Part shown: piece by piece, positions 1 to 64,000 of the stretch
Layout of the letters: every line of letters begins with the position of its first letter
How positions within the stretch are numbered: position 1 is the first letter of the stretch
Assembly: GCA_040757335.1 (NCBI GenBank)
Contig: JBFLXB010000012.1
Coordinates: forward strand, 15,246-79,245
Length of the DNA stretch: 64,000 bases
Origin: Nitrospirota bacterium
GTDB lineage: Bacteria; Nitrospirota; Nitrospiria; 2-01-FULL-66-17
Reading direction: 5' to 3'
Translations under genes and position numbers: made by a program
The notes under the pieces: model-generated
The model's input: only the letters and a program-made list of their open reading frames with translations
Database searches by the model: none
What the model was told of the DNA's origin: nothing

Positions 1-335
1 GCGAACTCCGGGGTGTGCACACCCACCACGACCAGCCCTTGGTCCGCGTACCGCTCATGCCACGCCTTGACCTGGGGCTCCACGTTGCGGCAGTTGAAGC
101 ACCCGAACGTCCAGAACTCCACGAGCACCACGGACCCGCGCAGGGATTGGACGGACAAAGGCTCGGAGTTGATCCACGCCGTGCCCGCGAGGTCCGGGGC
201 TTGGCGTCCGGTGAAGGCCTGGGCGGTGGAGAGCGCAACCGCGCCGATGGCGAGCAAGGCGGTCAGCAGCCCCAGCCATGCCACTAAGGCGCCCCGCTCA
301 CATCGAAGGACTCCGGCGGTGCGCGCCGGCGTCAT
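1..335 (-). CDS. TlpA/redoxin-like thiol:disulfide oxidoreductase, membrane-anchored. Partial: the C-terminus runs off the window start.
   Basis: Reverse-strand translation gives MTPARTAGVLRCERGALVAWLGLLTALLAIGAVALSTAQA (signal anchor) then ...SVVLVEFWTFGCFNCRNVEPQVKAWHERYADQGLVVVGVHTPEF. WxxGCxxC is a thioredoxin-fold active site. There is no stop in the window. Confidence 0.7.
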   Translation of the reverse strand, partial: MTPARTAGVLRCERGALVAWLGLLTALLAIGAVALSTAQAFTGRQAPDLAGTAWINSEPLSVQSLRGSVVLVEFWTFGCFNCRNVEPQVKAWHERYADQGLVVVGVHTPEF

Positions 336-349
336 CCCAGAATCCCTTG

Positions 350-757
350 TCATGCCGCAAGCTCCAGGTCTTTGAGCCCGGCGTAGTAGTGGATCTTGCC
401 CTTCAACTCGCCCACGCTTCCGCGGCAGCGCTCCAAGACCTCCGGCCGCACCAGGAGGATCGGCCCGGAGCGGGTTTGGGCCACGATGCATGGCAGGGTG
501 TCACCGACCAATGCCTTGAGTTGCGGCGTCAGCTCGTCGCGGTGCACGTAGTCGATCGGTACACCCAACTCCTCCTTGCATTCTTTCCACTCGGAGCGCT
601 CGCCGGCCAACCCGTGGGTAATGCTGCATAGAGCACAGCCGTTGATCATCAAGAGCTTCTTGGCGCTGTCCACGAACGCGCCCCATTTTCCGGAGTCGGC
701 GTTGTAGATGAACAGCAGGCGCTCGATCTTGGTCCCCGTCATGTGCATCGTTCCCAT
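350..757 (-). CDS. Small thioredoxin-fold-like protein with a CxxC motif (NGCALCS). Putative thiol-disulfide oxidoreductase; function unclear.
   Basis: The ORF has GAGGAG 7 nt upstream of the ATG at 757. It carries a CALC motif and lies directly upstream of the TlpA-like gene on the same strand. Confidence 0.4.
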   Translation of the reverse strand: MGTMHMTGTKIERLLFIYNADSGKWGAFVDSAKKLLMINGCALCSITHGLAGERSEWKECKEELGVPIDYVHRDELTPQLKALVGDTLPCIVAQTRSGPILLVRPEVLERCRGSVGELKGKIHYYAGLKDLELAA

Positions 758-891
758 CAGCTCTCTCCTCGCGTTGTGGCCTGGTTCGGGCCGGGTCTCA
801 CGTTCAACGGGCTTAACTCTACGCGCCGACTTTGACGGGAACATGATCGGGATGTGACAATTCGATGAAATCGGAAGGGGCCTTGCGGAGC

Positions 892-927
892 GAAATCCCC
901 CCGGTTCCCCCCTTTTTTAAAGGGGGG
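892..927. repeat. C6/G6 hairpin element (GAAATCCCCCC-GGTT-CCCCCCTTTTTTAAAGGGGGG), copy 1 of 3.
   Basis: Palindromic CCCCCC-T6-AAA-GGGGGG immediately 3' of the histidine kinase gene. The same 35-bp element recurs at 46315..46349 and, inverted, at 46394..46429. Confidence 0.6.
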
Positions 928-947
928 CGCAGCCAGGGCCTGGACTG

Positions 948-2045
948 TTACCGGCCGAGCGGGAGGATGATGCGGAAGGTGGTGAGACCCTTGTCGCTGG
1001 CGACAGACACCGCGCCGCCGTGAGCCTCCAGGATCTGTTTGACGAGAGACAGACCGATGCCTGCGCCGCCGTGCTCGCGGGAGCGGGACTTCTCCCCGCG
1101 ATAGAAGCGCTCGAAGATGAACGGCAGGTCGTGCGGCGGGATGCCCTCCCCGGTGTTGGACACTTCGATGACCGCGGCGGGCCCCTCCTGGCGGACGCGC
1201 ACGGTCACCTCGCCCCCAAGGGGCGTGTAGTGCAGCGCGTTCTCGAAAAGGTTATTGAGCACGCACACGAACTGGTCGTGATCCACTCGGACGATGGTGC
1301 CGTTTCCTGGATCGGTTGCCGACAGCCGGACGCCCTTTTGCGCGAAACGGGCTCGGAAGGGGTCGAGCGTCTGCGAGGTGAGCGCGCCCAAGTTCAGAGC
1401 GTCCAGGCGCAGGCGCTGGATCCCGGCGTCGGCGATGGCCAACTGGTGAAGGCCTTCGACCAGGCGGACCAGGCGTAGCACTTCCTCGTGCAGCGAGGCG
1501 ATCTGCTGCGGGGTGGCGGGTAAGACGCCGTCTCGCAGGGCTTCGAGGTAGCCGCGCATGTTGGTGAGCGGCGTTCGGAGCTCGTGCGCGACGTCTGCCA
1601 CCAGGTCTTTGCGCAGCTTTTCCACGCGCTGCAGGCTGCAGACCATCTGGTTGAAGGCATTTGCCAACTCGCCCACTTCGTCCCCGGGCACGGCCTGGAC
1701 GCGCTGGGAGTAGTCCCCTCCGGCGATGCGTCCCGCGATCGCGCCCATCCCGCGGATGGGGCGCAGGATCCGGCGCGTGAGGACCCAGCTTGCGGCGAGC
1801 GCCAAGGCCACGGCTCCGATGCTCGTCCAAATCAGCGTGGATGTCGTGGCGTGCAGGAACATCTGGTGCGGCGTGACCGGGTCGATGTGGTACTCCTTCA
1901 TCAACTGCATGAAGTAGTCGCCCGCGATGCGCTCGATCGCCACCCAGATGATCGCGATCACGGACGAGATGACCAGCAGGTGAATGCCCATCAGCTTCCA
2001 CAGCAAGCGCACGCGGCGCAGGCGGGGTGTGGGCGCGGCGGTCAT
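948..2045 (-). CDS. Sensor histidine kinase (TM-HAMP-HisKA-HATPase_c).
   Basis: N-terminal TM helices. H-box HELRTPLT, and N/G-boxes near the C-terminus (NLFENALHYT, GGAGIGLS). The ATGA overlap with the upstream response regulator stop indicates translational coupling. Confidence 0.85.
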   Translation of the reverse strand: MTAAPTPRLRRVRLLWKLMGIHLLVISSVIAIIWVAIERIAGDYFMQLMKEYHIDPVTPHQMFLHATTSTLIWTSIGAVALALAASWVLTRRILRPIRGMGAIAGRIAGGDYSQRVQAVPGDEVGELANAFNQMVCSLQRVEKLRKDLVADVAHELRTPLTNMRGYLEALRDGVLPATPQQIASLHEEVLRLVRLVEGLHQLAIADAGIQRLRLDALNLGALTSQTLDPFRARFAQKGVRLSATDPGNGTIVRVDHDQFVCVLNNLFENALHYTPLGGEVTVRVRQEGPAAVIEVSNTGEGIPPHDLPFIFERFYRGEKSRSREHGGAGIGLSLVKQILEAHGGAVSVASDKGLTTFRIILPLGR

Positions 2046-2749
2046 GCCCGGTCCTCGTCGCGAAACTTGTACCCGAGCCCGCGCACGGTCAACACGTACG
2101 TGGGTTGCGCGGGCTCGGGTTCGATCTTGTCGCGCAAGCGGCCGATGTGCACGTCCACGGTGCGGTCGAGCACGTGGACCGTGTCTTGCGTGTAGAGCGC
2201 ATCCAAGAGTTGCGCGCGCGAGAACACGTGGCCCGGCGAGCGCATCAGCTTGACCAGCAGGCGCAACTCGATGGCGGTGAGCGAGACGGGTTTGCCTTTC
2301 AGGGTGACTTTGGCTTTGGCTTCGTCCACCACCAGGTCGCCGGAGGCGAGGATCTTGGTCCCCCCGCTCTCGGGCTTGTGGGCGGTGCGCCGCAAGATCG
2401 CCTTCACGCGCGCCACCACCTCGCGGGGGGAAAACGGTTTGGTCACGTAGTCGTCGGCGCCGATGGAGAGGCCGACCAGTTTGTCCACTTCCTCCACTCG
2501 GGCCGTGAGCATCAGGATCGGCACCTCGGAGCTCTGGCGGATTCGACGACAGACCTCCAGCCCGTCCAGTTTGGGGATCATGAGGTCGAGGACGATGAGC
2601 GCAGGAGGGTGGCGTTGTGCAATCTCCACCGCTTGCGCCCCGTCGGCCGCCGACCGCGTCTGGAATCCTTCGCGTTCGAGGTAGACCTTGAGCAGGTTGG
2701 AGGTTTTGGGATCGTCCTCCACGATCAGGACCAACGGGTTCGTGCTCAC
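2042..2749 (-). CDS. OmpR/PhoB-family response regulator (REC plus winged-helix).
   Basis: MSTNPLVLIVEDDPK...DLMIPKLDG receiver, and a C-terminal trans_reg_C (...TYVLTVRGLGYKF). Confidence 0.9.
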   Translation of the reverse strand: MSTNPLVLIVEDDPKTSNLLKVYLEREGFQTRSAADGAQAVEIAQRHPPALIVLDLMIPKLDGLEVCRRIRQSSEVPILMLTARVEEVDKLVGLSIGADDYVTKPFSPREVVARVKAILRRTAHKPESGGTKILASGDLVVDEAKAKVTLKGKPVSLTAIELRLLVKLMRSPGHVFSRAQLLDALYTQDTVHVLDRTVDVHIGRLRDKIEPEPAQPTYVLTVRGLGYKFRDEDRA

Positions 2750-2758
2750 AGCACCATC

Positions 2759-3544
2759 CTAGACCGGCTGGGTCACGGTGAGATCACGTGCGTGTGACGT
2801 TTCTGCGACGGCGGCCGCTTCGTCGGCCGTCAAAGCAGCGGGGCGGAGTGCCACCCCGAAGAGGCGCTCCCAGCTCGCAACCAGTGTTTGGCAGACCTCG
2901 ACCGGCGTGACGCTTTCACGATGCGCGCCCAGTCCGGTGATGGACTCCAACGCGTCCGGCTCGGCCGGGAAGAACTGCGAGACCTCCCGCGGATCGTACC
3001 GCAACAGGATCGATCCGTGCTGAAGGAAGGCGGTGGGCCACCGGCGCTGAGCGCTGCCCACGACCTTTTTCCCGTCGAGGGTCAGTTCGTTTCGGGAGGT
3101 TGCGGCGAAACAGAGCGGAGACCCCGAGGCCTGGCGCACGCGTTCGGCATCGCGGTCGCGCCGCGCGACGCGAAAGCCGAGCCGGACCAGCGCGGCTTCC
3201 AGGGCAACCCCGATGGTCTCGTACGTGCCGCGAATGGTGGGAGGGAAACACGGGTGCGGAACAGGAGCGACCACGCTGTACGTCACTTCGTGCCGGTGGT
3301 AGACGGCGCGGCCGCCGGTGGTCCGCCTGACCACGGGAACGCCGGCGTCGCGGCAAAGGTCGAGGTCGACGACCTGATCCGGCCGTTGGAAATACCCCAG
3401 TGAAATGGCGGGTCGGTCCCACCCATAGAGGCGGAGCGTGGGGCCGCTCGCGCCCCGACGGCAGGAGTCGACCAATGCCTCGTCCACGGCCATGTTGTAG
3501 GAGGCGGGAGACGGAGGATCGAGGATCAATCGCCAAGGGTCCAC
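2759..3544 (-). CDS. Lipoate-protein ligase / octanoyltransferase family protein (BPL_LplA_LipB catalytic domain).
   Basis: Approx. 260-aa protein with a BPL/LPL-type catalytic domain signature (RLYGWDRPAISLGYFQ ... RRTTGGRAVYH ... K-containing motif LDGKKVVGSAQRR). Confidence 0.7.
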   Translation of the reverse strand: MDPWRLILDPPSPASYNMAVDEALVDSCRRGASGPTLRLYGWDRPAISLGYFQRPDQVVDLDLCRDAGVPVVRRTTGGRAVYHRHEVTYSVVAPVPHPCFPPTIRGTYETIGVALEAALVRLGFRVARRDRDAERVRQASGSPLCFAATSRNELTLDGKKVVGSAQRRWPTAFLQHGSILLRYDPREVSQFFPAEPDALESITGLGAHRESVTPVEVCQTLVASWERLFGVALRPAALTADEAAAVAETSHARDLTVTQPV

Positions 3545-3666
3545 GCGCCCAGTCTGGAGGATGCCGCGATGAAGGTCAAGGGGCGCGCGTTGAAGGCGAC
3601 GGGAGAGCGATGATAGAATGTCGCGTCCGCCGTACCGACGCGGTTCCGGTCCGCCTCTACCACACG

Positions 3667-4488
3667 ATGCCGAAAGCCCGCACCATGCCCCTGGCCCTGA
3701 CCGTCGCGACCTCGGATTCCGGCGGCGGCGCGGGAATCCAAGGCGACATCAAGGCGATGGAGGCCAACGGCGTGTTCGCGCTGTCGGTGGTGGTCGCGGT
3801 GACGGCGCAGAACACCAAGGCGATCTCCCGGATCCATCCCTTGCCGCGCGCGGTGATCGAAGCGCAGCTCGACGCGGTTTTCGACGACTTTGCGATCGAT
3901 GCGGTGAAGACGGGGATGTTGTTCTCGGCCGATATCGTGCGCCTCACCGCCGAACGCCTGCGCAAGTGGTCGGCGCCTCATCTGGTCGTCGATCCGGTCA
4001 TGGTCTCGAAAACCGGCACGACGCTGCTCCAACCGGACGCCGTCGACGTCATGAGACGGCATCTGTTCCCGCTGGCGGAGGTGGTGACGCCCAACGTGCC
4101 CGAGGCGGAAGCGCTCCTCGGGACGCGGATCAGCTCCGTGGAGGAGGCGCGCGCGGCCGCGGCGGCGATCCATCGTCTGGGCTGCCGCGCGGTCTTGCTC
4201 AAAGGCGGCCATCTATCGTCGTCGCCGGCCACTGACGTGCTCTACGATGGCGCGACGTGGACCGTGTTCCCCGGCGAATGGATCGACGTGCCGCACACCC
4301 ACGGAACCGGCTGCGCGTATGGCGCGGCGATCGCCGCGCACCTTGCTCAGGGCGCGGACCTGACGGAGGCGGTGCGCGCGGCGAAACAATACGTGACGGC
4401 GGCGATCCGACACGGACTGGCCATCGGACACGGCCGGGGACCGGTTCACCACTTGTACCGATTGGCGGACGACGAAGGGAGTCAATAG
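3667..4488 (+). CDS. thiD: Hydroxymethylpyrimidine / phosphomethylpyrimidine kinase.
   Basis: [24 protein letters not shown]... is the canonical ThiD N-terminus, and ...[17 protein letters not shown] is the C-terminal motif. The ORF-track start at 3400 adds an implausible Arg/Pro-rich leader. ATGs at 3667 or 3685 are the likely starts. Confidence 0.85.
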
Positions 4489-4491
4489 ACC

Positions 4492-5136
4492 ATGTTTACG
4501 GGCATTATCGAAGAACTGGGCGTGGTCCAGGCGCTCGACCGGGGCCTGCAGTCCGCGGTCCTGACCATCCTTGCAAGGCGGATCATCAGCGGGATGAGGG
4601 TGGGGGACAGCGTCACGGTCAACGGCGTGTGCCTGACCGTGGTGCGATTCAGCGAGCAGGGGTTTGGAGTCGACGTGTCGCCCGAAACGCTGCGCGTGAC
4701 CGCGTTGGGAGGCCTGGCGCCGGGCGACGGGGTGAACCTGGAGCGGGCGGTGCGCGTCGGCGACCGGCTCGGCGGTCACCTGGTGAGCGGCCACGTGGAG
4801 GCGGTGGGCCGGGTGGTTTCTCGCGCGCCCGACGGCAACGCGGTCAACCTCACGATTGAGGCGCCCCGCGAGATCCTCCGCTACTGCGTGGGCAAAGGCT
4901 CGATCACGGTGGACGGCGTCAGCCTCACCATCACGGGGCTGACCGAGAAGACCTTCGGCGTGACCATCATTCCCCACACGGCGCAGGCCACCAACCTCGG
5001 ACTCAAGCCCCCAGGCGCGCTCGTGAATCTTGAGCCTGACCTGATCGCCAAATACGTGGAGCGTCTGTTGTTGGGGGGCGAGGTCAAGCCCGAGAAGGTG
5101 GACGCGGAGTTTTTGAGAAAACGGGGGTTGCTGTAA
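4492..5136 (+). CDS. ribE: Riboflavin synthase alpha chain.
   Basis: MFTGIIEELG...VNGVCLTV...SITVDGVSLTI shows the duplicated lumazine-binding repeats. Length is 214 aa. Confidence 0.9.
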   Translation: MFTGIIEELGVVQALDRGLQSAVLTILARRIISGMRVGDSVTVNGVCLTVVRFSEQGFGVDVSPETLRVTALGGLAPGDGVNLERAVRVGDRLGGHLVSGHVEAVGRVVSRAPDGNAVNLTIEAPREILRYCVGKGSITVDGVSLTITGLTEKTFGVTIIPHTAQATNLGLKPPGALVNLEPDLIAKYVERLLLGGEVKPEKVDAEFLRKRGLL

Positions 5137-5144
5137 AGATAATA

Positions 5145-5163
5145 GAGGGGGCGTCACCCCCTC
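5145..5163. terminator. GC hairpin (GAGGGGG-CGTCA-CCCCCTC) between the convergent ribE and FGE-family genes.
   Basis: A 7-bp perfect stem with a 5-nt loop directly after the ribE stop. Confidence 0.4.
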
Positions 5164-5972
5164 GCCCCGTCAGCATTGCGCGCGCAGCGAAAGCCCACGT
5201 CGTTTAGTCGGCTGTTCGGGTCGGCGCCGAACCGGAAGCTTCCGCGCGCGTTATGTGCCAGGATCGCCTGGAGCGCGTCCGGTGCGAAGTGCCCGACGCC
5301 CGCCCATGACGACCCGCGCAGCACGCGGAGCGATGGGGTTCCGGCCGGCGCCGCGGCGGGGTTGCCGGGATACGGTTCATACCAATCCGCGGTCCACTCC
5401 CACACGTTTCCGACCAGATCGTGAACGCCCATCGGGCTCTGGCCGCTCGGGTAGCTCCCGACCGCGGTGGTTCCGCTTCTCGCGCCGCCAAGGTTGGCGC
5501 GGCTGAGTTCGAACCCGTCGCCCCACGGATACAGCCGGCCCTCGAAGCCGCGGGCGGCCTTTTCCCATTCGGCTTCCGTGGGCAGGCGTTTGCCCGCCCA
5601 CCGGCAATAGGTATCCGCGTCGTCCCACGTGACCGACGTCACGGGGTGCCGAGCCCGGCCCGGTGGGTGGCGCGCACCACGCCAGTCCGGCGGGGGCCGT
5701 CGCTGCGTGGCCTGCACGAACACCTGGTAATCCGCATTGGTGACCTCGAACTTGTCGAGGTAATACCCCGGAATGTTCGCGGTGTGAGCGGGGTGCTCGT
5801 CTTCGAACCACGGCTTGAGGATTCCATACTCCGCGGCCCGATGTTCGGTGTCCACCTGATCCGTCCCCATGACGAACGTCCCGCCGGGGATGTGGACCAT
5901 GCTGGGTGGAGTTGGGGTGCAGGCGATCGCGATGAACACCGAGAGGGCGAGGGGGAGAGTCACTTCGCGCAT
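5154..5972 (-). CDS. FGE-sulfatase (formylglycine-generating enzyme) family lipoprotein. It lacks the catalytic Cys pair.
   Basis: Start at the MREVTLPLALSVFIAIAC lipobox. Motifs WDDADTYCRWAGKRLPTEAEWEKAARG, ...LRGSSWA and ...GFRCA are present. There is no CxxxxC before RFG. The ORF-track N-terminal extension overlaps the upstream gene, so the true start was placed at 5972. Confidence 0.75.
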   Translation of the reverse strand: MREVTLPLALSVFIAIACTPTPPSMVHIPGGTFVMGTDQVDTEHRAAEYGILKPWFEDEHPAHTANIPGYYLDKFEVTNADYQVFVQATQRRPPPDWRGARHPPGRARHPVTSVTWDDADTYCRWAGKRLPTEAEWEKAARGFEGRLYPWGDGFELSRANLGGARSGTTAVGSYPSGQSPMGVHDLVGNVWEWTADWYEPYPGNPAAAPAGTPSLRVLRGSSWAGVGHFAPDALQAILAHNARGSFRFGADPNSRLNDVGFRCARNADGARG

Positions 5973-6982
5973 CGGAATCCGAATCCCTTGTTCTTGATCT
6001 CGGGCGCGAACCGGCTGCGGTTGTAGGCCGGGGAGCTGAGGCCGCACCCGTAGGACAGACAGTCGTACCACGACCCGCCGCGGAGCACTTTGTTCTTCGT
6101 GCCGTAGTGGACGTTCGGGAATTGATTGCCGGGATACGGTTGGTACCAGTCGGCCACCCACTCATACACGTTCCCGGCCATGTCTTCCACGCCTTCGGGG
6201 GTCCGGCCCTGGGGGAAGGAGCCCACCGGCAGGGTGTCGCCCGCGACGTGTTTGGTGAGCCAGTATTGCGGCGTGTTGGCCTTGAGCGGGGCGAATTCGT
6301 CGCCCCAAGGAAAGCGTCGTCCGTCGCCGCTGCGCGCGGCGCGTTCCCACTCGGCCTCGGTGGGCAGCCGCTTGCCGGCCCAGCGGCAGAACGCGTCGGC
6401 ATCGTGCCAATTCACGTACACCACCGGGTGATCGGCTTTGCCCTCGGGGAAGCGCCCCTCGATCCAGTGAAACGGGGGATCGCGACGGGTCGCGCGTACG
6501 AATGCCTCGTACATGGCGTTGGTCGTCTCGTACGTGTCGATCCGGAACGTCTTGACCTGCACCCGATGCTCGGGCCGCTCGTCTTCGTCGCCGGGCCCGT
6601 CATCGCCGCGCCCGTTGTTCCCCATGGTGAACTCGCCGCCGGGAATCGTGATCATGGATTGCTTGATCGGGGACGGCGTCGATGCGTCCGACCCTGTTGC
6701 CGCCACCCGTGCGAGCACCGGTTCGATGGTGACGCCTGGCGAACCGAACAGATGACATTCGGCGCAGGCGGGGTCGGTGGTTGGCTGGAGGGTGGGAATG
6801 CGCGCTCCCACGTGACAGCGGCCGCAGACCGTGTGCGTCGGGGGAGGGAGGGTGGGCGTCAGCGAGGGCGGATTCGAGGCCGGGTCAGCGGCGCTGGCGG
6901 CGCCCCACGCCGCCATGGGGACGCACGCCGCTACGAGCCAGCGCAAACCACGCCGGAACAGCCGAAAATGCACGCCAGCCAT
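5960..6982 (-). CDS. Diheme cytochrome c - FGE-sulfatase family fusion protein, secreted.
   Basis: Signal peptide. Two CxxCH motifs (CGRCH, CAECH). An FGE domain follows (WHDADAFCRWAGKRLPTEAEWERAAR, LRGGSWYDCLSYGC, GFRCAK) and retains a CxxxxC pair. It lies 7 nt upstream of the previous FGE-family gene. Confidence 0.75.
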   Translation of the reverse strand: MAGVHFRLFRRGLRWLVAACVPMAAWGAASAADPASNPPSLTPTLPPPTHTVCGRCHVGARIPTLQPTTDPACAECHLFGSPGVTIEPVLARVAATGSDASTPSPIKQSMITIPGGEFTMGNNGRGDDGPGDEDERPEHRVQVKTFRIDTYETTNAMYEAFVRATRRDPPFHWIEGRFPEGKADHPVVYVNWHDADAFCRWAGKRLPTEAEWERAARSGDGRRFPWGDEFAPLKANTPQYWLTKHVAGDTLPVGSFPQGRTPEGVEDMAGNVYEWVADWYQPYPGNQFPNVHYGTKNKVLRGGSWYDCLSYGCGLSSPAYNRSRFAPEIKNKGFGFRCAK

Positions 6983-7033
6983 CGCGGCGTGTAGTCATAA
7001 CAAAAGTGAGGGGAAAACACCAGCGCGGAGGGG

Positions 7034-7450
7034 TTATTGGCTTTGGAACCGAATGATCGTGATCAGGGAACTCCATGTTCTCCCGGTGGGCTGGCCGTCG
7101 TCGTCCACTTGAGAAACGCCGTCCGGAGGAGCCGTCACCTGGATCATGGCTCCGTCCTTCGCCGTGATGGTGTAGGTATGCGTGGGCTCCATGAACGACG
7201 CCGCAGTGTTGAGGTGCTTTTCATAGAACCCCACGATGTCCTTCGCGGAGTCGTCGGAATAGTACTGGTACTGATACAGGTGTGTTTCGCCCGAGGCATC
7301 GGCCTTGTCGTCGAGCCGGTGAACTTTCCAACCCGGGTAGGACGGCACGCCGAGCGTGGTCGGTTTGGCGACCGGTTTCGAGGCCGCGAGTCCGGTGGCG
7401 GCGTTGAGCACGATTCCGGTTATCGCGATCACCAGAGCCATTCGTTTCAT
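7034..7450 (-). CDS. Small secreted protein of unknown function.
   Basis: MKRMALVIAITGIVLNAATGLAAS signal peptide. Otherwise uncharacterised. Confidence 0.5.
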   Translation of the reverse strand: MKRMALVIAITGIVLNAATGLAASKPVAKPTTLGVPSYPGWKVHRLDDKADASGETHLYQYQYYSDDSAKDIVGFYEKHLNTAASFMEPTHTYTITAKDGAMIQVTAPPDGVSQVDDDGQPTGRTWSSLITIIRFQSQ

Positions 7451-7828
7451 CGCATGGTTCCTTTCGAGTTCGAGCCTGACGGGATAAGCCTAGTCGCTGG
7501 GATCGAAGCTGGCAAGCACGGATGGCGCAGGAATCACCCGTCGGGATATCGGTGGACCGACGTCGACAACCGAGACCGGCGCCGGTCGGGAGGGACGGAG
7601 CGAAGAAAATCCTGGCGCTTCAACCGATTGTCGTGTATAGTACACGCAGTCCGTGAATAGAGGCTGGCTGTTTCCCGCCGCATGAGCATCGTTGTTTTCC
7701 CGCCGTCGATCTCTGCATCGGTTGTGATCTCCTAAGCCCGTCTCAGTTCTCCGGTTGGTTGCGACCTGCCGGGCATGTCGCCGGTCTACACGACGGAGCA
7801 AGAAGGCTCCGTCCAGAAAGGAAGAAGC

Positions 7829-9070
7829 ATGTCGTTTTCGCAATTGGGCCTTGCGCCCGAATTGGAGCGCGCCGTGGAGCGCGCAGGTTACAAAACTCCC
7901 ACCCCCATCCAGGAGCAGGCGATTCCCGTCGCGCTCAAAGGCGGGGATGTGTTGGGTTGCGCCCAGACCGGGACCGGCAAGACCGCCGGATTCGCGCTGC
8001 CGCTTCTCCAGCGCCTGGGTCACCGGCGCGGAATTTCGCCTCGCGCGCTGATCCTCGCGCCCACGCGCGAGCTGGCGCTGCAGATCGGCGAGTCCGTGCG
8101 CGCGCTTGGCGCGTTCTTGCCGTTGCGTTCGGTCGTCATTTTCGGCGGTGTGGGGTATGAGCCCCAGGACCAGGCGCTTCGACGCGGCGTGGACATCGTG
8201 ATCGCCACGCCCGGTCGCCTGTTGGACCATCTCCAGAGAAAGACCGTGCGGTTCGACTCGTTGGAGGTCCTGGTCCTCGACGAGGCCGACCGCATGTTGG
8301 ACATGGGATTCATCCATGACATCAAGCGACTGGTCGCCATCTTGCCGAAGAAGAGGCAGACCATGATGTTTTCAGCCACGATGCCGCCCGCGATTCGCGC
8401 GTTGGCCGATGATCTGCTGGTCAGTCCGACCATGATCGCGGTCGCTCCGCCGGCCACGACCGTGACCGACGTCGTACAAATCGGCCACCCCGTGGATCAT
8501 CACCGCAAGCGCGCGTTGCTGGTCCACCTGCTGGGCGACGCCTCCATGCAGCGGACCATCGTGTTCACACGCACCAAACACGGCGCCAACAACCTGGCCG
8601 AGCATCTCACCCGTCACGGGCACTCCGCGACCGCGCTCCACAGCAACAAGAGCCAGTCGGCCCGCGTGCGTGCCCTGGCCGATTTCCGCGAGGGAAGAGC
8701 CCGGGTGTTGGTGGCGACCGACCTCGCCTCGCGCGGGATCGACGTGCCGGAGGTCTCGCATGTGGTCAACTTCGACGTGCCGAATACCTACGAGGCGTAC
8801 GTCCACCGGATCGGGCGAACGGCCCGCGCCGGAGCCTCGGGCTGCGCGATTTCGCTGGTGTCGGAGGCCGACCGAGGCCTGTGGCGGGATATGCAACGCG
8901 AGGCCCGCACGCCGGTGGCAACACGCGTGGTCGAAGGGTTCGAACCCGGGCAGATCTCGGAGTCCGTTTCCAGCCGACGACCTGCTCAGGCACCGCGCGG
9001 CGCGTGGCGTCCAGGCCGAGGCGGACCGGGCGTTCGTGGTTCGCGTCAGCCGTTGCGTCGTCCCGCCTAA
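7829..9070 (+). CDS. rhlE: DEAD-box ATP-dependent RNA helicase (RhlE-like).
   Basis: Q-motif, AQTGTGKT, PTRELA, DEAD (VLDEADRMLDMGF), SAT, HRIGRTAR, and an Arg/Gly-rich C-terminal tail. AGGAAG RBS before the ATG at 7829. The transcript has a roughly 380-nt leader. Confidence 0.9.
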   Translation: MSFSQLGLAPELERAVERAGYKTPTPIQEQAIPVALKGGDVLGCAQTGTGKTAGFALPLLQRLGHRRGISPRALILAPTRELALQIGESVRALGAFLPLRSVVIFGGVGYEPQDQALRRGVDIVIATPGRLLDHLQRKTVRFDSLEVLVLDEADRMLDMGFIHDIKRLVAILPKKRQTMMFSATMPPAIRALADDLLVSPTMIAVAPPATTVTDVVQIGHPVDHHRKRALLVHLLGDASMQRTIVFTRTKHGANNLAEHLTRHGHSATALHSNKSQSARVRALADFREGRARVLVATDLASRGIDVPEVSHVVNFDVPNTYEAYVHRIGRTARAGASGCAISLVSEADRGLWRDMQREARTPVATRVVEGFEPGQISESVSSRRPAQAPRGAWRPGRGGPGVRGSRQPLRRPA

Positions 9071-9328
9071 CAACTACCCTCGACGTGCGGGGACGGCGAC
9101 CACCGCCGTTCCTGCACGTTATTTTCCCCCAAACCTGCCCGAGCCACTCCCGGCCGGTACGACCGGAGGGCTCCACACTGGCTGCTGTTTCTTGACGGCA
9201 CAATTTTAGCCACTACATTGAAAGCGGGGATGGGCATTCCTCCGGGCGTGAGGTCTCAGATGGCGAAGCCCGCGTGGCTGTCCATGGCGTGGCGATGATG
9301 GGGGGCAACGTCCATCCAGCTTCCCAAG

Positions 9329-9826
9329 TTGAACGTCCGAGGGTTTCTGGACGTGGGGTTCAATGTCAGCTCCGCCGACGATGGACGCGATGATTCCTTC
9401 GCCCTGGGCCAGTTCAACCTGGTATTGACTTCGAGGTTGACCGAGCGAGCCTACTTCTTGGCCGAGACGTATTTCATCGGAGGGACGGTCCTCTACAAGA
9501 CGAACCGCCTCGAGCTGCTGGGCGAGGTGTTCAACATCTACCACGATGACCACACCAGCGACCAGATCTTCGACAGCCTCGGACCGTACGCCCAGGCCGC
9601 CTATGTGGTGAAGGACGTGATGCCGTATTACCGGTTCGACGTACTGAATTTCGGGGGGCCCGATCCCTACTATTCGTCCAACGTGGTGGACGTCCACAAA
9701 CACACGCTCGGAACGCGGTGGGATTTCCTGCCGTGGAACGCGCTCAAAGTCGAATGCGCCTTCGCCAACTTTCAGGCGGACGACGACGAGCATCTGCTGA
9801 GCGTCAATTTGTCCTTCGCCTTTTGA
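9329..9826 (+). pseudogene. C-terminal fragment of an outer-membrane beta-barrel (porin-like). No ATG/GTG start and no signal peptide.
   Basis: The frame opens only 30 nt upstream (stop at 9296-9298) and its only candidate start is a TTG. It ends ...LSVNLSFAF, with alternating aromatic beta-strand patterning and the terminal Phe typical of OMPs. Confidence 0.4.
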
Positions 9827-9852
9827 GACACCGTAGTCCCCCGGGCCAACGC

Positions 9853-10320
9853 GTGCCTCGAATCCTCCGCCTCGTCCTGATCCTCCTGTTGATGGCCCCG
9901 GTCGGCGCGGACGCAGCCGACCTCGCGGTGGTCGTCAGCCCGGACAACCCCGTCGACGACATCCAGTGGAAGGATCTGGTCAAGATCTTCAAGCTGGAAA
10001 AACAGTACTGGCGGGGCAACGAGAAGGTCTATCTGGTGTTGCGAGAAAGCGGGAGCAGGGAAAAGGGCGTGGTGCTGGAGAAGATCTACCAAACGAGCGA
10101 CGAAGGCCTCAAGAAGATGTGGCTCGCCAAAATGTATCGGGAGGAGATCACGTCGTTCCCGAGAGTCCTGAACTCGAACGAAGCCGTCATCCGTTTCGTC
10201 AACCAGGTGCCCACGGCCATCAGCGTCATCGACGCCTCGTATCGCGACCGACGCGTCAAGACGCTTCGCATCAACGGGTCGTTGCCCGGAGAGGAAGGGT
10301 ACCCGCTGAAGGTGAATTGA
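9853..10320 (+). CDS. Periplasmic YfiR-like (DUF4154-type) protein. Putative regulator of the adjacent c-di-GMP sensor.
   Basis: GTG start giving an MPRILRLVLILLLMAPVGADA signal peptide. About 155 aa. The ...IRFVNQVPTAISVIDASYRDRRVKTLRINGSLP tail resembles the YfiR/DUF4154 C-terminus. It sits immediately upstream of a membrane GGDEF protein. Confidence 0.45.
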   Translation: MPRILRLVLILLLMAPVGADAADLAVVVSPDNPVDDIQWKDLVKIFKLEKQYWRGNEKVYLVLRESGSREKGVVLEKIYQTSDEGLKKMWLAKMYREEITSFPRVLNSNEAVIRFVNQVPTAISVIDASYRDRRVKTLRINGSLPGEEGYPLKVN

Positions 10321-10349
10321 CCCCCGGCAGCTTGACCCCCTGAGCCGAC

Positions 10350-13061
10350 ATGCGATTACAGATCAAGACGACCGTGACCTTCCTGCTCCTGTCCCTGCTG
10401 CCGCTACTGCTGGCCGGGGTGGTTGCCTATCCCGTTGCGCTGAGCGCGATGAAAACGAGTCTCGGTACCAGCTTCCACCAAATCGCGCACGAGACCATGG
10501 ACAAGGTGGACCGCAGCGTGTACGAGGTCTACCAGAACGTGTTGACCTGGTCGAAGCTGGACATCATGCAGGAGATCCTCACCGGGGATCTGGACGGCAA
10601 GATCTCCACCTACCTGATGGAGGTGGAGCGAGAGTACGGATACTTTGCGAACATCGTCGCCCTGAACCCCGAGGGCAAGGTCGTCGCCGCGAGTCATCCG
10701 GAGCTGATCGGCCGCGACGCAAGCGCGGAGGAGTTCCATCGGCGGGCGATGAGCGGAACGGCCTTCGTGGACGACGTGCACCGGGATCAATCGAGTCAGG
10801 AGTGGGTGGTCACGTTCTCGTTCCCGGTCAGAGCCCAGTTCATGAACGACAAGGTCGTCGGCGTCTTGTGCGCGCTGTGGAACGCGGATGAGCTCGCGCA
10901 TTTGACCCAATCGGCTCAGGCCGCGACCGACCCGTCCCAGCGACGACCCGAGGTCTTCCTGACCCGTCGCGACGGATTGATCATCGCCGCCCCGGATGTC
11001 CATCGGGACGGTTTGTTTCGGGACAATCTGATCACGCTGGGACTGCGGTCCGCGAGGCTCGCCGTCAATCAATCGGAAGGCTACTTGATCGAGAACGTGA
11101 TGAGCTCGGGCGAGTCGCTGTTGGGGTACAGTTCGTCGAAGGGTCATCGCGATTACCCCGGATTCAGTTGGGGCATTCTGGTCTCCCAGAATACGTCGAC
11201 GGCGTTTGCGCCGATCAGGCGGCTCAATGTGATCATCCTCCTCATCGGCACCCTGGTCGCACTCGCCGTGAGCGTCATGTCGGTCGTGGTGTCTCGCAGG
11301 ATGGCCCGGCCGATCCTCGGGATCGCGGCGGTGGCGCGGCGGGTCTCCCAGGGAGACTTCAGCGGGAAGGCGCATCACACCTCGCCCGACGAGATCGGAG
11401 CGTTGGCCGGCGTGTTCAATCAGATGACCGTGGATCTCAAACGGCAGCGAGAACAGTTGGTGGAAAAGCACTACGTGGATTCGATCATCGCCAACATGAT
11501 GAACAGCCTGATCGTAATCGACACGTCGGGCGTCATCAAGACGGTCAATCGAGCGACGCTGGACCTGCTCGAATACGGCGAGGGAGACCTCATCGGGCAG
11601 TCCGCCCAAATGATCTTTCCCCCGGCGTTGTGGGCGCAGGAGTCGTGGGTGGACAGTTTGGTCACCGGCACCCTTGCCGTGAATCGCGAGACGACGTACC
11701 GAGCGAAGGACGGACGGAGCATCCCCGTATTGTTCTCCGCCTCCCCCATGCGGAACGAGCAGGGCCACGTGCAGGGCATCGTCTGCGTGGCGCAGGACCT
11801 GACCGAACGCAAGCGGGCCGAAGAAACGCTGGCCGAGCAAGCCATTCGCGACGCCCTGACCGGGCTCTACAATCGACGCTATTTCGATCGTCGGATCGGC
11901 GCGGAGCTCGCGAGAGCCGAACGGAGTCAGCAGCCGATGGCCATGTTGTTGTGCGATCTGGACCGGTTCAAGGCCGTGAACGACACCAGGGGCCATCAGG
12001 CCGGCGACGAGAGTCTCAAACTGGTGGCGAAAGCCATCCTGAACGCGGTCCGCGGAATCGACCTCGTGTTTCGATGGGGCGGAGACGAGATCATGGTGGT
12101 GCTGCCGGAGACCACCCGTGAAGGCGCCCGCACCACGGCGGAGCGAATCAGAGCCAAAATCCGGCACACCGCCAGGGACCTCGCTCCGGATTTGGACGTG
12201 AGCACCGGTATCGCGCTGTACCCCGACCACGGGTCGAACGAAGACGACCTGATCCGCATCGCGGATCTGGCGCTCTATATTTCCAAGAAGGGCGGCGACA
12301 AGATCCACGTCGGAGCCGAAGAATACGACTTGGACAAGACCTCGAGCAAAGTCACGTTCCAGCCCGCCGTGGCCGTGCAGCCCATCATTGATCTCAGAAC
12401 GAATCAGATCATCGGGTACGAGGTGCTCACCCGCGACCCCGCGGGGAAGCTGAGCGTGTTCGACTTGTTCAAGAAGTACGAAATCATCGGGAAGCTCGGC
12501 GAGTTGAAGTCGGTGTGTTTCCAGGTTCAGTTGAAGGCGGCGCAGGAGGCCGGTCTCCACACCGTCTTCGTCAACGTGGACTTCGCGCTGCTCTCGACGT
12601 ACGGGCTGGTGCCGAAGCCGGAGGGGATCGACGTCGTGTTGGAGATCTCGGAACTGGAAGCGTTACACGACATCGAGACCAAGCTGGAGGTGGCCAACCG
12701 GTGGCGACGGCTGGGTTACAAGTTCGCCATCGACGACTTCGGGGCCGGCTTCATCTCGCTGCCGTTTGTCGCGAGGTTGGTTCCGGACTACATCAAGATC
12801 GATCGGTCCACCATCCTGCAGGCGGTCTCAACTCCGCAGTTCAAAGAATTCATGGCCGGAATGGTGGTGGCGCTCCAGTACTATGCGAAGTCCGGCATCA
12901 TTGCGGAGGGGATTGAGACCGAACAGGAGCTCCGAACGGTCAAAGACATCGGGGTGTCCCTGGTGCAGGGCTACATGTTCGGCAAGCCCTATGCGCTCAC
13001 GCTGGAAGACGGCGATTCCGTTGTCCAGGGTAACGGTCTGAAGCGCGCGTCCAACGCGTAA
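10350..13061 (+). CDS. Membrane sensor c-di-GMP turnover protein: periplasmic (Cache-like) domain, TM, HAMP, PAS, GGDEF (GGDEI variant), EAL (EVL variant).
   Basis: N-terminal TM, then a roughly 270-aa periplasmic region, then a second TM. HAMP (ARPILGIAAVARRVSQGDFSG...). PAS (IIANMMNSLIVIDTSG...). GGDEF domain with RWGGDEIMVVL. EAL domain with QPIIDL...YEVLTR, DDFGAGFISL and EGIETEQEL...QGYMFGKP. Confidence 0.85.
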   Translation: MRLQIKTTVTFLLLSLLPLLLAGVVAYPVALSAMKTSLGTSFHQIAHETMDKVDRSVYEVYQNVLTWSKLDIMQEILTGDLDGKISTYLMEVEREYGYFANIVALNPEGKVVAASHPELIGRDASAEEFHRRAMSGTAFVDDVHRDQSSQEWVVTFSFPVRAQFMNDKVVGVLCALWNADELAHLTQSAQAATDPSQRRPEVFLTRRDGLIIAAPDVHRDGLFRDNLITLGLRSARLAVNQSEGYLIENVMSSGESLLGYSSSKGHRDYPGFSWGILVSQNTSTAFAPIRRLNVIILLIGTLVALAVSVMSVVVSRRMARPILGIAAVARRVSQGDFSGKAHHTSPDEIGALAGVFNQMTVDLKRQREQLVEKHYVDSIIANMMNSLIVIDTSGVIKTVNRATLDLLEYGEGDLIGQSAQMIFPPALWAQESWVDSLVTGTLAVNRETTYRAKDGRSIPVLFSASPMRNEQGHVQGIVCVAQDLTERKRAEETLAEQAIRDALTGLYNRRYFDRRIGAELARAERSQQPMAMLLCDLDRFKAVNDTRGHQAGDESLKLVAKAILNAVRGIDLVFRWGGDEIMVVLPETTREGARTTAERIRAKIRHTARDLAPDLDVSTGIALYPDHGSNEDDLIRIADLALYISKKGGDKIHVGAEEYDLDKTSSKVTFQPAVAVQPIIDLRTNQIIGYEVLTRDPAGKLSVFDLFKKYEIIGKLGELKSVCFQVQLKAAQEAGLHTVFVNVDFALLSTYGLVPKPEGIDVVLEISELEALHDIETKLEVANRWRRLGYKFAIDDFGAGFISLPFVARLVPDYIKIDRSTILQAVSTPQFKEFMAGMVVALQYYAKSGIIAEGIETEQELRTVKDIGVSLVQGYMFGKPYALTLEDGDSVVQGNGLKRASNA

Positions 13062-13074
13062 CAATCCGTTGAAG

Positions 13075-13100
13075 CAGGGGCGACGCATGCGTCGCCCCTG
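13075..13100. terminator. Perfect 26-bp palindrome CAGGGGCGACGCATGCGTCGCCCCTG between two convergent genes.
   Basis: A 12-bp GC-rich stem between the sensor gene stop (13061) and the ubiD stop (13111). Probably a bidirectional terminator. Confidence 0.5.
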
Positions 13101-13110
13101 CGCCCGAGGG

Positions 13111-14568
13111 TTACCCGAACCCGTACTCTTGCCACCGCCGGGTGACGCGCTCGACGATATCGGGATCCATGACGATCGGTTTGCCCCATTCGCGCGAGGT
13201 CTCGGGCGGGATCTTGGTGGTGGCGTCGATCCCCATTTTGGCGCCGAGCTCGGGAAGCGGCGAGGCGAAGTCCAGGTAGTCGATGGGCGTGTGGTCAATG
13301 ATCGTGACGTCGCGCCGCGGGTCCACGTTGGTCGAAATGGCCCAGATCACGTCTTCCCACTTGCGGACGTTGATGTTGGGATCGACCACGATCACGAACT
13401 TCACGTACAGGAACTGCTTCAAGAATCCCCACAGCCCCATCATCACGCGTTTGGCGTGGCCGGGGAATTCCTTTTTCATGGAGATGACGGCCACGCGATA
13501 CGACAGCGCTTCCATGGGCAGGTGGAAGTCCACGATCTCGGAGAACGTGCGCTTGATCATGGGCAGGAACACGCGGTTGAGCGCGAGCGCCACCACCGCG
13601 TCCTCGCGCGGCGGCCGGCCGGTCACCGTGGTCATGTAAATCGGATTCTGCCGGTGCGTGATGGCGGTCACCCGAAACACCGGAAACGACTCCACCGGGT
13701 TGTAATAGCCGGTGTGGTCGCCGTGCGGGCCCTCGTCCGCCATATCGCCGGGCGAGACCTCGCCCTCGATCACGATCTCCGCTGACGCCGGCACTTCCAG
13801 GTCGATGGTTTTGCAGCGCACCAGCTCGATGTTCTTCTTGCGCAACAGGCCCGCAAAGTGAAACTCGCCGATCTCCTCGGGCACCGGGGTGACCGCGGCA
13901 ATGGTGGTGCCGGGGTCGCACCCCAGCACCGCCGCCACCGGCATGGTCTTGCCAAGTTTCATCCACTCGCGCCAATGGTGCGCGCCGCCATGGTGTTTGA
14001 GCCAGCGCATGGCCGTGCGGTTCTTACCCAACACCTGCAGACGATAAATGCCGGCGTTGTACTTCCCCCCGTGCGGCGACTTGGTGATGACCAACGGCCA
14101 GTTGATCTGCGGGCCGCCGTCATCAGGCCAACAGAACATGATGGGCAGGATGCCTAAGTCAACCTGTTCGCCCGTGAGCACGACCTCCTGGCAGGCTGCG
14201 CGGCTCACGGTCTTGGGCGCCAGGTGCAGGATGCGGCCGTAGAAGGGCAGGTGCTTGATCGCGTCCACGAAGCCTTTGGGCGGCTCCGGGTGTTGCAGGA
14301 ACGCCAGGAACTTGCCGATCTCTTCCAGCCCGGCTTCATCGGTCTCCAGCCCCATGGCCACGCGTTTGACCGTGCCGAAGAGGTTGGCCAGCAGCGGGAT
14401 CGACGAGCCTTTGACGCGCTCGAACAGGACCGCCGGGCCCTCGCGCGCCAGCAAGCGATTGAGAATCTCCGTGACTTCGAGCCGCGGGTCCACCTCGGTC
14501 TTCACCCGGACCAGTTCCCCGGCTTTCTCCAGGGCGTCCAGAAATTCGCGCAGGTCAACGTACGGCAC
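13111..14568 (-). CDS. ubiD: UbiD-family (prFMN-dependent) aromatic acid decarboxylase, 485 aa.
   Basis: MPYVDLREFLDALEKAGELVRVK... N-terminus and overall length are diagnostic of UbiD/VdcC. Confidence 0.85.
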   Translation of the reverse strand: MPYVDLREFLDALEKAGELVRVKTEVDPRLEVTEILNRLLAREGPAVLFERVKGSSIPLLANLFGTVKRVAMGLETDEAGLEEIGKFLAFLQHPEPPKGFVDAIKHLPFYGRILHLAPKTVSRAACQEVVLTGEQVDLGILPIMFCWPDDGGPQINWPLVITKSPHGGKYNAGIYRLQVLGKNRTAMRWLKHHGGAHHWREWMKLGKTMPVAAVLGCDPGTTIAAVTPVPEEIGEFHFAGLLRKKNIELVRCKTIDLEVPASAEIVIEGEVSPGDMADEGPHGDHTGYYNPVESFPVFRVTAITHRQNPIYMTTVTGRPPREDAVVALALNRVFLPMIKRTFSEIVDFHLPMEALSYRVAVISMKKEFPGHAKRVMMGLWGFLKQFLYVKFVIVVDPNINVRKWEDVIWAISTNVDPRRDVTIIDHTPIDYLDFASPLPELGAKMGIDATTKIPPETSREWGKPIVMDPDIVERVTRRWQEYGFG

Positions 14569-14576
14569 GGCAGCTC

Positions 14577-15500
14577 CTATCTCATCCCGAGATCAACGAT
14601 GATGCCCAGTAACACGACGAGACCGATCCACGCATGCGACCGAAACAACGCGAATATCGCGGCGTGGTCGATCTCCCGCCGCAGACGCCAGGTCTGATAC
14701 GCGAGCACCGCGGCGACCGCCGCGATGGTGGCGTGGTACACGCCTCCCATTGGGACCCGCATGCCCAGCACGACCAGGCCGGCCACTGAGAACGCGAAGA
14801 GGACGCCCACTCCGGCCCACGCGTATGGTCCAAACAGAATCGCGGACGAGCGCACACCGATCTTCAGATCGTCGTCGCGATCCAACATCGCGTAGATGGT
14901 GTCGTACCCCGCGGCCCAGCAGACCGTGGCGAGGAAGATCACCACCGCGGGTGCTCCCACCTCGTTGCGAACCGCGGCCCAGGCGAGCAACGCGCCCCAG
15001 CCGAACGCGGCGCCCATCACCGCCTGGGGCATCGCGATCACGCGCTTCATCAGCGGATAGACCGCGGCGAGCACGAAACCGACCACGCTGAGGGCGATGG
15101 CCAACGGGTTCAAGGTCAGCGCCAGCAGCAGCGCGACGAACGACAGCGCCGCGCCCACCGCGAGCGCCTCGCCCGGAGTCAGGCGTCCCGAGGCCAGGGG
15201 GCGCTCTTTGGTCCGTTGCACGCGGCCGTCGATGTGTCGGTCCGCAAGGTCGTTCAGCACGCATCCCGCGCTGCGCATCACGAACGCGCCCATGACGAAC
15301 ACCGCCAGCAGTCGCCACGAGGGCCGGCCGTTGGAGGCGATCACCAGCGACCAGAGCGCGGGCGCCATGAGCAGGAGCGTGCCGTACTGTTTGGGGAGGC
15401 GGATCAGATCCGACACCGCGGCCAGCTTGGTTCGCCACGTGGAGCCGGTCGGCTTGCCGCGGAGATCGAGGCCGTGTGGCCTGGCAACGTCGGTGGCCAC
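14577..15500 (-). CDS. ubiA: UbiA-family 4-hydroxybenzoate polyprenyltransferase.
   Basis: NDLADRHIDGRVQRTKERPLASGRL and a second Asp-rich motif, with multiple TM helices. The GTG start at 15500 lies 1 nt after the ubiC-like stop. The ORF-track start at 15647 would overlap ubiC by 145 nt. Confidence 0.8.
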   Translation of the reverse strand: MATDVARPHGLDLRGKPTGSTWRTKLAAVSDLIRLPKQYGTLLLMAPALWSLVIASNGRPSWRLLAVFVMGAFVMRSAGCVLNDLADRHIDGRVQRTKERPLASGRLTPGEALAVGAALSFVALLLALTLNPLAIALSVVGFVLAAVYPLMKRVIAMPQAVMGAAFGWGALLAWAAVRNEVGAPAVVIFLATVCWAAGYDTIYAMLDRDDDLKIGVRSSAILFGPYAWAGVGVLFAFSVAGLVVLGMRVPMGGVYHATIAAVAAVLAYQTWRLRREIDHAAIFALFRSHAWIGLVVLLGIIVDLGMR

Positions 15501-15501
15501 G

Positions 15502-16074
15502 TCAGTCCGCCAGGCGGGGAGAGAGCACCTCCACGATGGAGGCGGTGAGCGTGCCTTCGACCGCGAGCCGATACGCCCGACACCACAACGGGTCCGCGGG
15601 GTCGGCTCCGAACGCTTTGGCCAGATCGGGGTTGTGATGCCGGCCAATGCGGAGGTCGTCGCGGATCACGGCCCGGCTCTTGGTATCGAACAACCGGCCC
15701 AGGGGCTCAATCCCGCGGCGGATTTCAGTCGCCACGTCCGGAGCCAGGGACTCCAGCGGCAAGACCGAGACTGCGTACAGCAACCGCTCGCCGGCGTGGG
15801 TGAGCCAGACGTGGCGAGCCACCGCGGTCTGACGCGCCGACACGCCCAGACGCCGCGCGGTGTCGTCGTCAATGGACTCTTCACCTTGGCGTACGACTTC
15901 GACGCTGACCCGGCCCACCCGCAACGCCTCGAGCGCCGTGGTCATGGAGCCGTCCGAAGTGAGGAGCAGTCGCAGCACCGTGGGGACGTCCAGGGAATCC
16001 GCTTCGGCGAGGAATTCTTCGAGTGTTTTCCAGGCGATGGAGGTCGTGGCGAGTGCGATCACGCGCGGGATCAT
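15502..16074 (-). CDS. ubiC: Chorismate pyruvate-lyase (UbiC/DUF98 family).
   Basis: LLLTSDGSMTTALE, RHVWLTHAGERLLYAVSVLP and PLGRLFDTK align with the E. coli UbiC blocks. It sits immediately upstream of ubiA. Confidence 0.6.
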   Translation of the reverse strand: MIPRVIALATTSIAWKTLEEFLAEADSLDVPTVLRLLLTSDGSMTTALEALRVGRVSVEVVRQGEESIDDDTARRLGVSARQTAVARHVWLTHAGERLLYAVSVLPLESLAPDVATEIRRGIEPLGRLFDTKSRAVIRDDLRIGRHHNPDLAKAFGADPADPLWCRAYRLAVEGTLTASIVEVLSPRLAD

Positions 16075-16095
16075 ACGTGAGCGTTTTGGGGGGTG

Positions 16096-17949
16096 TCAAG
16101 GCGGGTCGAGCGCGGTCAGCCGCGTCCGGGCGTCGCGGGCCAATGCGGTGCGTCCGCTCGCGCGCGCGGTTTCCCACGCCCGACGGTAGTACGCATACGC
16201 GTCGCCGAAACGGCCTTGGCGTTCGGCCGCCACGCCGGAGTAATAGAGCACCTCCGGGGCATCGGGCGAGACCGAGTGGGCCGCGGTCAACGCGGCGGCG
16301 GCTTCCTCGGTCCGCTGTTGGCCGAGCAGGAGCACTCCCAGGTTCAGCAAGCTGTCGCGGTGGCGCGGATTGATTGCCAGCGCCCGGCGATACCATTCCT
16401 CCGCCGCAACCGCTGCACCAGGCTCTGGCGACTCCTGGGCCAGTAGTCCCAGGTTATACAACGCCGGGACATAGTCGGGCTTGAGACGGACCGAGTGCTC
16501 ATAGTCCACACGGGCCGCGGCGCGATCCCCGCGGCGGTGCGCGGTCACGCCTCGGCCAGCCAGGGCCGGCGGGTAGTCGGGGTTGAGCGCCAGGGCGGTG
16601 GTCAACGCGGCTTCGGCTTCGTCCCAGCGCCCTGCAGCCGCCAGGGCGAGTCCAGCGTTGGTCTGCGCCCGGAACGACGCGGGCGCGGTCAGACGCGCGT
16701 GGTCCCAGAGCCGAACCGGATCGCTCCACCGGCGTCCCTGGTCGATGATGAGCCAACTGCTCGCAATCAGGGCCGTGCCTCCGACCAGCACGCCGACGGT
16801 CCGTCCGACCCGCCGCGCATCAAGCAGCCGAGCCACGCCCAGGGCGGTCAGGGCCGCCAGTCCCGCGTGTTGGAGGTAGGCGCGGTGCTCCTGAAACGGC
16901 ACGTTCAACGGCCACAGCGTGGTGGGCAGCGCGATAATGATCACCCAGAGCGCGAAAAATCCCGCCCGCCTCCATGCCGGCGGCGTTGAAGACAAGGCAA
17001 CGAGTCCGGCCACACCCCATGCCCCGACCAGGGAGACGAGCAGCCAGGCGCCGGGCTCGGGCCAGGCCGGCAGGGGATGGTCCACGGTGAGCGGCCACGG
17101 AAACACGAACACCCGGATCGCCATGGCCATCGCGCTGATCTGTCCAACCACGACGGCGATGTAGCGCGACACCGCGTCGGTTGTGGTCAACGCCGAGGTC
17201 GCGGCGCGCCACACCCCGAACCAGGCCGCAAAACCCAGGATCACGCCGAAGGCCGCGGCGTGCGGTCCCCATCGGCGCCATCCGGAGGGCCGCTCGTTGT
17301 GCTCGGAGACGATAGCGTCCATGGCCACGCAGAGCAGGGGCAGCACCACGCTGGTCTCCTTCGAGAGCAGGGCGGCGAGCCCCAGCACGGCCCACCCCGC
17401 CCACCATCCGGCCGATGAATGCCCGGCCGTTTGTCTTGACCGCGCCTGCGCGTAGCAGACGAGCGCGGCCAGCATGAAGACGGACGACAACAGGGTCGCT
17501 CGAGCGGACGCATAGAGCACGGCCTCGCTCACGGCCGGGTGCAGCGCGAAGAGCGCCGCGGTCAGGACCGCGACCTTGCGATCGAGCGCCAGGTTCCGGA
17601 CGAGGATCAACAACAGGCCCACGGCCGACAGGTGCAAGATCAGGTTGACCGCGTGAAACGCGCTGGGCGACGGCCCTGCCGATCGCAGCGTGGCCCAATA
17701 CGTCAAATAGGTCAGCGGCCGGTAATGCCCGCTCAGCACCTCCCCGCTCGACGGCATGGTCCCGGTCAAGGCTGCCTGCCAAGCGCCCGGTTGCCATAAC
17801 GCGGCGTTGGCGACGATGGCGTGCTCGTCGTCGTACTGGAAGGGATGGTCAATGAACGGCAAGTAGAGGAGGCTGGTAACGAGGCACAGTCCGATCAGGG
17901 CGAGGGTTCCCAGGCGGTCGGAACGATCCACGCCGCCACTATACCCCAA
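16096..17949 (-). CDS. Polytopic membrane protein with C-terminal TPR repeats (PMT/TMTC-like glycosyltransferase architecture).
   Basis: About 11 predicted TM helices in the N-terminal 400 aa, including a DHPFQYDDEHAI loop. Several 34-aa TPR repeats follow (ALAINPRHRDSLLNLGVLLLGQ, AYYRRAW...). Confidence 0.65.
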   Translation of the reverse strand: MGYSGGVDRSDRLGTLALIGLCLVTSLLYLPFIDHPFQYDDEHAIVANAALWQPGAWQAALTGTMPSSGEVLSGHYRPLTYLTYWATLRSAGPSPSAFHAVNLILHLSAVGLLLILVRNLALDRKVAVLTAALFALHPAVSEAVLYASARATLLSSVFMLAALVCYAQARSRQTAGHSSAGWWAGWAVLGLAALLSKETSVVLPLLCVAMDAIVSEHNERPSGWRRWGPHAAAFGVILGFAAWFGVWRAATSALTTTDAVSRYIAVVVGQISAMAMAIRVFVFPWPLTVDHPLPAWPEPGAWLLVSLVGAWGVAGLVALSSTPPAWRRAGFFALWVIIIALPTTLWPLNVPFQEHRAYLQHAGLAALTALGVARLLDARRVGRTVGVLVGGTALIASSWLIIDQGRRWSDPVRLWDHARLTAPASFRAQTNAGLALAAAGRWDEAEAALTTALALNPDYPPALAGRGVTAHRRGDRAAARVDYEHSVRLKPDYVPALYNLGLLAQESPEPGAAVAAEEWYRRALAINPRHRDSLLNLGVLLLGQQRTEEAAAALTAAHSVSPDAPEVLYYSGVAAERQGRFGDAYAYYRRAWETARASGRTALARDARTRLTALDPP

Positions 17950-18496
17950 CCAATCGGGAAAGCCAGGTCAAGTAACCCTAAAGGACGAGTATGGTGGTCG
18001 TGCTTCCCTGATCTGGGTATCCGCGGTCGCAGCAAGGGCTCATGACAGGAATTTCGCGCTCGCCTTAGAAAGGAAAGAAACTCATCCTCTTTGGCGAAAT
18101 ATTTCCCCAAACGCTGAGATGACCTGACCCGAACTCTGCGCCAATATATCTGTAGGGCTTTGAAATATAAATCGATTTTTCTACAGTTGGTTCTTCCGGT
18201 AGAGCAGGAACAAGAATTGCTTAAAACGTAACACGTTGCAGTAAGTCTATTTGCGCCGATTGGTCGGCGCCCATCAACGATCGCCCAGGCTGACCGCTTG
18301 CGGGGTGATCAAGGAATGAATGCATGTCGCGCGTTGTGCGAACCGCGCTGCACGTGGGGTTTCATTATTACGGCCGACCGAGCTACGTCTTGGGTCGGCC
18401 GTTGTGTTTTGTGAACAGGGGGGTTGGGCGGTCTTGCGTGTCCATTTGGCCGCGGAAATTCAACGGCCCGGTGTCATCCGAGGAGGAGTGCGGGTC

Positions 18497-21400
18497 ATGA
18501 AGCGTAAGGTCTTACTTTGGGCAGGGATGCTCTCCGTTGCTCTGGCGGGAGTCGGATTCGCCGCGACCGGGAACGAGCAGATCGCGCCGAACCAGCCCGA
18601 GTACACGCTGGGCGACACCGCGGTCATCTACGGCACCGGGTTCGAGCCGGGCAGCTCGGTGATTGTCGAGGTGATCCGGGCGGACGGGAGCATCGTCACT
18701 GGAGCTGGAACCGAGACCCCTGGCAGCGACACTGTCACCGCGAACTTGACCGGCGCGTTTACGTACCACTACCTGATCGACGGCGGGCCGGTGTCGGCCT
18801 ACAACGGGATCCTGACCGTCAACGCGAAGGATGCCAGCACGTTGGCCGTGCTCGCGACGACGACGTTTCTCGATGGCACGCAATTCTTGCTTCAAGGGTG
18901 CTCCAAGGATCGGGGCGATTGCACGCTCGACAGCCCCGCGACCGGGTGGGCCGGTGGGGCGACGCCCATGACGGGGTGGACGTCGGGACATCTGGAGGGC
19001 TGGTTTGACGGTGACGACGTGCCCTATCGCCTCAGAATCGGGTTGCGCGACGAGGGGAGCGCCGGACCCAAGTATTTCACGACCATCCACGACAACATGA
19101 GAAATGGGATTCTTGGCATCACCAGCGCTGGCAACTTCTACGTCGGGTACGGGCCGGTGGGTTCCCTGGAGGGGACGCTGACCAAGACCTGCCGGTTGCA
19201 GGCGTCGGGGAGCGCCGTCCCGACCGTTTCGGATCCCTGCATCGTCACCGGCCCCTCGTACAGCGGCGGTGACGGGAGCGGGCCGACACCCAGGCAGATT
19301 GAGTACGCGTGGGCGGTGCTGTTCGATCCAGACGAGGATGGAGGCAGCGATAAGAAATGGGCGGTGTACTGGACCGGCCACCTGGACGCAGGAGCGCACA
19401 ACTGGCCCGGGTCGTCGCTCCACACCAGCACCACCGCGTCGGGCAGCCAGGACGTGCCCATCGACGACATCGAGGACGATGCTCCGTCGGGCGCGAACCT
19501 GTCGATCACAAAGACCGATACGCCGGACCCCGCGTATGTCGGGGAGAACCTGATCTACACGCTCACGGTGACCAACAACGGCCCCAGCTCCGCCACCAAC
19601 GTCAAGGTGACGGACACGCTCCCGACCACGGTGACCTACGTGTCCGCGACCGCGAGCCCGGGGACGCCTGACACCTGTTCAATGATGGGCGGCACGGTGA
19701 CGTGCAACCTAGGCACCCTCGCCAACGCAGCGACCGCCACGGTGACGATCGTGGTGACGCCGATGTCGGCCGGCACACTGTGCAACAGCGCGATCGTGTC
19801 CAGCCACACGTCGGATCCGACACCCGGCAATAACAACGCCAAGGCAACGACCACGGTGTATCCTTCGGCGAACCTGTCGATCGTCAAAAACGACTCGCCG
19901 GATCCGGCTTACGTCGGCGAGAATCTGACGTACACGATGACGGTGTACAACGCCGGACCCAATACCGCCACCAACGTGTCGGTGACCGATACGTTGCCCG
20001 CCGGTGTGGATCTGGTCACGTTCTACGTCAGCCAAGGGACCGGCTGCACGCAAGGGACCGGGACCGTCACGTGCAACCTGGGGACCCTGACGAAGTGGTC
20101 AAGCGCAACGGTAACGATCGTCGTGAAACCCACCACGGCCGGAACGCTGACCAACACGGCCGCCGTGTCGAGCACCACGCATGATCCGAGCTCAGGCAAC
20201 AACACCTCGACGGCGACGACCACGGTCTATCCGTCGGCTAATTTGTCCATCACCAAGACCGGGCCCAGTACGGGGATCGTCGGACAGTCCATTAGCTACA
20301 CGATCGTGGTGTCGAACGCGGGGCCGAGTGCGGCCACGGGGGTGAGTGTGACCGATAACCTGCCGGCGGGTGTGACGTATGGGTCGGCGTCGTGGACGGG
20401 TGCATCAACGGGCACGTGTACTTTCGCTAGTCCGACCGTGACGTGCAGCATCGGGACGTTGGCGAGCGGGGCGTCCGTGACGATAACAATCACCGTGACG
20501 CCGACGGTGAACGGGACGCTCAACAACAGCGCCACCGTGTCATCGCCGACCTGGGACCCCACGCCGGGCGACCACACCACGCCGCCGGTCACGACCACGG
20601 TCACCTCGTCGGCGGACTTGGCGATCACGAAGAGCGGCCCCGGTTCCGCGACCGTGGGTGCGCCGTTTAGTTACACGATCGGGGTGTCGAACGCTGGGCC
20701 GAGTGCCGCCACGGGGGTGAGTGTGACGGACAGTCTGCCGACGGGCTTGACGTACGGCTCAGCAACGTGGACCGGCGCGTCGTCGGGGACCTGTACGTTT
20801 TCCAGCCCGACCGTGACGTGCAGCATCGGGACGTTGGCGAGCGGGGCGTCCGTGACGATAACAATCACCGTGACGCCGACAGTGAACGGGACGCTCAACA
20901 ACAGCGCCACCGTGTCGTCGCCCACGCCGGACCCCAACTCGGGCAACAACACTACGCCTCCGGTATCAACCACCGTCACTTCCTCGGCGGACCTGACGAT
21001 CTCGAAGTTCGGACCCAGTACCGCGACCGTGGGGCAGCCGATGGCGTACACGATCGGGGTGTCGAATGCGGGGCCGAGTCCGGCCACCGGCGTGACGGTG
21101 ACGGACACCCTGCCAGCGGGCGTGACGTACGGGTCGGCAACGTGGACCGGCGCATCGTCGGGGACGTGCGCGTTTGCCAATCCGACGGTGACGTGCAGCA
21201 TCGGCACGTTGGCGAGCGGGGCGTCGGTGACGATCACGATCACGGTGACGCCCACGGCCACGGGAACGCTCAACAACAGTGCCACCGTGTCGTCGCCCAC
21301 ATCGGATCCCACGCCGGGTGACCACACCACGCCGACGGTGCAAACGACGGTGAGTGGAACCCCGTCGACCGGGCCGCTGGGAGGCAACGCCTTCAGCAAC

Positions 21401-21532
21401 GCCGGCGGGGCCATGAGTTCGACAAACTACCAACTCATTACCGGGGTGGCGGGCCAGGGCATCGGCCAGGGCAGCCAGAGCACGAATTATGGGCTGGATG
21501 CCGGCTATGCGCCTGGGGTAACCGGGGGTTAG
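18497..21532 (+). CDS. Large secreted protein with six or more DUF11 (conserved repeat domain) repeats and a distinctive Gly/Gln-rich C-terminal tail.
   Basis: GGAGGA RBS and ATG at 18497. Signal peptide MKRKVLLWAGMLSVALAGVGFA. Repeats of about 115 aa: ANLSI(T/V)K(T/N)D.PDPAYVGENL.YT.TV.N.GP..ATNV.VTDTLP...TC.LGTL. The C-terminus is ...SSTNYQLITGVAGQGIGQGSQSTNYGLDAGYAPGVTGG. Confidence 0.85.
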   Translation: MKRKVLLWAGMLSVALAGVGFAATGNEQIAPNQPEYTLGDTAVIYGTGFEPGSSVIVEVIRADGSIVTGAGTETPGSDTVTANLTGAFTYHYLIDGGPVSAYNGILTVNAKDASTLAVLATTTFLDGTQFLLQGCSKDRGDCTLDSPATGWAGGATPMTGWTSGHLEGWFDGDDVPYRLRIGLRDEGSAGPKYFTTIHDNMRNGILGITSAGNFYVGYGPVGSLEGTLTKTCRLQASGSAVPTVSDPCIVTGPSYSGGDGSGPTPRQIEYAWAVLFDPDEDGGSDKKWAVYWTGHLDAGAHNWPGSSLHTSTTASGSQDVPIDDIEDDAPSGANLSITKTDTPDPAYVGENLIYTLTVTNNGPSSATNVKVTDTLPTTVTYVSATASPGTPDTCSMMGGTVTCNLGTLANAATATVTIVVTPMSAGTLCNSAIVSSHTSDPTPGNNNAKATTTVYPSANLSIVKNDSPDPAYVGENLTYTMTVYNAGPNTATNVSVTDTLPAGVDLVTFYVSQGTGCTQGTGTVTCNLGTLTKWSSATVTIVVKPTTAGTLTNTAAVSSTTHDPSSGNNTSTATTTVYPSANLSITKTGPSTGIVGQSISYTIVVSNAGPSAATGVSVTDNLPAGVTYGSASWTGASTGTCTFASPTVTCSIGTLASGASVTITITVTPTVNGTLNNSATVSSPTWDPTPGDHTTPPVTTTVTSSADLAITKSGPGSATVGAPFSYTIGVSNAGPSAATGVSVTDSLPTGLTYGSATWTGASSGTCTFSSPTVTCSIGTLASGASVTITITVTPTVNGTLNNSATVSSPTPDPNSGNNTTPPVSTTVTSSADLTISKFGPSTATVGQPMAYTIGVSNAGPSPATGVTVTDTLPAGVTYGSATWTGASSGTCAFANPTVTCSIGTLASGASVTITITVTPTATGTLNNSATVSSPTSDPTPGDHTTPTVQTTVSGTPSTGPLGGNAFSNAGGAMSSTNYQLITGVAGQGIGQGSQSTNYGLDAGYAPGVTGG

Positions 21533-21615
21533 CGGGGTCCCACGTCCGACGGATACACGGATACAATGAATGTCACAGACTCACATACACGCGATGGGGG
21601 AGGGGGAATGAGGCC

Positions 21616-22902
21616 ATGAAGATGACGCAGAGAATTGGAATCCTTGGAGTGCTGGTGGCAAGCCTAGTCATTATGGGAGGCCTGGCCCAGGCCCAGGTCC
21701 CCCAACTCATCAACTACCAAGGGGTGCTGAAGAACGGCGGGGGAACCCCGATCACGGGGACGGTGAGCGTCACGTTCTCGATCTATTCGGGTCCCTCGGG
21801 GGGCACCGCGCTCTGGAGCGAAACCCAGAGCGTGGTCGTCACGGGTGGACTATTCAATGTGTTGCTGGGCTCCTCCACCGCGTTCCCGGCGTACTTCTTT
21901 CAGGGCACCACCCCGGATCGCTATCTCGGGGTAAAGGTCGGAAGCGATCCGGAGATGACGCCGCGGCAGCGGCTGGTCAGCGTGGGATACACGCTCAAGG
22001 CCGAGGATGCGGACAGCCTGGGAGACCGGATTGCGATTACAGACAAGCCCAATCAACGGGTTGGAGTTGGAACGTTGAGTCCCCAAGCGAAACTTCACGC
22101 CGAAGTCACCAGCCCGGCTGGTGAAGGGACGATGTGGGCCATCCAGACGCTCAGTAATTCGTCTCCCTTGCCGAGCACTATTGATACAGCCCTCAGGTTG
22201 CGGATCAACGACCAGAGCACGGCCAATATTCTTTCCAAACAGGTGTTTCGGTTGATCTACTTCCGGGATGCGGCGGCGACTGGCTCGGTCACCGATTTTG
22301 ATTCGACAATGGTGCTGGCCAACTTCATCAATTCGAATGCGCCGTACTCCCTACGTGGAATTACGGTCGAGGGGCCGCAAATCGCCACTGGGAGAACCCT
22401 GAATGAGTTCATTGGGCTGTTTGTTCGGGAGCCTTCGGTAACGGGCACGATCGCGAGTAACAAGGCCATCGTCACAGACCCCAGGGCTGGCAATATCGGG
22501 TTTGGGGTAACGAACCCCACCGAGCGTCTGGAAGTCGCGGGCAATGTCCGCGCGACCGCGTATCTCACCGGGAGTTCGCGAGAGTTGAAAAAGGGCATCA
22601 CGCCTCTCGGGCAAAACGACTACGCCAAGATCATGGATCAGATTAACGACTTGCAGATGGTCCGGTATCTGTATAAGACAGAGGACAATCGGCAGCCTCA
22701 CCTCGGCGTGATCGCGGAAGAGTCTCCGAAAGAGATTCTCGATGAAACCGGGAAGGCCGTCAGTCTAGCCGACTATGCGGGATTCATTCTGGCGGGCTTG
22801 AAGGCGCAGTCCGAGGAGATTCAGGCGCTCAAGGCGCACATTCGGGACTTGGAATCCAAACTTCCCGCGCCCGAGAATCAGGCCGCTGCACGAGTCGAGT
22901 GA
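21616..22902 (+). CDS. Secreted tail-fiber-like protein with a C-terminal Peptidase_S74 (endosialidase intramolecular chaperone) domain.
   Basis: Signal peptide. The N-terminal QLINYQGVLKNGGGTPITGTVSVTFSIYSG is typical of tail-fibre domain proteins. The C-terminal block SSRELKKGITPLGQNDYAKIMDQINDLQMVRYLYK...HLGVIAEESPKEIL...ADYAGFILAGLKAQSEEIQALKAHIRDLE matches the S74 autoprocessing chaperone domain. Confidence 0.75.
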   Translation: MKMTQRIGILGVLVASLVIMGGLAQAQVPQLINYQGVLKNGGGTPITGTVSVTFSIYSGPSGGTALWSETQSVVVTGGLFNVLLGSSTAFPAYFFQGTTPDRYLGVKVGSDPEMTPRQRLVSVGYTLKAEDADSLGDRIAITDKPNQRVGVGTLSPQAKLHAEVTSPAGEGTMWAIQTLSNSSPLPSTIDTALRLRINDQSTANILSKQVFRLIYFRDAAATGSVTDFDSTMVLANFINSNAPYSLRGITVEGPQIATGRTLNEFIGLFVREPSVTGTIASNKAIVTDPRAGNIGFGVTNPTERLEVAGNVRATAYLTGSSRELKKGITPLGQNDYAKIMDQINDLQMVRYLYKTEDNRQPHLGVIAEESPKEILDETGKAVSLADYAGFILAGLKAQSEEIQALKAHIRDLESKLPAPENQAAARVE

Positions 22903-22973
22903 GTTGCCTATAGCCACCCGGCTGGGCTGCTGGAGCCTCAACGCAGTTTCTCGGCCGTCTCCGCCGGCACTTC

Positions 22974-25238
22974 GTGAAAATCGCTCTTCGGGCCGGCTTG
23001 ATCGCGATGGTCATGGCGATCGTCATTGCTTCCGGCGACGTGGCGTGGTCCGTGGTTCCGCCGGGCGATTCCGCCGGACCGACACCGGTCGTGACCGCGG
23101 ATCGCGCGCCTGCCGAAGTCGTCGTTCGATTCAAACAAGGCACCACCTCAGGGGACAAAGAGCGAGCCCACATCGAGACTGACACCGAGGTCCTCTCGGA
23201 AATCCCTCGCCTGCGAATGGAGCGGCTGAGGTCAAAGCGGGGTGAGTCGGTGGACGCGCTGCTGCGATCCTTCGCCCAGAACCCTAACGTCGAGTACGTC
23301 GAGCCCAACTATATCGTGACGGCGTCAGCCGTGCCGAACGATCCGCGCTTCTCGGACCTGTGGGGCCTTCACAATATCGGTCAAACCGGCGGCATGGTCG
23401 ATGCGGATATCGACGCCCCCGAGGCGTGGGACCTCCAGACCGGAAGCAGCGGTCTCGTTGTGGGGGTGATCGACAGCGGGATCGACTACAACCACCCGGA
23501 TCTTACCGCGAATGTCTGGACCAACCCGGGAGAGGTCGCGGGCAACGGAATTGACGACGATCACAACGGGTACGTTGACGACATCCGTGGGTGGGACTTC
23601 GTCAATAACGACAACAACCCATTGGACGATTACGGGCATGGCACGCACGTCTCGGGCACGATCGGGGCGGTCGGGAACAACGGCGTGGGAGTGGTTGGCG
23701 TGGCCTGGCAGCTCAAGATCTTGCCCGTGAAGTTTCTGGACGCCACGGGGACGGGCACGTCGTTCGACGCCGCCTCCGCCATCGTCTACGCCGCGGACAT
23801 GGGCGCGAAGGTGCTGAACGCCAGTTGGGGGTGCTCCAATTGCTTTCCGCAAGTTGTGGAAAACGCGATTGCTTACGCCGATCAACAGGGGGTGGTGTTC
23901 GTGGCGTCGGCGGGCAACGAGGCCACGAACAACGATGTGATCCCGTCCCATCCCTGCGGATCCAGCCAGCCGAACGTGCTCTGCGTGGCGGCCACCACTG
24001 CTCAGGACGGTTTGGCGTCGTTCTCGAACTACGGCGCAGCCACGGTGGACTTGGGGGCGCCGGGGGTCAGTATTCTGTCCACGGTGCCTAATGGCGGATG
24101 TGCGTTCTGCGCGCCGTCACGGTATCTGTACGCCAGCGGCACCTCCATGGCCGCGCCTCACGTCGCGGGGGCGGCCGCCCTCGTGTTCAGCGAGAGCCCC
24201 ACGCTTTCGGTCGCTGAGGTCAAGCAGGCGATACTGGATACCGTCGATCCCGTGCCCGCCTTGGCCGGGGTGACGATGACTGGAGGAAGGCTCAACGCGG
24301 CAGCGGCCCTGGCGCAGGTCGGCCCTGTCGACCTGACCATGACCGATGTAACGCCGAACGCCGCGTCGGTCAATGCGGGGAGCACGCTATCGGTCTCTGA
24401 TACGACTTTCAACCAAGGGACCAGTGCAGCGGGGAGTTTCACGATCGCGTATCACCTGTCCACCAACACGAGTTCCGGCGATGGCGACGATATCGCGATC
24501 GCCACCACGCGGGCAGTGGGCTCCCTGGGCGGCGGTGCGTCGAACGTGGCCTCCACCGCGCTGGCGATCTCAGGGGGAACGCCTGCCGGGAACTATTACG
24601 TGTGCGCGATCGCTGATGCTGCGTCCGCCGTCATCGAAACGAACGAGGCCAACAACGCCCTCTGCAGTCCATCGACGGTCACGGTTCCCCCGCCGGATCT
24701 GATCGTGACCTCGGTCTTCACCGGGTCATCCGTGTTGGCGCCTGGAGACGCGTTCAATGTCTCTGACAGCGTTGCCAATCAAGGTGGATCGGCGGCTGGA
24801 GCCTTTCTGGTCGACTTTCATCTGTCGTCGGATCCGGCCTATGGCGGCACGGACGACATCACGTTGAGCGCCACGCGACCAGTGCCCTCGCTCAGTGCGG
24901 GAGCCACCAGCAGTGGGGCCACCACACAGACGATCCCGTTGACGGCACCCCTCGGCAATTACTACGTGTGCGCCAAGGCGGACAGCGGGAACGCAGTCTC
25001 GGAGGGCACGGCCGAGTCCAACAACACCCTGTGCAGCGCCCCCACGATCAGAGTGGCAATCCCGTCCACGAATCTGGGCGGAAGCGGAAGCAGCAGTACG
25101 GGCGGTGGGTCCATCGCCTCGTCGTCGTACCGGATGGAGCCGGGCGTGGTGGGCCAGGGCGTGGCGGGTTCAGGAGGGCAGAGTGCGGGCTACCAGCTTG
25201 AATCCGGATTTGGAGCCCAGATCGTTGGGCAGCAGTAA
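22974..25238 (+). CDS. Secreted subtilisin-like S8 serine protease with an I9 propeptide and two CARDB domains. Its C-terminal tail is shared with the DUF11 protein.
   Basis: GTG start with signal peptide. Triad motifs VIDSGIDYNHPDL, HGTHVSGTIG and GTSMAAPHVAGAAAL. Two roughly 115-aa CARDB repeats end in ...NYYVC(A)(I/K)AD...E.NN.LCS. The C-terminus is ...SSSYRMEPGVVGQGVAGSGGQSAGYQLESGFGAQIVGQQ. Confidence 0.85.
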   Translation: MKIALRAGLIAMVMAIVIASGDVAWSVVPPGDSAGPTPVVTADRAPAEVVVRFKQGTTSGDKERAHIETDTEVLSEIPRLRMERLRSKRGESVDALLRSFAQNPNVEYVEPNYIVTASAVPNDPRFSDLWGLHNIGQTGGMVDADIDAPEAWDLQTGSSGLVVGVIDSGIDYNHPDLTANVWTNPGEVAGNGIDDDHNGYVDDIRGWDFVNNDNNPLDDYGHGTHVSGTIGAVGNNGVGVVGVAWQLKILPVKFLDATGTGTSFDAASAIVYAADMGAKVLNASWGCSNCFPQVVENAIAYADQQGVVFVASAGNEATNNDVIPSHPCGSSQPNVLCVAATTAQDGLASFSNYGAATVDLGAPGVSILSTVPNGGCAFCAPSRYLYASGTSMAAPHVAGAAALVFSESPTLSVAEVKQAILDTVDPVPALAGVTMTGGRLNAAAALAQVGPVDLTMTDVTPNAASVNAGSTLSVSDTTFNQGTSAAGSFTIAYHLSTNTSSGDGDDIAIATTRAVGSLGGGASNVASTALAISGGTPAGNYYVCAIADAASAVIETNEANNALCSPSTVTVPPPDLIVTSVFTGSSVLAPGDAFNVSDSVANQGGSAAGAFLVDFHLSSDPAYGGTDDITLSATRPVPSLSAGATSSGATTQTIPLTAPLGNYYVCAKADSGNAVSEGTAESNNTLCSAPTIRVAIPSTNLGGSGSSSTGGGSIASSSYRMEPGVVGQGVAGSGGQSAGYQLESGFGAQIVGQQ

Positions 25239-25256
25239 GTTGACGGATTTGCCAGA

Positions 25257-25366
25257 ATAATGCTACATGGTCACCTGTTCATAATATGAACAGATCTAGC
25301 TTTCGGGCCGCGCGTGGCTGTCGGCCCTTTCTCTGATCCTCTGTTTTCAGCATAGAACTAACGCCC
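25257..25366. repeat. Roughly 110-bp intergenic repeat, copy A1. It contains the 19-bp palindrome CTGTTCATAATATGAACAG (25276..25294).
   Basis: About 80% identical to 26653..26760. It begins AATAATGCTACATGGTCACCTGTTCATAATATGAACAG and ends ...GGCCCTTTCTCTGAT...TTCAGCATAGAACTAACGCC. Confidence 0.7.
25276..25294. promoter_or_regulatory. Perfect 19-bp palindromic operator-like site (CTGTTCAT-AAT-ATGAACAG) upstream of the acyltransferase gene.
   Basis: An 8-bp perfect inverted repeat arm, duplicated upstream of the next gene as well. This is typical of a dimeric wHTH regulator site. Confidence 0.45.
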
Positions 25367-25525
25367 AGCGCATTTAGCCCGAGAATATATGAACATCGTC
25401 ATGAGATGGGGATGCAGATCTCCCAGAATGGACCCTGCGGTAATTCAGCTCCAAACCCTATGAAGAATTCGCTATAGGAGACAGGTTCGAGGCAGTATGG
25501 ATCAGTTTGTCGTGTTGGGCGTTAG

Positions 25526-26641
25526 GTGCAAGGGATGATGGGGTTCCTGAGATTTACCCTTGCGATGTTTGTGGTAACCGCGCATCTGACTGAAGGTGTG
25601 CGGTTCTTTTCACATTGGGGGGTGTTTGCAGTCTTCGGTTTTTACCTTATCTCCGGCTATCTGATGACCCTGATCCTTCATGAGACATATTCGTTTAGAT
25701 TTTCGTCGTTTGTGTTGAACAGATTCTTGCGCTTATTCCCGATCTACTATCTTGTGGCAGTTGTTTCGGCATATCTTATCCTGTCTGTACCAGCGTCTGC
25801 TGACTTTCTCTCGGTATGGGAAGTTAAATATCGAGCATCAGACTTTTTGGGGAATGGACTAATCTTCCCTTTTGAGTTCTACGATGCGTCTTTCCGCATA
25901 GTGCCGTCCACGTGGTCTATAGCCGTCGAGCTAATCAACTACTTTCTGCTTTGGTTGGTTGTTGCACGAAGTCGCTCCTTAGCACTTTCTACCGTATTGC
26001 TCACGATAACCTACCACGTCGTTACCCTTGCAGTGGGGATGGACTGGAGTAGCCGATACCGCCCTTTTTATGCAGCGCTTCTCCCATTTTCTCTGGGGGC
26101 ATGCATTTATTTCTGCCGTGATCAATTAGCGCGCTTGTCGATCTCTACTATTCGATATGTAGCCTTCGGTTCATTCCTGGTTTGGGTCGCGAATCTGATT
26201 CTTTGTGGTGTTGTGGCAGGGATGGGGGGGCCTCACTTTGACACCTTCTACTACTGGAACCTGGTCTCCTTGCTAGCTCTTATCTCTTGTCTAACCACTT
26301 CATCCCTGAAGTCTCTGTCCCCAAGGTGGGGAAAGATTTTTGGCGACCTGGCGTACCCGGCCTTTCTCACCCACTGGATCATTGGATTCGCCGTAAGTCT
26401 TTTCGTGCTAGGGGGGCAGAGGAGGGGTCTAGCGCTACTGGCTCTGTCTGTATTTCCGATACTTGCGGTGTCGTTTGCCCTAGCGTGGTCAGCTGACCGC
26501 TGGCTCGAGCCGTTGCGGGACAAGGTGCGAAGAAAAGTGGCTCTGCCCGCTACGGTCAGTTCAGGGCAAAGCAAATTTGAGAGAGTCTTCAGGAAGTCCT
26601 TTGGGTGGCTTAGGGTGTCCGGCGTGGACAATTCAGATTGA
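25526..26641 (+). CDS. Acyltransferase family 3 (OatA/OafA-like) integral membrane O-acyltransferase. Low-GC gene.
   Basis: N-terminal ...FVVTAHL..GV.FFSHWGVFAVFGFYLISGYLM motif (AT3 family) and about 10 TM helices. GC is roughly 48% against about 65% in the flanks. Confidence 0.8.
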   Translation: MQGMMGFLRFTLAMFVVTAHLTEGVRFFSHWGVFAVFGFYLISGYLMTLILHETYSFRFSSFVLNRFLRLFPIYYLVAVVSAYLILSVPASADFLSVWEVKYRASDFLGNGLIFPFEFYDASFRIVPSTWSIAVELINYFLLWLVVARSRSLALSTVLLTITYHVVTLAVGMDWSSRYRPFYAALLPFSLGACIYFCRDQLARLSISTIRYVAFGSFLVWVANLILCGVVAGMGGPHFDTFYYWNLVSLLALISCLTTSSLKSLSPRWGKIFGDLAYPAFLTHWIIGFAVSLFVLGGQRRGLALLALSVFPILAVSFALAWSADRWLEPLRDKVRRKVALPATVSSGQSKFERVFRKSFGWLRVSGVDNSD

Positions 26642-26652
26642 CGGATCGGCGG

Positions 26653-26760
26653 AATAGTGGTACATCGTCACCTGTTCATATTATGAACAGGATTTGATTG
26701 CGGGCTGCAGGTAATCCTCGGCCCTTTTTCTGATTCTTGGTGTTCAGACTATGAACGCCT
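26653..26760. repeat. Roughly 110-bp intergenic repeat, copy A2, containing the palindrome CTGTTCATATTATGAACAG (26672..26690).
   Basis: See copy A1. It is directly upstream of the regulator gene. Confidence 0.7.
26672..26690. promoter_or_regulatory. Second copy of the 19-bp palindromic operator-like site, upstream of the Rex-like regulator gene.
   Basis: CTGTTCAT-ATT-ATGAACAG lies 87 nt upstream of the regulator start. Confidence 0.45.
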
Positions 26761-26776
26761 CGTAGTCATCGGGAAT

Positions 26777-27364
26777 GTGATGAGAAAAGACGACAGCTTT
26801 CATCTCTTCCGCATCCTGGACGAACTCTCCAAGAACGGGGAGGTGACCCAGCGGGGGTTGAGCCGGCGGCTCGGGGTGGCCTTGGGATTGACCAATTTGT
26901 ACGTGAGGCGGCTTGGGAAGAAGGGCCTGATTAAAGTGGTCAACCTCAAAGCGAACCGCCTCCGGTACGAACTGACGCCCAGCGGCATCGCGCAGAAGAC
27001 CGCGATGGCGTTTCAATACGTTCAGGATTCCTACGTGTTCTACCGCGAGGCGCGACGGACGCTGACCGCAACATTCGAGGCGATGAAGAGGACGGGGGTA
27101 CGGTCGGTGGTGCTGTATGGAGCAGGGGACCTCGCCGAGATCGCGCTGCTTTCGCTGCAGGAGGCTGATCTCGACCTGACCGGCGTGGTGGGCCTAAAAC
27201 ACCAGGGGCAGTCGCTGTGCGGGAAGCCGGTGGCCGACCCCGCGTCGCTGGCGTCGATTGAATACGACCGGGTAGTGGTGGTAGAGCGCGAGCGAGAAGA
27301 CGCGATGAAATGTCTGGCGGATCTGGGAGTGGACGGTTCGAAAATCGTTTGCGTGGGAGTGTGA
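26777..27364 (+). CDS. Winged-helix transcriptional regulator with a C-terminal Rossmann-like domain (Rex-like architecture).
   Basis: N-terminal wHTH (FHLFRILDELSKNGEVTQRGLSRRLGVALGLTNLYVRRL) followed by VRSVVLYGAGDLAEIALLSL (GxGxxA dinucleotide-fold start). About 195 aa. Confidence 0.55.
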   Translation: MMRKDDSFHLFRILDELSKNGEVTQRGLSRRLGVALGLTNLYVRRLGKKGLIKVVNLKANRLRYELTPSGIAQKTAMAFQYVQDSYVFYREARRTLTATFEAMKRTGVRSVVLYGAGDLAEIALLSLQEADLDLTGVVGLKHQGQSLCGKPVADPASLASIEYDRVVVVEREREDAMKCLADLGVDGSKIVCVGV

Positions 27365-27374
27365 GCAGCAAGCC

Positions 27375-28172
27375 ATGAAATCCCAGGTGATGGGTGTCTG
27401 GCACTATCGCCACTTTATTCTCTCCTCCATCCGGAACGAGTTTCGCTCGCGGTTTATCCGCAGCCGCCTTGGCGGGCTGTGGATGATCATTCATCCCCTG
27501 GCCCAAGCCGCCATTTTCGCGCTGGTGCTGAGCCAAGTGATGGCCGCGAGGCTACCGGGTATGGCCGGAGACAAGTTTGCTTACGCCGTCTATCTTCTGT
27601 CCGGAATACTCGCCTGGTCGTTGTTTTCAGAGGTGATCGGCCGTTGCGTCACCCTATTCATCGACAATGGCAATCTGCTCAAGAAGATCGCGTTTCCCCG
27701 AATCAGCCTGCCGTTGATCGTGGCCGGCTCCGCGCTCGTCAACAACCTCCTCTTGTTTCTTGCCATCATCGTCGTCTTCGGTGTGCTGGGCCACGTACCC
27801 GGCATCCAGATCGCCTGGGTTCCGCTATTAATGCTGCTCACCTTGGCGCTCGGGCTTGGGGTCGGGATACTGCTCGGCGTGTTCAACGTATTTATCCGCG
27901 ATGTGGGGCAGGTGGTGCCGGTAGCGCTGCAACTGGGCTTTTGGTTCACCCCCATCATCTATCCTCCGAATGTTGTTCCGGAAGCCCTGCGCCCGATAAT
28001 GAACCTGAACCCCATGGCTATGGTGGTCCAGAGTTTCCACAAGGCCCTTCTCTTCAACACGTCTCCCGAGTTCGTTAGTCTGGGGGTGGTTCTTCTGGTT
28101 ACTTTTGCGTTGTTGGGTATGGCGCTCAGCGTTTTTCGGCGTGCCGGTGCCGAAATGGCGGATGTGTTGTGA
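27375..28172 (+). CDS. wzm: ABC-2 type polysaccharide export permease.
   Basis: About 265 aa with six TM helices. The N-terminal ...RNEFRSRFIRSRLGGLWMIIHPL matches the ABC2_membrane signature. It precedes the ATPase with a 4-nt overlap. Confidence 0.85.
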   Translation: MKSQVMGVWHYRHFILSSIRNEFRSRFIRSRLGGLWMIIHPLAQAAIFALVLSQVMAARLPGMAGDKFAYAVYLLSGILAWSLFSEVIGRCVTLFIDNGNLLKKIAFPRISLPLIVAGSALVNNLLLFLAIIVVFGVLGHVPGIQIAWVPLLMLLTLALGLGVGILLGVFNVFIRDVGQVVPVALQLGFWFTPIIYPPNVVPEALRPIMNLNPMAMVVQSFHKALLFNTSPEFVSLGVVLLVTFALLGMALSVFRRAGAEMADVL

Positions 28173-29464
28173 GCGCTCCGATGATCGAGGTCGAGAACAT
28201 CGGCAAATCGTTCCGGACGTATTCGAGCCAATGGCACCGCTTCCGAGGGTGGTTCGGAGCGGGTCCTCGGCGATACGCTGATCACTGGGTGTTGCGAAAC
28301 GTCTCATTTGCAGTCGGGGCGAGCGAATCCATCGGTATCCTCGGCCGTAACGGTGCGGGGAAGAGCACCCTCCTCAAGCTGATCGTCGGGACCCTCGCAC
28401 CCTCTGAAGGCCACGTGAAGGTCGGGGGCCGCATCAGCGCGATCCTCGAATTGGGGATGGGCTTCAACGCCGAATTCACCGCCCGCCAAAATGTCCTGTA
28501 TGGATGTGGACTGTTGGGCTACAACCGGGACGAAATCGAGTCGGCGATGCCGGAAATCGAACGCTTCGCCGATATCGGTGAGTATTTTGATCAACCCCTA
28601 CGCACCTCCTCCAGCGGCATGCAGATGCGGGTAGCGTTCGCGGCCGCTACCGCGTTTCGCCCGGACGTGCTGATCGTGGACGAAGCTCTTTCGGTGGGCG
28701 ATCTCTTTTTTCAAGCAAAGTGTTTCGAGCGGATCGGCGAGATGAAGGCGTCTGGTACCACGCTGCTCTATGTGTCACATGCGGCGGGAGATATTGCGAA
28801 ACATTGCGAGCGTGCCCTGTTCATCAAGGAGGGCAGGCTCCTCATGGATGGGCCGGCACGTGAGGTCTCAAATGTGTACCTGGACGATCTCTTCGGAAAG
28901 AGCGCGCCCCACCAAAGAACCGTACGATCAGCTCAGGCTGCTAACGAAACACGGTTTGCCGCAGATAACGTCGAGCGCTTCCACACGCGGCCTTTTTACC
29001 GAAAAGACGAGCATCGGTGGGGTGTTGGCGGGGGACGTGTTCTCGATTTCTTGGTCGAGGTCGATGGCGAAGCATTTCCTTCCGCTATCTATTCACATCA
29101 AAGGATGCGAGTCTCGTTTAAGGTTCATTCTGAGCAGGAACTCGCGAAGCCCATATACGGGTTGCTGATCAAGACGATCGAGGGGATCTACGTCTACGGT
29201 ACCAACTCCAAATTTGCGCAACCAGGAGTGACCCCGTCGTCCGTACCTGCGGGCGATAACCGGGTGGTGTCGTTCGAATTTCCCATGATGTTGAACACTG
29301 GGGCTTACCTGATTTCCCTGGGAGTCTCGAATGAGGATGACAGCGGGCAGGTCGTGCCCATCGATCGGCGGTATGACTCTGTCCTGATAACGGTGACGAA
29401 CGGGCAGCAGGGATCGGGGCTTGTCGATCTTGCAGCCCAATTTGAATGCCACAAGGCCGCATGA
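28169..29464 (+). CDS. wzt: Polysaccharide export ABC ATPase with a C-terminal O-antigen terminus-binding (Wzt_C-like) domain.
   Basis: Walker A GRNGAGKST, the LSSGMQMRVAFAAA signature, and Walker B LIVDEALSVGD. About 180 extra C-terminal residues form a beta-rich domain as in E. coli O9a Wzt. Confidence 0.85.
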   Translation: MSAPMIEVENIGKSFRTYSSQWHRFRGWFGAGPRRYADHWVLRNVSFAVGASESIGILGRNGAGKSTLLKLIVGTLAPSEGHVKVGGRISAILELGMGFNAEFTARQNVLYGCGLLGYNRDEIESAMPEIERFADIGEYFDQPLRTSSSGMQMRVAFAAATAFRPDVLIVDEALSVGDLFFQAKCFERIGEMKASGTTLLYVSHAAGDIAKHCERALFIKEGRLLMDGPAREVSNVYLDDLFGKSAPHQRTVRSAQAANETRFAADNVERFHTRPFYRKDEHRWGVGGGRVLDFLVEVDGEAFPSAIYSHQRMRVSFKVHSEQELAKPIYGLLIKTIEGIYVYGTNSKFAQPGVTPSSVPAGDNRVVSFEFPMMLNTGAYLISLGVSNEDDSGQVVPIDRRYDSVLITVTNGQQGSGLVDLAAQFECHKAA

Positions 29465-31737
29465 GCATCGAGCATCGCCAGTCCATTCCCTCGCTCGTAG
29501 CAGCACTGCCGGAGGTATATCAACCCATTTATGGCCATCCGGAAATATCGTGGTCGGCCTCGCGCGAATGCGGTGACCGCCTAAACGAAATCGTAGCGGT
29601 ATATGAGGCGTTGTCGGCAAACCACCGGCGACCTCTGCGTGTGCTGGATCTCGGCTGCGCACAGGGATTCATCAGCCTTAGCCTGGCCGCACAAGGCGCT
29701 GTCGTGGTCGGAATCGACAACCTGGCGGCCAATGTCGCCGTCTGCAACGCGTTGCGTGAGGCGAATCCGACGTTTGATGTTCAGTTTCGCGAGGCCGCGA
29801 TCGAGTCCACGATCGAACACCTGAACCCCGGGGAGTTCGACCTGGTGCTCGGGCTCAGTGTGCTTCATCATCTGTGTCACCGGTACGGTAAAGACAGAGT
29901 TCGCGAATGGACGACCGCCTTGACCGCAAAGGCTGAAATCGCGGTGTTTGAACTTGGCGTCGCGAGTGAGCCGCTCGACTGGGCGAAATCCTTGCCTGAA
30001 GACGAGCGATATCTACTCGACGGCGTTCCGTTTGTCCATGAGCTGTCACGTTTTCCGACCCATCTGTCCGAGATTATGCGGCCGCTCTATGTGTGCAGTA
30101 GCCGGTATTGGTATTTGGATGGAAAGCTGGGTGCGTTTGCCAAATGGACAACCAGCTCCCATTCCCTCGCCGGAGAGGCTCACGAGGGGACGCGCCGGTA
30201 CTTCTTTGGCGAAGGGCAACTCGCGAAGGTATTTCGGCTGACTGGACGGCTAGCCAAACCAAATCGCGATGAAATTGAGCAGGAGGCCGAGTTCCTGGAT
30301 TCCCCTCCGCCCGGGTTTCCACGCGCGCCGTCATTGTTTACCAAAGGCACCACCGACCGTGAGGCCTGGCTCGCCAGAGAGGCCCTGGGCGGCGATCTGT
30401 TGATTGATCTGATACGCGGGCAGGTCGCCTACGACAGCAGGGCAATCTTGCTGGACGTGCTGGATCAATTGTGTGCTTTGGAGGAAGTTGGGCTCTATCA
30501 CAGAGACGTCAGGGTCTGGAACGTCATCGTGGGGCCGGACGGCAGAGCCTCGCTCATTGATTTCGGTGCCATATCCAAGAAACGGGAAGATTGCATTTGG
30601 CCAAGCGATGTGATCCTTTCGTTTGTTATTTTCGTCCGAGACGTTTCTGCACGGAGTGTTGATCGTGCTTTTCCACGGCAGCCATTCATCAGCCCATATA
30701 ACTTGCCAGACCCGTTCAATAGGTGGATTTTGAGCGTGTGGCATCAGCCAGTGGCTGTCTGGAGTTTCAAGCTGCTCAGAGAGAGTCTGCAAAACCTCCC
30801 GGATCGTTCTGATCAGCCGGATATCATTGGCGAAGCACAAGCTCTGTGGATACAAGCCATTGAGCGGCATCTTGATGGACTGGGTTCGTACGCCAGCCGT
30901 ACTCAGATGGTGAGCAGCGACCTAGCCAATCAGCTTTCTCAGGTGCGCACTCAGATCGAAACGCTGCGCCAAGACCTAGCTGCGCAACTGCATGCGCAGC
31001 AACATGCGCAGGCGCTTGCCGATGCACGCCTGCAGGAGCTCCAAGCAATCTACTCCAGCCGTTCGTGGCGCATGACGGCGCCACTCCGTCAGGGAGCGGT
31101 ATTCGCCAGGCGCTGGGTGGGCCGCATCGCCAATGTCGAATGGACCGTAGGCAGACTTCCGCGGCGTTGGGCGGGTTACACTGCAATCCGTCGTATCGGC
31201 GGGATAGTGCTTCGGCCCTTCCGAAGAGTTCGGCATCGCGTCAAACGGGTCGCACCGGCTGTCGACACAAGAACCCGCATAGGACAGGCAGTCCCGGGTG
31301 CCGCACCTACTCCATCGGAGTCTGAGATCGCACCGGCCATTAACACTATTCGACATCGGATCGTGGAGCAATTGGATAGCTATGTCGCTTGGCAGGAGAG
31401 TCATCCCGTCAGTACGCTGGAAAGAAAGCTCTGGGAAGATGGTCTGCGCATCGACGCCACGGTGTATCCGGTGGGCGCGTTGCGAAGACTACCGGAGGCC
31501 TATCTGTTTGAGGCTCTCAGCATCCTGTTATTTAAACGCCCCCTCGAAAAGATGCCGATGATCAGTGCTCTTGGGAAGCTCCGTCTCCGGAGGGGGCTGA
31601 TACTCGTGTTGTGCACCGTTCTACCAGGCCGCCGCGCACGGATTTCCGGGCTGTACAGGCGAGTGATTCGCGATGTCTTGTCGGTGAGCCCGCCCATACT
31701 GGCGTTTGCCAGAAGGATCTATTTCCGGGTCCGATGA
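29461..31737 (+). CDS. WbdD-like bifunctional chain terminator: SAM methyltransferase, protein-kinase-like domain, coiled-coil, C-terminal domain.
   Basis: MTase motif I VLDLGCAQGFISLSLA. Kinase catalytic loop YHRDVRVWNVIV and DFG (SLIDFGAIS). A long heptad region follows (LSQVRTQIETLRQDLAAQLHAQQHAQALADARLQELQ). ATGA coupling with wzt. An alternative start lies at 29446. Confidence 0.7.
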   Translation: MSIEHRQSIPSLVAALPEVYQPIYGHPEISWSASRECGDRLNEIVAVYEALSANHRRPLRVLDLGCAQGFISLSLAAQGAVVVGIDNLAANVAVCNALREANPTFDVQFREAAIESTIEHLNPGEFDLVLGLSVLHHLCHRYGKDRVREWTTALTAKAEIAVFELGVASEPLDWAKSLPEDERYLLDGVPFVHELSRFPTHLSEIMRPLYVCSSRYWYLDGKLGAFAKWTTSSHSLAGEAHEGTRRYFFGEGQLAKVFRLTGRLAKPNRDEIEQEAEFLDSPPPGFPRAPSLFTKGTTDREAWLAREALGGDLLIDLIRGQVAYDSRAILLDVLDQLCALEEVGLYHRDVRVWNVIVGPDGRASLIDFGAISKKREDCIWPSDVILSFVIFVRDVSARSVDRAFPRQPFISPYNLPDPFNRWILSVWHQPVAVWSFKLLRESLQNLPDRSDQPDIIGEAQALWIQAIERHLDGLGSYASRTQMVSSDLANQLSQVRTQIETLRQDLAAQLHAQQHAQALADARLQELQAIYSSRSWRMTAPLRQGAVFARRWVGRIANVEWTVGRLPRRWAGYTAIRRIGGIVLRPFRRVRHRVKRVAPAVDTRTRIGQAVPGAAPTPSESEIAPAINTIRHRIVEQLDSYVAWQESHPVSTLERKLWEDGLRIDATVYPVGALRRLPEAYLFEALSILLFKRPLEKMPMISALGKLRLRRGLILVLCTVLPGRRARISGLYRRVIRDVLSVSPPILAFARRIYFRVR

Positions 31738-34700
31738 GCCTCATGCCGATGTTTTCACACTTTTCCGGGCGCATCGTGCAGGTGATTGAAGGGCTGGATC
31801 TCCATGACGCCGTGTCCAACCATGTCCTGAGTCTCGACCGGACTCTTCGTGAGGACTACGGGCTCAGGACCGAGATTTTCGCAGGAGGTTCGCATCCAGA
31901 GAGAGAGCAATACGTTCGGCATATTGCCTTACTGGAGCTGGACGAGCGGGATATCGTGATTTATCACTACTCCGGCTACGCGGAGCACACGGCGGAGAAG
32001 GTCGCGAGCCAGAAGGCGATCAAGATCCTTCACTATCACAACATTACACCGCACGAGTTCTTCCGGCCAGGCAGTCACCTGTACCAACACTGTCGCGAGG
32101 GGCGCCGGCAGCTCGTCGACCTTCTTGACCGATTCGATCTCTTTACCGGTGATAGCCAGTACAACATCGATGAACTGATTTCCCTCGGCATCTCGAAGGA
32201 CAAGACGCAAGTGCTTCGAATTGTTCTCGACACTACCATGGCCGAGCGCCAGGTCTCGCAGCCGGCGCCTCGCAATGTGCTGTTCGTAGGCCGAATTGCG
32301 GAGAACAAGAGGCAGGATCGGATCGTGGAGGTCTATTCACGTCTGCTGAAAGCCGGACACCAGCTCGGGAAGCTGGTATTGGTTGGCAGATACGATTCCG
32401 GCAGCCCGTTCTACAAGAGATTAATGGAAACTGTTCGAACGTTGGATTTGCAGGATCGTGTCGAGGTCATGGGGAGGATTGGACAGTCCGAGCTTAATGA
32501 GCAGTATGCGAATGCGGGGCTGTTTCTTTCGATGAGCGAGCATGAAGGATTCGGCGTTCCGCTGCTCGAGGCGTGCCGCCACGATATCCCTGTCTTGGCG
32601 CTCGCCCGCACGGCTGTTCCGGAGACCCTTCAGCACTCACCCGGCCTCTTTGAGACCGACGCGGAGCTTGTACAACTCGTGGCCCGGATCGAGAAGGACC
32701 CGTCGTTTCGGGAGGCGCTCCTTGCACACCAACGAGCAGTACTCGCGAGCTATAACAATGAAGTCCACAATCAGCTTGCGAGACTGCTGAATCGTCTGAT
32801 CCCGCAACCGGACACGTACACGAGCGTCAGTATTGTCATCTGTACCTACAACCGTGGAGATCTGCTCGATCGGGCGCTGGACTATTTGCAGCGTCAGCAC
32901 GACCCGCGCTGTGAGGTCGTGGTGGTGGACGGCCCCTCGACCGACAACACCGGCGAGGTCATCGACAAATGGCGTCACCGCATCAAGGTCGCCAAGAACT
33001 CAGAACGCAACCTGTCGATCTCTCGAAATATTGGGATTCGACTCGCTGCGGGCGATATCGTTGCGTTTATCGATGACGACGCGTTGCCGTTCGGTGACTG
33101 GGTCGGAGCTCTGCTTGCTGAATACAACTCCGTGCCCCGCGCCGTTGGTGGTATCGGTGGCGTGACATATCTTGCGGGCTCTCTGGAGTTCCAGGCAGAG
33201 GACATAGTCGTTGACTCATACGGCCGAGCCACGCTGAATCCCACTCGTGACGAGACACTGCGATCTGACAGGTTTCGCACGCAGCTTGGGACGAACTCAT
33301 CGTTCAAGAGGAAAGTCTTGCTAGAAATCGGCGGGTTCGATGAGGAATATGACTATTTCTTGGATGAATCTGATGTATGCATGCGAGTTCTTCGCGCTGG
33401 TTACCGGCTGGTTTGTTCGCCTCAACTGTTCATTCGACATGAGTTTGCACAGAGTGACAACCGGATCAATAAGTACCGTTATAACTGGTACTCCATCTGC
33501 AAGAACACGGCCTATTTCGCTCTCCGCTTTAACACCGGGAACCCGACCGACATCATTTCTGCAGTTCGAGAGCAAATCGCGCAGGATCGCGTCGCGAAAC
33601 TCACAGAGGGGCTGAAGAGAGGAGTGGTCGCGCAGGACGACTTTGACGCAATGGGCCGCGACATTTGGCGCGGAGTGGAAGATGGCATTAGGCACGCGGC
33701 AGGCCCACGCCATCTGTTGCACGACGCCGATTCGCCAAGCGCTTTTCTGCACTATCATACGGAAGCACGCGTTTTCACACCGCTGCACGTCATGCTGGTC
33801 ACGAAGGAGTTCCCGCCCTTTACCCCAAGCGGCGGGGTAGGGACGCTGTTTTATCACTTGGCCAGCGAGCTCTTGCTGATGGGGCATCGCGTCAGCGTGA
33901 TCGCTCAGGGGCCTGAAGAGAGTAGGCATCAACGAGGGCGCTTCACGCTGCATCGGATACCTGCGGTCTCAACGAGCACCTTTGGCAGTGACAGCGCTGT
34001 TGTTGAGGGAAGTCTCAATTGGTCGATGCGTGTGGCGGAGATGCTCCTCGAGATACACCGTCGCGATCCCATATCGGTGATCGACACGTGCGTGTGGGAC
34101 TACGAGATGTACGCGTTTGCGGCCTACCGACCGCGGGTAGACATTCCGTTGGTCGTTCGACTTGTCACGCCGTTTGCGGTGGCCTGTGAGAGCAATGGTT
34201 GGAAGTTCACCGAGCGCGAAAAGGACCTTGTGTGTGAGCTGGAGCGTGGGTTGATCGACATGGCGGACTGCGTCATCCCGATCAGCGACTCGATCAAGGA
34301 GACGTTCACGAAAGTCTACGGGCTCAACCCTGATAAGCGCTGGCACACGGTACCCGCGGGTCTGGCCTATTGGCCATCGTTCGAAGTCGATAAGGACTAT
34401 GCCGAGATTGCCCATCTACCAGAACTTGCCGTCGCCAAGGAGAGCGGCAAGTTTATCTTTCTATTTCTGGGGCGCCTTGAGCCTCGCAAAGGGATCGATG
34501 TGTTCCTTTCTGCTGTCCAGCATTTCGTGGAACGACATCCGATGCGTGATGACTGTCTCTTTGTCGTGGCCGGTAAGGATTGCATGCGACTGAGCGAGCG
34601 GTTGCACGAGTATCTCGACCGAGCGGCGAGAGCGCGCGTGCTGTTCACGGGCGAGCTATCGCTGGGCGATCGTGACAAGGTCTACAGTGCCGCCGATGTG

Positions 34701-35945
34701 GTGGTGTTTCCCTCGCGGTATGAGTCCTTTGGGCTCGTGCCACTCGAAGCATTTGTGCATGGCAAGCCGGTGATTGGCGCTAATGCGGGCGCCATACCTG
34801 AAGTGGTGCAACATGATCGCTCCGGCCTTCTCTTTGAGGACGGAGATCCGGGAGCCTTGGCGGATTGTCTTGAACGCCTATTGGATGATCGAGCGTTGTG
34901 CCGCCGTCTCGGGCAAGGCGCGAGGCATCGCATCCGGGAGTTGTCTTCGGCGAAGATGGCGCTGAGAAGCGAAGAGGTTTATCGCCTAGCAAGAGAGCGA
35001 ACGTTTTATCGACAATATCACAACGTAACAATAAACGAGATAACCAAGGACAGTTCTCCAATATCTATTGATGAGAAATCATTGAGTTGGTTAGATGTTC
35101 CTCGCAAGGATTTCATTGATTACGTGATACATCGAGATCCATTACCATTTGACGAGGTTCCGCCTGACGATAATCAGTACATAAAGAAGCCGACATTCAT
35201 GATAACCCAGATGCACCGTTTGTGGTTGACGGCGCGAATAATTGATAGCCACTTAGAGAAGAGAGAGAATGGTGTCTTTTTAGACGTAGGCGCATTTCCA
35301 TTTTCGATGGCGATAATTCTCAGAGAGTATCTGAAATATAAGGGAAGAATTACGGCAACGATCAATTTGCCTCTTCGCGAGTCATGGAAAAGTGAATTAG
35401 ACAGAAGAGCGATCCACGTTCTCTATGCGAACCTTGACCCGTATGTAAGGGCAACCGATGAAGACGAGAACGTCGAGGAAATGGTCAATGGCATTGAATT
35501 AGAAAGTGAGTCGGTGGATTTCATCAATTGTTCTCATGTAATTGAACATTTATATCATCCCTTGGAGATGCTGAAGGAGATGTATAGAGTGCTAAAAGTA
35601 GGAGGGAAGCTGCTAGTTTCCTCTGACAATGCTCTTATGCTTAACACACTATTACATCTCTGGTCGCTCAGTGACTTTCTGCATGAGCCTGTGGAGGGGA
35701 CAGCGGCGATGTCGTTCGGCTTTTGGAGAGGACATAACAGATTTTTCACAGAAAAAGATACAGGGACCATGCTCAAAAAGGTTGGGTTCAGGATCATCGA
35801 GAATCATTTTTATGAAGTGTTGTACAACTCGTTCTGTGAGGACTACTTTCGCCATCCAATAGTGACAATACCTAGGTGGAGGGCAGATATCCTAACTCGA
35901 ATTCCGGAACACCGGAACGAACTAATTGTAGTTGCTGCAAAATGA
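31734..35945 (+). CDS. Giant multidomain glycan polymerase (GT4 - GT2 - GT4 - class I SAM methyltransferase), about 1400 aa.
   Basis: GT4 EX7E motif MSEHEGFGVPLLEACRHDIPVLA. GT2 motifs SIVICTYNRGDLL...VVVVDGPSTDNT...IDDDA. A second GT4 (FLGRLEPRKG...SRYESFGLVPLEAFVHGKPVIGANAGAIPEVV). C-terminal MTase_11 (FLDVGAF...VDFINCSHVIEHLYHP...VLKVGGKLLV). The last roughly 1 kb has markedly lower GC. ATGA coupling with the upstream gene. Confidence 0.8.
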   Translation: MSLMPMFSHFSGRIVQVIEGLDLHDAVSNHVLSLDRTLREDYGLRTEIFAGGSHPEREQYVRHIALLELDERDIVIYHYSGYAEHTAEKVASQKAIKILHYHNITPHEFFRPGSHLYQHCREGRRQLVDLLDRFDLFTGDSQYNIDELISLGISKDKTQVLRIVLDTTMAERQVSQPAPRNVLFVGRIAENKRQDRIVEVYSRLLKAGHQLGKLVLVGRYDSGSPFYKRLMETVRTLDLQDRVEVMGRIGQSELNEQYANAGLFLSMSEHEGFGVPLLEACRHDIPVLALARTAVPETLQHSPGLFETDAELVQLVARIEKDPSFREALLAHQRAVLASYNNEVHNQLARLLNRLIPQPDTYTSVSIVICTYNRGDLLDRALDYLQRQHDPRCEVVVVDGPSTDNTGEVIDKWRHRIKVAKNSERNLSISRNIGIRLAAGDIVAFIDDDALPFGDWVGALLAEYNSVPRAVGGIGGVTYLAGSLEFQAEDIVVDSYGRATLNPTRDETLRSDRFRTQLGTNSSFKRKVLLEIGGFDEEYDYFLDESDVCMRVLRAGYRLVCSPQLFIRHEFAQSDNRINKYRYNWYSICKNTAYFALRFNTGNPTDIISAVREQIAQDRVAKLTEGLKRGVVAQDDFDAMGRDIWRGVEDGIRHAAGPRHLLHDADSPSAFLHYHTEARVFTPLHVMLVTKEFPPFTPSGGVGTLFYHLASELLLMGHRVSVIAQGPEESRHQRGRFTLHRIPAVSTSTFGSDSAVVEGSLNWSMRVAEMLLEIHRRDPISVIDTCVWDYEMYAFAAYRPRVDIPLVVRLVTPFAVACESNGWKFTEREKDLVCELERGLIDMADCVIPISDSIKETFTKVYGLNPDKRWHTVPAGLAYWPSFEVDKDYAEIAHLPELAVAKESGKFIFLFLGRLEPRKGIDVFLSAVQHFVERHPMRDDCLFVVAGKDCMRLSERLHEYLDRAARARVLFTGELSLGDRDKVYSAADVVVFPSRYESFGLVPLEAFVHGKPVIGANAGAIPEVVQHDRSGLLFEDGDPGALADCLERLLDDRALCRRLGQGARHRIRELSSAKMALRSEEVYRLARERTFYRQYHNVTINEITKDSSPISIDEKSLSWLDVPRKDFIDYVIHRDPLPFDEVPPDDNQYIKKPTFMITQMHRLWLTARIIDSHLEKRENGVFLDVGAFPFSMAIILREYLKYKGRITATINLPLRESWKSELDRRAIHVLYANLDPYVRATDEDENVEEMVNGIELESESVDFINCSHVIEHLYHPLEMLKEMYRVLKVGGKLLVSSDNALMLNTLLHLWSLSDFLHEPVEGTAAMSFGFWRGHNRFFTEKDTGTMLKKVGFRIIENHFYEVLYNSFCEDYFRHPIVTIPRWRADILTRIPEHRNELIVVAAK

Positions 35946-36150
35946 AGGCCGCGATTGGTATGTTAGGACGTCTTATGGCTTCGTCGTTATAAAGAGTCAT
36001 TAAGCTCTCTCTTTCGGCGCTTTGGGTGGTGGTGCGTCACCCAGTGACGCAGGTCAGTGACTCGGGCAGACCTGGTGGACCACTAAGACGAATGCCGATT
36101 GGAAATACACCGCGGCATCATTGGGCGAGGCGATAGGAAAGGCGTGAGTC

Positions 36151-36981
36151 ATGTCTGAATGGCGTAATGACGTATTGAAGACCAGAGTTGACCATGTATT
36201 CGAAAAGATTAAGACGATTCCAAGTGATCTCAGATCGGGGCGATGCTTAGACATTGGGTGCGGAATGGGTGGTGGTGTCATTGCCGCATTGAAGCACGGC
36301 GCTTCACTGTCCGTAGGTATCGACCGGAATCTGAATGAGTTTCAACATGATATGAATTTTGCGAGGTTTGGAGAGGCCTGTAATTTCTTTCAGGTCAATG
36401 CCGACCAAGCAGTGATGATCCAGGCCGACGTCTTTAAGTGTGATGTCTTTCGTGGCTATTTTGACTACTGTATCCTTGTCGACACAATTGAGCATGTCCC
36501 AAATCAGCGTGAATTTATTCGCTACGCATACAGATCCCTCAAGCCGGGAGGGGTCCTGCTAGTAGATACGTGTCCTTTGTACTATAGCCCGGTCGGACAT
36601 CACCTATGGCAATGGTTCCCAAAGGAATCGGATCCGTGGGCGCATTTACGCTCAGACTTCGATGAGCGTTTGAAAGCGAAAGGAGTTGACCAATGGACAA
36701 TCGAGCGTTATCGGCAACTAAACCGGGTGACATACTCAGAAGTGATAGACATGGTCTCAGAAGCTGGGTTTACTGTTGTGAGGACAAATCAGCAAGCGCC
36801 GCGTAGTGAAATGGTGAGTCTTTATGAGAAATATGGCGCTTTGATTGATGTCGAAATCCCTGTTCCGAAGGACTGTCTATTCCAGGACTGGATAGAGGTT
36901 GTGGCGAGGAAAGACGGGTGGTTAAAGCGTCTAACAAAAAGGCTCGGCCGTCGGGTGAGGAGGATAGCGGGCCGGTCTTGA
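36151..36981 (+). CDS. Class I SAM-dependent methyltransferase.
   Basis: Motif I CLDIGCGMGGGVIAAL and post-I/II motifs (...LKPGGVLLVDT). Confidence 0.75.
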   Translation: MSEWRNDVLKTRVDHVFEKIKTIPSDLRSGRCLDIGCGMGGGVIAALKHGASLSVGIDRNLNEFQHDMNFARFGEACNFFQVNADQAVMIQADVFKCDVFRGYFDYCILVDTIEHVPNQREFIRYAYRSLKPGGVLLVDTCPLYYSPVGHHLWQWFPKESDPWAHLRSDFDERLKAKGVDQWTIERYRQLNRVTYSEVIDMVSEAGFTVVRTNQQAPRSEMVSLYEKYGALIDVEIPVPKDCLFQDWIEVVARKDGWLKRLTKRLGRRVRRIAGRS

Positions 36982-37010
36982 AAGGTTAAGGAGGAATCGG
37001 GACAAGTGTT

Positions 37011-40881
<3,871 letters not shown>

Positions 40882-40909
40882 CGGATCGGTCCCCTGTTCC
40901 GGCAGAAGA

Positions 40910-42073
40910 ATGAAGATTGCGATCGATGTGCACAAGATTGCGGGGCGGCGCAGCGGGATCGGGCAGTACACGGATCACATCGTTGGCTGCCTGGTCAAGC
41001 AGCACCAGGGTCATCGGTACTTTCTGTGCCATTACGGATTGCACCCTTCTGCAGTGGGTCGCTGGATACAGGGTGGGGATGTTGCGGCCTGGGAACATGC
41101 GCGTGCGCGTGGGTTCACCGGGGTCGGATTTCCCTTTCGGAAAGTGGCAAGGATGTATTCATCCGCCTGCACGAGGGTTGTGATGCGGCGCACCCCGGTG
41201 GACCTGTTTTGGGGACCGAACTACCGCACGTTGGTTGGCCCGGCATTCAAGACCGCCGTGACGATCCACGACATGGCCCATCACCACTATCCGCAGTATT
41301 TCCCCCGGTCTGTCCTGTTCTACCTGAAGCATCGGCTGCGAGGGGTGGCCGCTCGCTCTCACCTGATTCTGACCGACTCCGAGCACTCTCGCCGCGATAT
41401 CGTCAATTATCTGGGTCAGAAACCTGAAAAGGTTGTGGTCGCCTATCCCGGGGTCGACCGGAGTTTCCGCCCTCTATCCGATCCCGAGACACAAGCCGCA
41501 GTCAGGACTCGGTATCACCTCCCGGAGCGGTTCCTGCTGTTTCTCGGCACGCTGGAGCCGCGGAAGAACCTCGTGGGGTTGCTCAAGGCGTTCGCGCGAG
41601 CGCGCGAGCGGGGCCTCGACGCACCGCTCGTGCTCGCCGGCGATCCCGGCTGGATGTACCGCGACGTGTTTCGGACGATTCGGAGTGAGGGACTTGAGAA
41701 AGCTGTGATCACTACTGGCTATGTCCGGGACGAGGACCGCCCGGCGCTGTATTCGATGGCCGAGGTGTTCGTCTACCCCAGTTTCTACGAGGGGTTTGGG
41801 CTGCCGGTCCTCGAGGCCATGGCGTGCGGGACCCCGGTCATCACCTCGCGGGTCTCCTCGCTTCCCGAGGTCGGCGGCGAGGCGGTCAGGTACGTCGATC
41901 CGATGTCGACCGGCGACATCGCGTCGGCAATTCTGGAATTGTGGCAGAGCGACTCGCTGCGTCAGACGCTCCGTGAACGAGGATTGAAACAGGCCGCAGG
42001 GTTCACTTGGGATGCGTGCGCCCGGACGATCCTGAGTGCCTTTGAGGGCGTGGTCTACGGAGTCGTGCGATGA
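40910..42073 (+). CDS. Glycosyltransferase family 4.
   Basis: C-terminal GT4 signature FLGTLEPRKN...PSFYEGFGLPVLEAMACGTPVITS. Confidence 0.8.
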   Translation: MKIAIDVHKIAGRRSGIGQYTDHIVGCLVKQHQGHRYFLCHYGLHPSAVGRWIQGGDVAAWEHARARGFTGVGFPFRKVARMYSSACTRVVMRRTPVDLFWGPNYRTLVGPAFKTAVTIHDMAHHHYPQYFPRSVLFYLKHRLRGVAARSHLILTDSEHSRRDIVNYLGQKPEKVVVAYPGVDRSFRPLSDPETQAAVRTRYHLPERFLLFLGTLEPRKNLVGLLKAFARARERGLDAPLVLAGDPGWMYRDVFRTIRSEGLEKAVITTGYVRDEDRPALYSMAEVFVYPSFYEGFGLPVLEAMACGTPVITSRVSSLPEVGGEAVRYVDPMSTGDIASAILELWQSDSLRQTLRERGLKQAAGFTWDACARTILSAFEGVVYGVVR

Positions 42074-42188
42074 GCCGACCCTCGGTTCTCGGTGAATTGA
42101 GAAATCCCGTTTGGGATGCTACGCTCAAGGCGTTCGTTGGGCGCTGAGTCTTGTTCGGTTGCGTCGGTGAGTATGGAGGTCGTGGACG

Positions 42189-43151
42189 ATGCGTGATTTG
42201 GTCGCCAAACGAGTGTTGGTAACAGGCGGGGCGGGCTTCATCGGCTCGCACTTGTGCGCGCGGTTGCTGGCCGACGGCGCCGAGGTGTTGTGCGCGGACA
42301 ACTTCTATACCGGCCGCCGCGCGAACGTTGCGCACTTGCTCGACAACCCGCGATTCGAACTCGTCCGCCACGACGTTTGCTTCCCGCTCTACGTCGAGGT
42401 GGACGAGATCTACAACCTGGCGTGTCCGGCGTCACCGATCCACTATCAGCACGACCCGGTGCAGACCACCAAGACCTCGGTCCACGGCATGATCAATATG
42501 CTCGGCCTGGCCAAGCGCGTGAAGGCCAAGATTCTCCAGGCGTCCACGTCCGAGGTCTACGGCGACCCTGATATCCATCCGCAGACCGAGGGTTACTGGG
42601 GGCGCGTGAACCCGATCGGGCTGCGGGCGTGTTACGACGAGGGCAAGCGGTGCGCCGAGACATTGTGCTTCGACTACTATCGCCAGCACCGGCTGCGGAT
42701 CAAAGTGGCCAGAATCTTCAATACCTATGGTCCCAGGATGCATCCTCACGACGGGCGCGTGGTGTCCAATTTCATCATGCAGGTGCTGGAAGGACGTGAC
42801 GTGACGGTCTACGGGAACGGGAGCCAATCACGGAGCTTCTGCTACGTGGACGACCTCGTCGAAGGACTGATCCGCCTGATGGCGAGCCCCGATGACGTCG
42901 TCGGTCCGATCAATCTCGGGAATCCGAACGAATTCACCATGCTGCAACTCGCGGAGCGGGTGATCGCGCTCACGGGCGCAAAGGCTAAGATCGTGTTCCA
43001 GCCCCTGCCTGCCGACGATCCCAAGCAGCGGTGCCCGGATATCTCCGTGGCCAAGCACATGTTGGGGTGGGAGCCGACTGTGGGACTCGATGCGGGACTT
43101 CGCCAAACCATTGCCTACTTCACAGAACTGCTGAAGGCGGGTGGTCGGTGA
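42189..43151 (+). CDS. UDP-glucuronate decarboxylase (UDP-xylose synthase).
   Basis: Near-colinear with the UXS consensus: [14 protein letters not shown]...[11 protein letters not shown]..., [41 protein letters not shown]. Confidence 0.85.
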
Positions 43152-43293
43152 AGGGGTTGTATCGCAAGGCCCGCGCGGGCGAGATCAAGCAGTTCACGGG
43201 CGTGAGCGATCCCTACGAAGAGCCCTTCGAGGAAGGTCATCCGGAAGCTGGAGGAACTGGGCTGGCTGGGACGGTAACGCTTGGCTGACGGGA

Positions 43294-43689
43294 TCATGGT
43301 GTCGCGTGAGGCGACAGGGGAATGCCCAAGCGCGTGGCAGCCGCGGCGAGTCGCTCGTCGTAGCTGGCGAGCGAGATGTTCGCGCGCTGATTGCGCAGGA
43401 AGACCATGGATGCCAGGTGCAGGGCGTCGAGCGTCCGAACGACGAACGGATACGGTTCGAGGGCTCTGGCCAGAACCGGGGGAGCCAGTTCAAGGAATGC
43501 GATCCGACTCAGGAGGTTTCTGGCGTGGTCGCCGTGGGATTGGCCCAGATGTTTGGCGTGGATGCGGGTCCAGACTTCGTATTCCAACAGCCGACTGGAC
43601 ACCAGTGGTTCGCGCCACAAGGCCTCGGGGGGGTAGCGGTCTTCGGCCAGAATCTGCGCGAGGGCAACGGACGTGTCGAGGTAAATCAA
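43294..43689 (-). CDS. vapC: PIN-domain toxin VapC.
   Basis: The TTG start (TTGA overlap with the antitoxin stop) gives MIYLDTSVALAQ..., the classic VapC N-terminus with the first acidic residue. D..T...LAS and other PIN acidic residues are present. The ORF-track N-extension is rejected. Confidence 0.7.
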   Translation of the reverse strand: MIYLDTSVALAQILAEDRYPPEALWREPLVSSRLLEYEVWTRIHAKHLGQSHGDHARNLLSRIAFLELAPPVLARALEPYPFVVRTLDALHLASMVFLRNQRANISLASYDERLAAAATRLGIPLSPHATP

Positions 43690-43976
43690 CGGTCTCTGCG
43701 GTCTTCCGCGAGTTCGTCGAGCAGTTCGCGAAGCGGCGCCACGGGCGCCCGAGGCGGGGGGCCTTCCGCGACCAGCGTCGGCGCCGTCAACCATCCCTTT
43801 CGTACGGCGTCGGCCAACAGGGCGTCGGTGAGTAACTCGCTTCTGCCGGGTCGCGGCGGGACCAACTCTGCGACCACGCGATCCCGATCGGTCACGAGGA
43901 TCTCTTCACCACCAGCCGCCAGACGGACGTATTCGCTCAGTCGATTTTTGAGGACCTTGAGCCCGACGGCACGCAT
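43686..43976 (-). CDS. vapB: Phd/YefM-type antitoxin (VapB).
   Basis: MRAVGLKVLKNRLSEYVRLAAGGEEILVTDRDRVVAELVP matches the Phd/YefM N-terminal fold motif. 4-nt overlap with vapC. Confidence 0.65.
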   Translation of the reverse strand: MRAVGLKVLKNRLSEYVRLAAGGEEILVTDRDRVVAELVPPRPGRSELLTDALLADAVRKGWLTAPTLVAEGPPPRAPVAPLRELLDELAEDRRDR

Positions 43977-44066
43977 GCGTATAAAGTAGCGTCCGGAAGC
44001 TACCAATGTCAAGTGCGCGGTTTTCCGTCATGAATACTCGGTGATGCCGTTGGTAGCCTGACCGCG

Positions 44067-45281
44067 ATGCGCATCCTGATCGTCTCCATGTCGTTCCCGC
44101 TGCCTCCCAAATCCGGGGGGCGGCTGCGCGTGTTCAACCTGCTCAAACACCTCGCTTCGCGCCATCGCGTCACGCTGCTCACGCTCGCGGACTCGGCCGA
44201 GGACGTGGCCACACATATCCCGGACCTGGAGCGGCTGGGCGCTCGGGTCATCGTGGTTCCGTGGCGCCCCGGACCCGGGGCCTTGGCTGGACGGGTCATC
44301 CGGAACGCCGCCTGGCTCGGGGTCCTGCCGCTCAGTGTGCTCAACAAGCGCAGCCCGGCGCTTGCCAAGGCGCTGCACGAGCTGCTGCAACGCGAGTCGT
44401 TCGACGTGGTGCAGATCGAGTGGATCCAGATGGCCCAACACGTCCACGACAGTGACTGGCCGCTGCTCGCGCGGCGGGGGGTGCTGGTCGAGCACGACGT
44501 GGCCTGGCTGCCGTTGCAGCGCCGGGTCGCTGTGGCACGGGGGATCGGGCGGTGGTTCTGGGCCCGCGAAGCGCGTTTGATGCGCGCCTATGAAGAGGCG
44601 GTGTGGCGGCGGTTTGCGGCTGTTGTGACCATGTCTGACCAAGACGCCCAACACGTGCGGCCGGTCACGGATCGGGTGAACGTGGTGCCCAACGGCGTGG
44701 ACGTGGCGCACTACGCGGAGTGCGTGGAGGCGAAAAGGGACGACCGGACTCTGTTGTTCGTGGGCTGGTTTCGGCACGATCCCAACGTGGACGCGCTGCG
44801 GTATTTCTTGGAGTCAATCTACCCCCGCCTCGCCGAGCGCCATCCCGACGTCACATTGCGGGTCGTAGGCAGCCACCTGCCGCGCGCCGTCGAACGGTTG
44901 GCCTCGCGTCGGCCGTCGGTCGAGTTGTCCGGATACGTCGAGGACGTGCGACCGGTGCTGGCGCGGGCCGCGGTGAGCGTGGTCCCGCTGCGCGTGGGCG
45001 GAGGGACCCGGCTGAAGATCCTGGAGTCCATGGCCGCGGGCACGCCGGTCGTGACCACGTCGATCGGGTGTGAGGGGTTGGACGTGGAAGCGGGCCGACA
45101 CCTGCTGGTGGAGGATTCACCGGAGGGGTTCGCCGGGTGCGTCTCGGACCTGCTAACCGACGAAGGCGCACGGCGACGCCTGGCGCGGGAGGCTCGATCA
45201 CTGGTGGAGTCGCAGTACGACTGGTCACGGTCGGCTCAAGAATTGGAGCGAGTGTATGAGGCAGTGTCGGGGAGTGGTTAG
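44067..45281 (+). CDS. Glycosyltransferase family 4.
   Basis: MRILIVSMSFPLPPKSGGRLRVFNLLKHL... N-terminal GT4 domain, and C-terminal ...GGTRLKILESMAAGTPVVTT. Confidence 0.8.
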   Translation: MRILIVSMSFPLPPKSGGRLRVFNLLKHLASRHRVTLLTLADSAEDVATHIPDLERLGARVIVVPWRPGPGALAGRVIRNAAWLGVLPLSVLNKRSPALAKALHELLQRESFDVVQIEWIQMAQHVHDSDWPLLARRGVLVEHDVAWLPLQRRVAVARGIGRWFWAREARLMRAYEEAVWRRFAAVVTMSDQDAQHVRPVTDRVNVVPNGVDVAHYAECVEAKRDDRTLLFVGWFRHDPNVDALRYFLESIYPRLAERHPDVTLRVVGSHLPRAVERLASRRPSVELSGYVEDVRPVLARAAVSVVPLRVGGGTRLKILESMAAGTPVVTTSIGCEGLDVEAGRHLLVEDSPEGFAGCVSDLLTDEGARRRLAREARSLVESQYDWSRSAQELERVYEAVSGSG

Positions 45282-45323
45282 CCGGTTTACCGGTCCGCCG
45301 GTTCGCCGGTTCGCCGGTTCAGG
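45282..45323. repeat. Imperfect 8-bp tandem repeat (CCGGTTCG-like, about 5 units).
   Basis: CCGGTTTACCGGTCCGCCGGTTCGCCGGTTCGCCGGTTCAGG directly after the GT4 stop. Confidence 0.5.
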
Positions 45324-45409
45324 AGCATCGAGCACCCCAGTGTGTCCCTCTTTAACCGGCCAACCGGTCCGTTTGATTTTTATTGGTCGATAGATTAGCC
45401 TTCACCACC

Positions 45410-46309
45410 ATGCACGATCGGGATACACGTCCGGGGGCGTCGCTCATCATCCCGGTGCACAACGAGGCGATGAACATCGCGGACCTGGTCAAGCGCGCCC
45501 GGGCCGCGCTCGCGCCCGACGATGAAGTCCTGGTGGTGGACGACGGCTCGACCGACAACAGCGGGCAGTTGGCGCGCGACGCCGGGGCACGAGTTGTCAG
45601 CCACCCCTACCGGATGGGCAACGGCGCCGCGATCAAGACGGGGATCCGTCAAGCCCGCGGCGGCGTCCTGGTGATGATGGACGGGGACGGCCAGCACAAC
45701 CCCGCCGACATCCCGCGCCTGCTGGCCCAAATCGGGCCCTACGACATGGTGGTAGGCGCGCGCGCCGGCGAGTCCCAGAGCGACGTGCACCGCTGGCTCG
45801 GGAACCGATTCTACAACGTGTTCGCCTCCTACCTCACCGGCCGAAAGATTCTGGATACCACGTCGGGGTTCCGGGCGATCAAGGCGGGCTTGGCCAAGCG
45901 ATTCGTGTATCTGTTGCCGAATGCGTTCTCGTATCCGACCACGCTGACCATGGCCACGATCCGCGCGGGTCACAGCGTCACGTTCGTGCCCATCGTGACC
46001 GCACGGCGCAAGGGCGAGAGCAAATTGCACCCCATCCGCGACGGATTCCGGTTTTTGGTCATCATGTTCAAGATCTCCACGCTCTATTCCCCGATCAAAG
46101 TGTTCCTGCCCGTCAGCGCCGTATTTTTCCTGACCGGCTTGTGTTATTACTTCTACACCTTCCTCGAATTCCGCCGCTTTACCAACATGTCCGCCCTGCT
46201 GTTCATCAACGCGGTGATCATCTTCCTGATGGGCCTGGTGTCGGAGCAGATCGCGCAGATGCGGTTTGAGCATAGCGAACGCATGGACCAGCACGACTCG
46301 GAACCGTGA
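45410..46309 (+). CDS. GT2 polyprenyl-phosphate glycosyltransferase (DPM1/GtrB/ArnC-like).
   Basis: LIIPVHNEAMNI, VVDDGSTDNS, VMMDGDGQHNP, and two C-terminal TM helices. Confidence 0.8.
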   Translation: MHDRDTRPGASLIIPVHNEAMNIADLVKRARAALAPDDEVLVVDDGSTDNSGQLARDAGARVVSHPYRMGNGAAIKTGIRQARGGVLVMMDGDGQHNPADIPRLLAQIGPYDMVVGARAGESQSDVHRWLGNRFYNVFASYLTGRKILDTTSGFRAIKAGLAKRFVYLLPNAFSYPTTLTMATIRAGHSVTFVPIVTARRKGESKLHPIRDGFRFLVIMFKISTLYSPIKVFLPVSAVFFLTGLCYYFYTFLEFRRFTNMSALLFINAVIIFLMGLVSEQIAQMRFEHSERMDQHDSEP

Positions 46310-46314
46310 GTCAT

Positions 46315-46429
46315 GAAATCCCCCCCTCCCCCCCTTTTTCAAAGGGGGGTAATGGGTAGCCGCTGACCAGAGGTCCTTCAAGGACCGTCAAGTCCCCCCC
46401 CTTTAACAAAGGGGGGAGGGGGGGATTTG
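46315..46429. repeat. Composite inverted repeat built from two inverted copies of the C6/G6 hairpin element, flanking the central palindrome GGTCCTTCAAGGACC.
   Basis: 46315..46349 is GAAATCCCCCCTCCCCCCCTTTTTCAAAGGGGGG. 46394..46429 is its reverse complement (CCCCCCCCTTTAACAAAGGGGGGAGGGGGGGATTTG). The centre is 46372..46386. Confidence 0.7.
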
Positions 46430-46533
46430 CTGACCTTGCCCCGCTTAACGTCTGTTACTTCGGCACCTACTCGTCTGGCGAAGGTTATCCCGTCAATCGC
46501 GTTCTCATCGAAGGGCTGCGGAGGGCCGGGGCC

Positions 46534-47601
46534 GTGGTCTGGGAGTGCCGGGCCTCAATGACGGGGGACGAGGGGCCGGCCGCAGCGGAGCGATGGAAGG
46601 CGGCGCGGGGTCCGCTGGCGTGGCCCTGGCTCGGGGCGCGGTGGGCCTGGGCGTGGGCGCGGTTGATGTTTCGGTTCCTGATCGGTCCTCGTACCGACAT
46701 CGTTATCGTCGGGTATCCGGGCCATGTGGACGTGTTACTCGCGAGCCTCCTCACACGGCGGCCGGTGGTCCTCAACGCCCTCTTGTCTCTGCACGACACC
46801 GTGGTTAACGACCGCAAACTGCTCGCCGAACGGTCTCTCGGCGCCCGTATCCTGCACGCGCTGGACCGGCTCGCGTGCCGCGTCGCGGACCTCGTGCTGT
46901 TGGATACCCAGGCGCACATCGACTACTTCCGCGCGGAGTTCGGGTTGCCCGCGGAGCGGTTTTATCGGGTGTGGGTCGGGTCCGTGCGCGAGGGGCGACT
47001 GGTCGCCCCTCGCGCGTCCGGGACGCCGCATCGCGCATTGTTCGTCGGGACCTTCATTCCGCTCCACGGCGTCGGAGCGATCCTCGATGCCGCGACGCGG
47101 CTCGAACAATCCGACACGCGAGTCACGGTTCGTTTGATCGGGCGCGGGCAGGAGCTTGCGGCCATCGCGGAGCGGATCCGGCAATCACGCCTCTCCGGCG
47201 TCGAGCTGGTCGATAGCTGGATCAGAGGGGAGGATTACGAGCGAGAGCTGGCCGAGGCCGATATATGCCTGGGCATCTTCGGCGCCACGGCCAAGGCGCA
47301 ACGCGTGATCCCCTCCAAGGTCTACGACGCGCTGGCCGCGGGCCGCCCCATCATTACCGCCGACACCCCGGCGATCCGCGAGCTGCTGACCCACGGCCAG
47401 GATGCGTGGCTGTGCCCGGCCCACGACGGCGCCGCGCTGGCCGAGGCTATTCTCACATTGGCCCGAGACGAAACGCTTCGCGGGTGTCTGGCCCGCGGTG
47501 CGCGCCGCACCTACGAGACGCGGTGTTCGCCGGAGGTGATTGGGAGGGACGTGGTGGCGAGATTGGAAGGGCTGGTTAGGGAAAAAGGCGTTATCCGATG
47601 A
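46534..47601 (+). CDS. Glycosyltransferase family 4 with a possibly disrupted 5' end. The conserved N-terminal CYFGTY... segment is in frame upstream of the annotated GTG but has no start codon.
   Basis: C-terminal GT4 motifs are present (...RPIITADTPAIRELLTHGQDAWLCP). In frame, 46441..46533 encodes PLNVCYFGTYSSGEGYPVNRVLIEGLRRAGAVVWEC. The frame runs back through the hairpin repeat to a TAG at 46357, with no ATG/GTG/TTG in between. Confidence 0.6.
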   Translation: MVWECRASMTGDEGPAAAERWKAARGPLAWPWLGARWAWAWARLMFRFLIGPRTDIVIVGYPGHVDVLLASLLTRRPVVLNALLSLHDTVVNDRKLLAERSLGARILHALDRLACRVADLVLLDTQAHIDYFRAEFGLPAERFYRVWVGSVREGRLVAPRASGTPHRALFVGTFIPLHGVGAILDAATRLEQSDTRVTVRLIGRGQELAAIAERIRQSRLSGVELVDSWIRGEDYERELAEADICLGIFGATAKAQRVIPSKVYDALAAGRPIITADTPAIRELLTHGQDAWLCPAHDGAALAEAILTLARDETLRGCLARGARRTYETRCSPEVIGRDVVARLEGLVREKGVIR

Positions 47602-47648
47602 ACGTTGTTCGTTGTCCGGTCAACCGACAACCGACAACGAATTTCGAA

Positions 47649-48137
47649 CTACTTCAACGCCTTGACGTCCTTCAGCACCTGATTGTGGTGATCGTCGACT
47701 TTGACCTTGGGGTAGATCTTGGCGATCTTGCCCTGTTTGTCGATCAGGAACGTGGTGCGCTCGATGCCCCAGTATTCCTTGCCGTACATCTGTTTGAGCT
47801 TGTACACGCCGTACGCTTTGGAGGCGGTTTGGGTCTCATCGCTCAGCAAGGGGAACGACAGGGAGAACTTGTCGCTGAACTTTCGGTGTGAGTTCAGGTT
47901 GTCGAGGCTCACGCCGAGAATCGCCGCGCCCGCTTTTTCATAGTCCTTCGAGGTATCCCGGAACCCGCACGCCTCGACCGTGCATCCCGGCGTGTCGTCT
48001 TTGGGGTAAAAATAGAGCACCACCGCCTGTTTCCCCCGGAACTCCTTGAGCGAGATCGTCTTGCCGGTGCTGGCCGGAAGCGAAAACTCCGGAGCGGAAT
48101 CACCCTCTTTGAGCGGCTGGTCGGTCCGTGTCCCCAT
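47649..48137 (-). CDS. bcp: Thiol peroxidase Bcp (peroxiredoxin, AhpC/TSA family).
   Basis: GAGGAG RBS. LKEGDSAPEFSLPASTGKTISLKEFRGKQAVVLYFYPKDDTPGCTVEACGFRD has the canonical T/PxxC peroxidatic motif. Confidence 0.9.
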   Translation of the reverse strand: MGTRTDQPLKEGDSAPEFSLPASTGKTISLKEFRGKQAVVLYFYPKDDTPGCTVEACGFRDTSKDYEKAGAAILGVSLDNLNSHRKFSDKFSLSFPLLSDETQTASKAYGVYKLKQMYGKEYWGIERTTFLIDKQGKIAKIYPKVKVDDHHNQVLKDVKALK

Positions 48138-48139
48138 GG

Positions 48140-48562
48140 CTATTTCTTCTCCTCTTTGGTCACGGTGACCTTCTTGCTCGCCTCCCAGGCCGCGGAGTGG
48201 TTGGGCGCCTCCAGCGCCCGCAGGGTGGTGGACTCGTCCAGCGCGATGGTGAACGTCACCACCGGGCGGGTGAGCACCGGCGTCAACGTGGCCCGCGCGA
48301 GTTCCACCTCGTCGGCATAGAGCGCGATCCACTGGACCGCGTGCTCCGACAACGAGGGGTGCGGAGCCTTGCCCACCGTGATCGTCACCTTGAAGGGTTC
48401 GCCCGCCTTCACGGCGTCCGGGGCCTCGATGAGGGGAGTGTGCGCGTCGTTGGCCGTCCGGTTGATCTTGCTGTAAGGGCCTTCGGCCCCCGCCGGTTCC
48501 AGCACCGCCGACAGCACCAACGCGCACCACGCGACCACCAGCACTCCCAGCAATCGGATCAT
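48140..48562 (-). CDS. Secreted superoxide-reductase-like protein (desulfoferrodoxin Fe-binding domain fold) lacking the Cys iron ligand.
   Basis: Signal peptide. AHTPLIE...VTITVGKAPHPSLSEHAVQWIALY aligns with SOR KHVPVIE...VGKEIPHPNTTEHHIRYIELY. In place of the C.IHGLWE motif it has PNHSAAWE (no Cys). Confidence 0.55.
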   Translation of the reverse strand: MIRLLGVLVVAWCALVLSAVLEPAGAEGPYSKINRTANDAHTPLIEAPDAVKAGEPFKVTITVGKAPHPSLSEHAVQWIALYADEVELARATLTPVLTRPVVTFTIALDESTTLRALEAPNHSAAWEASKKVTVTKEEKK

Positions 48563-48601
48563 CGCGAAACTCCTTTCCTGGATGAACGGATCAAAGCGAG
48601 T

Positions 48602-49258
48602 TTACGAGTTGACGTTTTTGGTGGACGAGGAATTTCCTGCGAGCGTTTCGATGTTGAATCGGAGGACTTCGACGAGACGTTTGGCTTGTTGGGTGGGGCT
48701 GGCGGCTTCCAGGAAGAGTTGTTTTTCGACGGAGGTGAAGGGCAGTTCGGAGCAACAGATGTTGAGAAAGGCCGGCTCGTGGACGACGCGTTTGAGAAAG
48801 ACCTCGATCTGCGAGGCGCGGCCGATGAGCTTGCCGAACTCTCTCACCAGGCCGTGGAGTTGGCACTTGAGCTCCGAGGGCAGCGGACACGGCTCGTCGC
48901 CTTCGTGAAACGGCTCGACCCAGGCCTGGCGGTACGGCGCGTCGCAGAACTGTTCGCGGACCGTAAAACGCGTGAGGCCGAACAATGTGATGTTGAACCT
49001 CCCGCCGTCCATCTGCTGCACCGCGGTGATTTTCCCCGCGCACCCCACCGAGTGGATCGCCGCGTCGTTGCCGTAATAACGCTCCTCCCACCCGTCCTGG
49101 AGCAGGATCATGCCGATGATCCGCTCGCCGTCCAACGCGTCGCGCACCATGGCGCGGTATCGAGGCTCGAAGATGTGCAGGGGCAACGCGACGTGCGGAA
49201 AGAAGACCAGATCGGGGAGAGGGAACAGCGGAATGACTTTGGGGAGGGCCATCACCAT
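48602..49258 (-). CDS. Lon protease N-terminal (LON substrate-binding) domain protein.
   Basis: VIPLFPLPDLVFFPHVALPLHIFEPRYRAMV...IGMILLQD matches the Lon N-domain. No AAA+ or protease domains. The start could be 49258 or 49252. Confidence 0.7.
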   Translation of the reverse strand: MVMALPKVIPLFPLPDLVFFPHVALPLHIFEPRYRAMVRDALDGERIIGMILLQDGWEERYYGNDAAIHSVGCAGKITAVQQMDGGRFNITLFGLTRFTVREQFCDAPYRQAWVEPFHEGDEPCPLPSELKCQLHGLVREFGKLIGRASQIEVFLKRVVHEPAFLNICCSELPFTSVEKQLFLEAASPTQQAKRLVEVLRFNIETLAGNSSSTKNVNS

Positions 49259-49321
49259 CGTGTCTCCGACGGAGAGTTGGCGGTACTGTACAAATCGCAC
49301 CCAAAAAATGTCAAGCTCATG

Positions 49322-49440
49322 AGCCTGCCGGGAATGGTCATCCGCTGCGTTGCCGCTGCGCATCCGCTGCTCACGTACGACCCAGTACGCTGCGCTGCGG
49401 TGCTCGCGGCGCCTTGCGGCTGACGCATTCCTGGCAGGCT
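49322..49440. mobile_element. MITE-like structured repeat, copy 1 (119 bp). TIRs AGCCTGCCGGGAATGGTCA / GACGCATTCCTGGCAGGCT.
   Basis: Imperfect terminal inverted repeats and an internal CGTAC...GTACG stem. Four related copies lie within 5 kb. Confidence 0.65.
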
Positions 49441-49675
49441 CCGCATTCGCGGTCGAACCTCAGATAAGTTGAATTTTAGCACCTCTTCTCCTATACTCCC
49501 TGCGCCGACGCGGGCAGCCTGAGGACGAAACAGAGAACTCCTGGCGCGGCACGGACAAGAGCTTGCCGACATTGACAGGTTGCTCAAAAAGCTCCAGCCG
49601 CAAGGCCGCAGCGAGGAGGAGACCGGAGCGTACTGGGTCGTACGTGAGGATCTCCGACGAGCGAGAACGCAGCGG

Positions 49676-50281
49676 ATGGACTTTTTCAGCAACCTGCTGA
49701 GGTCCGAGATGGATTCCACACTCTCATGGTCTGCCATGAAACGGAAGGTCACCGTAAAGACCGTGCCGGTCTATGCGTTGGCGATCGCGTTGGTGTGGCT
49801 GGCCCAGCCCGTGGCGCGGTGGTTCGCGGTCGGCGTGGTGATCGTGGTGCTCGGCGAGGCGATCCGCGTGTGGGCGGCGGGACACCTGTATAAAAACGAA
49901 CGCGTGGTGACCAGCGGTCCGTACGCTTACGTGAAGAATCCCTTGTACCTCGGCACGTTCCTCATCATGGTGGGCTTGTGCGTGATGGCTTCGAACTATG
50001 TCCTATTGGCGATCGGTGTGGCGGTGTTCGTGGCCTACTACGCGCCGTTCAAGCAGCGTCGGGAATCCGACCGGCTGCGGGAGCGGTTCGGGGACGCGTG
50101 GGTGCGGTACGACCATGACGTGCCGGCGTACCTGCCGCGCCTGACGCCTTACCCTGCTCGCGAAGACAAGCCCTGGCAATGGGCGGCTTTCATTCGAAAC
50201 GACGAACACGGCACGGTGCTGGCCGTGATGCTTGGGATCGTGGTGCTGGCCTGGAAGCTCTGGAGCGTCTCGGCCGCATGA
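49676..50281 (+). CDS. Isoprenylcysteine carboxyl methyltransferase (ICMT/PEMT) family membrane methyltransferase.
   Basis: GHLYKNERVVTSGPYAYVKNPLYLG...YYAPFKQRRESDRLRERFGDAW is the ICMT-family C-terminal motif. The start is uncertain (49580, 49676 or 49709). Confidence 0.6.
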   Translation: MDFFSNLLRSEMDSTLSWSAMKRKVTVKTVPVYALAIALVWLAQPVARWFAVGVVIVVLGEAIRVWAAGHLYKNERVVTSGPYAYVKNPLYLGTFLIMVGLCVMASNYVLLAIGVAVFVAYYAPFKQRRESDRLRERFGDAWVRYDHDVPAYLPRLTPYPAREDKPWQWAAFIRNDEHGTVLAVMLGIVVLAWKLWSVSAA

Positions 50282-50286
50282 CGGGG

Positions 50287-50408
50287 AGCCTGCCCGGGAA
50301 TGGTCACCTGCGTCGTTGCCGCTGCGCTTCCGCTCCTCACGTACGAACGAAGTACGCTCCGGTGCGGTACTCGCGGCGCCTAGCATCTGACCCATTCCTG
50401 GACAGGCT
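50287..50408. mobile_element. MITE-like structured repeat, copy 2 (122 bp).
   Basis: AGCCTGCCCGGGAATGGTCAC...GACCCATTCCTGGACAGGCT. Confidence 0.65.
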
Positions 50409-50418
50409 GTGTTGAAGG

Positions 50419-51105
50419 ATGTCGGCCGCGCTATCGCGCGAGGCGATCGCCCTTTCCAGCCCCCGGTACATCCGCCGCGGGCGGCCGTGGCAGCCCGACA
50501 TTCTGCTGGTGGACCACCAGGGGCGCAGCGTGATCGTGAAGGATTACGCGCCCCGCAAATGGATCTACCGCGTCGGGGTGGGGCTGTATTCGGTCTGGCG
50601 CGAAGCAACGATCTATGAATTGCTCGACGGGATTGCCGGTGTTCCACGGTTTGTGGGCCGGATCGACCGCTACGCGTTGGCGACCGAATACATCCCGGGG
50701 AAGGGAGCCGGAGAGGCGCAGCCCGGCGAGGTCGGTGACGCGTTTTTCGATCGACTTCACGAGACGGTGGAGGCCGTGCATCGCCGCGGGGTGGCGTTGT
50801 GCGATTTGCGGAACATGAACAACGTGTTGATCAGCGATGGCGGCGATCCGTACGTGATCGACTTTGCGGCGGCGATTCGACGGGGCGCCCGCTGGAACCT
50901 GTTGCTCAACGGCCTGTTTCGGGTCTTTGTGCAGGACGACCGCTTGGGGGTGATCAAACTCAAGCGACGGTTGGCGCCGTACCTGGTGACCACCGAGGAG
51001 TCCAAGCGATACCGCAAGGGGGTGTTCATGCAGTCGCAAGCCATTGCGCTGCGGAACTGGGGACGACGGTGGTTGAAACGGCTGGTGGGGATGAAGGCCG
51101 GTTAG
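50419..51105 (+). CDS. Lipopolysaccharide kinase (Kdo kinase KdkA / WaaP-like) family protein.
   Basis: Small atypical kinase with VIVKDY, CDLRNMNNVLIS and YVIDFAAA (HxD/N...DF), about 228 aa. Confidence 0.5.
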   Translation: MSAALSREAIALSSPRYIRRGRPWQPDILLVDHQGRSVIVKDYAPRKWIYRVGVGLYSVWREATIYELLDGIAGVPRFVGRIDRYALATEYIPGKGAGEAQPGEVGDAFFDRLHETVEAVHRRGVALCDLRNMNNVLISDGGDPYVIDFAAAIRRGARWNLLLNGLFRVFVQDDRLGVIKLKRRLAPYLVTTEESKRYRKGVFMQSQAIALRNWGRRWLKRLVGMKAG

Positions 51106-51118
51106 CCGAGGGAGAACC

Positions 51119-52672
51119 ATGCGACGGGCATTGATCAGCGTGTCGAACAAAGACGGCGTGGTGGATGTGGCCAAAGGTCTGGTCGCCTTGGGGTTCGAGA
51201 TCGTGTCGACGGGCGGGACGGCCAAACTCCTCCGCGAGCAGAAGGTGGCGGTGCGGGACGTCTCCGAGATCACCGGGTTTCCCGAGATGTTGGACGGTCG
51301 GGTCAAGACGCTGCATCCCAAGGTCCACGGTGGTCTGTTGGGGCGGCGCAGGCTTCCCGAGCACGTGGAGCAGATGAAGCGCCACGGGATCGACCCAATC
51401 GACGTGGTGATCGTGAACTTGTATCCCTTCGAAGCGACCATCAACAAGCCCGGCTGCACGTTCGACGAGGCGATCGAGAACATCGACATCGGCGGTCCCT
51501 CGATGTTGCGGTCGGCCGCCAAGAACTTCGAAGAGGTCGCCGTGGTGGTGGACCCCGCCGACTACCCGCGGCTGCTCGATGAGCTCAAACGACCGGAGGG
51601 CGTTAGCCGCGAGACCCGGATGTTGTTCGCGCGAAAGGTGTTCGCCCACACCTCGCGCTACGACGGCCTGATCGCGCTGTACCTTGATCGCGGCGCGCCG
51701 GCCGCGGAACCCGCGACCCGGTTTCCCCAGACGCTGGTGCTGCGGTACGAAAAACTCCAGAACCTTCGTTACGGGGAGAACCCGCACCAGCAGGCCGCGG
51801 TGTATCGCGACCCGTCCGTGACCGAGGCGAGCACGGCGCGGGCTCGCCAGCTCCACGGCAAGGAGATGTCGTACAACAATTTCTTGGACGCGCACGCCGC
51901 GCTCGAGTTGGTCAAAGAGTTCGACACGTGCGCGGTGGTGATCGTCAAGCACAACAACCCGTGCGGTGTCGCCCTGGGCGCCACGCCGGCCGAGGCCTAT
52001 CGCAAGGCCCGCGAGGGTGATCCCGTGTCCGCGTTCGGCGGGGTGGCGGCGTTCAACCGCCAGGTGGACGGCGAAACCGCGAAGGAAATCGGCTCCACGT
52101 TCATGGAGGTCATCGTGGCGCCGGGATTCGAGCCCGCCGCGGTCGAGGAACTCGGGCGCAAAAAGGCATTGCGCCTGCTCGACGTGGGGCCATTGAGCAC
52201 GGGGCCCGCCGAGAGCATGGACTGTCGCAAGATCGTCGGCGGCTTGCTCTATCAGGAACGCGATCTGGGGCGGATCGACGACGTCCGCAAGCTGCGGGTG
52301 GTGACCACGCGCACGCCCTCCGCCGAGGAGTTCGACGCGCTCGCGTTCGCGTGGAAGGTCGCCAAACACACCAAGTCCAACGCCATCGTGTACGCGCGGC
52401 CGGACCGGACCATCGGTGTGGGCGCGGGCCAGATGAGCCGGGTGGACTCGGTGAAGATCGGCGCGATGAAGGCCGTGTTGCCGCTCGCGGGTACGGTGAT
52501 CGCCTCCGACGCGTTTTTCCCGTTTCCCGACGGCATCAACGAAGCGGCCAAGGTGGGCGTGACCGCGGTCATTCAACCGGGCGGCTCGGTGAAGGACGAA
52601 GAGGTCGTGGCGGCGGCGAATCAGCATGGGATGGCGATGGTGCTCACGGGCATGCGCCACTTCCGGCACTGA
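51119..52672 (+). CDS. purH: Bifunctional AICAR transformylase / IMP cyclohydrolase.
   Basis: MRRALISVSNKDGVVDVAKGLVALGFEIVSTGGTAKLL..., 517 aa, colinear with PurH. Confidence 0.95.
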   Translation: MRRALISVSNKDGVVDVAKGLVALGFEIVSTGGTAKLLREQKVAVRDVSEITGFPEMLDGRVKTLHPKVHGGLLGRRRLPEHVEQMKRHGIDPIDVVIVNLYPFEATINKPGCTFDEAIENIDIGGPSMLRSAAKNFEEVAVVVDPADYPRLLDELKRPEGVSRETRMLFARKVFAHTSRYDGLIALYLDRGAPAAEPATRFPQTLVLRYEKLQNLRYGENPHQQAAVYRDPSVTEASTARARQLHGKEMSYNNFLDAHAALELVKEFDTCAVVIVKHNNPCGVALGATPAEAYRKAREGDPVSAFGGVAAFNRQVDGETAKEIGSTFMEVIVAPGFEPAAVEELGRKKALRLLDVGPLSTGPAESMDCRKIVGGLLYQERDLGRIDDVRKLRVVTTRTPSAEEFDALAFAWKVAKHTKSNAIVYARPDRTIGVGAGQMSRVDSVKIGAMKAVLPLAGTVIASDAFFPFPDGINEAAKVGVTAVIQPGGSVKDEEVVAAANQHGMAMVLTGMRHFRH

Positions 52673-52794
52673 GCCTGTCCATGAAGGGTCATCTGCGGCG
52701 TTGCCAGCTGCGCATTCGGTCCTCACGTACGACACAGTACGCTCCGGTCCGATGCTCGCCGGCGCCTTGCATCTGACGCCTTCCTGAACAGGCT
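52672..52794. mobile_element. MITE-like structured repeat, copy 3 (123 bp), abutting the purH stop.
   Basis: AGCCTGTCCATGAAGGGTCATC...GACGCCTTCCTGAACAGGCT. Confidence 0.65.
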
Positions 52795-52933
52795 CGCAGA
52801 GCAGGCGTAGCCTGCCTGCGGAAGGATTTCGAATCAACATCTTCTTCCTTCAACACAAGTCTTTCCCTCGCGGCCAGGGACGGCCGCTCTCTGCATTGGT
52901 CCCATCCGTCCCATTGGTCCCATCGGTCCTATC

Positions 52934-54214
52934 ATGAAGATTCTCGTCATCGGTGGGGGGGGGCGCGAGCACGCGTTGGTTTGGAAGCTCGCGCAGAGTC
53001 CGCGCGTCCGCAGAGTCTTTTGCGCGCCGGGTAACGGCGGCATCGCGGCGCAGGCGACTTGCCTGCCGATCGCGGTGGACGACGTCGACGGTCTTCTCGC
53101 TGTGGTGGAGCGCGAAGGCATCGACTTGACCATCGTGGGACCGGAGGCGGCGTTGGCGGCGGGGGTGGTGGATCGATTCGTCGCCGCAGGGCGGCGGATC
53201 GTGGGCCCGAGCCGAGAAGCCGCGCAACTCGAGACCAGCAAAGCATTCTCCAAAGCGTTTTTGCAGCGACACGGCATCCCCACCGCTAAGGCGGCGGTGG
53301 TCCGATCGTTGGACGAGGCCCTGGCCGTTCTGGATCTGCATCCGCTGCCGGTGGTGATCAAAGCCGACGGACTCGCCGCCGGGAAAGGCGTGGTGGTGAC
53401 GGCCGATCGCGAGGAGGCGCGCGGCGCGGTGCGCGCGATGATGGGCCAGCGGGTGTTCGGGACCGCCGGTGACACGGTGTTGATCGAAGAATGCCTTGAA
53501 GGGATGGAGGCCACGTGTATGGCGTTCTGCGACGGCCGATCGTTCGTCATGATGCCCGCGGCGCAGGATCACAAACGGGCGGAGGACGGCGATCGTGGAC
53601 CGAACACCGGCGGCATGGGCGCATACGCTCCCACCCCCTTCGTCACGGCCGACGTGTTGGCGGCGGTGCGGGCGCGGGTGTTTGAGCCTGCGCTGGCGGG
53701 GATGGCGGCGGAGGGACGGCCCTACCGCGGGATCCTGTACGCGGGACTGATGCTGACGCGGGATGGCCCCAAGGTGCTCGAGTTCAATTGCCGGTTCGGA
53801 GATCCCGAAACACAGGTGGTGCTGCCCCTGTTGGAGAGCGATCTGGTCGAGGTGGGCGAGGCCATCGTGGACGGGCGGTTGGACCGGCTTCCCGTGCGCT
53901 GGAGCAACCGTACCGCGGTCTGCGTGGTGGTGACCGCCAAGGGATACCCGGGCGACTACCAACGGGGCGACGTCATCTCGGGCCTCGACCAGAGTCTCGA
54001 TGACAGAACGTCCATCGTCTTCCACGCGGGCACGGCGCGTGAGGGCGGTCGTCTCGTGACCGCCGGAGGCCGCGTGTTGGGCGTGACGGGCGTGGACACG
54101 ACGCTGGCTGCGGCGCGCGAGCGGGCGTATGCCCGCGTTCGAACGATTGCGTTCGGAGGGGCGGCGTATCGCTCGGACATTGCAGCGCGGGCGGTGACGC
54201 CGTCGTCGGCGTAG
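52934..54214 (+). CDS. purD: Phosphoribosylamine-glycine ligase.
   Basis: MKILVIGGGGREHALVWKLAQS..., 426 aa, ATP-grasp. Confidence 0.95.
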   Translation: MKILVIGGGGREHALVWKLAQSPRVRRVFCAPGNGGIAAQATCLPIAVDDVDGLLAVVEREGIDLTIVGPEAALAAGVVDRFVAAGRRIVGPSREAAQLETSKAFSKAFLQRHGIPTAKAAVVRSLDEALAVLDLHPLPVVIKADGLAAGKGVVVTADREEARGAVRAMMGQRVFGTAGDTVLIEECLEGMEATCMAFCDGRSFVMMPAAQDHKRAEDGDRGPNTGGMGAYAPTPFVTADVLAAVRARVFEPALAGMAAEGRPYRGILYAGLMLTRDGPKVLEFNCRFGDPETQVVLPLLESDLVEVGEAIVDGRLDRLPVRWSNRTAVCVVVTAKGYPGDYQRGDVISGLDQSLDDRTSIVFHAGTAREGGRLVTAGGRVLGVTGVDTTLAAARERAYARVRTIAFGGAAYRSDIAARAVTPSSA

Positions 54215-54349
54215 CCCGGCCATGAAGGGTCATCTGCTGCGTTGTCGCTGCGCTTCCGGTCCTCACGGTTTCGTAGGGGCGTATTGCAATACGCCCCTAC
54301 AGGTCCGGTGCTCGCTCCGCCTTGCAGCTGACGCCTTCCTGACCAGGCT
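54213..54349. mobile_element. MITE-like structured repeat, copy 4 (137 bp). Its centre is replaced by the 28-bp perfect palindrome GTAGGGGCGTATTGCAATACGCCCCTAC (54273..54300).
   Basis: AGCCCGGCCATGAAGGGTCATC...GACGCCTTCCTGACCAGGCT. The CGTAC...GTACG core is swapped for a new palindrome. Confidence 0.65.
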
Positions 54350-54358
54350 TTAGAAGAG

Positions 54359-55033
54359 GTGACTCAACAGTCTGACAGGTCGCTCCTCGCTCTTCGCTCT
54401 GGGGGGCTCTTTCGTCTGCCAACTCTCTCCCTGTTGATCGTAGGGGCGGTCGGTGGCGTTGCTGCGTTCTGGGTGTTGTTTCGGCTCGATCCGTTGTTCC
54501 GCGAGGCGATCGCGCCCTGGCGCACGCCGACGGTCCGGGCCGTCATGGAATGGGTGACTACGTTCGGGGAGGGCTGGCTGCTGGGCGTGGGGGCGCTCGC
54601 CATGGCACTGATCGCACACCGCGTGGGTCGGTCCGATTTGGTCCGAGCCGGACTGGTGGCGGTTCCGGCGATGATCGCCTCGGGCCTGTTTTCGCGCGTG
54701 ATCAAGATCCTCACGGCCAGACCGCGGCCCAGCGCGGCGGCGGGAGCGCTCGACTCCTGGTGGCCGTCGCTGGACGCGGCGTACAACTCGTTCCCGTCGG
54801 GGCACGCCACGTCGGCGTTCACGTTGGCCGCGATTTTGGCCGTGGCGGCGCCTTCAGGGCGGTGGTGGTTCTATGTCGTGGCCGGGGTGATTGCCTTCTC
54901 CCGGGTCGCGGTCGACGCGCATTTTGTCTCGGACGTGGTGGCGGGCGGGCTCCTGGGCTGGGCGACCGGGCGAATCGCTTTGGCGGTGGCGGACCGGCGG
55001 TGGCCCGTGCGTGAAGGGCCGGGACGAGCGTGA
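54359..55033 (+). CDS. PAP2-family lipid phosphatase (undecaprenyl-diphosphate / lipid A phosphatase-like).
   Basis: KILTARPRP...SFPSGHATSAF...SRVAVDAHFVSDVVAG are the three PAP2 motifs (KxxxxxxRP, PSGH, SRxxxxxHxxxD). Confidence 0.8.
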   Translation: MTQQSDRSLLALRSGGLFRLPTLSLLIVGAVGGVAAFWVLFRLDPLFREAIAPWRTPTVRAVMEWVTTFGEGWLLGVGALAMALIAHRVGRSDLVRAGLVAVPAMIASGLFSRVIKILTARPRPSAAAGALDSWWPSLDAAYNSFPSGHATSAFTLAAILAVAAPSGRWWFYVVAGVIAFSRVAVDAHFVSDVVAGGLLGWATGRIALAVADRRWPVREGPGRA

Positions 55034-56742
55034 CCGCCGAGCGAGCAGGCGCGGCCGCGCTGTTGATCGGATGCGCGGCCTTGTTTTTCTGGGGATTGGG
55101 CAGCGTCCCGCTGTTCGACGTGGACGAGGCGGTGTTCGCCGAAGCCACGCGCGAGATGCTGGCCACCGGCGACTGGATTACGCCGCAATACAACGGAGTC
55201 GACCGCTTCGACAAGCCCATCCTGTTCTACTGGCTGATGGCGTCCTCGTTCGCCCTGTTCGGAGTCGGCGAGTTCGGTGCGCGGTTCTGGTCGGCCGCGT
55301 TCGGCGTCGGCCTCGTCGCCCTGCTCTTGGTATTCGCGTGGCGGCGGATGGGCCCGCGAGTGGGCCTGCTGTCGGGACTGGTTGCGGCCACGTCGCTGGA
55401 AGTGGTGGTGCTCGCGCACTCCGCGATCACGGACATGGTCCTGATTTTTTTTATCACCGCCGGCCTGCTCGCGTGGTTTGCCGCGGTGCAGGCCAGCGAC
55501 CCGAGGGCGCGCGTGGACGCGGCGCTCGTTGGATCGGCGGCGCTGGCCCTGGCGGTGTTGACCAAAGGCCCGATTGGGATCGTGTTGCCGGGCCTGATTC
55601 TCACGGGGTTTCTCGTGCTCCGGGGCGGAATGCGGGAGGCGCTGACCAATCTGCCTTGGGGACGAATGCTGCTGGTGTTCTTGCTGGTGGCTGCTCCGTG
55701 GTACGCGTTGGAATTGCAGGCGCGAGGGTGGGCGTTCGTCGAGGGGTTTCTGTTGAAACACAACGTGCGACGGTTCACGGGCGTGATCTCCGGCCACGCG
55801 GGACCGGTGTATTATTATCTGCCGGTGGTGGCGGTAGGCCTCTTTCCCTGGACGGTATTTGCGTTGCCCGCCTTTCGCTGGGCATGGCCCTCCGGGTGGT
55901 GGGGGCTGCGCCGTCCGACCGACCGCGAGGCGCTCGCGCTTTTCCTGTTGGTCTGGGCCGGCGTGGTGTTTATCTTCTTCTCCGCGGCCGGCACCAAGTT
56001 GCCCAACTACGTGGCCTCGCTGTATCCTCCGCTGGCGTTGCTGGTGGGGATGTGGGCCGAGCGATTCGCCGCGCGGGCTCCGGGCGCGGATCGCTGGGTG
56101 GGCGGTGGGATCATCGTCCTGGTGGGCATCGCCCTGCTCGTGGCCATTGCGTTCGGAGGGCTGCCGTGGTGGCTGGAATGGGCGCGCGAGCGTTTTCCCA
56201 AGGCCGCGTACCTGCACCAGCCCATCGACGTTGGCTGGGGGCCTGCGGCGCTGGGAACCACGGTCCTGGTCGGTGCGGCGGCGATCGCCTGGCTGGCGCG
56301 ACAGCGACGCCCCGCGGCCACCATCGGCGCGATCGCCGCAACCACCGTGTTGACGGTGGGGGTCCTGCTGACGGCGGTGGCGCCCGTTGCCGCGTCGGTG
56401 ATCCAGGTGCCGTTGCGCGATATGGCGGTTCGCGCGGGCCTGGAGGCGGGGCCGGACGGCGGGATCGCGCTGTACGGATTGAACAAACCCAGCGTCGTGT
56501 TTTACGCGAAACGGGTGGTGACCGTGGTGGGGGAGAGCCGGCCGGAGGAGCTGGCCGCGTTGATGGTGCAAGACCGCAAATGGATGGTGATCACCAAGTC
56601 CGCGTGGGTCGAGCGGCTCAAGGGCGTGGCCGAGGTTTACGCGATCGAGACTCGCGGCGGCTACGTGTTGGCGTCGAACCGTTCCGGGTCCGAGGCGACT
56701 CCGACCGCGGTGAATGAGGCCCCAACCAATGCGCTCCGGTAA
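55030..56742 (+). CDS. ArnT/PMT-like (GT83/GT39) polyprenyl-phosphate-sugar-dependent glycosyltransferase.
   Basis: LFDVDEAVFAEATREMLATGDWITPQYNGVDRFDKPILFYWL matches the ArnT N-terminal catalytic loop (DE..Y.E..REML). About 12 TM helices. Confidence 0.8.
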   Translation: MTAERAGAAALLIGCAALFFWGLGSVPLFDVDEAVFAEATREMLATGDWITPQYNGVDRFDKPILFYWLMASSFALFGVGEFGARFWSAAFGVGLVALLLVFAWRRMGPRVGLLSGLVAATSLEVVVLAHSAITDMVLIFFITAGLLAWFAAVQASDPRARVDAALVGSAALALAVLTKGPIGIVLPGLILTGFLVLRGGMREALTNLPWGRMLLVFLLVAAPWYALELQARGWAFVEGFLLKHNVRRFTGVISGHAGPVYYYLPVVAVGLFPWTVFALPAFRWAWPSGWWGLRRPTDREALALFLLVWAGVVFIFFSAAGTKLPNYVASLYPPLALLVGMWAERFAARAPGADRWVGGGIIVLVGIALLVAIAFGGLPWWLEWARERFPKAAYLHQPIDVGWGPAALGTTVLVGAAAIAWLARQRRPAATIGAIAATTVLTVGVLLTAVAPVAASVIQVPLRDMAVRAGLEAGPDGGIALYGLNKPSVVFYAKRVVTVVGESRPEELAALMVQDRKWMVITKSAWVERLKGVAEVYAIETRGGYVLASNRSGSEATPTAVNEAPTNALR

Positions 56743-57706
56743 CAAGTCGCCCGCGCTGTCAGTCGTCATTCCCCTCTACAACGAGGCGGACAACCTCGAC
56801 GCGCTTGCGGATCGGGTCTTCGGCACCCTCAAGCGGTTTGAGCTGGACGCGGAAGTCCTGTTCGTGGACGACGGGAGTACGGACGACAGTGAGAAGATCT
56901 TTCGGCGCCTCTGCGAAGTCCACCCGCGTTTACGGGTGATCCGGCTGCGGCGAAACTTCGGCCAAACCGCGGCCATGGCCGCGGGGTTCGATCATGCGCT
57001 CGGGGCGGTGATCGTGGTATTGGACGGGGACCTGCAGAACGATCCCGACGACATCCCGCTGCTCCTCAAACGGCTCGACGAAGGATACGACGTGGTGAGC
57101 GGATGGCGGCGCGATCGAAAAGATCACTGGAGTCGGGTGTTGCCGTCGCGCTTCGCCAACTGGCTGATCGGCCGCGTCACGGGCGTGCGGCTGCACGACT
57201 ACGGGTGTTCGCTCAAGGTGTACCGGGCGGACGTGATCCAGAATATTCCGCTGTACGGCGACCTCCACCGCTTCATTCCGGCGCTGGCGACCATCTACGG
57301 CGCAAAAATCGCCGAACAGCCGGTGCGTCACCACGAACGGGCCCACGGAACCAGCAAGTACACCTTGGCGCGGACCTTCCGCGTCATCATGGACCTCATC
57401 ATCGTCAGTTTTCTCAAGAGCTACGCGCAACGCCCCATGCACGCCTTCGGGTGGGCGGGGGTCATTATGCTGGTGGTGGGTTTCGGGATCGACGCCTACT
57501 TGGCGTTCCAGAAGCTCGCGTTCGGCGCTCAACTCGCCAACCGGCCGCTCCTGCTCTTGGGGGCGGTGTTGATGCTCGCGGGATTGCAGATCGCGAGCCT
57601 GGGAATCCTCGCCGAGCTTCAGATCCGGACCTACCATGAGTCCCAGGGCAAGCCCATCTACACGGTTCGCGAAATCCTCGACGGTGAAGAGAGGACTCGC
57701 GGATGA
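56714..57706 (+). CDS. GT2 polyprenyl-phosphate glycosyltransferase (ArnC/GtrB-like).
   Basis: LSVVIPLYNEADNL, LFVDDGSTDDS, VVLDGDLQNDP, and two C-terminal TM helices. Confidence 0.85.
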   Translation: MRPQPMRSGNKSPALSVVIPLYNEADNLDALADRVFGTLKRFELDAEVLFVDDGSTDDSEKIFRRLCEVHPRLRVIRLRRNFGQTAAMAAGFDHALGAVIVVLDGDLQNDPDDIPLLLKRLDEGYDVVSGWRRDRKDHWSRVLPSRFANWLIGRVTGVRLHDYGCSLKVYRADVIQNIPLYGDLHRFIPALATIYGAKIAEQPVRHHERAHGTSKYTLARTFRVIMDLIIVSFLKSYAQRPMHAFGWAGVIMLVVGFGIDAYLAFQKLAFGAQLANRPLLLLGAVLMLAGLQIASLGILAELQIRTYHESQGKPIYTVREILDGEERTRG

Positions 57707-58650
57707 AGAAGGTGTGGCTGCTTGCGCTCAAGCTCAGCGTCACGGTGGGCTTATTGGCGTATCTCTTTTCTCGGATCGACGTGGCGTCCGTCGCCGACCT
57801 CGTAGCGGGCGCATCCTGGGGGTGGGTCGTCGCGGCATTGTTCCTCTATCTGGCCTTACAGGGGCTGTGCGCGTGGCGCTGGTTGTTGCTGGCGCGCGTT
57901 TTGGATCTTGGGGGCACCTGGGCTCAGTTCGTCCGGTATTACTACGTCGGCATGTTCTTCAATCTGTTTTTGCCCACGGGCGTAGGGGGAGACGTGTACC
58001 GGTGCTACTACGTGGCCAGATCCGCGGCGGATTGGCGGCGGGCGATCCTCTCCGTGCTGGCGGATCGGGGCGTGGGCTTCGGGACGATGTGCGTGATCGC
58101 GGCGGTCGCGACCCTGACCTTCGGCCGCGTTCATCTGCCGGCTTGGATGGCGTGGGCGCTGGGAGGCAGCGTGTTGGGGGTGATCGCGCTCGCCGCGGTG
58201 GGGGTTACCGCGCGCGGTCCGTTCAAAGCGATACGAACGTCCGTCCCGTTGGTGGTCGAGTTCTTCAAGCGACCGGGTTTGCTGGCGGTGGTCACCGGGC
58301 TGTCGTTTTTGCTGCAGATCCTCGTCATCGTCGTCAGCATCTTCAACGGGATGGCATTGCAACTCGACGTGCCGGTCGCCTTCTACTTCATTTTGATTCC
58401 CCTGATCGCGGTGGCCACGATGATCCCGGTCAGCCTCAACGGGCTGGGGGTGCGCGAGGGCGCCTTCGTATTTTTTCTCGCCCAAGTGGGGGTGCCGGAA
58501 GCCCAGGCCCTGTCGCTCGCGCTGCTGTGGCTCGGCGTGGTCATTGCGTCGAGTCTGGTCGGCGGGCTCGTGTGGCTGGCCACTCCGGCGCCGCCGAAGC
58601 CGGTCGAGGCCGGCAACGCGCTCCGGCTTGACCCTGAAACAGCGCGATGA
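57703..58650 (+). CDS. UPF0104 / lysylphosphatidylglycerol-synthase-TM-like (flippase-like) membrane protein.
   Basis: MKKVWLLALKLSVTVGLLAYLFSRID... and eight TM helices, a family commonly linked to GT2/GT83 pairs. ATGA coupling with the upstream gene. Confidence 0.6.
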   Translation: MKKVWLLALKLSVTVGLLAYLFSRIDVASVADLVAGASWGWVVAALFLYLALQGLCAWRWLLLARVLDLGGTWAQFVRYYYVGMFFNLFLPTGVGGDVYRCYYVARSAADWRRAILSVLADRGVGFGTMCVIAAVATLTFGRVHLPAWMAWALGGSVLGVIALAAVGVTARGPFKAIRTSVPLVVEFFKRPGLLAVVTGLSFLLQILVIVVSIFNGMALQLDVPVAFYFILIPLIAVATMIPVSLNGLGVREGAFVFFLAQVGVPEAQALSLALLWLGVVIASSLVGGLVWLATPAPPKPVEAGNALRLDPETAR

Positions 58651-58680
58651 TAGCTTAGGGCTTCTCAAGAAGGAGGGCGG

Positions 58681-59205
58681 GTGACCTCGACCGAGCGGCC
58701 GTTGGTGGGGATCGTGATGGGCAGCGACTCGGATCTTCCGACTATGGAAGAAGCCGGGAAGGCGCTCCGCGAACTGGGGGTTCCGTTCACCGTGACGGTG
58801 GCCTCGGCCCACCGGTCGCCGGATCTGCTGCGGTCGTGGATCCACGGCGTCGAGGCCGAAGGCGTGCGGGTGATCATCGCAGGAGCCGGAGGAGCGGCTC
58901 ATCTGGCCGGTGTGGTCGCGTCAGAGACCGTGCTTCCCGTGATTGGCGTGCCGCTGGACTCGTCGGCGCTGCATGGTCTGGACGCGCTGCTCTCCACTGT
59001 CCAGATGCCGGGTGGTGTACCCGTGGCGACCGTGGCGATCGGTAAAGCCGGGGCCAAGAATGCGGGGATCCTGGCGGCCCGCATCCTGGCTCTGCAGGAT
59101 GAGCGGCTGTCCAAACGCCTCGTGGAGTACCGCTCCAAGATGGCAAAATACGTTGAAAAGAAAGCGAAAGATCTGTTGTCGAGCAGGGCGTCCAACCAGT
59201 CGTAG
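58681..59205 (+). CDS. purE: N5-carboxyaminoimidazole ribonucleotide mutase.
   Basis: [16 protein letters not shown]...[13 protein letters not shown]...LPVIGVP. Confidence 0.9.
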
Positions 59206-59291
59206 ACGTAGTCCACTCCCGCCTGTATCGGTTTCCGCTGTTCACCCAGATTCTTCTTGACTTGGGCTGTTGATCCACGCTATATTAACGC

Positions 59292-59306
59292 CGACTAATT
59301 TAGTCG
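59292..59306. promoter_or_regulatory. IscR type-1 binding site (CGACTAATTTAGTCG) with an adjacent -10-like TATATT.
   Basis: Matches the core of the IscR type-1 consensus (yyGACTRwwwYAGTCrr), 55 nt upstream of iscR. TATATT lies at 59281..59286. Confidence 0.6.
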
Positions 59307-59360
59307 CAGATTGAATAGGTCGGGGATGAAACCAGTCGTATTCAATAAAGGGGACGCGGC

Positions 59361-59825
59361 GTGTTAAAGCTCTCGAAGCGAATCGACTACGGTTTGCTGG
59401 CCATGAATCACATCGCGCTGAGCCACGACCATTCGGCCGTGAACACCAAGCGGATTGCCGATGAGTATCACATTCCGGTCGAGCTGCTGGCCAAGGTCCT
59501 CCAGCGGCTGGCTAAAAAGGGGCTCATCGTGTCGCAGAACGGTCCAAAGGGCGGGTACGCGCTGGCGCGATCCGCTACCGACATCACGGTGTCCGAAATC
59601 ATCGAGGCGATCGAGGGTCCGATCATGCTCACGACGTGTTCGTTTTCCGGGAAAGGGGAGAGCGTCTGTGACCAGTGGTCGTGGTGCAATCTTCGGTCGC
59701 CCTTGCACAAGATTCAAGACGGCGTCCGCAAACTGCTGCAAGGAATGACATTGGCCGAGATGTCGCAAATCAGTCGGCAAGAGGAGAGTTCGCATGGCCT
59801 TGAAATTGCCCATTTATCTCGATAA
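59361..59825 (+). CDS. iscR: Rrf2-family Fe-S cluster regulator IscR.
   Basis: [19 protein letters not shown]... wHTH. Three conserved Cys (C-x5/6-C... C) are in the C-terminal half ([19 protein letters not shown]). Confidence 0.85.
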
Positions 59826-61014
59826 CCACGCCACGACGCCGGTTGATCCGCGCGTCCTCCAGGCAATGCTGCCGTATTTCACCGAGAAATTCGGCAACGC
59901 GGCGAGCCGCAACCACGCGTTTGGTTGGGAAGCCGAAGCCGGGGTGGAAGCCGCGCGCGCTCACATCGCCGACCTGATCCACGCGGACCCCAAGGAGATC
60001 GTCTTCACGAGCGGAGCGACCGAATCGGACAACCTGGCGCTCAAGGGCGTGGCTGGCATGTACCGCGAAAAGGGTGACCATGTCATCACGGTGGTCACCG
60101 AACACCGCGCCGTGCTGGACACCGCCAAACGCCTGGAGAAGGAGGGGTTCAAGGTCACGTACCTCTCGGTGCCGTCGAACGGCATCGTGAATCCGGACGA
60201 CGTGAGGAACGCGATCACCGATCGCACGATCCTGATTTCGGTCATGATGGCGAACAACGAGATCGGGACGATCAACCCGGTCGCCGAGATCGGCAAGATC
60301 GCCAAGGAGCGCGGGGTGGTATTTCATTGCGACGCCACGCAGGGAGTCGGCAAGATTCCGGTGGACGTGCAGGCGATGGGAATCGACCTGATGTCCTTCT
60401 CCGCGCACAAACTCTACGGCCCCAAGGGCGTGGGCGCGCTCTACGTACGTCGGCGCAACCCGCGGGTCCGGCTGGCCGCTCAGATGGACGGCGGCGGACA
60501 CGAACGCGGCATGCGGTCGGGCACGCTGCCGGTGCCGTTGATCGTCGGGTTCGGCGAGGCCTGCCGAATCGCCGGCGAGGTGATGCCCGAGGAATCCGCG
60601 CGGCTGACCGCGATGCGCGACCGCCTGCACGCCGGGATCCTGAAAGGGTTGGACGAGGTCTATCTCAACGGCCATCCCACGCAGCGGTTGCCGCACAACC
60701 TGAACATCAGTTTTGCCTACGTCGAGGGCGAGGCCATGCTGATGGGGCTGAAGGACATCGCGCTGTCGTCCGGTTCCGCCTGTACGTCGGCGACGTTGGA
60801 ACCCTCGTACGTGTTGCGGTCGTTGGGCGTGGGCTCTGACCTGGCGCACTCGTCGATTCGGTTCGGGTTGGGGCGGTTCAACACCGATGAGGAGATCGAT
60901 TTCGTGATCGAACGCGTCATCCAGGCGGTGACCAAGCTGCGCGAGATGTCCCCGCTGTACGAGATGGCGAAAGAGGGGGTTGATCTGAAGGCGGTCAACT
61001 GGTCGGCCCATTAA
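59794..61014 (+). CDS. iscS: Cysteine desulfurase.
   Basis: [28 protein letters not shown]..., the [13 protein letters not shown]-lysine motif, and the SSGSACTS active-site Cys loop. Confidence 0.95.
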
Positions 61015-61042
61015 CACGTAGCGGCGTTCGGAGGGGATAGTC

Positions 61043-61453
61043 ATGGCTTACAGCGATAAGGTCGTTGATCACTACAACAACCCGCGCAACGTGGGGAGCT
61101 TGGATAAGAACGATCCCAACGTGGGCACCGGGGTCGTGGGCGCGCCGGAGTGCGGCGACGTCATGAAGCTGCAGATCAAACTCAACGAACAGGGCGTGAT
61201 CCAAGACGCCAAGTTCAAGACGTTCGGGTGCGGCAGCGCCATCGCCAGCTCCAGTCTGGCGACGGAATGGCTCAAGGGCAAAACGATCGACGAAGCGGCG
61301 CAGATCAAGAACACCGACATCGTGCAGGAGCTGGCGCTGCCTCCGGTGAAGATCCACTGCTCGGTACTGGCCGAAGACGCGATCAAGGCGGCCTTGGCGG
61401 ACGTGAAGAAGAAACAAGAGAGCCAGGCGGCTCAGCCTACTTCGGCCTCGTAA
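61043..61453 (+). CDS. iscU: Fe-S cluster assembly scaffold.
   Basis: HYNNPRNVGSLDKNDPNVGTGVVGAPECGDVMKLQI...FGCGSAIASSS... has the three conserved Cys and the LPPVK motif. Confidence 0.95.
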   Translation: MAYSDKVVDHYNNPRNVGSLDKNDPNVGTGVVGAPECGDVMKLQIKLNEQGVIQDAKFKTFGCGSAIASSSLATEWLKGKTIDEAAQIKNTDIVQELALPPVKIHCSVLAEDAIKAALADVKKKQESQAAQPTSAS

Positions 61454-61463
61454 CGCGGCTGCG

Positions 61464-61516
61464 CGGAACCTGTCCACTCTCATAGAAGGGCGGAACCTGT
61501 CCACTCTCATAGAAGG
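61464..61516. repeat. Perfect 26/27-bp tandem duplication (GGAACCTGTCCACTCTCATAGAAGG x2) in the iscU-iscA spacer.
   Basis: Two adjacent copies. The second supplies the AAGGAAGGAG RBS of iscA. Confidence 0.8.
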
Positions 61517-61526
61517 AAGGAGACTC

Positions 61527-61898
61527 ATGGAATTTTCACTGGATATGGTTGATGAACCCAAAGCCGAAGGAACGTCGCTCAAAGTCACCCCCGCGGCGGC
61601 TACGGAAGCCAAACGATTGATCGAGCTCCAGGGCACGCCCGACATGGTGGTGCGCGTCGCGGTCCAGGGAGGCGGGTGTTCGGGCTTCACGTACCGTATG
61701 AACTTCGACACCAAGGTCTCGGAGTTCGACGAGGTCATTCCGGTCGAAGGGGTGAAGTTCGTGGTGGACGCGAAGAGCGCCTTGTTCCTGAAGGGCACCA
61801 CGCTGGATTACGTCAACGCGTTGATGGGCGGCGGGTTCAAGTTCATCAATCCCAATGCGACGGGAACGTGCGGCTGCGGCGAATCGTTCTCCGCGTGA
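61527..61898 (+). CDS. iscA: A-type Fe-S carrier.
   Basis: GGGCSGFTY...NPNATGTCGCGESFS has the three conserved Cys of the HesB/IscA family. Confidence 0.9.
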   Translation: MEFSLDMVDEPKAEGTSLKVTPAAATEAKRLIELQGTPDMVVRVAVQGGGCSGFTYRMNFDTKVSEFDEVIPVEGVKFVVDAKSALFLKGTTLDYVNALMGGGFKFINPNATGTCGCGESFSA

Positions 61899-61942
61899 CC
61901 ATGGGCGCGCGGTGCGCTTGATCGGACCGACGGAGGGGGAGC

Positions 61943-62551
61943 ATGACGGAGTCGGCGGTCACGAAGGCGCCCGGTGCGCATCCGGACTTTTTCACGGTGA
62001 TGGGGTTACGGCGCCGCCTCGATGTGGATCTGCAGGCGCTTGAAGCCACGTATCACCGCCTAAGTCGCGAAGTTCATCCCGATTTCCATCATCACAAGCC
62101 GATCGAAGAACGCGAGCGACTGCTAGCAGAGTCGGCGCTCGTGAACAGGGCATACCGCACGCTGCGGGATTTTCACGAGCGCGTGGCCTACCTGATCGAG
62201 CTGGAAGGCGGGGAAGCACTCAAGCCCAAAGCTCCGCCCGAGTTGTTGGCGGACGTGATGGACACGCAGGAATTGCTGGAGGAGCGCAGGGCCGCGGGGC
62301 GCATCGCCGCAGGCCATCCGCTCGCGGCTCGCGTAAACCAGGAGGCCGACCGCTTTCGCCAGCGGTTGGAGCGACTGGAAGCGGACCTTCGGGCTCGCGC
62401 CGCGGAGTGGGACAACGTCGCGTCGTCCAACGGGGCGGGAGCCGACGACAGGCGGCGGGTGGTGAGCGCGCTGCAAGACCTTCTGGCGCAGCGGGTGTAT
62501 CTGGTCAATTTGTTGCGCGATATCGAGTCGGCTCAAGCCGTAGGAGCGTAA
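61943..62551 (+). CDS. hscB: Co-chaperone HscB (J-domain).
   Basis: N-terminal J-domain with HPD ([12 protein letters not shown]) and a C-terminal helical bundle. Confidence 0.8.
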
Positions 62552-64000
62552 TGGCACGGATCGTCGGGATCGACCTCGGAACCACCAACAGCCTGGTGGC
62601 GTACATGGACCACGGCCGGCCCCGCATTATCGCGGACGGGTCGGACGCGCGTCTGGTGCCGTCGGTGGTGTCGATCTATGGCGACGGGCGGGTGGAGGTC
62701 GGCGTGGCGGCGAAGCGGCGACTTCTCACGCGGCCGCAGGAGACGATTTATTCGATCAAACGGTTCATGGGCAAAGGGTGGAACGACGTGCGCGATGAAA
62801 CCGCGTCGTTCCCGTATCGCATTTCGTCGGAGCACAAAGACGTGGTGCACGTCCTCGCGGGCGGGCGCGCGTGGACACCACCCGAGATTTCGGCGTTCAT
62901 CCTGAAAGATCTCAAGGCTCGCGCCGACGCGTTTCTCGGCGAGCCCGTGACGCAAGCGGTGATCACGGTGCCGGCCTATTTCAACGATACCCAACGCCAG
63001 GCCACGAAGGACGCGGGCCGGCTCGCGGGCTTGGACGTGCTTCGGATCGTCAACGAACCGACCGCGGCGTCGCTCGCCTACGGACTGCAGCAGCGCAAGC
63101 AGGGCTTGATCGCGGTGTACGACCTGGGCGGGGGGACCTTCGACGTCTCGATCCTCAAGCTCAAAGAGGGGATCTTCGAGGTGCTGGCCACGAACGGGAA
63201 TACCCACCTCGGCGGCGATGATTTCGACCAGCGGCTCGCGGGGATCTTGGCCGACGACATCAAGCGCCGTCACGGGATCGAAATCACCGGCTCCCCCGAT
63301 TTGATCCAGGAGGTTCGCGTCGCCGCCGAAGCCGCCAAGTGCCGGTTGTCCGAACTGGATCGAACCGTGGTGGAGATGCCGCTGCCCGGCGGAATCTGTT
63401 ACAGCCTGGAAATCACCCGGGAGGCATTCGAGGCGGCGGTGGGCGATCTCGTCGAATCCACGCTCGGTCCCTGCCGCAACGCACTGGCCGACGCCAAGCT
63501 GGCGCCGAGTCAAATCGACGAGGTGGTCTTGGTCGGAGGGTCGACCCGCGTCCCGCTCGTGCGCCGACGCGTACAGGATTTTTTCAATAAGGTCCCCCAC
63601 TCCGAGTTGAATCCGGACGAGGTCGTGGCGCTCGGCGCCGCGGTGCAGGCCGACATTCTGGCCGGCGGTATCCGCGACATGCTCTTGCTGGACGTCACGC
63701 CCCTGTCGCTCGGCATCGAGACCATGGGCGGCATTATGAGCGTGGTGATCCCGCGCAATACCACCATTCCCACGAGCGCCAAGGAGACGTTTACTACCTC
63801 GGTCGAGGGTCAGCGCGCGGTGGCGATCCACGTCCTGCAGGGTGAGCGCGAGTTGGTCAAGGACAACCGGAGTCTTGCGCGCTTCGACCTTCGCGGCATC
63901 GATCCCATGCCCGCCGGACTCCCGCGGGTCGAGGTGACGTTCCTGATCGACGCCAACGGGATTCTCCAGGTCAGCGCGACCGAGCAGCGAAGCGGCCGGT
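62552..64000 (+). CDS. hscA: Hsp70-family Fe-S chaperone HscA. Partial: the 3' end runs off the window.
   Basis: [17 protein letters not shown]..., the [12 protein letters not shown] motif, and the NEPTAA region. The frame is open to the window end. Confidence 0.9.

Follow-up and report, generated by a model that had tools for sequence, protein, structure and literature searches.

The locus described here resembles the ABC-transporter-dependent O-polysaccharide pathways of E. coli O9a and Klebsiella O3, which follow a "cap, measure, export" principle. In the E. coli terminator WbdD, residues Y16, H132, H133 and R203 of the methyltransferase bind the phosphorylated acceptor, and the Y230F mutant is inactive (PMC3482155). 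Fusions between glycosyltransferases (GTs) and methyltransferases have already been reported in the CPA operon of P. syringae (PMC7820976).

The sequence analysed here, a stretch of 64 kb referred to as the window, comes from a single metagenome-assembled Nitrospirota genome. A sequence-only reading had proposed that four predicted + strand genes at 27375-35945 form an ABC-transporter O-polysaccharide machine with O9a-type logic. These genes are present, and Wzm, Wzt with its binding domain, a WbdD terminator and a multi-module polymerase were all identified. We suggest, with a probability of about 0.8, that the cluster encodes an ABC-transporter-dependent surface polysaccharide pathway of the cap, measure, export kind, most likely for an LPS O-polysaccharide. 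The capping and export logic is the same as in E. coli O9a, whereas the polymerase is of a different, widespread type and has one extra fused methyltransferase. The cluster is real yet fairly ordinary, and its specific points are the rare fused methyltransferase, the GC break at the fusion and a binding domain that tracks the terminator.

In the pathway that we propose, Gmd and Rmd would supply GDP-D-rhamnose, and a lipid-linked chain rich in D-rhamnose and/or D-mannose would be lengthened by the three-module polymerase at the cytoplasmic face. Since the polymerase has both retaining GT4 and inverting GT2 modules, alpha and beta linkages are both suggested. O-methyl groups would come from the fused methyltransferase domain and three downstream methyltransferase domains. 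A heptad helix of ~75 residues would keep the WbdD homologue off the membrane, where this protein would phosphorylate the non-reducing terminal sugar and then methylate the phosphate, so that growth stops. The cap would be recognised by the O9a-type binding domain of Wzt, the finished chain would enter the Wzm/Wzt channel, and attachment to the lipid A-core would probably follow.

Gene order and the Wzt binding domain

All genes described here lie on the + strand. At the cluster edge is an Acyltransferase_3 membrane protein gene (25526-26641; PF01757 8.2e-11; GC 0.50 against 0.65 in the flanks), which could serve glycan O-acylation and whose membership of the cluster is uncertain. It is followed by a winged-helix (MarR/HTH_24) protein (26777-27364; HTH_24 2.1e-10), a candidate regulator whose gene stops 10 nt 5' of wzm. 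The ABC-2 permease gene wzm (27375-28172; ABC2_membrane 5.9e-26) leads into wzt (28169-29464; ABC_tran and Wzt_C), the wbdD-like gene (29461-31737) and the polymerase gene (31734-35945). The translational coupling proposed for these four genes agrees with their junctions, at which the stop codon overlaps the next start (GTGA for wzm/wzt, ATGA for wzt/wbdD and ATGA for wbdD/polymerase); gmd/rmd, further downstream, has GTGA. For wzt, wbdD and the polymerase there is also an alternative in-frame ATG within a few codons (at 28181, 29446 and 31743, respectively), and the NCBI annotation starts the polymerase at ATG 31743, giving a 1400-aa product.

The nucleotide-binding domain of Wzt (28169-28927; ABC_tran 3.1e-20) matches TarH and A. 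aeolicus Wzt in the PDB at 1e-50 to 1e-52. The extra C-terminal domain that the earlier reading had noticed (28928-29464) is, as that reading required, a carbohydrate-binding domain, and its type is that of E. coli O9a (Wzt_C PF14524 2.4e-27, aa 281-421). The sole PDB match of these C-terminal 181 aa is the solved E. coli O9a Wzt-C structure (2r5o, 4.7e-38). The two halves of Wzt differ in what they resemble. The nucleotide-binding domain is 53-61% identical to 6/6 comparators, whereas the binding domain comes close only to its counterparts in WbdD-type loci, namely O9a and two others (L009, L010), with 39-43% identity (E<=1e-44). Against loci with the same polymerase family and other terminators it reaches 21-28% over short stretches. 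As judged from these identities, it is terminator type and not polymerase type that the Wzt binding domain tracks.

The WbdD homologue

The product of 29461-31737 (758 aa) is a true WbdD homologue. O9a WbdD aligns to aa 8-516 with 42% identity over 486 aligned residues (E=5e-109), which bears out the WbdD-like combination of SAM-methyltransferase and HRD/DFG kinase described before. The N-terminal SAM methyltransferase domain (29461-30105; Methyltransf_31/25/11 ~1e-9, aa 43-160) conserves the equivalents of all four acceptor-binding residues named above. In the eukaryotic-like kinase domain (30106-30795), identified from a K/HxD/N/DFG core aligned to WbdD and from the model, K256, E271, H347, D349, W353, N354 and D367-F-G correspond to WbdD K252, E274, H349, D351, W355, N356 and D369-F-G. 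The motifs H347-R348-D349 and D367-F368-G369 are present. The catalytic Lys and Asp, whose loss had been named as grounds for rejecting the kinase, are conserved, as are the Asn and DFG. Across 36 homologues most of the key WbdD methyltransferase and kinase positions are invariant, among them the four acceptor-binding residues, and the kinase Lys is nearly so. In the AlphaFold2 model aa 10-445 have pLDDT >90, and comparison with WbdD crystal structures gives TM 0.84-0.93.

Following the kinase, aa 457-532 (30829-31056) are modelled by AlphaFold2 as one helix of ~75 residues with pLDDT 84-88. The heptad register is unbroken over aa 452-521, and the observed a/d hydrophobic contrast was reached in 34/2000 shuffles. 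This is the candidate coiled-coil ruler. The C-terminal region (31057-31737) comprises an SxSWRxTxPLR motif, of which S533, S535, P541 and R543 are nearly invariant in the 36 homologues, together with a strongly basic stretch and a helical tail modelled at low confidence (pLDDT <60). By analogy with E. coli WbdD (PMC11231755), this region presumably serves membrane binding and polymerase recruitment. Recruitment of this polymerase should not be assumed, however, because it is only 23-29% identical to a WbdA-like polymerase, over partial GT4 segments, and the tail is poorly modelled.

The polymerase and its fused methyltransferase

The polymerase (1403 aa) has the three GT domains and the methyltransferase expected in one polypeptide, all with Pfam matches. 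Module 1 (31734-32783) is GT4-like with a GT-B fold (Glycos_transf_1/Glyco_trans_1_2, aa 130-342), module 2 (32811-33533) is a GT2 with a GT-A fold (Glycos_transf_2 2.9e-26, aa 366-528) and module 3 (33786-34997) is a GT4 (Glyco_transf_4 aa 700-876 and Glycos_transf_1 aa 902-1065) whose PDB matches are MshA-type GT4 enzymes (4e-23). In 22 homologues the EX7E residues E271 and E279 of module 1, D404 and D447-D448-D449 of module 2, and E997 and E1005 of module 3 are invariant.

The ~1085-aa GT4-GT2-GT4 core is a widespread, common family, with 690 matches at E<=1e-10, among them proteins of E. coli, Citrobacter, Serratia and Burkholderia. It is found in gmd-rmd loci, which are D-rhamnan-type. 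Among the Enterobacterales it lies in O-antigen loci, which in Citrobacter and E. coli have the order manCB-wzm-wzt-...-GT-gmd-rmd-GT4-GT4, and the Pseudomonas order is wzm-wzt-wbdD-polymerase-gmd-rmd-GT4-GT4.

The C-terminal methyltransferase-fold domain (35001-35945; Methyltransf_23 2.3e-10) is a low-GC graft. GC drops sharply at the fusion point, from 0.58 to 0.42, where unfused homologues end. Methyltransf_23/11 matches cover aa 1227-1356, and the model (pLDDT 88) has a class I methyltransferase fold. Because motif I of its family is GAFPFS and not GxGxG, SAM binding is only putative. The domain belongs to a rare family: of 1.84 billion representatives, 30 match at E<=1e-30, and at E<=1e-15 the family has 47 clusters. 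Stand-alone members occur in two other loci, 40 nt 3' of a polymerase of the same type in L013 and in a similar cluster in L014. A C-terminal methyltransferase of some family occurs in ~8 of the best 120 polymerase-family clusters, and at least 4 families are fused in this way. The sequence-only reading had called the combination of synthase and terminator unusual. This is only partly right. The fused family is rare, yet the core is common, fusions recur, WbdD homologues are widespread (356 matches) and a wbdD-like gene also lies immediately upstream of a GT4-GT2-GT4 polymerase in another locus (L012).

Sugar supply and alternative explanations

The three further methyltransferase domains predicted downstream were found, one in a stand-alone SAM methyltransferase (36151-36981; Methyltransf_23 1.8e-15; GC 0.49) and two in a single protein (37011-38873; Methyltransf_25 PF13649 4.8e-16, aa 159-245, and FkbM PF05050 1.4e-21, aa 417-586). 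The cluster total is five. The heavy O-methylation predicted earlier for the glycan is inferred from such a domain count. D-rhamnose, also predicted earlier, is well supported by gmd (GDP-mannose 4,6-dehydratase, 38939-39928; TIGR01472 447.5 bits, above the NCBIfam cut-off of 415), rmd (39925-40881; PDB 2pk3 1e-72, 6x3b 1.7e-59) and the synteny with relatives. ManB/ManC were not recognised within the window. The GT4 after rmd (40910-42073; Glycos_transf_1 3.5e-33) is a candidate for an adaptor or priming-stage role. Its position is conserved, and the post-rmd GT4 of the Citrobacter and Pseudomonas loci shares 30-36% identity with it. The xylose also predicted is doubtful, because the UDP-glucuronate decarboxylase gene UXS (42189-43151; human UXS1 2.5e-124) is apart from the cluster core, its GC (0.62) is host-like and UDP-glucose dehydrogenase was not found within the window; its link to the glycan is uncertain.

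The cap may not be methyl phosphate. The WbdD homologue could add phosphate only or methyl only, or it could be mainly scaffold and ruler while another methyltransferase terminates the chain, either the FkbM protein or the domain fused to the polymerase. In the closest relatives of the polymerase the terminator is replaced in position by an FkbM-type methyltransferase (L006/L007), 3-O-methyl caps are present on D-rhamnans of A. aeolicus and others, and the cluster has five methyltransferase domains. The kinase acceptor site is also unlike that of O9a, with three residues implicated in acceptor binding changed (Y230->H, R270->P, D350->R); His at the Y230 position is nearly invariant across the wider family. 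We nevertheless consider another cap unlikely, as the WbdD homologue keeps every kinase catalytic residue and also the His-His-Arg with which its methyltransferase binds phosphate. Moreover, the Wzt binding domain groups with kinase-containing WbdD loci, not with FkbM or other loci, and does not group by sequence with the 3-O-methyl-binding domain of A. aeolicus.

That the four-domain polymerase is an artefact, either a chimeric assembly (of the fusion alone or of the entire low-GC block, 34.98-38.9 kb) or a stop codon lost by sequencing error, seems highly improbable to us. GC falls from ~0.60 to 0.35-0.45 in ~60 nt, exactly at the end of the unfused homologues, and the fused family is elsewhere almost always stand-alone (~315 aa). 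Homologue searches gave no second, independent copy of the fusion, the sole 100% match being the same genome's own record. However, the open reading frame runs across the junction with no stop codon, and the block sits between the conserved polymerase and gmd-rmd-GT4 in the order of the relatives, so that a chimera needs two precise joins. A natural fusion would be a small step, since the unfused neighbours in L013 are so close, and other methyltransferase families have commonly and independently been fused to this polymerase family. It is also rather improbable, if less so, that the same machinery makes an ABC-exported glycan other than an LPS O-antigen, for instance an exopolysaccharide, a capsule-like polymer or a glycan of the S-layer or of surface proteins. 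Gram-positive bacteria also use Wzt-type export, with methylated caps, for their S-layer glycans (e.g., Geobacillus WsaE), and large surface proteins are encoded directly upstream (DUF11 repeats; a Peptidase_S74 domain; an S8 subtilase with CARDB domains). WecA/WbpL, WaaL and Wzz-independent ligation genes were not recognised within the window, where the ORF at 48128-49423 has no Pfam match. But genes for the ligase and initiating transferase are often outside O-antigen clusters, and Nitrospirota are diderm. All characterised relatives of the cassette cited here are O-polysaccharide systems, and the polymerase homologue of E. coli and Citrobacter is located in the classical galF-gnd O-antigen locus.

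The termination and export genes

The cluster at 27375-35945 appears to join an O9a-type terminator and exporter to a polymerase of another family. ORF calls and Pfam searches bear out the sequence-only reading that four ORFs on the + strand make up this region. They encode an ABC-2 permease, Wzm (27375-28172, +; ABC2_membrane, 5.9e-26), the ATPase Wzt (28169-29464, +; ABC_tran, 3.1e-20, and Wzt_C at aa 281-421, 2.4e-27), a WbdD-like protein (29461-31737, +; SAM-methyltransferase matches at aa 43-160 and a weak Pkinase match) and the polymerase (31734-35945, +; Glycos_transf_1 in two stretches, Glycos_transf_2 at aa 366-528, Glyco_transf_4 at aa 700-876 and Methyltransf_23/11 at aa 1227-1356). 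The permease and the ATPase are encoded together by overlapping genes, and the overlaps, GTGA, ATGA and ATGA in gene order, agree with the translational coupling proposed for all four genes. In-frame alternative starts lie a few codons off; the NCBI start of the polymerase is 3 codons later, giving 1400 aa. Exact look-ups of the WbdD-like protein (both candidate starts) and of the polymerase returned zero independent copies of the locus. In the 205-nt non-coding gap 3' of the polymerase gene (35946-36150), there is a perfect 7-bp inverted repeat, GCGTCAC-CCA-GTGACGC, at 36034-36050. It may act as a terminator or as a regulatory hairpin that separates the coupled four-gene unit from the methyltransferase genes.

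Judged by alignment, the 758-aa product of the third gene is a real WbdD homologue. It matches the crystal sequences of E. coli O9a WbdD at E=5e-109 over aa 8-516, with 42% identity at 486 aligned positions. Residue roles are known from the WbdD structure (PMC3482155). In the methyltransferase, Y16 and the phosphate-binding H132, H133 and R203 are all kept, and they are invariant in 36 homologues. The kinase keeps E274, H349, the catalytic D351, W355, N356, the DFG at D369 and the presumed beta-3 Lys, K252; in the numbering of the window protein, its core is D349, N354, D367-F-G, K256 and E271/E275. Across the 36-homologue alignment most of the methyltransferase and kinase site positions are invariant, and the kinase Lys is nearly so. 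Since the catalytic residues K256, D349 and N354 and the DFG are conserved, we reject a degenerate kinase, and the kinase read from the sequence alone holds up.

The O9a residues tied to the mannose acceptor, Y230, R270 and D350 (PMC3482155), are H234, P267 and R348 in the window protein, changes that would fit a different acceptor sugar. At the position of E. coli Y230 (aa 234 here) a His is nearly invariant across the 36 homologues. Thus, on this alignment, it is the E. coli enzyme, inactive as a Y230F mutant (PMC3482155), that is the outlier of its family at this position.

The AlphaFold2 model has pLDDT >90 over aa 10-445 and a target-normalised TM of 0.84-0.93 to the WbdD structures 4azw, 4ax8 and 4uw0. 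After the catalytic domains the model has a single continuous helix at aa 457-532 (~75 residues, pLDDT 84-88). Over aa 452-521 the sequence keeps to one heptad register, in which 62-75% of the a/d positions are hydrophobic; only 34/2000 shuffles reached this a/d contrast. The helix, modelled in a single chain, is a candidate coiled-coil spacer of the terminator. It is followed by a conserved SxSWRxTxPLR motif, a very basic stretch and then a helical tail with a low-confidence model; this basic helical C-terminal tail cannot be aligned to E. coli WbdD. WbdD homologues fall into 356 clusters, including Pseudomonas, Dyella, Hydrogenophaga, Acidovorax, Aeromonas, NC10 and Chloroflexi, and some already bear the label 'O-antigen chain-terminating bifunctional methyltransferase/kinase'. 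A scan of genome contigs with the WbdD-like protein gave only three Tsukamurella loci (100 kinase residues, 28% identity), which are uninformative.

The C-terminal extension of Wzt is likely to have the carbohydrate-binding fold that had been expected of it, as a homologue of a solved binding domain: its last 181 aa have exactly one PDB match, the C-terminal domain of E. coli O9a Wzt (2r5o, 4.7e-38). We compared Wzt with that of six loci, namely E. coli O9a, L009 (triple-GT4 polymerase) and L010 (Pseudomonas) against L004 (Citrobacter), L011 (E. coli) and L006 (FkbM-type terminator). The nucleotide-binding domains of all six are 53-61% identical to that of the window. Between the window's binding domain and those of O9a, L009 and L010, the loci with a WbdD-type kinase-methyltransferase, identity is 39-43% (E<=1e-44). 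It falls to 21-28%, confined to short stretches (E 1e-2 to 5e-5), for L004, L011 and L006, where the polymerase family is that of the window and the terminators are other than WbdD. In this small sample of three loci against three, the binding domain thus seems to track the terminator, not the polymerase. This is the pattern predicted by cap recognition.

Three metagenome loci with a GT4-GT2-GT4 polymerase (L012, L013 and L008) encode an ABC ATPase of only 217 aa, without a Wzt_C domain. L012 nonetheless has a WbdD-like protein, and the other two have DUF4214/FkbM proteins. In all three a 374-445-aa ORF without a Pfam match adjoins wzm. Cap recognition in these loci may reside in a separate protein, or may be absent.

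The polymerase and its fused methyltransferase

The GT4-GT2-GT4 core of the polymerase (~1085 aa) belongs, by database searches, to a family that is not rare, with 690 clusters at E<=1e-10. Members with 41-50% identity occur in Serratia, Pantoea, Klebsiella, Citrobacter, Vibrio, Burkholderia, Paraburkholderia and Cupriavidus, and the window core is 38-68% identical to 21 family members. All three GT modules look active, since their signatures are invariant in the 22 members: an EX7E (E271/E279), a DDD motif (447-449) and a second EX7E (E997/E1005). A vestigial N-terminal GT module is rejected for the same reason, its EX7E being invariant across the 22 homologues. We found no biochemically characterised member of this polymerase family.

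WbdA polymerases consist of GDP-mannose-dependent GT4 modules only, two in O9a/O3 and three in O8/O5 (PMC11231755). This make-up is absent here, as the central module is a GT2. The comparator was a WbdA-like dual-GT4 protein, found with WbdD in Pseudomonas, to which the polymerase is only distantly related (23-29% identity over partial GT4 segments). In Citrobacter and E. coli the polymerase gene lies between galF and gnd, in the order manC-manB-wzm-wzt-two small ORFs-polymerase-gmd-rmd-GT4-GT4, and wzm of the E. coli locus is annotated 'O60 family'. The two small ORFs (264-289 aa and 138 aa; 8779-9999 in the Citrobacter loci L004/L005 and 7701-8997 in the E. coli locus L011) have no Pfam match and occupy the wbdD position. 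They are candidates for an undescribed terminator.

The C-terminal methyltransferase domain (aa 1090-1403) belongs to a small family: of 1.84 billion searched, 30 representatives match at E<=1e-30, and of 5.8 billion, 47 clusters match at E<=1e-15. Its members almost always stand alone, as proteins of ~315 aa. They have LD(L/V)GAFPFS as motif I in place of GxGxG, yet the motif is conserved, and HVIEHLYHP and WRGHxRF are invariant. The model of the domain (pLDDT 88) has a class I SAM-methyltransferase fold, with the sugar O-methyltransferases RebM and AtmM among its best matches. In L013 a stand-alone member lies 40 nt downstream of a 1121-aa GT4-GT2-GT4 polymerase, and in L014 another belongs to a cluster that has wzm-wzt(binding domain) and a polymerase of 1330 aa. 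Because stand-alone members are found beside the same type of polymerase, we reject a fused methyltransferase unrelated to the polymerase. From these neighbourhoods, this GAFPFS family would be a dedicated partner of the GT4-GT2-GT4 polymerase, with the window as the fused state.

The fusion coincides with a sharp change in base composition. GC is 0.56-0.58 in the cluster core and the three GT modules versus 0.42 in the methyltransferase domain, and the drop takes place within ~60 nt of aa 1087-1095, where unfused homologues end. The low-GC block (~34980-38900) extends over the two methyltransferase genes that follow (0.49 and 0.52) and ends before gmd-rmd; past it, GC rises towards the 0.65 of the flanking genes outside the cluster. 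The window keeps the order polymerase ... gmd-rmd-GT4 that is seen in L004/L005 and L011, broken by this 3.9-kb methyltransferase block. We read the block as an acquired methyltransferase cassette that was inserted between polymerase and gmd. A double assembly chimera is a possible but less likely reading, given that conserved synteny flanks the block on either side. The acyltransferase gene at 25526-26641 is likewise low in GC (0.50).

The combination of these parts had been called unusual, which holds only in part. The exact four-domain polymerase next to wbdD was seen in this single MAG only. Each pairwise association has precedent, as several recurrences show. The order wzm-wzt(binding domain)-wbdD-polymerase recurs with a triple-GT4 polymerase in L009 and a dual-GT4 polymerase in L010, and in L012 a WbdD-like gene is immediately upstream of a GT4-GT2-GT4 polymerase. 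C-terminal methyltransferase extensions occur in ~8 of the best 120 of the 690 polymerase-family clusters and represent four or more methyltransferase families (PF13578, FkbM, the canonical PF13847/PF13649 and the GAFPFS family of the window). GT-methyltransferase gene fusions have also been reported in some P. syringae isolates (PMC7820976). What lifts the cluster slightly above the routine is an O9a-type terminator/exporter cassette on a non-WbdA polymerase, a rare polymerase-linked methyltransferase family and a sharp mosaic junction.

The predicted glycan and related systems

The backbone is most plausibly D-rhamnose-based, an assignment from precursor genes. This is because gmd (above its NCBIfam cut-off), rmd and the GT4 that follows (40910-42073; 30-36% identical to its positional counterparts) are present in the shared gene order. 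The D-rhamnose of the sequence-only reading is thus supported at the level of inference. The presence of both retaining (GT4) and inverting (GT2) modules would be in keeping with a mixture of alpha and beta linkages, as in known D-rhamnans. An O9a-like polymannan is rejected, given rmd, the GT2 module and a polymerase of another family. The xylose that had been predicted is doubtful. The UXS gene (42189-43151) is convincing in its identity (2.5e-124 to human UXS1), but it lies beyond the cluster core, has host-like GC and is followed by a toxin-antitoxin pair, and UDP-glucose dehydrogenase, looked for to support xylose, was not found in the window.

We suggest that the three-module GT4-GT2-GT4 enzyme would polymerise the chain, applying O9a-type logic to a different polymer, while the fused and downstream methyltransferases would add O-methyl groups along it. 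The WbdD homologue, at a distance set by its helix, would end the chain by first phosphorylating it and then methylating the phosphate. The Wzt binding domain would recognise this cap, and Wzm/Wzt would export the chain. Where these steps follow from homology and conserved residues, their support is good; the cap chemistry, the ruler function, the recruitment of the polymerase and the lipid A-core destination we infer.

Taken together, we hypothesize that the product is a new glycan, a chain based on D-rhamnose that receives O-methyl groups along its length from a polymerase-coupled methyltransferase and carries an O9a-like methyl-phosphate cap; that this methyltransferase is the first assigned member of a rare GAFPFS family found only beside or fused to GT4-GT2-GT4 polymerases; and that wzm-wzt(binding domain)-wbdD is a cassette that moves as a whole from one polymerase to another, unrelated one. 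We give this joint reading a chance of roughly one in three (about 0.35). If the cassette does move in this way, cap recognition would be independent of the backbone. With this cluster, the well-studied chain-termination and export mechanism of E. coli and Klebsiella would extend to the Nitrospirota, a phylum that is environmentally important and poorly studied. The cluster would also be a case of natural module swapping, in which an O9a-type terminator and exporter are paired with a polymerase family known also from the O-antigen loci of E. coli and Citrobacter. Both the co-variation between binding domain and terminator and the polymerase-linked methyltransferase family are usable leads for cap prediction from sequence and for glycoengineering. 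Current understanding is not overturned by the cluster.

Among the closest known systems are the polymannan loci of E. coli O9a and Klebsiella pneumoniae O3 (wzm-wzt-wbdD-wbdA). The interpretation of the cluster as a mirror of O9a was correct in outline: gene order and translational coupling are alike, the WbdD orthologue is 42% identical with both catalytic sites and a coiled-coil-like helix in common, and the Wzt binding domains of O9a and the window share 39% identity. The likeness fails at the polymerase, which is not WbdA but comes from another family (GT4-GT2-GT4 plus methyltransferase). The window also differs in having gmd and rmd, which point to D-rhamnose and not to a pure mannan, four additional methyltransferase domains, a shorter WbdD helix (~75 residues confidently modelled) and changed acceptor residues (Y230H, R270P, D350R).

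In the Enterobacterales loci (the E. coli 'O60-family' wzm locus, Citrobacter, Serratia and Pantoea) the polymerase core matches 77% of the query at 45-50% identity, polymerase, gmd, rmd and GT4 come in the same order, and Wzm and a Wzt with a binding domain are encoded upstream. These loci differ in that two small uncharacterised genes replace wbdD, the binding domains are unrelated at the sequence level and the polymerases, annotated only as 'glycosyltransferase' among those found, have no fused methyltransferase. The Pseudomonas CPA-type D-rhamnan locus L010 is like the window in its order, wzm-wzt(binding domain)-wbdD-polymerase-gmd-rmd-GT4-GT4, and in its O9a-type binding domain, but its polymerase is a dual GT4 of ~830 aa. 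In the TET operon of P. syringae (wzm-wzt-wbdD-wbdA) the described 'WbdD' is a plain O-methyltransferase, unlike that of the window. The wxc cluster (WxcB) of Xanthomonas campestris, for a D-rhamnan O-antigen, combines wzm/wzt and gmd/rmd with a protein that resembles WbdD in its methyltransferase and kinase domains (PMC4878081). This cluster is likened to the window by description, and a FucNAc side branch is present there.

Klebsiella O7, which is capped with methyl phosphate (PMC11231755), and O12 resemble the window in their modular logic, in that the terminator sits at the distal end of a coiled coil and the polymerases are built of several GT modules. In O7 ORF6 and O12 WbbB, however, terminator, coiled coil and polymerase are in one polypeptide, whereas terminator and polymerase are separate proteins in the window, and the window kinase is WbdD-type, not AmiN-like as in O7. 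The deep-branching Aquifex aeolicus has an ABC-exported, capped, rhamnose-rich D-Rha/D-Man O antigen with alternating alpha/beta linkages. The nucleotide-binding domain of its Wzt is homologous to that of the window (E about 1e-50). Its cap is a 3-O-methyl, and its binding domain is undetectable by sequence from the window's domain.

Neighbouring envelope genes

A second envelope-modification module lies at 54359-58650, 3' of purH and purD. It encodes a PAP2 phosphatase, a PMT_2 (ArnT-like) transferase, a GT2 and a protein with an LPG_synthase_TM domain. UXS might serve this module rather than the O-polysaccharide. Within the glycan region, between UXS and the next GT4 gene, there is a type II toxin-antitoxin pair at 43294-44012, with a PIN-domain toxin (43294-43794, minus strand; 3.3e-10) and a Phd/YefM antitoxin (43686-44012, minus strand; 2.6e-7). 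Pfam scans found neither WecA/WbpL nor WaaL among the larger ORFs of the window; genes for priming (WecA/WbpL) and for the WaaL ligase are often located elsewhere in a genome. Nor were manB and manC identified in the window. Directly upstream of the glycan cluster, three surface-protein genes (18320-25238) encode a 1070-aa protein with DUF11 repeats, a 428-aa protein with a Peptidase_S74 chaperone domain and a 754-aa S8 subtilase with CARDB domains.

Follow-up and report, generated by a model that had tools for sequence, protein, structure and literature searches.

A hairpin repeat at the 5' end of a Nitrospirota glycosyltransferase gene and the DUF559-associated repeat family to which it belongs

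The closest described counterparts of the repeat considered here are the REP/REPIN elements and their partner RAYT, the REP-associated tyrosine transposase (Bertels & Rainey 2011, PMC3116915; Di Nocera et al. 2013, PMC3733652). The likeness extends to hairpin units of about 35 nt, some of them single but most paired as inverted doublets folding into a long hairpin, to the dispersal of copies between genes and sometimes within ORFs, and to a small nuclease gene flanked by units. Rickettsia palindromic elements (RPEs) provide a second parallel, as palindromic repeats inserted in frame and translated into short extra peptides that leave the host protein intact; we know of no partner gene for them. 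A third is found in MITEs, small non-coding inverted-repeat insertions that are polymorphic between relatives.

The locus described here lies in a 64-kb stretch of Nitrospirota DNA, the whole of which is referred to as the window. In it a REPIN-like convergent doublet stands between a GT2 glycosyltransferase gene and the reading frame of a GT4 glycosyltransferase. Judged from comparisons of sequence, it seems that a mobile hairpin has displaced the start codon of GT4 and that the enzyme still works.

The inserted element and its empty sites

The element is made of two units of 34-35 nt each, inverted about a 44-nt spacer (Table 1), whose centre carries a 7-bp hairpin of its own (GGTCCTT-C-AAGGACC, 46372-46386). 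The sequence-only reading that drew attention to the locus had described a 'C8/G7' homopolymer hairpin; the hairpin is real but the label approximate, the runs being C7, C7, T5 and G6 in the left arm and C8, G6 and G7 in the right. The predicted RNA fold of the element reaches -80.1 kcal/mol (z = -5.2), and the window has three occurrences of the pattern C6-N9-G6 where shuffles predict 0.02, so the hairpin is not a product of chance. The second copy of the family in the window occupies a 103-nt gap between two minus-strand genes.

Table 1. Features of the locus and the second repeat copy in the window
Feature	Position	Strand	Remarks
Second family copy, single unit	893..927	+	AAAT-C6-GGTT-C6-TTTTTTAAA-G6
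GT2 glycosyltransferase gene	45383..46309	+	TGA stop 46307-46309; from the ORF list
Presumed ancestral GT4 start ATG	46313-46315	+	three-frame translation and empty-site reconstruction
17-codon uORF, MKSPPPPLFQRGVMGSR then stop	46313..46366	+	headed by ATG 46313; TGA 46364-46366
Hairpin element, a REPIN-like convergent doublet with a spacer between its two inverted repeat units	46316..46428	.	113 nt; inverted repeats, fold and family membership
Left unit	46316..46349	+	AAAT-C7-T-C7-TTTTTCAAA-G6
Spacer, 44 nt	46350..46393	+	TAA 46350, TAG 46357 and TGA 46364 are stops in all three frames
In-frame CTG, candidate present-day start codon	46363..46365	+	conserved in the shared-insertion orthologue
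Right unit	46394..46428	-	C8-TTTAACAAA-G6-A-G7-ATTT; reverse complement of the unit
Leader and N-terminal beta1-loop-alpha1 coding segment (ADLAPLNVCYFGTYSSGEGYPVNRVLIEGLRRAGA)	46429..46533	+	no canonical start
Rest of GT4 ORF	46534..47601	+	first canonical start GTG 46534
GT4 N-terminal stretch relevant to the start site			GGFADLAPLNVCYFGTY

Once exactly 46316-46428 is taken out, ATG 46313 runs in frame into GCT GAC... and the joined frame reads MADLAPLNVCYFGTY; the N-terminus restored without the element is M-ADLAPLNVCYFGTY. The element is absent at four orthologous GT2-GT4 junctions of 77-79% identity (L001, L002, L149, L151 and L159, of which L159 belongs to the L001-type lineage and is the contig of the closest GT2 homologue). 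This absence, together with membership of a dispersed repeat family, supports the view that a genuine repeat, the hairpin, was inserted into the 5' end of GT4. It had been suggested that the insertion removed the native start; a repeat was indeed inserted, but ATG 46313, which the 5' end of the element directly abuts, has probably been separated from the gene rather than removed. An assignment of this ATG to the element itself was rejected: an ATG in this register precedes two of about 150 units, which is the chance rate. The element is flanked by GTCATG and GTCAGC, and flanking direct repeats of 2-4 nt were at or near chance across 41 elements searched for target-site duplications (flanks in the window CATG and GCTG).

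Several other identities of the hairpin were tried and discarded. A scan of 45300-47700 for rho-independent terminators placed no site at the element, whose stem ends in ATTT and then G, with the Ts lying within the stem. A convergent terminator is contradicted by the conservation of sequence and not of structure alone, by the occurrence of singlets and by copies inside ORFs, and a sequencing adaptor or assembly artefact by the presence of units in isolate and complete genomes, by their sequence variability and by their in-frame position in real genes. Rfam returned nothing at gathering thresholds for the whole window and only generic miRNA-precursor hairpin matches at an E-value threshold; a plasmid collection held no match to the element.

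A glycosyltransferase frame parted from its start

Frame 1 from 46360 reads PLTRGPSRTVKSPPFNKGGRGGFADLAPLNVCYFGTYSSGEGYPVNRVLIEGLRRAGAVVWECR... and remains open through 47601; over the 5' region of GT4 its product is ...ADLAPLNVCYFGTYSSGEGYPVNRVLIEGLRRAG. The nearest in-frame stop upstream is TAG 46357, and between it and GTG 46534 there is no ATG, GTG or TTG in frame, so that the sequence of 46310-46540 agrees with the initial description of a segment in frame and devoid of canonical starts. The only canonical starts in frame are GTG 46534 and ATG 46558, and the only near-cognates ahead of them are CTG 46363, ATC 46507 and CTG 46516, the first being the sole one 5' of the N-terminal segment. 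NCBI annotates GT4 as 347 aa from ATG 46558 (MEW6682926.1); no record corresponded exactly to P0001 or to the 355-aa ORF of the window.

The protein has the architecture of its family, a C-terminal Glycos_transf_1 domain and an N-terminal Rossmann-like domain opening with beta1 at the extreme N-terminus (GT-B fold). Its homologues carry PF00534, PF13692 and PF13524, and in a PDB sequence search PimA-type structures match the C-terminal half only. In the AlphaFold model (pLDDT 94) beta1 is NVCYFG, alpha1 spans residues 21-32 and beta2 residues 36-41. On this model a protein begun at GTG 46534 (residue 36) would lack both beta1 and alpha1, which bears out the earlier statement that the only in-frame GTG would delete the first Rossmann strand; ATG 46558 (residue 44) is also in frame, and a start there would cost beta1, alpha1 and beta2. 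Within the family, this opening strand and helix of the N-terminal Rossmann domain hardly vary. The comparison of orthologous N-termini that had been proposed as a check upholds this: apart from a few truncated gene calls, each of the 30 close orthologues (63-79% identity) keeps the CYFGTY segment. The orthologues place their Met 1-25 residues 5' of CYFGTY, and leaders of such varied length are tolerated. The NCBI gene model is almost certainly wrong. A scan of metagenome contigs with the GT4 protein recovered distant relatives only (at most 46% identity) and no empty-site allele.

Has the insertion inactivated the gene? An orthologue 91% identical to GT4, from an independent assembly (L158), carries the same element at the identical site, in a comparison that runs from within the left arm, where that contig ends, through the GT4 side. 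As far as this comparison goes, the insertion is old enough to be common to two lineages about 9% apart in GT4 residues. Over the 35 orphaned codons (46429-46533) dS is 0.244 and dN 0.040, giving a dN/dS of 0.17 against about 0.21 (0.205) for the remaining gene. Changes at the three codon positions of this segment number 2, 1 and 6 (P = 0.016 against neutrality), a test which comprises nine substitutions and presumes one inherited insertion and not two independent gains at the same site. There is no indel in 46363-46533. The element itself differs at 4 of 101 sites, below the divergence of synonymous sites, with only two substitutions in the spacer, which could reflect constraint or a younger age. 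Divergence just beside the element is normal at 10%, making a recent transfer of the allele unlikely.

The sequence-only reading had offered a pseudogene or an N-truncated enzyme as one outcome, and a case can be made for it: no canonical start lies in frame between TAG 46357 and GTG 46534, a hairpin of -80 kcal/mol and stops in three frames part the old ATG from the ORF, NCBI annotates the truncated 347-aa form, and the dN/dS argument would lose its force had the element entered the two lineages separately or only recently. We nevertheless consider a recent pseudogene, or a truncated product from GTG 46534 or ATG 46558 lacking beta1 and alpha1, unlikely, because the orphan codons appear to be under the same purifying selection as the rest of the gene, with a matching pattern of changes by codon position and with neither indel nor stop in either lineage. 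The 10% divergence next to the element argues against a recent exchange that would blunt this comparison, and truncated forms would be without the nearly invariant first strand and helix.

How, then, could GT4 be translated? We favour, by a modest margin of confidence, the explanation that the element, a non-autonomous one, was inserted between the ATG of GT4 and its second codon without killing the gene, which would probably now be started at a non-canonical codon inside the repeat. GT2 shares its frame with ATG 46313, and its homologues carry PF00535 and a common GT4-GT2-GT4-AhpC synteny; GT4 may originally have been translationally coupled to this upstream gene, and the insertion point would fall exactly between ATG 46313 and codon 2. 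Ribosomes would still begin at the old ATG, 3 nt past the GT2 stop, and translate the 17-codon uORF, melting the left arm of the hairpin. Termination at TGA 46364 would be followed by re-initiation at CTG 46363, which this stop overlaps (CTGA). Direct initiation at the same CTG is an alternative route, and by either the enzyme would be extended by about 30 residues, consisting in part of the peptide KSPPFNKGGRGGF that the right unit encodes in the GT4 frame. Members of the family add a similar in-frame peptide to other proteins.

The CTG had been named earlier as a possible start, and it is now the leading candidate, as the sole upstream near-cognate in frame and one conserved in both lineages together with its context CCGCTGACC. 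At the hairpin's top, where pairing is incomplete, its unpaired probability is about 0.5. Against it, no clear Shine-Dalgarno sequence precedes it at 5-10 nt, and the codon sits within a very stable hairpin. CTG is a weak initiator in the bacteria tested, and it is rarely used. The arrangement resembles termination-reinitiation of the ATGA type in the overlap of the uORF stop with the candidate restart codon and in the origin of the uORF at the old coupled start, but here that codon would be CTG, and the overlap is apparently not conserved in the second lineage if its first C run is C6, for the uORF would then stop at TAA 46350.

This first C run, C7 in the window and apparently C6 in the other assembly, is the sole difference in run length and lies 5' of the stops. 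Together with the richness of the region in homopolymers it might be taken to suggest that the missing start is an artefact, arising from homopolymer error or phase variation, as proposed initially, or from a 1-nt error in the leader: TTG 46427 and TTG 46436 are one frame off, and TTG 46436 would come into frame if the tract at 46438-46441 were C5 and not C4. Such an artefact is scarcely credible, as the stops in all frames within 46350-46366 mean that no change of run length in the left arm can join ATG 46313 to the gene, and all run lengths in 46328-46533, including that C4 tract, are identical in the independent assembly, without indels.

The element might instead be removed or skipped at expression, by precise DNA excision in a subpopulation (a switch, perhaps driven by DUF559) or by ribosomal bypassing. 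Exact removal gives a perfect in-frame start, the family is to all appearance mobile, its insertions being polymorphic between orthologues, and GT4 belongs to a surface-polysaccharide-type cluster; reversible insertions are known in such clusters of other bacteria. We hold this to be quite improbable all the same: excision would find no target-site duplication or flanking direct repeat to guide its precision, the site is filled in both independent assemblies, no DUF559 gene to drive the process was found in the 64-kb window, and neither a take-off and landing codon pair nor another bypass signal was identified. Under the favoured reading, GT4 would be a natural example of a gene that survived an insertion between codons 1 and 2, probably by means of a non-AUG start supplied by the insert.

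A dispersed family linked to DUF559

The unit, 34-46 nt long, is found nearly base for base in Nitrospirota, Gammaproteobacteria, Desulfobacterota, Chloroflexota, Deinococcota, relatives of Bacteroidota and a Haemophilus phage, and is near-identical across more than 15 phyla and phages. Species-representative genomes from many phyla yielded over 120 matching stretches, and viral contigs 90. Nitrosomonas ureae, Chromatium okenii and Lysobacter are among the unit-rich isolates, and a CCCCTCC form of the unit is seen in Thiothrix. Among the unit pairs sampled, 79 are inverted (17 simple palindromes, 25 convergent and 37 divergent doublets) against three in direct, tandem order; pairs thus stand both head-to-head and tail-to-tail, and singlets also occur. 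Spacers of doublets are homologous within one genome. Sequences flanking the units are variable, a GTAG or GGAG 5' of the unit being confined to some betaproteobacterial copies. The loci found by pattern matching were taken as fixed 8-kb blocks, and an apparent clustering of units at contig ends was dismissed as an effect of these blocks; the 120 loci had no gene families in common beyond generic signalling proteins. No account of the family emerged from literature searches that used the unit sequence, its translated peptides, DUF559 and Vsr-like/REP terms.

Units also lie in frame within the coding sequences of RecJ, Tex, FGE-sulfatase, SBP_bac_5 and a phage portal protein. In the first four they fall within the domain matches (DHH of RecJ, Tex_central_region, FGE-sulfatase and SBP_bac_5), and the orthologue is gapped at the insertion points. 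In many annotated genomes the units give rise to spurious peptides (IPPxPPFxKGG, KSPLxPLFQRGE) and to wrongly called starts and ends of genes.

At all eight DUF559 loci examined, units lie within about 50 nt of the DUF559 gene; one of these loci has a unit split by an IS3 insertion and another a compensatory sequence variant. The proteins match PF04480 (E-values of 3e-35 for L121 and 1e-32 for L092) and display the conserved D...E.DG..H core, and in 40 of the 120 closest DUF559 proteins the C-terminus reads directly into a unit. In Thiothrix lacustris a pair of units encloses the gene, and in other genomes doublets lie on either side of it; the Thiothrix form looks like a parent element flanked by terminal inverted repeats. 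To our knowledge DUF559 is not a known transposase, and its link with the mobility of the elements is one of association. We tentatively propose that the units and a DUF559 subfamily of about 120 residues (Vsr-like PD-(D/E)XK) form an undescribed partnership of the REPIN/RAYT type with a different nuclease fold, spread over more than 15 phyla and phages, whose elements are tolerated in genes as translated peptides and would have given GT4 both its start and its extension. The association offers a testable function for a very common domain of unknown function.

Comparison with known repeat systems

The resemblance to MITEs is limited by the lack of a target-site duplication and by the occurrence of units as singlets and in both orientations of pairing; we know of no DDE transposase partner for the family. 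With RPEs the family has in common the in-frame insertion into conserved domains, with copies absent from orthologues, a likeness of position, and the right arm in GT4 would likewise be translated, within the N-terminal extension. RPEs, however, are 100-150 bp long and restricted to Rickettsia, whereas the present unit has 34-46 nt with C and G runs, crosses phyla and is associated with DUF559.

REP/REPIN repeat families are usually lineage-specific. The present family departs from these vertically inherited systems in a unit that is near-identical across phyla and phages and in having no consistent GTAG/CGTC tag. A tblastn search with an approximate E. coli RayT query found nothing in 1.88 Mb around the units. 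The gene that the units flank encodes a Vsr-like PD-(D/E)XK protein of the DUF559 type and not a Y1 HUH transposase, and its consistent association with the units suggests that REPIN-like systems arose a second time, independently.

Insertion of the hairpin element

On this Nitrospirota MAG contig, the GT4 glycosyltransferase gene lies directly downstream of a GT2 glycosyltransferase gene, whose stop (TGA 46307-46309) is followed by GTC ATG and then by a discrete element of 113 nt (46316-46428), in which a 34-35-nt unit occurs twice in inverted orientation with a 44-nt spacer in between. The element hairpin has a fold energy of -80.1 kcal/mol (z = -5.2), and the spacer holds a 7-bp hairpin of its own together with stops in all three frames: TAA 46350, TAG 46357 and TGA 46364. 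The hairpin is far from random: the C6-N9-G6 pattern occurs three times in the window against 0.02 expected. The open stretch of frame 1 spans 46360-47601 (...ADLAPLNVCYFGTYSSGEGYPVNRVLIEGLRRAG...), and reading the frame from its stop at TAG 46357 confirmed that no ATG, GTG or TTG precedes GTG 46534; the only near-cognate codons in this interval are CTG 46363, ATC 46507 and CTG 46516.

Could GT4 simply begin further downstream? The NCBI record (MEW6682926.1, 347 aa) is annotated from ATG 46558. The AlphaFold model of GT4 (51 input sequences, pLDDT 94) places beta1 at NVCYFG, alpha1 at residues 21-32 and beta2 at residues 36-41; GTG 46534 is residue 36 and ATG 46558 is residue 44, so that with either start the N-terminal domain would lack its first strand-helix unit, as the sequence-only reading had predicted for the GTG. 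Nor do the orthologues begin without this segment: a few truncated gene calls aside, CYFGTY is kept in all those of 63-79% identity, with a Met 1-25 residues upstream of it.

At the GT2-GT4 junctions of L001, L002, L149, L151 and L159, five related contigs with GT4 identity of 77-79%, the element is absent; it is therefore an insertion. Since its units also belong to a dispersed family, the earlier suggestion of a repeat insertion is borne out, and we firmly regard the element as an inserted member of a widespread repeat family. The further suggestion that it removed the native start needs amendment, because deleting exactly 46316-46428 puts ATG 46313, 3 nt past the GT2 stop, in frame with GCT 46429 (product MADLAPLNVCYFGTY); most likely, the insertion split the start codon from its gene rather than deleting it. 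That ATG 46313 is part of the repeat was ruled out, as only 2 of ~150 family units are preceded by ATG in the register of the window, which is the chance expectation.

Lineages without the element have a GT2-GT4 spacer of 80-140 nt that is itself conserved (gatcggccgtggaNaagNgggcatccgcggcg...cctcacgtacNNcccagtacgct); short palindromes occur in it, and it may act as a regulatory leader. Elsewhere in the window, G+C content is 50-58% over ~16 kb (24000-40000) compared with 62-68% in the remainder, perhaps marking an island gained by horizontal transfer; GC skew is elevated between 34 and 40 kb, a G9 run lies at 52955-52963, and AT skew is unusually strongly negative (-0.35) at 54001-56000.

Probable translation of GT4 in insertion-bearing genomes

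A second lineage carries the insertion. The GT4 relative P0241, 91% identical to the window protein and the second member of the 90%-identity cluster of MEW6682926.1, is encoded on L158, a locus from an independent Logan assembly of run SRR28285590. The L158 contig starts within the same element at the same site. It shares with the window the unique spacer, the C7/T5/G6/C8/G6/G7 runs, all three stops (one of them, TAG, having become TAA) and the in-frame CCG CTG ACC. Divergence adjoining the element is normal (~10%), which argues against recent allele transfer between the lineages, and no indel separates them across 46328-46533. For the nine changes in the 35 codons between the element and GTG 46534, neutrality would give three or fewer non-synonymous ones with P = 0.016, and the dN/dS of these codons by the Nei-Gojobori method resembles that of the remaining gene (table). 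Assuming a single ancestral insertion, and with a small number of substitutions, the N-terminal segment has been evolving as coding sequence in insertion-bearing genomes, which disfavours the pseudogene or N-truncated enzyme initially envisaged. The outcome was most likely a displaced start and not the death of the gene, and we consider it rather probable that the N-terminus is still translated.

What could be the route of this translation? Homopolymer-length error or phase variation, as proposed from the sequence, fails as a rescue, because length changes in the left arm only switch which spacer stop is met: a run change of -1 or +1 after ATG 46313 leads to TAA 46350 or TAG 46357 instead of TGA 46364. 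The sole run-length difference between the window and L158 concerns the first C run (C7 versus apparently C6), which lies upstream of the three-frame stops.

The other proposal, initiation at CTG 46363, has in its favour that no other candidate start precedes the conserved N-terminus and that this codon is kept in L158. It sits at the hairpin top, which is partly open (unpaired probability ~0.5), and overlaps, as CTGA, the stop of a 17-codon uORF running from the presumed old start ATG 46313. Translation of this uORF would unwind the left arm of the hairpin, and termination-reinitiation could then bring ribosomes to the CTG, giving a product with ~30 extra N-terminal residues (LTRGPSRTVKSPPFNKGGRGGF-ADLAPL...); the GT4 family accepts leaders of up to ~25 residues. 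Against it, CTG is a poor initiation codon, no good Shine-Dalgarno sequence precedes it, and the stop-start overlap is perhaps not conserved, since a first run of C6 in L158, if real, would end the L158 uORF at TAA 46350. We give CTG 46363 an even chance of being the GT4 start. Orthologues of the L002 type also have no nearby canonical start: a CTG stands in place of the ATG or TTG that many orthologues have three codons before the Cys, GT4 starts at the GT2 stop or overlaps it, and gene callers propose either 402 aa (from a TTG 50 nt inside GT2) or a truncated 364 aa. Departures from standard initiation may therefore be habitual in this clade, in which non-AUG starts of GT4 may be common.

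The repeat family and its association with DUF559

Scanning one genome per GTDB species with the pattern AAATCCCCCC-N(1-5)-CCCCCCTTTNNNAAAGGGGGG (28 fixed bases) matched at least 120 stretches, and the same pattern matched 90 stretches of IMG/VR viral contigs. The hosts among the matches listed include Nitrospirota, Desulfobacterota and other Deltaproteobacteria, Beta- and Gammaproteobacteria (with the isolates Chromatium okenii, Thiothrix caldifontis, Thiorhodococcus and Lysobacter, and a complete Luteimonas genome), Dehalococcoidia, Methylomirabilota, Acidobacteriota, Aminicenantes, Binatia, Nitrospinota, Omnitrophota, Brocadiia, Trueperaceae, Kapaibacterium and Bacillota MAGs. These genomes span low and high G+C content, and the unit AAAT-C6-x-C6TTTnnnAAAG6 is nearly unchanged over more than 15 phyla and phage contigs.

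Units occur as singlets, 46-nt palindromes and inverted doublets. The 120 loci listed hold 221 units, with 17 simple 46-nt palindromes, 25 convergent doublets of the window type (spacers 12-147 nt), 37 divergent doublets (spacers 10-45 nt) and only three tandem pairs. Doublets commonly join a G6-type unit (linker TAG) with a G5-type unit (linker TCAAT), and their spacers are homologous within one genome, as in a MAG whose three 31-nt spacers share ~60-68% identity. No target-site duplication was found at family elements. Some units adjoin tandem arrays of a C5-6TTTnnnAAAG5-6 hairpin plus spacer, or short tandem repeats (AGAAGTC x4 in L021, GCAGTAT x4 in L059), which suggests local expansion by slippage.

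Many units lie in frame within real genes. They fall inside Pfam matches of RecJ (DHH), Tex, FGE-sulfatase and the solute-binding SBP_bac_5, and also in GH3 and a DNA methylase, adding peptides such as NPPxPPFxKGGxGGF or KSPLxPLFQRGE. Two radical-SAM orthologues carry units at separate sites, either one having a gap where the other has its unit, and the portal gene of Haemophilus phage SuMu contains an in-frame unit (peptide KSPLAPLFQRGE) that its Mannheimia phage orthologue lacks. Such peptides are probably also behind many wrongly called gene ends in public annotation.

Among the loci listed, neither a transposase nor a RAYT is a recurrent neighbour of the units. Every small gene seen from one subfamily of DUF559, a Vsr-like PD-(D/E)XK nuclease, is bracketed by units, and the bracketed proteins match PF04480 with E = 1e-32 to 1e-35. 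In Thiothrix lacustris the gene lies within a unit pair showing a compensatory CCCCTCC/GGAGGGG variant. The annotated C-termini of 40 of the best 120 database homologues run straight into a unit, with the read-through peptide ...IPPxPPFxKGG or SPPTPLFQRGE at residue ~120. The 64-kb window has no DUF559 gene, so the GT4 element would be a non-autonomous copy. Nitrosomonas ureae has at least five DUF559 paralogues; the hsdM and hsdS genes flanking one block (L154 1-3408) form a type I restriction-modification system, and its 682-aa hsdS call holds two more unit doublets. The IS3-family element of Leptothrix sp. BB-3 (L155 1972-3155), in the unit just downstream of the DUF559 gene, parts AAATCCCCCCTG from the remainder of the doublet.

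Coordinates of the GT4 element, the compared segments and the family loci (L numbers denote DNA loci compared)
Feature	Position	Detail
Left arm	after GTC ATG	AAAT-C7-T-C7-TTTTTCAAA-G6
Right arm	after 44-nt spacer	C8-TTTAACAAA-G6-A-G7-ATTT
GT4 coding sequence	3' of element	GCT GAC CTT GCC CCG CTT AAC GTC TGT TAC TTC GGC...
Window GT4 vs L158, 35 codons	46429-46533	dS 0.244; dN 0.040; dN/dS 0.17; changes at codon positions 1/2/3, 2/1/6
Window GT4 vs L158, 347 codons	after ATG 46558	dS 0.256; dN 0.052; dN/dS 0.205; changes at codon positions 1/2/3, 24/17/59
Third unit in window, single	893-927	between two minus-strand genes
Conserved GT2-GT4 spacer	L001 2900-3000; L151 55-175; L159 3450-3545; L149 1830-1910	
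L002-type start region	L002 3000-3080; L149 1960-1975	gene calls of P0245 contigs
Family loci	L003-L122; L160-L242; window 893-927 and 46316-46428	GTDB genome contigs; viral contigs; window
In-frame units	L004, L021, L036, L087, L095, L096, L101, L122; L152 1501-1534	L152, SuMu portal gene
Tandem arrays or repeats beside units	L005, L090, L091, L094, L105, L068, L059, L021	
DUF559 and units	L033 3340-3771	Nitrospirota; units most like those of the window
DUF559 and units	L092 941-1556	
DUF559 and units	L121 3573-4109	
DUF559 and units	L154 1448-2033	Nitrosomonas ureae CP013341, between hsdM and hsdS
DUF559 and units	L155	Leptothrix sp. BB-3, unit split by IS3 insertion
DUF559 and units	L156/L157 1440-1900	
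DUF559 and units	L242 5705-6198	viral contig

We found no description of the repeat family or of its DUF559 link in the literature covered, which is incomplete, so that an earlier description is possible; the family and its association with DUF559 are more novel than the finding at the GT4 locus. The Vsr clade of PD-(D/E)XK nucleases includes DUF559 and also a homing endonuclease (PMC3424549), and a survey of inversions found DUF559 genes enriched near inverted repeats (PMC9881135). In its placement within ORFs, the family resembles the GTAG- and CGTC-tagged REPs (PMC3733652) and the palindromic elements (RPEs) of Rickettsia (PMC10969869). Together with DUF559, it would work like the REPIN/RAYT system of inverted-doublet hairpin repeats, from which it differs in two defining features, the tag and the Y1 transposase.

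Follow-up and report, generated by a model that had tools for sequence, protein, structure and literature searches.

Hairpin-forming repeats around the pur genes of a Nitrospirota bacterium are mobile DNA with insertion sequence-like ends and a conserved core

The small hairpin-forming repeats clustered around purH and purD in this Nitrospirota genome are selfish mobile DNA of an ordinary kind, with an unusually well-conserved core. In the reading that we consider probable, each repeat is a non-coding element of ~125-150 bp that lacks a transposase of its own and relies on DDE transposases of the IS5/IS1182 group acting in trans. This reading draws on the copies in the window (the whole 64-kb stretch of DNA analysed here), on orthologous sites in related genomes and on matches between the ends of the elements and full-length insertion sequences (ISs).

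An earlier note on this DNA had reported four repeats, and all four are real copies located where it had placed them. A covariance model built from the copies scored c1-c4 at 106-139 bits (E 1e-21 to 1e-28), against 24.7 bits for the best unrelated match in the 64-kb window, so that their similarity is not due to chance. The window contains five copies in total; the fifth (c5) is inverted and separated by 12 nt from the ATG of the ICMT gene (49709), within the 5' leader of that gene. Two types of end can be distinguished: c1-c4 carry A-type ends (GAGCCTG[T/C]CC...) and c5 a B-type end (CAGG[C/T]TGCTGAAAAAG). The terminal stem of c5, CAGGTTGCTCAAAAAG...CTTTTTCAGCAACCTG, is wholly unlike the stems of c1-c4; its core is the same. 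The window copies are 121-137 bp long, compared with 150-152 bp for intact A-type units, and all copies lie outside conserved gene bodies and have no coding capacity of their own. Their positions are listed in table 1. Contrary to the earlier description, not every intergenic gap is filled: the 13-nt gap between the kinase gene and purH (51105-51119) holds no copy.

Table 1. Repeat copies and associated sequence features in the window (CM, covariance-model score).
Feature	Position	Strand	Description
c1	49321..49441	+	A-type hairpin; CM 139.1 bits; fold -81.6 kcal/mol, z -7.3
Possible decayed c1 tail	49443..49466	+	ends in TA (49465-49466); proposed by analogy with the tails of intact units
c5	49576..49696	-	B-type; CM 107.8 bits on the - strand; fold -60.2 kcal/mol, z -5.6
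c2	50287..50408	+	A-type; between ICMT and a small kinase-like gene; CM 127.5 bits
c3	52671..52795	+	A-type; CM 133.1 bits
Short hairpin GCAGGCGTAGCCTGC	52796..52825	+	directly 3' of c3
c4	54213..54349	+	A-type; CM 106 bits
Perfect palindrome GTAGGGGCGTATTGCAATACGCCCCTAC (GTAG...CTAC)	54273..54300	+	replaces the canonical apex of c4

Folding revealed that each copy forms a hairpin of ~125 nt, in agreement with the long hairpin proposed earlier, with free energies of -60 to -82 kcal/mol and z scores of -3.5 to -7.3 relative to dinucleotide shuffles; none of 200 shuffles folded as well as the window copies. The core is marked by an apical stem CGTAC-GAnnnA-GTACG, pyrimidine-rich internal loops and the boxes CATCTGC/GCGTTG...GCCTTGCATCTG. 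The internal CGTAC-N6-GTACG stem that had been ascribed to every copy is present except in c4, which lacks that apex. The palindrome found there instead occurs once in the window, and two copies in the related genome L121 carry this module in their apex; many copies of the family have the apex replaced or interrupted by other small modules. Inverted repeats do bound the copies, with complementary termini of 6-21 bp in nearly all of them and 16-bp repeats complementary at 15/16 positions in c5. The sequences that had been defined as terminal inverted repeats (TIRs) are, however, the base of the hairpin.

We compared the copies at orthologous sites in four syntenic genomes, namely the window and the related L121, L122 and L123. 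An ortholog of c1 is present in L121; the L122 copy has lost its apex, and L123 retains a left-arm remnant of ~30 nt. The c3 site is occupied in all four genomes. L121 also has an ortholog of c2. In L122 and L123 the ICMT/kinase site is empty, with 11-12 nt between stop codon and ATG. The purD/PAP2 site that holds c4 is likewise empty in L122 (ATGA overlap) and L123 (21-nt gap); the L121 copy at this site carries further nested insertions and is flanked TA...TA, with the GTG start of PAP2 directly after the second TA. Finally, c5 is missing from L121, L122 and L123 and is thus specific to the window. At the empty sites in close relatives the operon shows no other change, and the flanking housekeeping genes are in conserved synteny with or without the element. 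At the ICMT/kinase, purD/PAP2 and c5 sites some genomes have the element and others cleanly lack it, so that it is mobile DNA. Its copies differ in age: c1 and c3 were already in place before any of the four genomes diverged, c2 and c4 have counterparts in the closest relative alone, and c5 is the youngest. These ages do not bear out local proliferation in one burst, as had been suggested; the cluster accumulated over several speciation events.

The ends of the elements match those of known ISs. The terminal repeats of c5 agree with a 16-bp IS5-family TIR at 15/16 and 14/16 positions. The B-type family consensus, CAGGCTGCTGAAAAAG, is identical (16/16) to the TIR of a 1311-bp IS5-family element of Bradyrhizobium ottawaense, which is flanked by TTAG/TTAG and encodes the DUF772 + DDE_Tnp_1 transposase WP_038975063.1, and agrees at 15/16 positions with a 1526-bp IS5-family element of Microvirga flanked by CTAG/CTAG; Pfam assigned DUF772 and DDE_Tnp_1 to both transposases. 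The same B-type TIR, with 4-bp duplications, bounds miniature inverted-repeat elements (MITEs) in Paracoccus and in Phaeobacter; their interiors are unrelated, and the Phaeobacter MITE has non-palindromic TTAG/TTAG flanks. In A-type copies the 3' arm of the hairpin repeats the left end once more, internally and in inverted orientation, and intact units extend beyond the hairpin by a tail of ~29 nt that holds the functional right end. The end of this tail agrees at 17/18 positions with the terminus of a 1613-bp IS1182-family element of Alicyclobacillus flanked by CTAG/CTAG, whose transposase is WP_262927026.1. This match spans only 18 bp and has a BLAST E-value of 3; we accepted it because it falls exactly at the terminus of the element, next to CTAG flanks. 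A search of plasmids with the A-type left end gave no match. The full-length IS5/IS1182-family elements with matching ends come from other phyla, being located on plasmids of Alphaproteobacteria and Bacillota.

The earlier note had observed no transposase in the window, and tblastn with the two matching transposases detected no homolog there, which fits a non-autonomous element; IS5/IS1182-type transposases were not found by tblastn in the window plus ~1 Mb of related loci. A search of these loci for TA-flanked inverted repeats 0.7-3 kb apart returned only irrelevant pairs, around a Y1_Tnp gene in locus L065 and an acyltransferase gene in the window. A tail-like match in locus L099 was isolated and proved to be the 3' end of an ordinary gene. 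We infer that this lineage has, or once had, a matching transposase.

The flanks of the elements point to the target. Among 24 intact A-type units, TA lies on the left in 20, on the right in 12 and on both sides in 10, against a background TA frequency of 1.9%; the left flank is cTA in 16 units and the right flank TAg in 10. In the window, c5 is flanked by the 4-mers TTGA (49572-49575) and CTGA (49697-49700), which agree at 3/4 positions, and c4 has TA and tTA as flanks, the latter being the T and then TA that follow it. No clean target duplication surrounds c1-c3, whose flanks are CA/.., GG/GT and TG/CG. Since the tail of intact units is unrecognisable in c1-c4, these copies look like relics of old insertions and are probably immobile. 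The segment directly downstream of c1 is, by analogy with intact tails, a possible decayed tail of weak similarity. The short hairpin that follows c3, GCAGGCGTAGCCTGC, is kept in L121 and L123 and differs in L122; it could be the remnant of a tail or TIR.

IS5 makes YTAR target duplications (PMC10359306). In the mechanism that we propose, the transposases would cut at the short terminal inverted repeats and insert the element at a 4-bp YTAR target (CTAG, TTAG or CTAA), which would be duplicated. Because YTAR is rare in these GC-rich genomes and contains TAA or TAG, surviving insertions would often lie in the stop codons of genes, and because the left copy of the duplication would keep the stop intact, the hairpin would begin exactly at the stop. 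This would explain why copies abut stop codons. The copy reported to abut the purH stop does so, and altogether three copies touch or nearly touch stops: the purH TGA (52670-52672) overlaps c3, with its GA forming the first two stem bases, the purD TAG (54212-54214) overlaps c4, with its AG as the first two bases, and the first base of c2 (50287) follows the ICMT TGA at a distance of 5 nt. Across the family, a stop triplet occupies positions -3 to -1 of the stem in 44/110 copies, compared with a background of ~2% per position. Adjacent stops are enriched for TAG (53% versus 28% background) and for a YTAR context (36% versus 16%; odds ratio 3.1, p = 6e-4). Ten of the stops next to an element read CTGA, which does not fit YTAR.

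We also considered whether the repeats are functional structured RNAs (an mRNA stabiliser, an RNase III/E site or a termination modulator) that are selected in operon spacers, with mobility accounting only for their spread. The stem does covary extensively: 86% of stem cells pair, against 65% after shuffling and 33-39% for slid controls, and both sides change in 39/46 stem pairs. An apical core of ~50 nt is 90-96% identical among Nitrospirota, Rickettsiales and Myxococcales copies, and a hairpin starting at a stop codon could influence terminating ribosomes. Orientation fits an RNA as well, with 53/72 copies in tandem gene contexts co-oriented with the operon and 19 not (p = 8e-5); this bias is not accounted for by the insertion mechanism alone. 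The covariation lies mostly between subfamilies, however, and thus reflects few independent events, and stem mismatches are as often A-C (199) as G-U (222), so that neither strand is favoured as RNA. The frequent swapping of the apex and the empty sites in otherwise unchanged operons likewise speak against a selected RNA. At the c3 site, 9/40 pairs differ on both sides among the copies of the four genomes. We discounted this as evidence of selection, as the differences are whole allelic blocks that also occur in dispersed copies, a sign of gene conversion or replacement and not of selected compensatory mutation. Rfam gave no gathering-score match in the window, and permissive Rfam searches, run on Nitrospirota and on Mesorhizobium copies, returned nothing over either set. 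Moreover, c1 is flanked by divergent lonN-like and ICMT-operon promoter-like sites (49314..49285 on the - strand and 49469..49497 on the + strand), and because it lies between this pair it is probably transcribed from neither. On balance we regard a selected structured RNA as unlikely. Copies transcribed within the operon would be at most passive RNA hairpins, which may affect mRNA processing or uncouple translation, and not selected regulatory RNAs.

Intrinsic terminators or insulators specific to this operon, or integron attC-like sites between gene cassettes, would account for GC-rich stable hairpins that fill four of five consecutive gaps in one orientation. U-tracts are absent after all five copies, though, and a scan for terminator-like sequences gave about as many as in shuffled sequence, with none at the 3' end of a copy in the orientation of that copy. 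Together with the similar numbers of G-U and A-C mismatches and the location of c1 between promoter-like sites, this leaves the terminator or insulator role raised in the earlier note unsupported. Copies of the family are scattered across numerous unrelated loci and several phyla, which speaks against a conserved terminator unique to the operon, the flanking housekeeping genes are syntenic irrespective of the element, and copy boundaries, as read from the sequence, have no GTTRRRY-type boxes of the kind expected for attC. We give this explanation next to no weight. It is very unlikely that the repeats are instead REPIN-like single-stranded DNA hairpins, recognised by their shape and moved without target duplication by a Y1 HUH transposase (RAYT/IS200-type). 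Such a route would suit a hairpin that is long and imperfect, with a variable stem below a conserved apex, the lack of clean duplications at c1-c3, the GTAG-tagged palindrome in the c4 apex and the Y1_Tnp + Bac_DnaA_C protein encoded in one related Nitrospirota MAG (L065). Yet the main element ends in GAGCC... or CAGGC..., without a GTAG or CGTC tag, and both end types match DDE-type ISs with 4-bp duplications; the TA flanks in CTAG context around intact units and the non-palindromic TTAG/TTAG duplication in related MITEs argue in the same direction. A MITE of the IS630/Tc1-mariner type, which would duplicate only TA, preferably inside CTAG, was our initial reading. The flanks fit the published behaviour of IS630 and ISY100, whose TA target lies within CTAG (PMC2170065, citing Tenzen 1990/1991). 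We dropped this reading, which we now consider highly improbable, as the ISs that carry the same ends encode DUF772 + DDE_Tnp_1 or are annotated as IS1182, not as IS630-type, and as TTAG/TTAG around the Bradyrhizobium element and the Phaeobacter MITE is a non-palindromic 4-bp duplication; reading it as 2 bp would mismatch the terminal base pair.

Mobilization by IS5/IS1182-group transposases leaves one feature of the family unexplained. At least nine Nitrospirota assemblies contain members of the family, and diverged forms occur in several other phyla, with more than 120 covariance-model matches across at least 120 loci. Terminal repeats differ across phyla although the apical core is conserved (by alignment, 48/51 positions are identical to Mesorhizobium), and the same interior core is found on at least three different end types. 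An apex better conserved than the ends is the reverse of what is predicted for a purely transposase-driven element. On a further reading, which we consider unlikely, the ~50-75-nt core would be a functional cargo module carried between transposon end types and phyla. It could act as an RNA or single-stranded DNA hairpin that renders insertions in operon spacers innocuous or even beneficial, for instance by serving at a stop codon as a site of processing or stabilisation, or could alternatively be recognised by a conserved protein. This would explain why the core is more conserved than the ends, why the purH-site copy was retained in four species and why copies are co-oriented with operons. Literature searches with the apex and terminal-repeat sequence strings returned nothing relevant.

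These repeats matter for annotation, as in genomes of Nitrospirota (Manganitrophaceae-related) and of Alphaproteobacteria their hairpins will be taken for terminators, sRNAs or riboswitch-like leaders. Their insertion splits genes that formerly overlapped or were tightly coupled, as at the ICMT/kinase and purD/PAP2 junctions. A YTAR target that holds TAA or TAG, with a duplication that preserves the stop, would offer a simple account of small repeats abutting stop codons in GC-rich genomes. One structured interior on several sets of IS5/IS1182-type ends across phyla is an unusual pattern and, if the interior is functional, would show that transposon ends can spread a structured module.

Among known systems, MITEs derived from, or mobilised by, IS5/IS1182 elements are likewise small, non-coding, TIR-bounded and multi-copy, are present or absent at orthologous sites, and have ends matching full-length ISs and CTAG/TTAG flanks. 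The present elements share only their terminal 16-30 bp with those ISs, and their hairpin interior is unrelated and highly structured; a search of the window and ~1 Mb of loci from the host lineage revealed no autonomous partner. REP/REPIN sequences with their RAYTs are likewise hairpin-forming, dispersed and intergenic, show compensatory stem changes and nest into BIME-like mosaics; they are GTAG/CGTC-tagged palindromes of 20-40 nt in inverted doublets, whereas the present family forms a single hairpin of 125-150 nt whose ends match DDE-type ISs and show 4-bp duplications. ERIC (~127 bp) and the Correia/NEMIS elements of Neisseria are imperfect palindromes of ~100-155 bp in intergenic or intercistronic positions, which are co-transcribed with their neighbours into long RNA hairpins; Correia elements lie at TA targets. 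They resemble the window elements in size, shape and location only, the comparison being by description and the host phyla being different, and we know of no sequence relationship between ERIC or Correia and the Nitrospirota hairpin elements. Relatives of the core hairpin occur as ~125-nt intergenic palindromic repeats in alphaproteobacterial replicons of Mesorhizobium, Shinella, Agrobacterium, Ensifer, Rhizobium, Phyllobacterium and Sphingobium, in records that bear no repeat annotation. By description, not by sequence, these copies resemble the RIME/Sm-repeats (Rhizobium-specific intergenic mosaic elements), reportedly defined by Osteras in 1995.

The four MITE-like copies described in the earlier note (c1-c4) were found where it had placed them, with refined limits, and a fifth copy, c5, lies among them in inverted orientation. 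As had been proposed, each copy folds into a single long imperfect hairpin (-60 to -82 kcal/mol), more stable than every shuffle (z-scores -3.5 to -7.3). The c5 terminal stem, CAGGTTGCTCAAAAAG...CTTTTTCAGCAACCTG, is wholly unlike those of the other copies in sequence and retains pairing, while its interior is that of c1-c4 in reverse complement. With a covariance model of the five copies (self-scores 106-139 bits) and filters off, no sixth copy of this kind emerged in the 64-kb window; a weak match at 2070-2121, where about 15 perfect bp form a stem (CCCGAGCCCGCGCAC...GCGCGGGCTCGGG, -37 kcal/mol), is unrelated to the family. The CGTAC-N6-GTACG apex said to be shared by all is present except in c4, where a perfect GTAG...CTAC palindrome takes its place, and the claim of a copy in every gap fails at the 13-nt kinase/purH gap. 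The c4 palindrome, GTAGGGGCGTATTGCAATACGCCCCTAC, also replaces the apex of some copies in the syntenic locus L121 (about 5783-5810 and 7394-7421). Its likeness to a GTAG-tagged REP suggests that these genomes harbour a second repeat system, of RAYT type.

Hairpin copies c1-c5 (c1-c4, stem-to-stem limits), their occupancy in the window and in syntenic loci L121-L123, and other features
Feature	Position	Site or content	Occupancy
c1	49321-49441	lonN/ICMT	window, L121 filled; L122 filled, apex deleted; L123 ~30-nt left-arm stump
c5	49576-49696	ICMT leader; inverted	window only; L121, L122, L123 without copy
c2	50287-50408	ICMT/kinase	window, L121 filled; L122 empty (11 nt to ATG), L123 empty (12 nt to ATG)
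c3	52671-52795	after purH	window, L121, L122, L123 filled
c4	54213-54349	purD/PAP2	window filled; L121 filled, nested insertions; L122 empty (ATGA overlap), L123 empty (21-nt gap)
c4 apex palindrome	54273-54300	GTAGGGGCGTATTGCAATACGCCCCTAC	
poly-C/poly-G hairpin	46315-46429	between two glycosyltransferase genes	
'LPS kinase' gene	50419-51105	between c2 and c3	
purD leader	52860-52933	reaches purD ATG	conserved in 4/4 species
Y1_Tnp gene	L065:1840-2841 (-)	Nitrospirota MAG041, JBMOMD010000036.1	

Three syntenic loci were reached via PurD homologues (82-85% PurD identity), and the gene order from AhpC to PMT is identical in these and the window. The occupied sites differ among the four loci, and the hairpin element is mobile DNA. 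The cluster was therefore built over several speciation events, and the burst of local proliferation suggested earlier is unsupported.

The family extends well beyond this locus. An apex-pattern scan of one genome per species gave at least 120 loci. Among the model matches listed, full-length copies occur in nine Nitrospirota assemblies, including Ca. Manganitrophus and Manganitrophaceae, and lower-scoring copies in Mesorhizobium, Rickettsiales, Beta- and Gammaproteobacteria, Myxococcales, Syntrophales, Desulfovibrionaceae, Desulforudis, Pelotomaculum, other Bacillota and Fibrobacter. One Mesorhizobium copy has matches in 35 plasmid or chromid records, among them records of Sphingobium, Shinella, Agrobacterium and Phyllobacterium, and there too copies are intergenic. 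Rfam searches at gathering score and at permissive settings gave no match; the family is new as far as the searched libraries show, and its kind is well known. In a 92-sequence alignment pairing is seen in 86% of cells, compared with 65% in column shuffles and 33-39% in slid controls, and both sides change at 39 of 46 pairs, mostly between a few subfamilies with wholly different outer stems (GGAGCCTGTCCATGAA, CAGGCTGCTGAAAAAG, CCTGACCGCCGATAAG).

The family is likely a MITE family with IS5/IS1182-type ends. The B type, to which c5 belongs, has the 16-bp repeat CAGGCTGCTGAAAAAG. An identical repeat terminates a 1311-bp IS5-family element of Bradyrhizobium ottawaense flanked by TTAG/TTAG, and the end of a 1526-bp Microvirga element, flanked by CTAG/CTAG, matches it at 15 of 16 positions; both elements encode DUF772 and DDE_Tnp_1 transposases. 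Paracoccus and Phaeobacter have MITEs that share these ends and 4-bp repeats but whose interiors are unrelated. In the A type, to which c1-c4 belong, the unit of the best preserved genomes exceeds the hairpin (C-TA|GGAGCCTGTCC...hairpin...AACAGGCTCC|AACACCCnAATACTC|GGACACACTCC|TA-G), and the last 18 bp of its tail agree at 17 positions with one end of a 1613-bp IS1182-family element of Alicyclobacillus flanked by CTAG/CTAG. TA stands to the left of 20 of 24 intact A-type units, to the right of 12 and on both sides of 10 (background 1.9%), as cTA on the left in 16 and TAg on the right in 10. These flanks were initially read as an IS630-type duplication, a reading overturned by the B-type end search, with its IS5-family ends and 4-bp repeats; IS5 produces YTAR duplications (PMC10359306). 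The window and about 1 Mb of fetched related loci contain no homologue of either matched transposase. Separately, 4.3 kb from a hairpin copy, L065 encodes a 333-aa protein that combines a Y1_Tnp (IS200-like) domain with a Bac_DnaA_C domain; an AT-rich inverted repeat of ~20 bp bounds it. In L094, around 7658 (-), a left terminal repeat standing alone, TA|GGAGCCTGTCCATGAGCGGCC, contains an ATG from which an ORF with a lipoprotein-like signal peptide starts; this end may have been recruited as the start region of the ORF.

The copy said to abut the purH stop does so, though not as the sole case: the purD and ICMT stops are likewise overlapped or nearly touched. With gene positions from a crude gene finder, the hairpin 5' end lies about -6 to +13 nt from the stop of the co-oriented upstream gene in most of 83 cases, and 20-50 nt, equal to the tail length, separates the 3' end from the stop of a convergent gene. 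A stop triplet occupies -3 to -1 of the stem in 44 of 110 copies. Element-adjacent stops are TAG in 53% (background 28%) and lie in YTAR context in 36% compared with 16% (odds ratio 3.1, p = 6e-4). Because YTAR contains TAA or TAG, insertion into a stop codon leaves one duplication copy as the stop. The L121 purD copy is a clean case (TA|G...CC|TA, with the PAP2 GTG start immediately after). The fit is imperfect: ten element-adjacent stops read CTGA, and c5 has TTGA on one side and CTGA on the other.

Several lines of evidence speak against retention of the hairpin as a functional RNA. Stem mismatches comprise 222 G-U and 199 A-C, equal in frequency, so neither strand is favoured as RNA. The proposed terminator or insulator role is unsupported, as no U-tract follows any of the five window copies and c1 is enclosed by two divergent promoter-like sites. 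The apex is frequently swapped or broken by small modules (the GTAG palindrome, ~65-nt GGCGCCAC...GTGGCGCC, GGAAGTCCCCGAAGGGGG). Among the four purH-site copies, 9 of 40 pairs are changed on both sides, in allelic blocks also present in dispersed copies (e.g. GCCGC/GCGGC and GTCGC/GCTCC); this favours conversion or replacement over selected compensation. Two findings are not explained by transposition alone: 53 of 72 copies in tandem contexts are co-oriented with transcription (p = 8e-5), and a ~50-nt apical core is 90-96% identical across phyla while the ends differ. Part of the core's conservation reflects ascertainment, since the apex was the seed of the scan, but about 30 core bases outside the seed are still identical. 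It is this conserved structured interior alone that gives the family follow-up value.

Other repeats and features accompany the copies. The distinct ~115-nt hairpin between the glycosyltransferase genes has poly-C/poly-G arms (AAATCCCCCCCTCCCCCCC...GGGGGGAGGGGGGGATTT; -80 to -87 kcal/mol), and in other genomes many copies of the main element carry similar GGAAGTCCCCGAAGGGGG modules, nested within their 3' arm (L046, L081, L082, L106, L121, L122). A recurrent ~65-nt module, GGCCGCCTCACCG..CTCGGCGGCGCTCGTGGCTTGGCGCCACTTCTTCGTGGCGCCACTCGCC, is inserted just 5' of the apex in L019, L032, L052, L053, L082, L088, L103 and L110; CCTCAC is repeated at the junction, and L088 has the module as a tandem double. 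The gene called an LPS kinase has no Pfam match; its product shows weak NCBIfam similarity, far under cut-offs, to small Ser/Thr kinases and Kdo kinase, and the adjacent methyltransferase shows a weak resemblance to LmtA, the lipid A 1-phosphate methyltransferase. In the purD leader, which has no Rfam match, three to four tandem 9-mers (CATTGGTCC / CATCCGTCC) come after a hairpin, GCGGCCAGGGACGGCCGC; this could be an unrecognized cis-regulatory leader.
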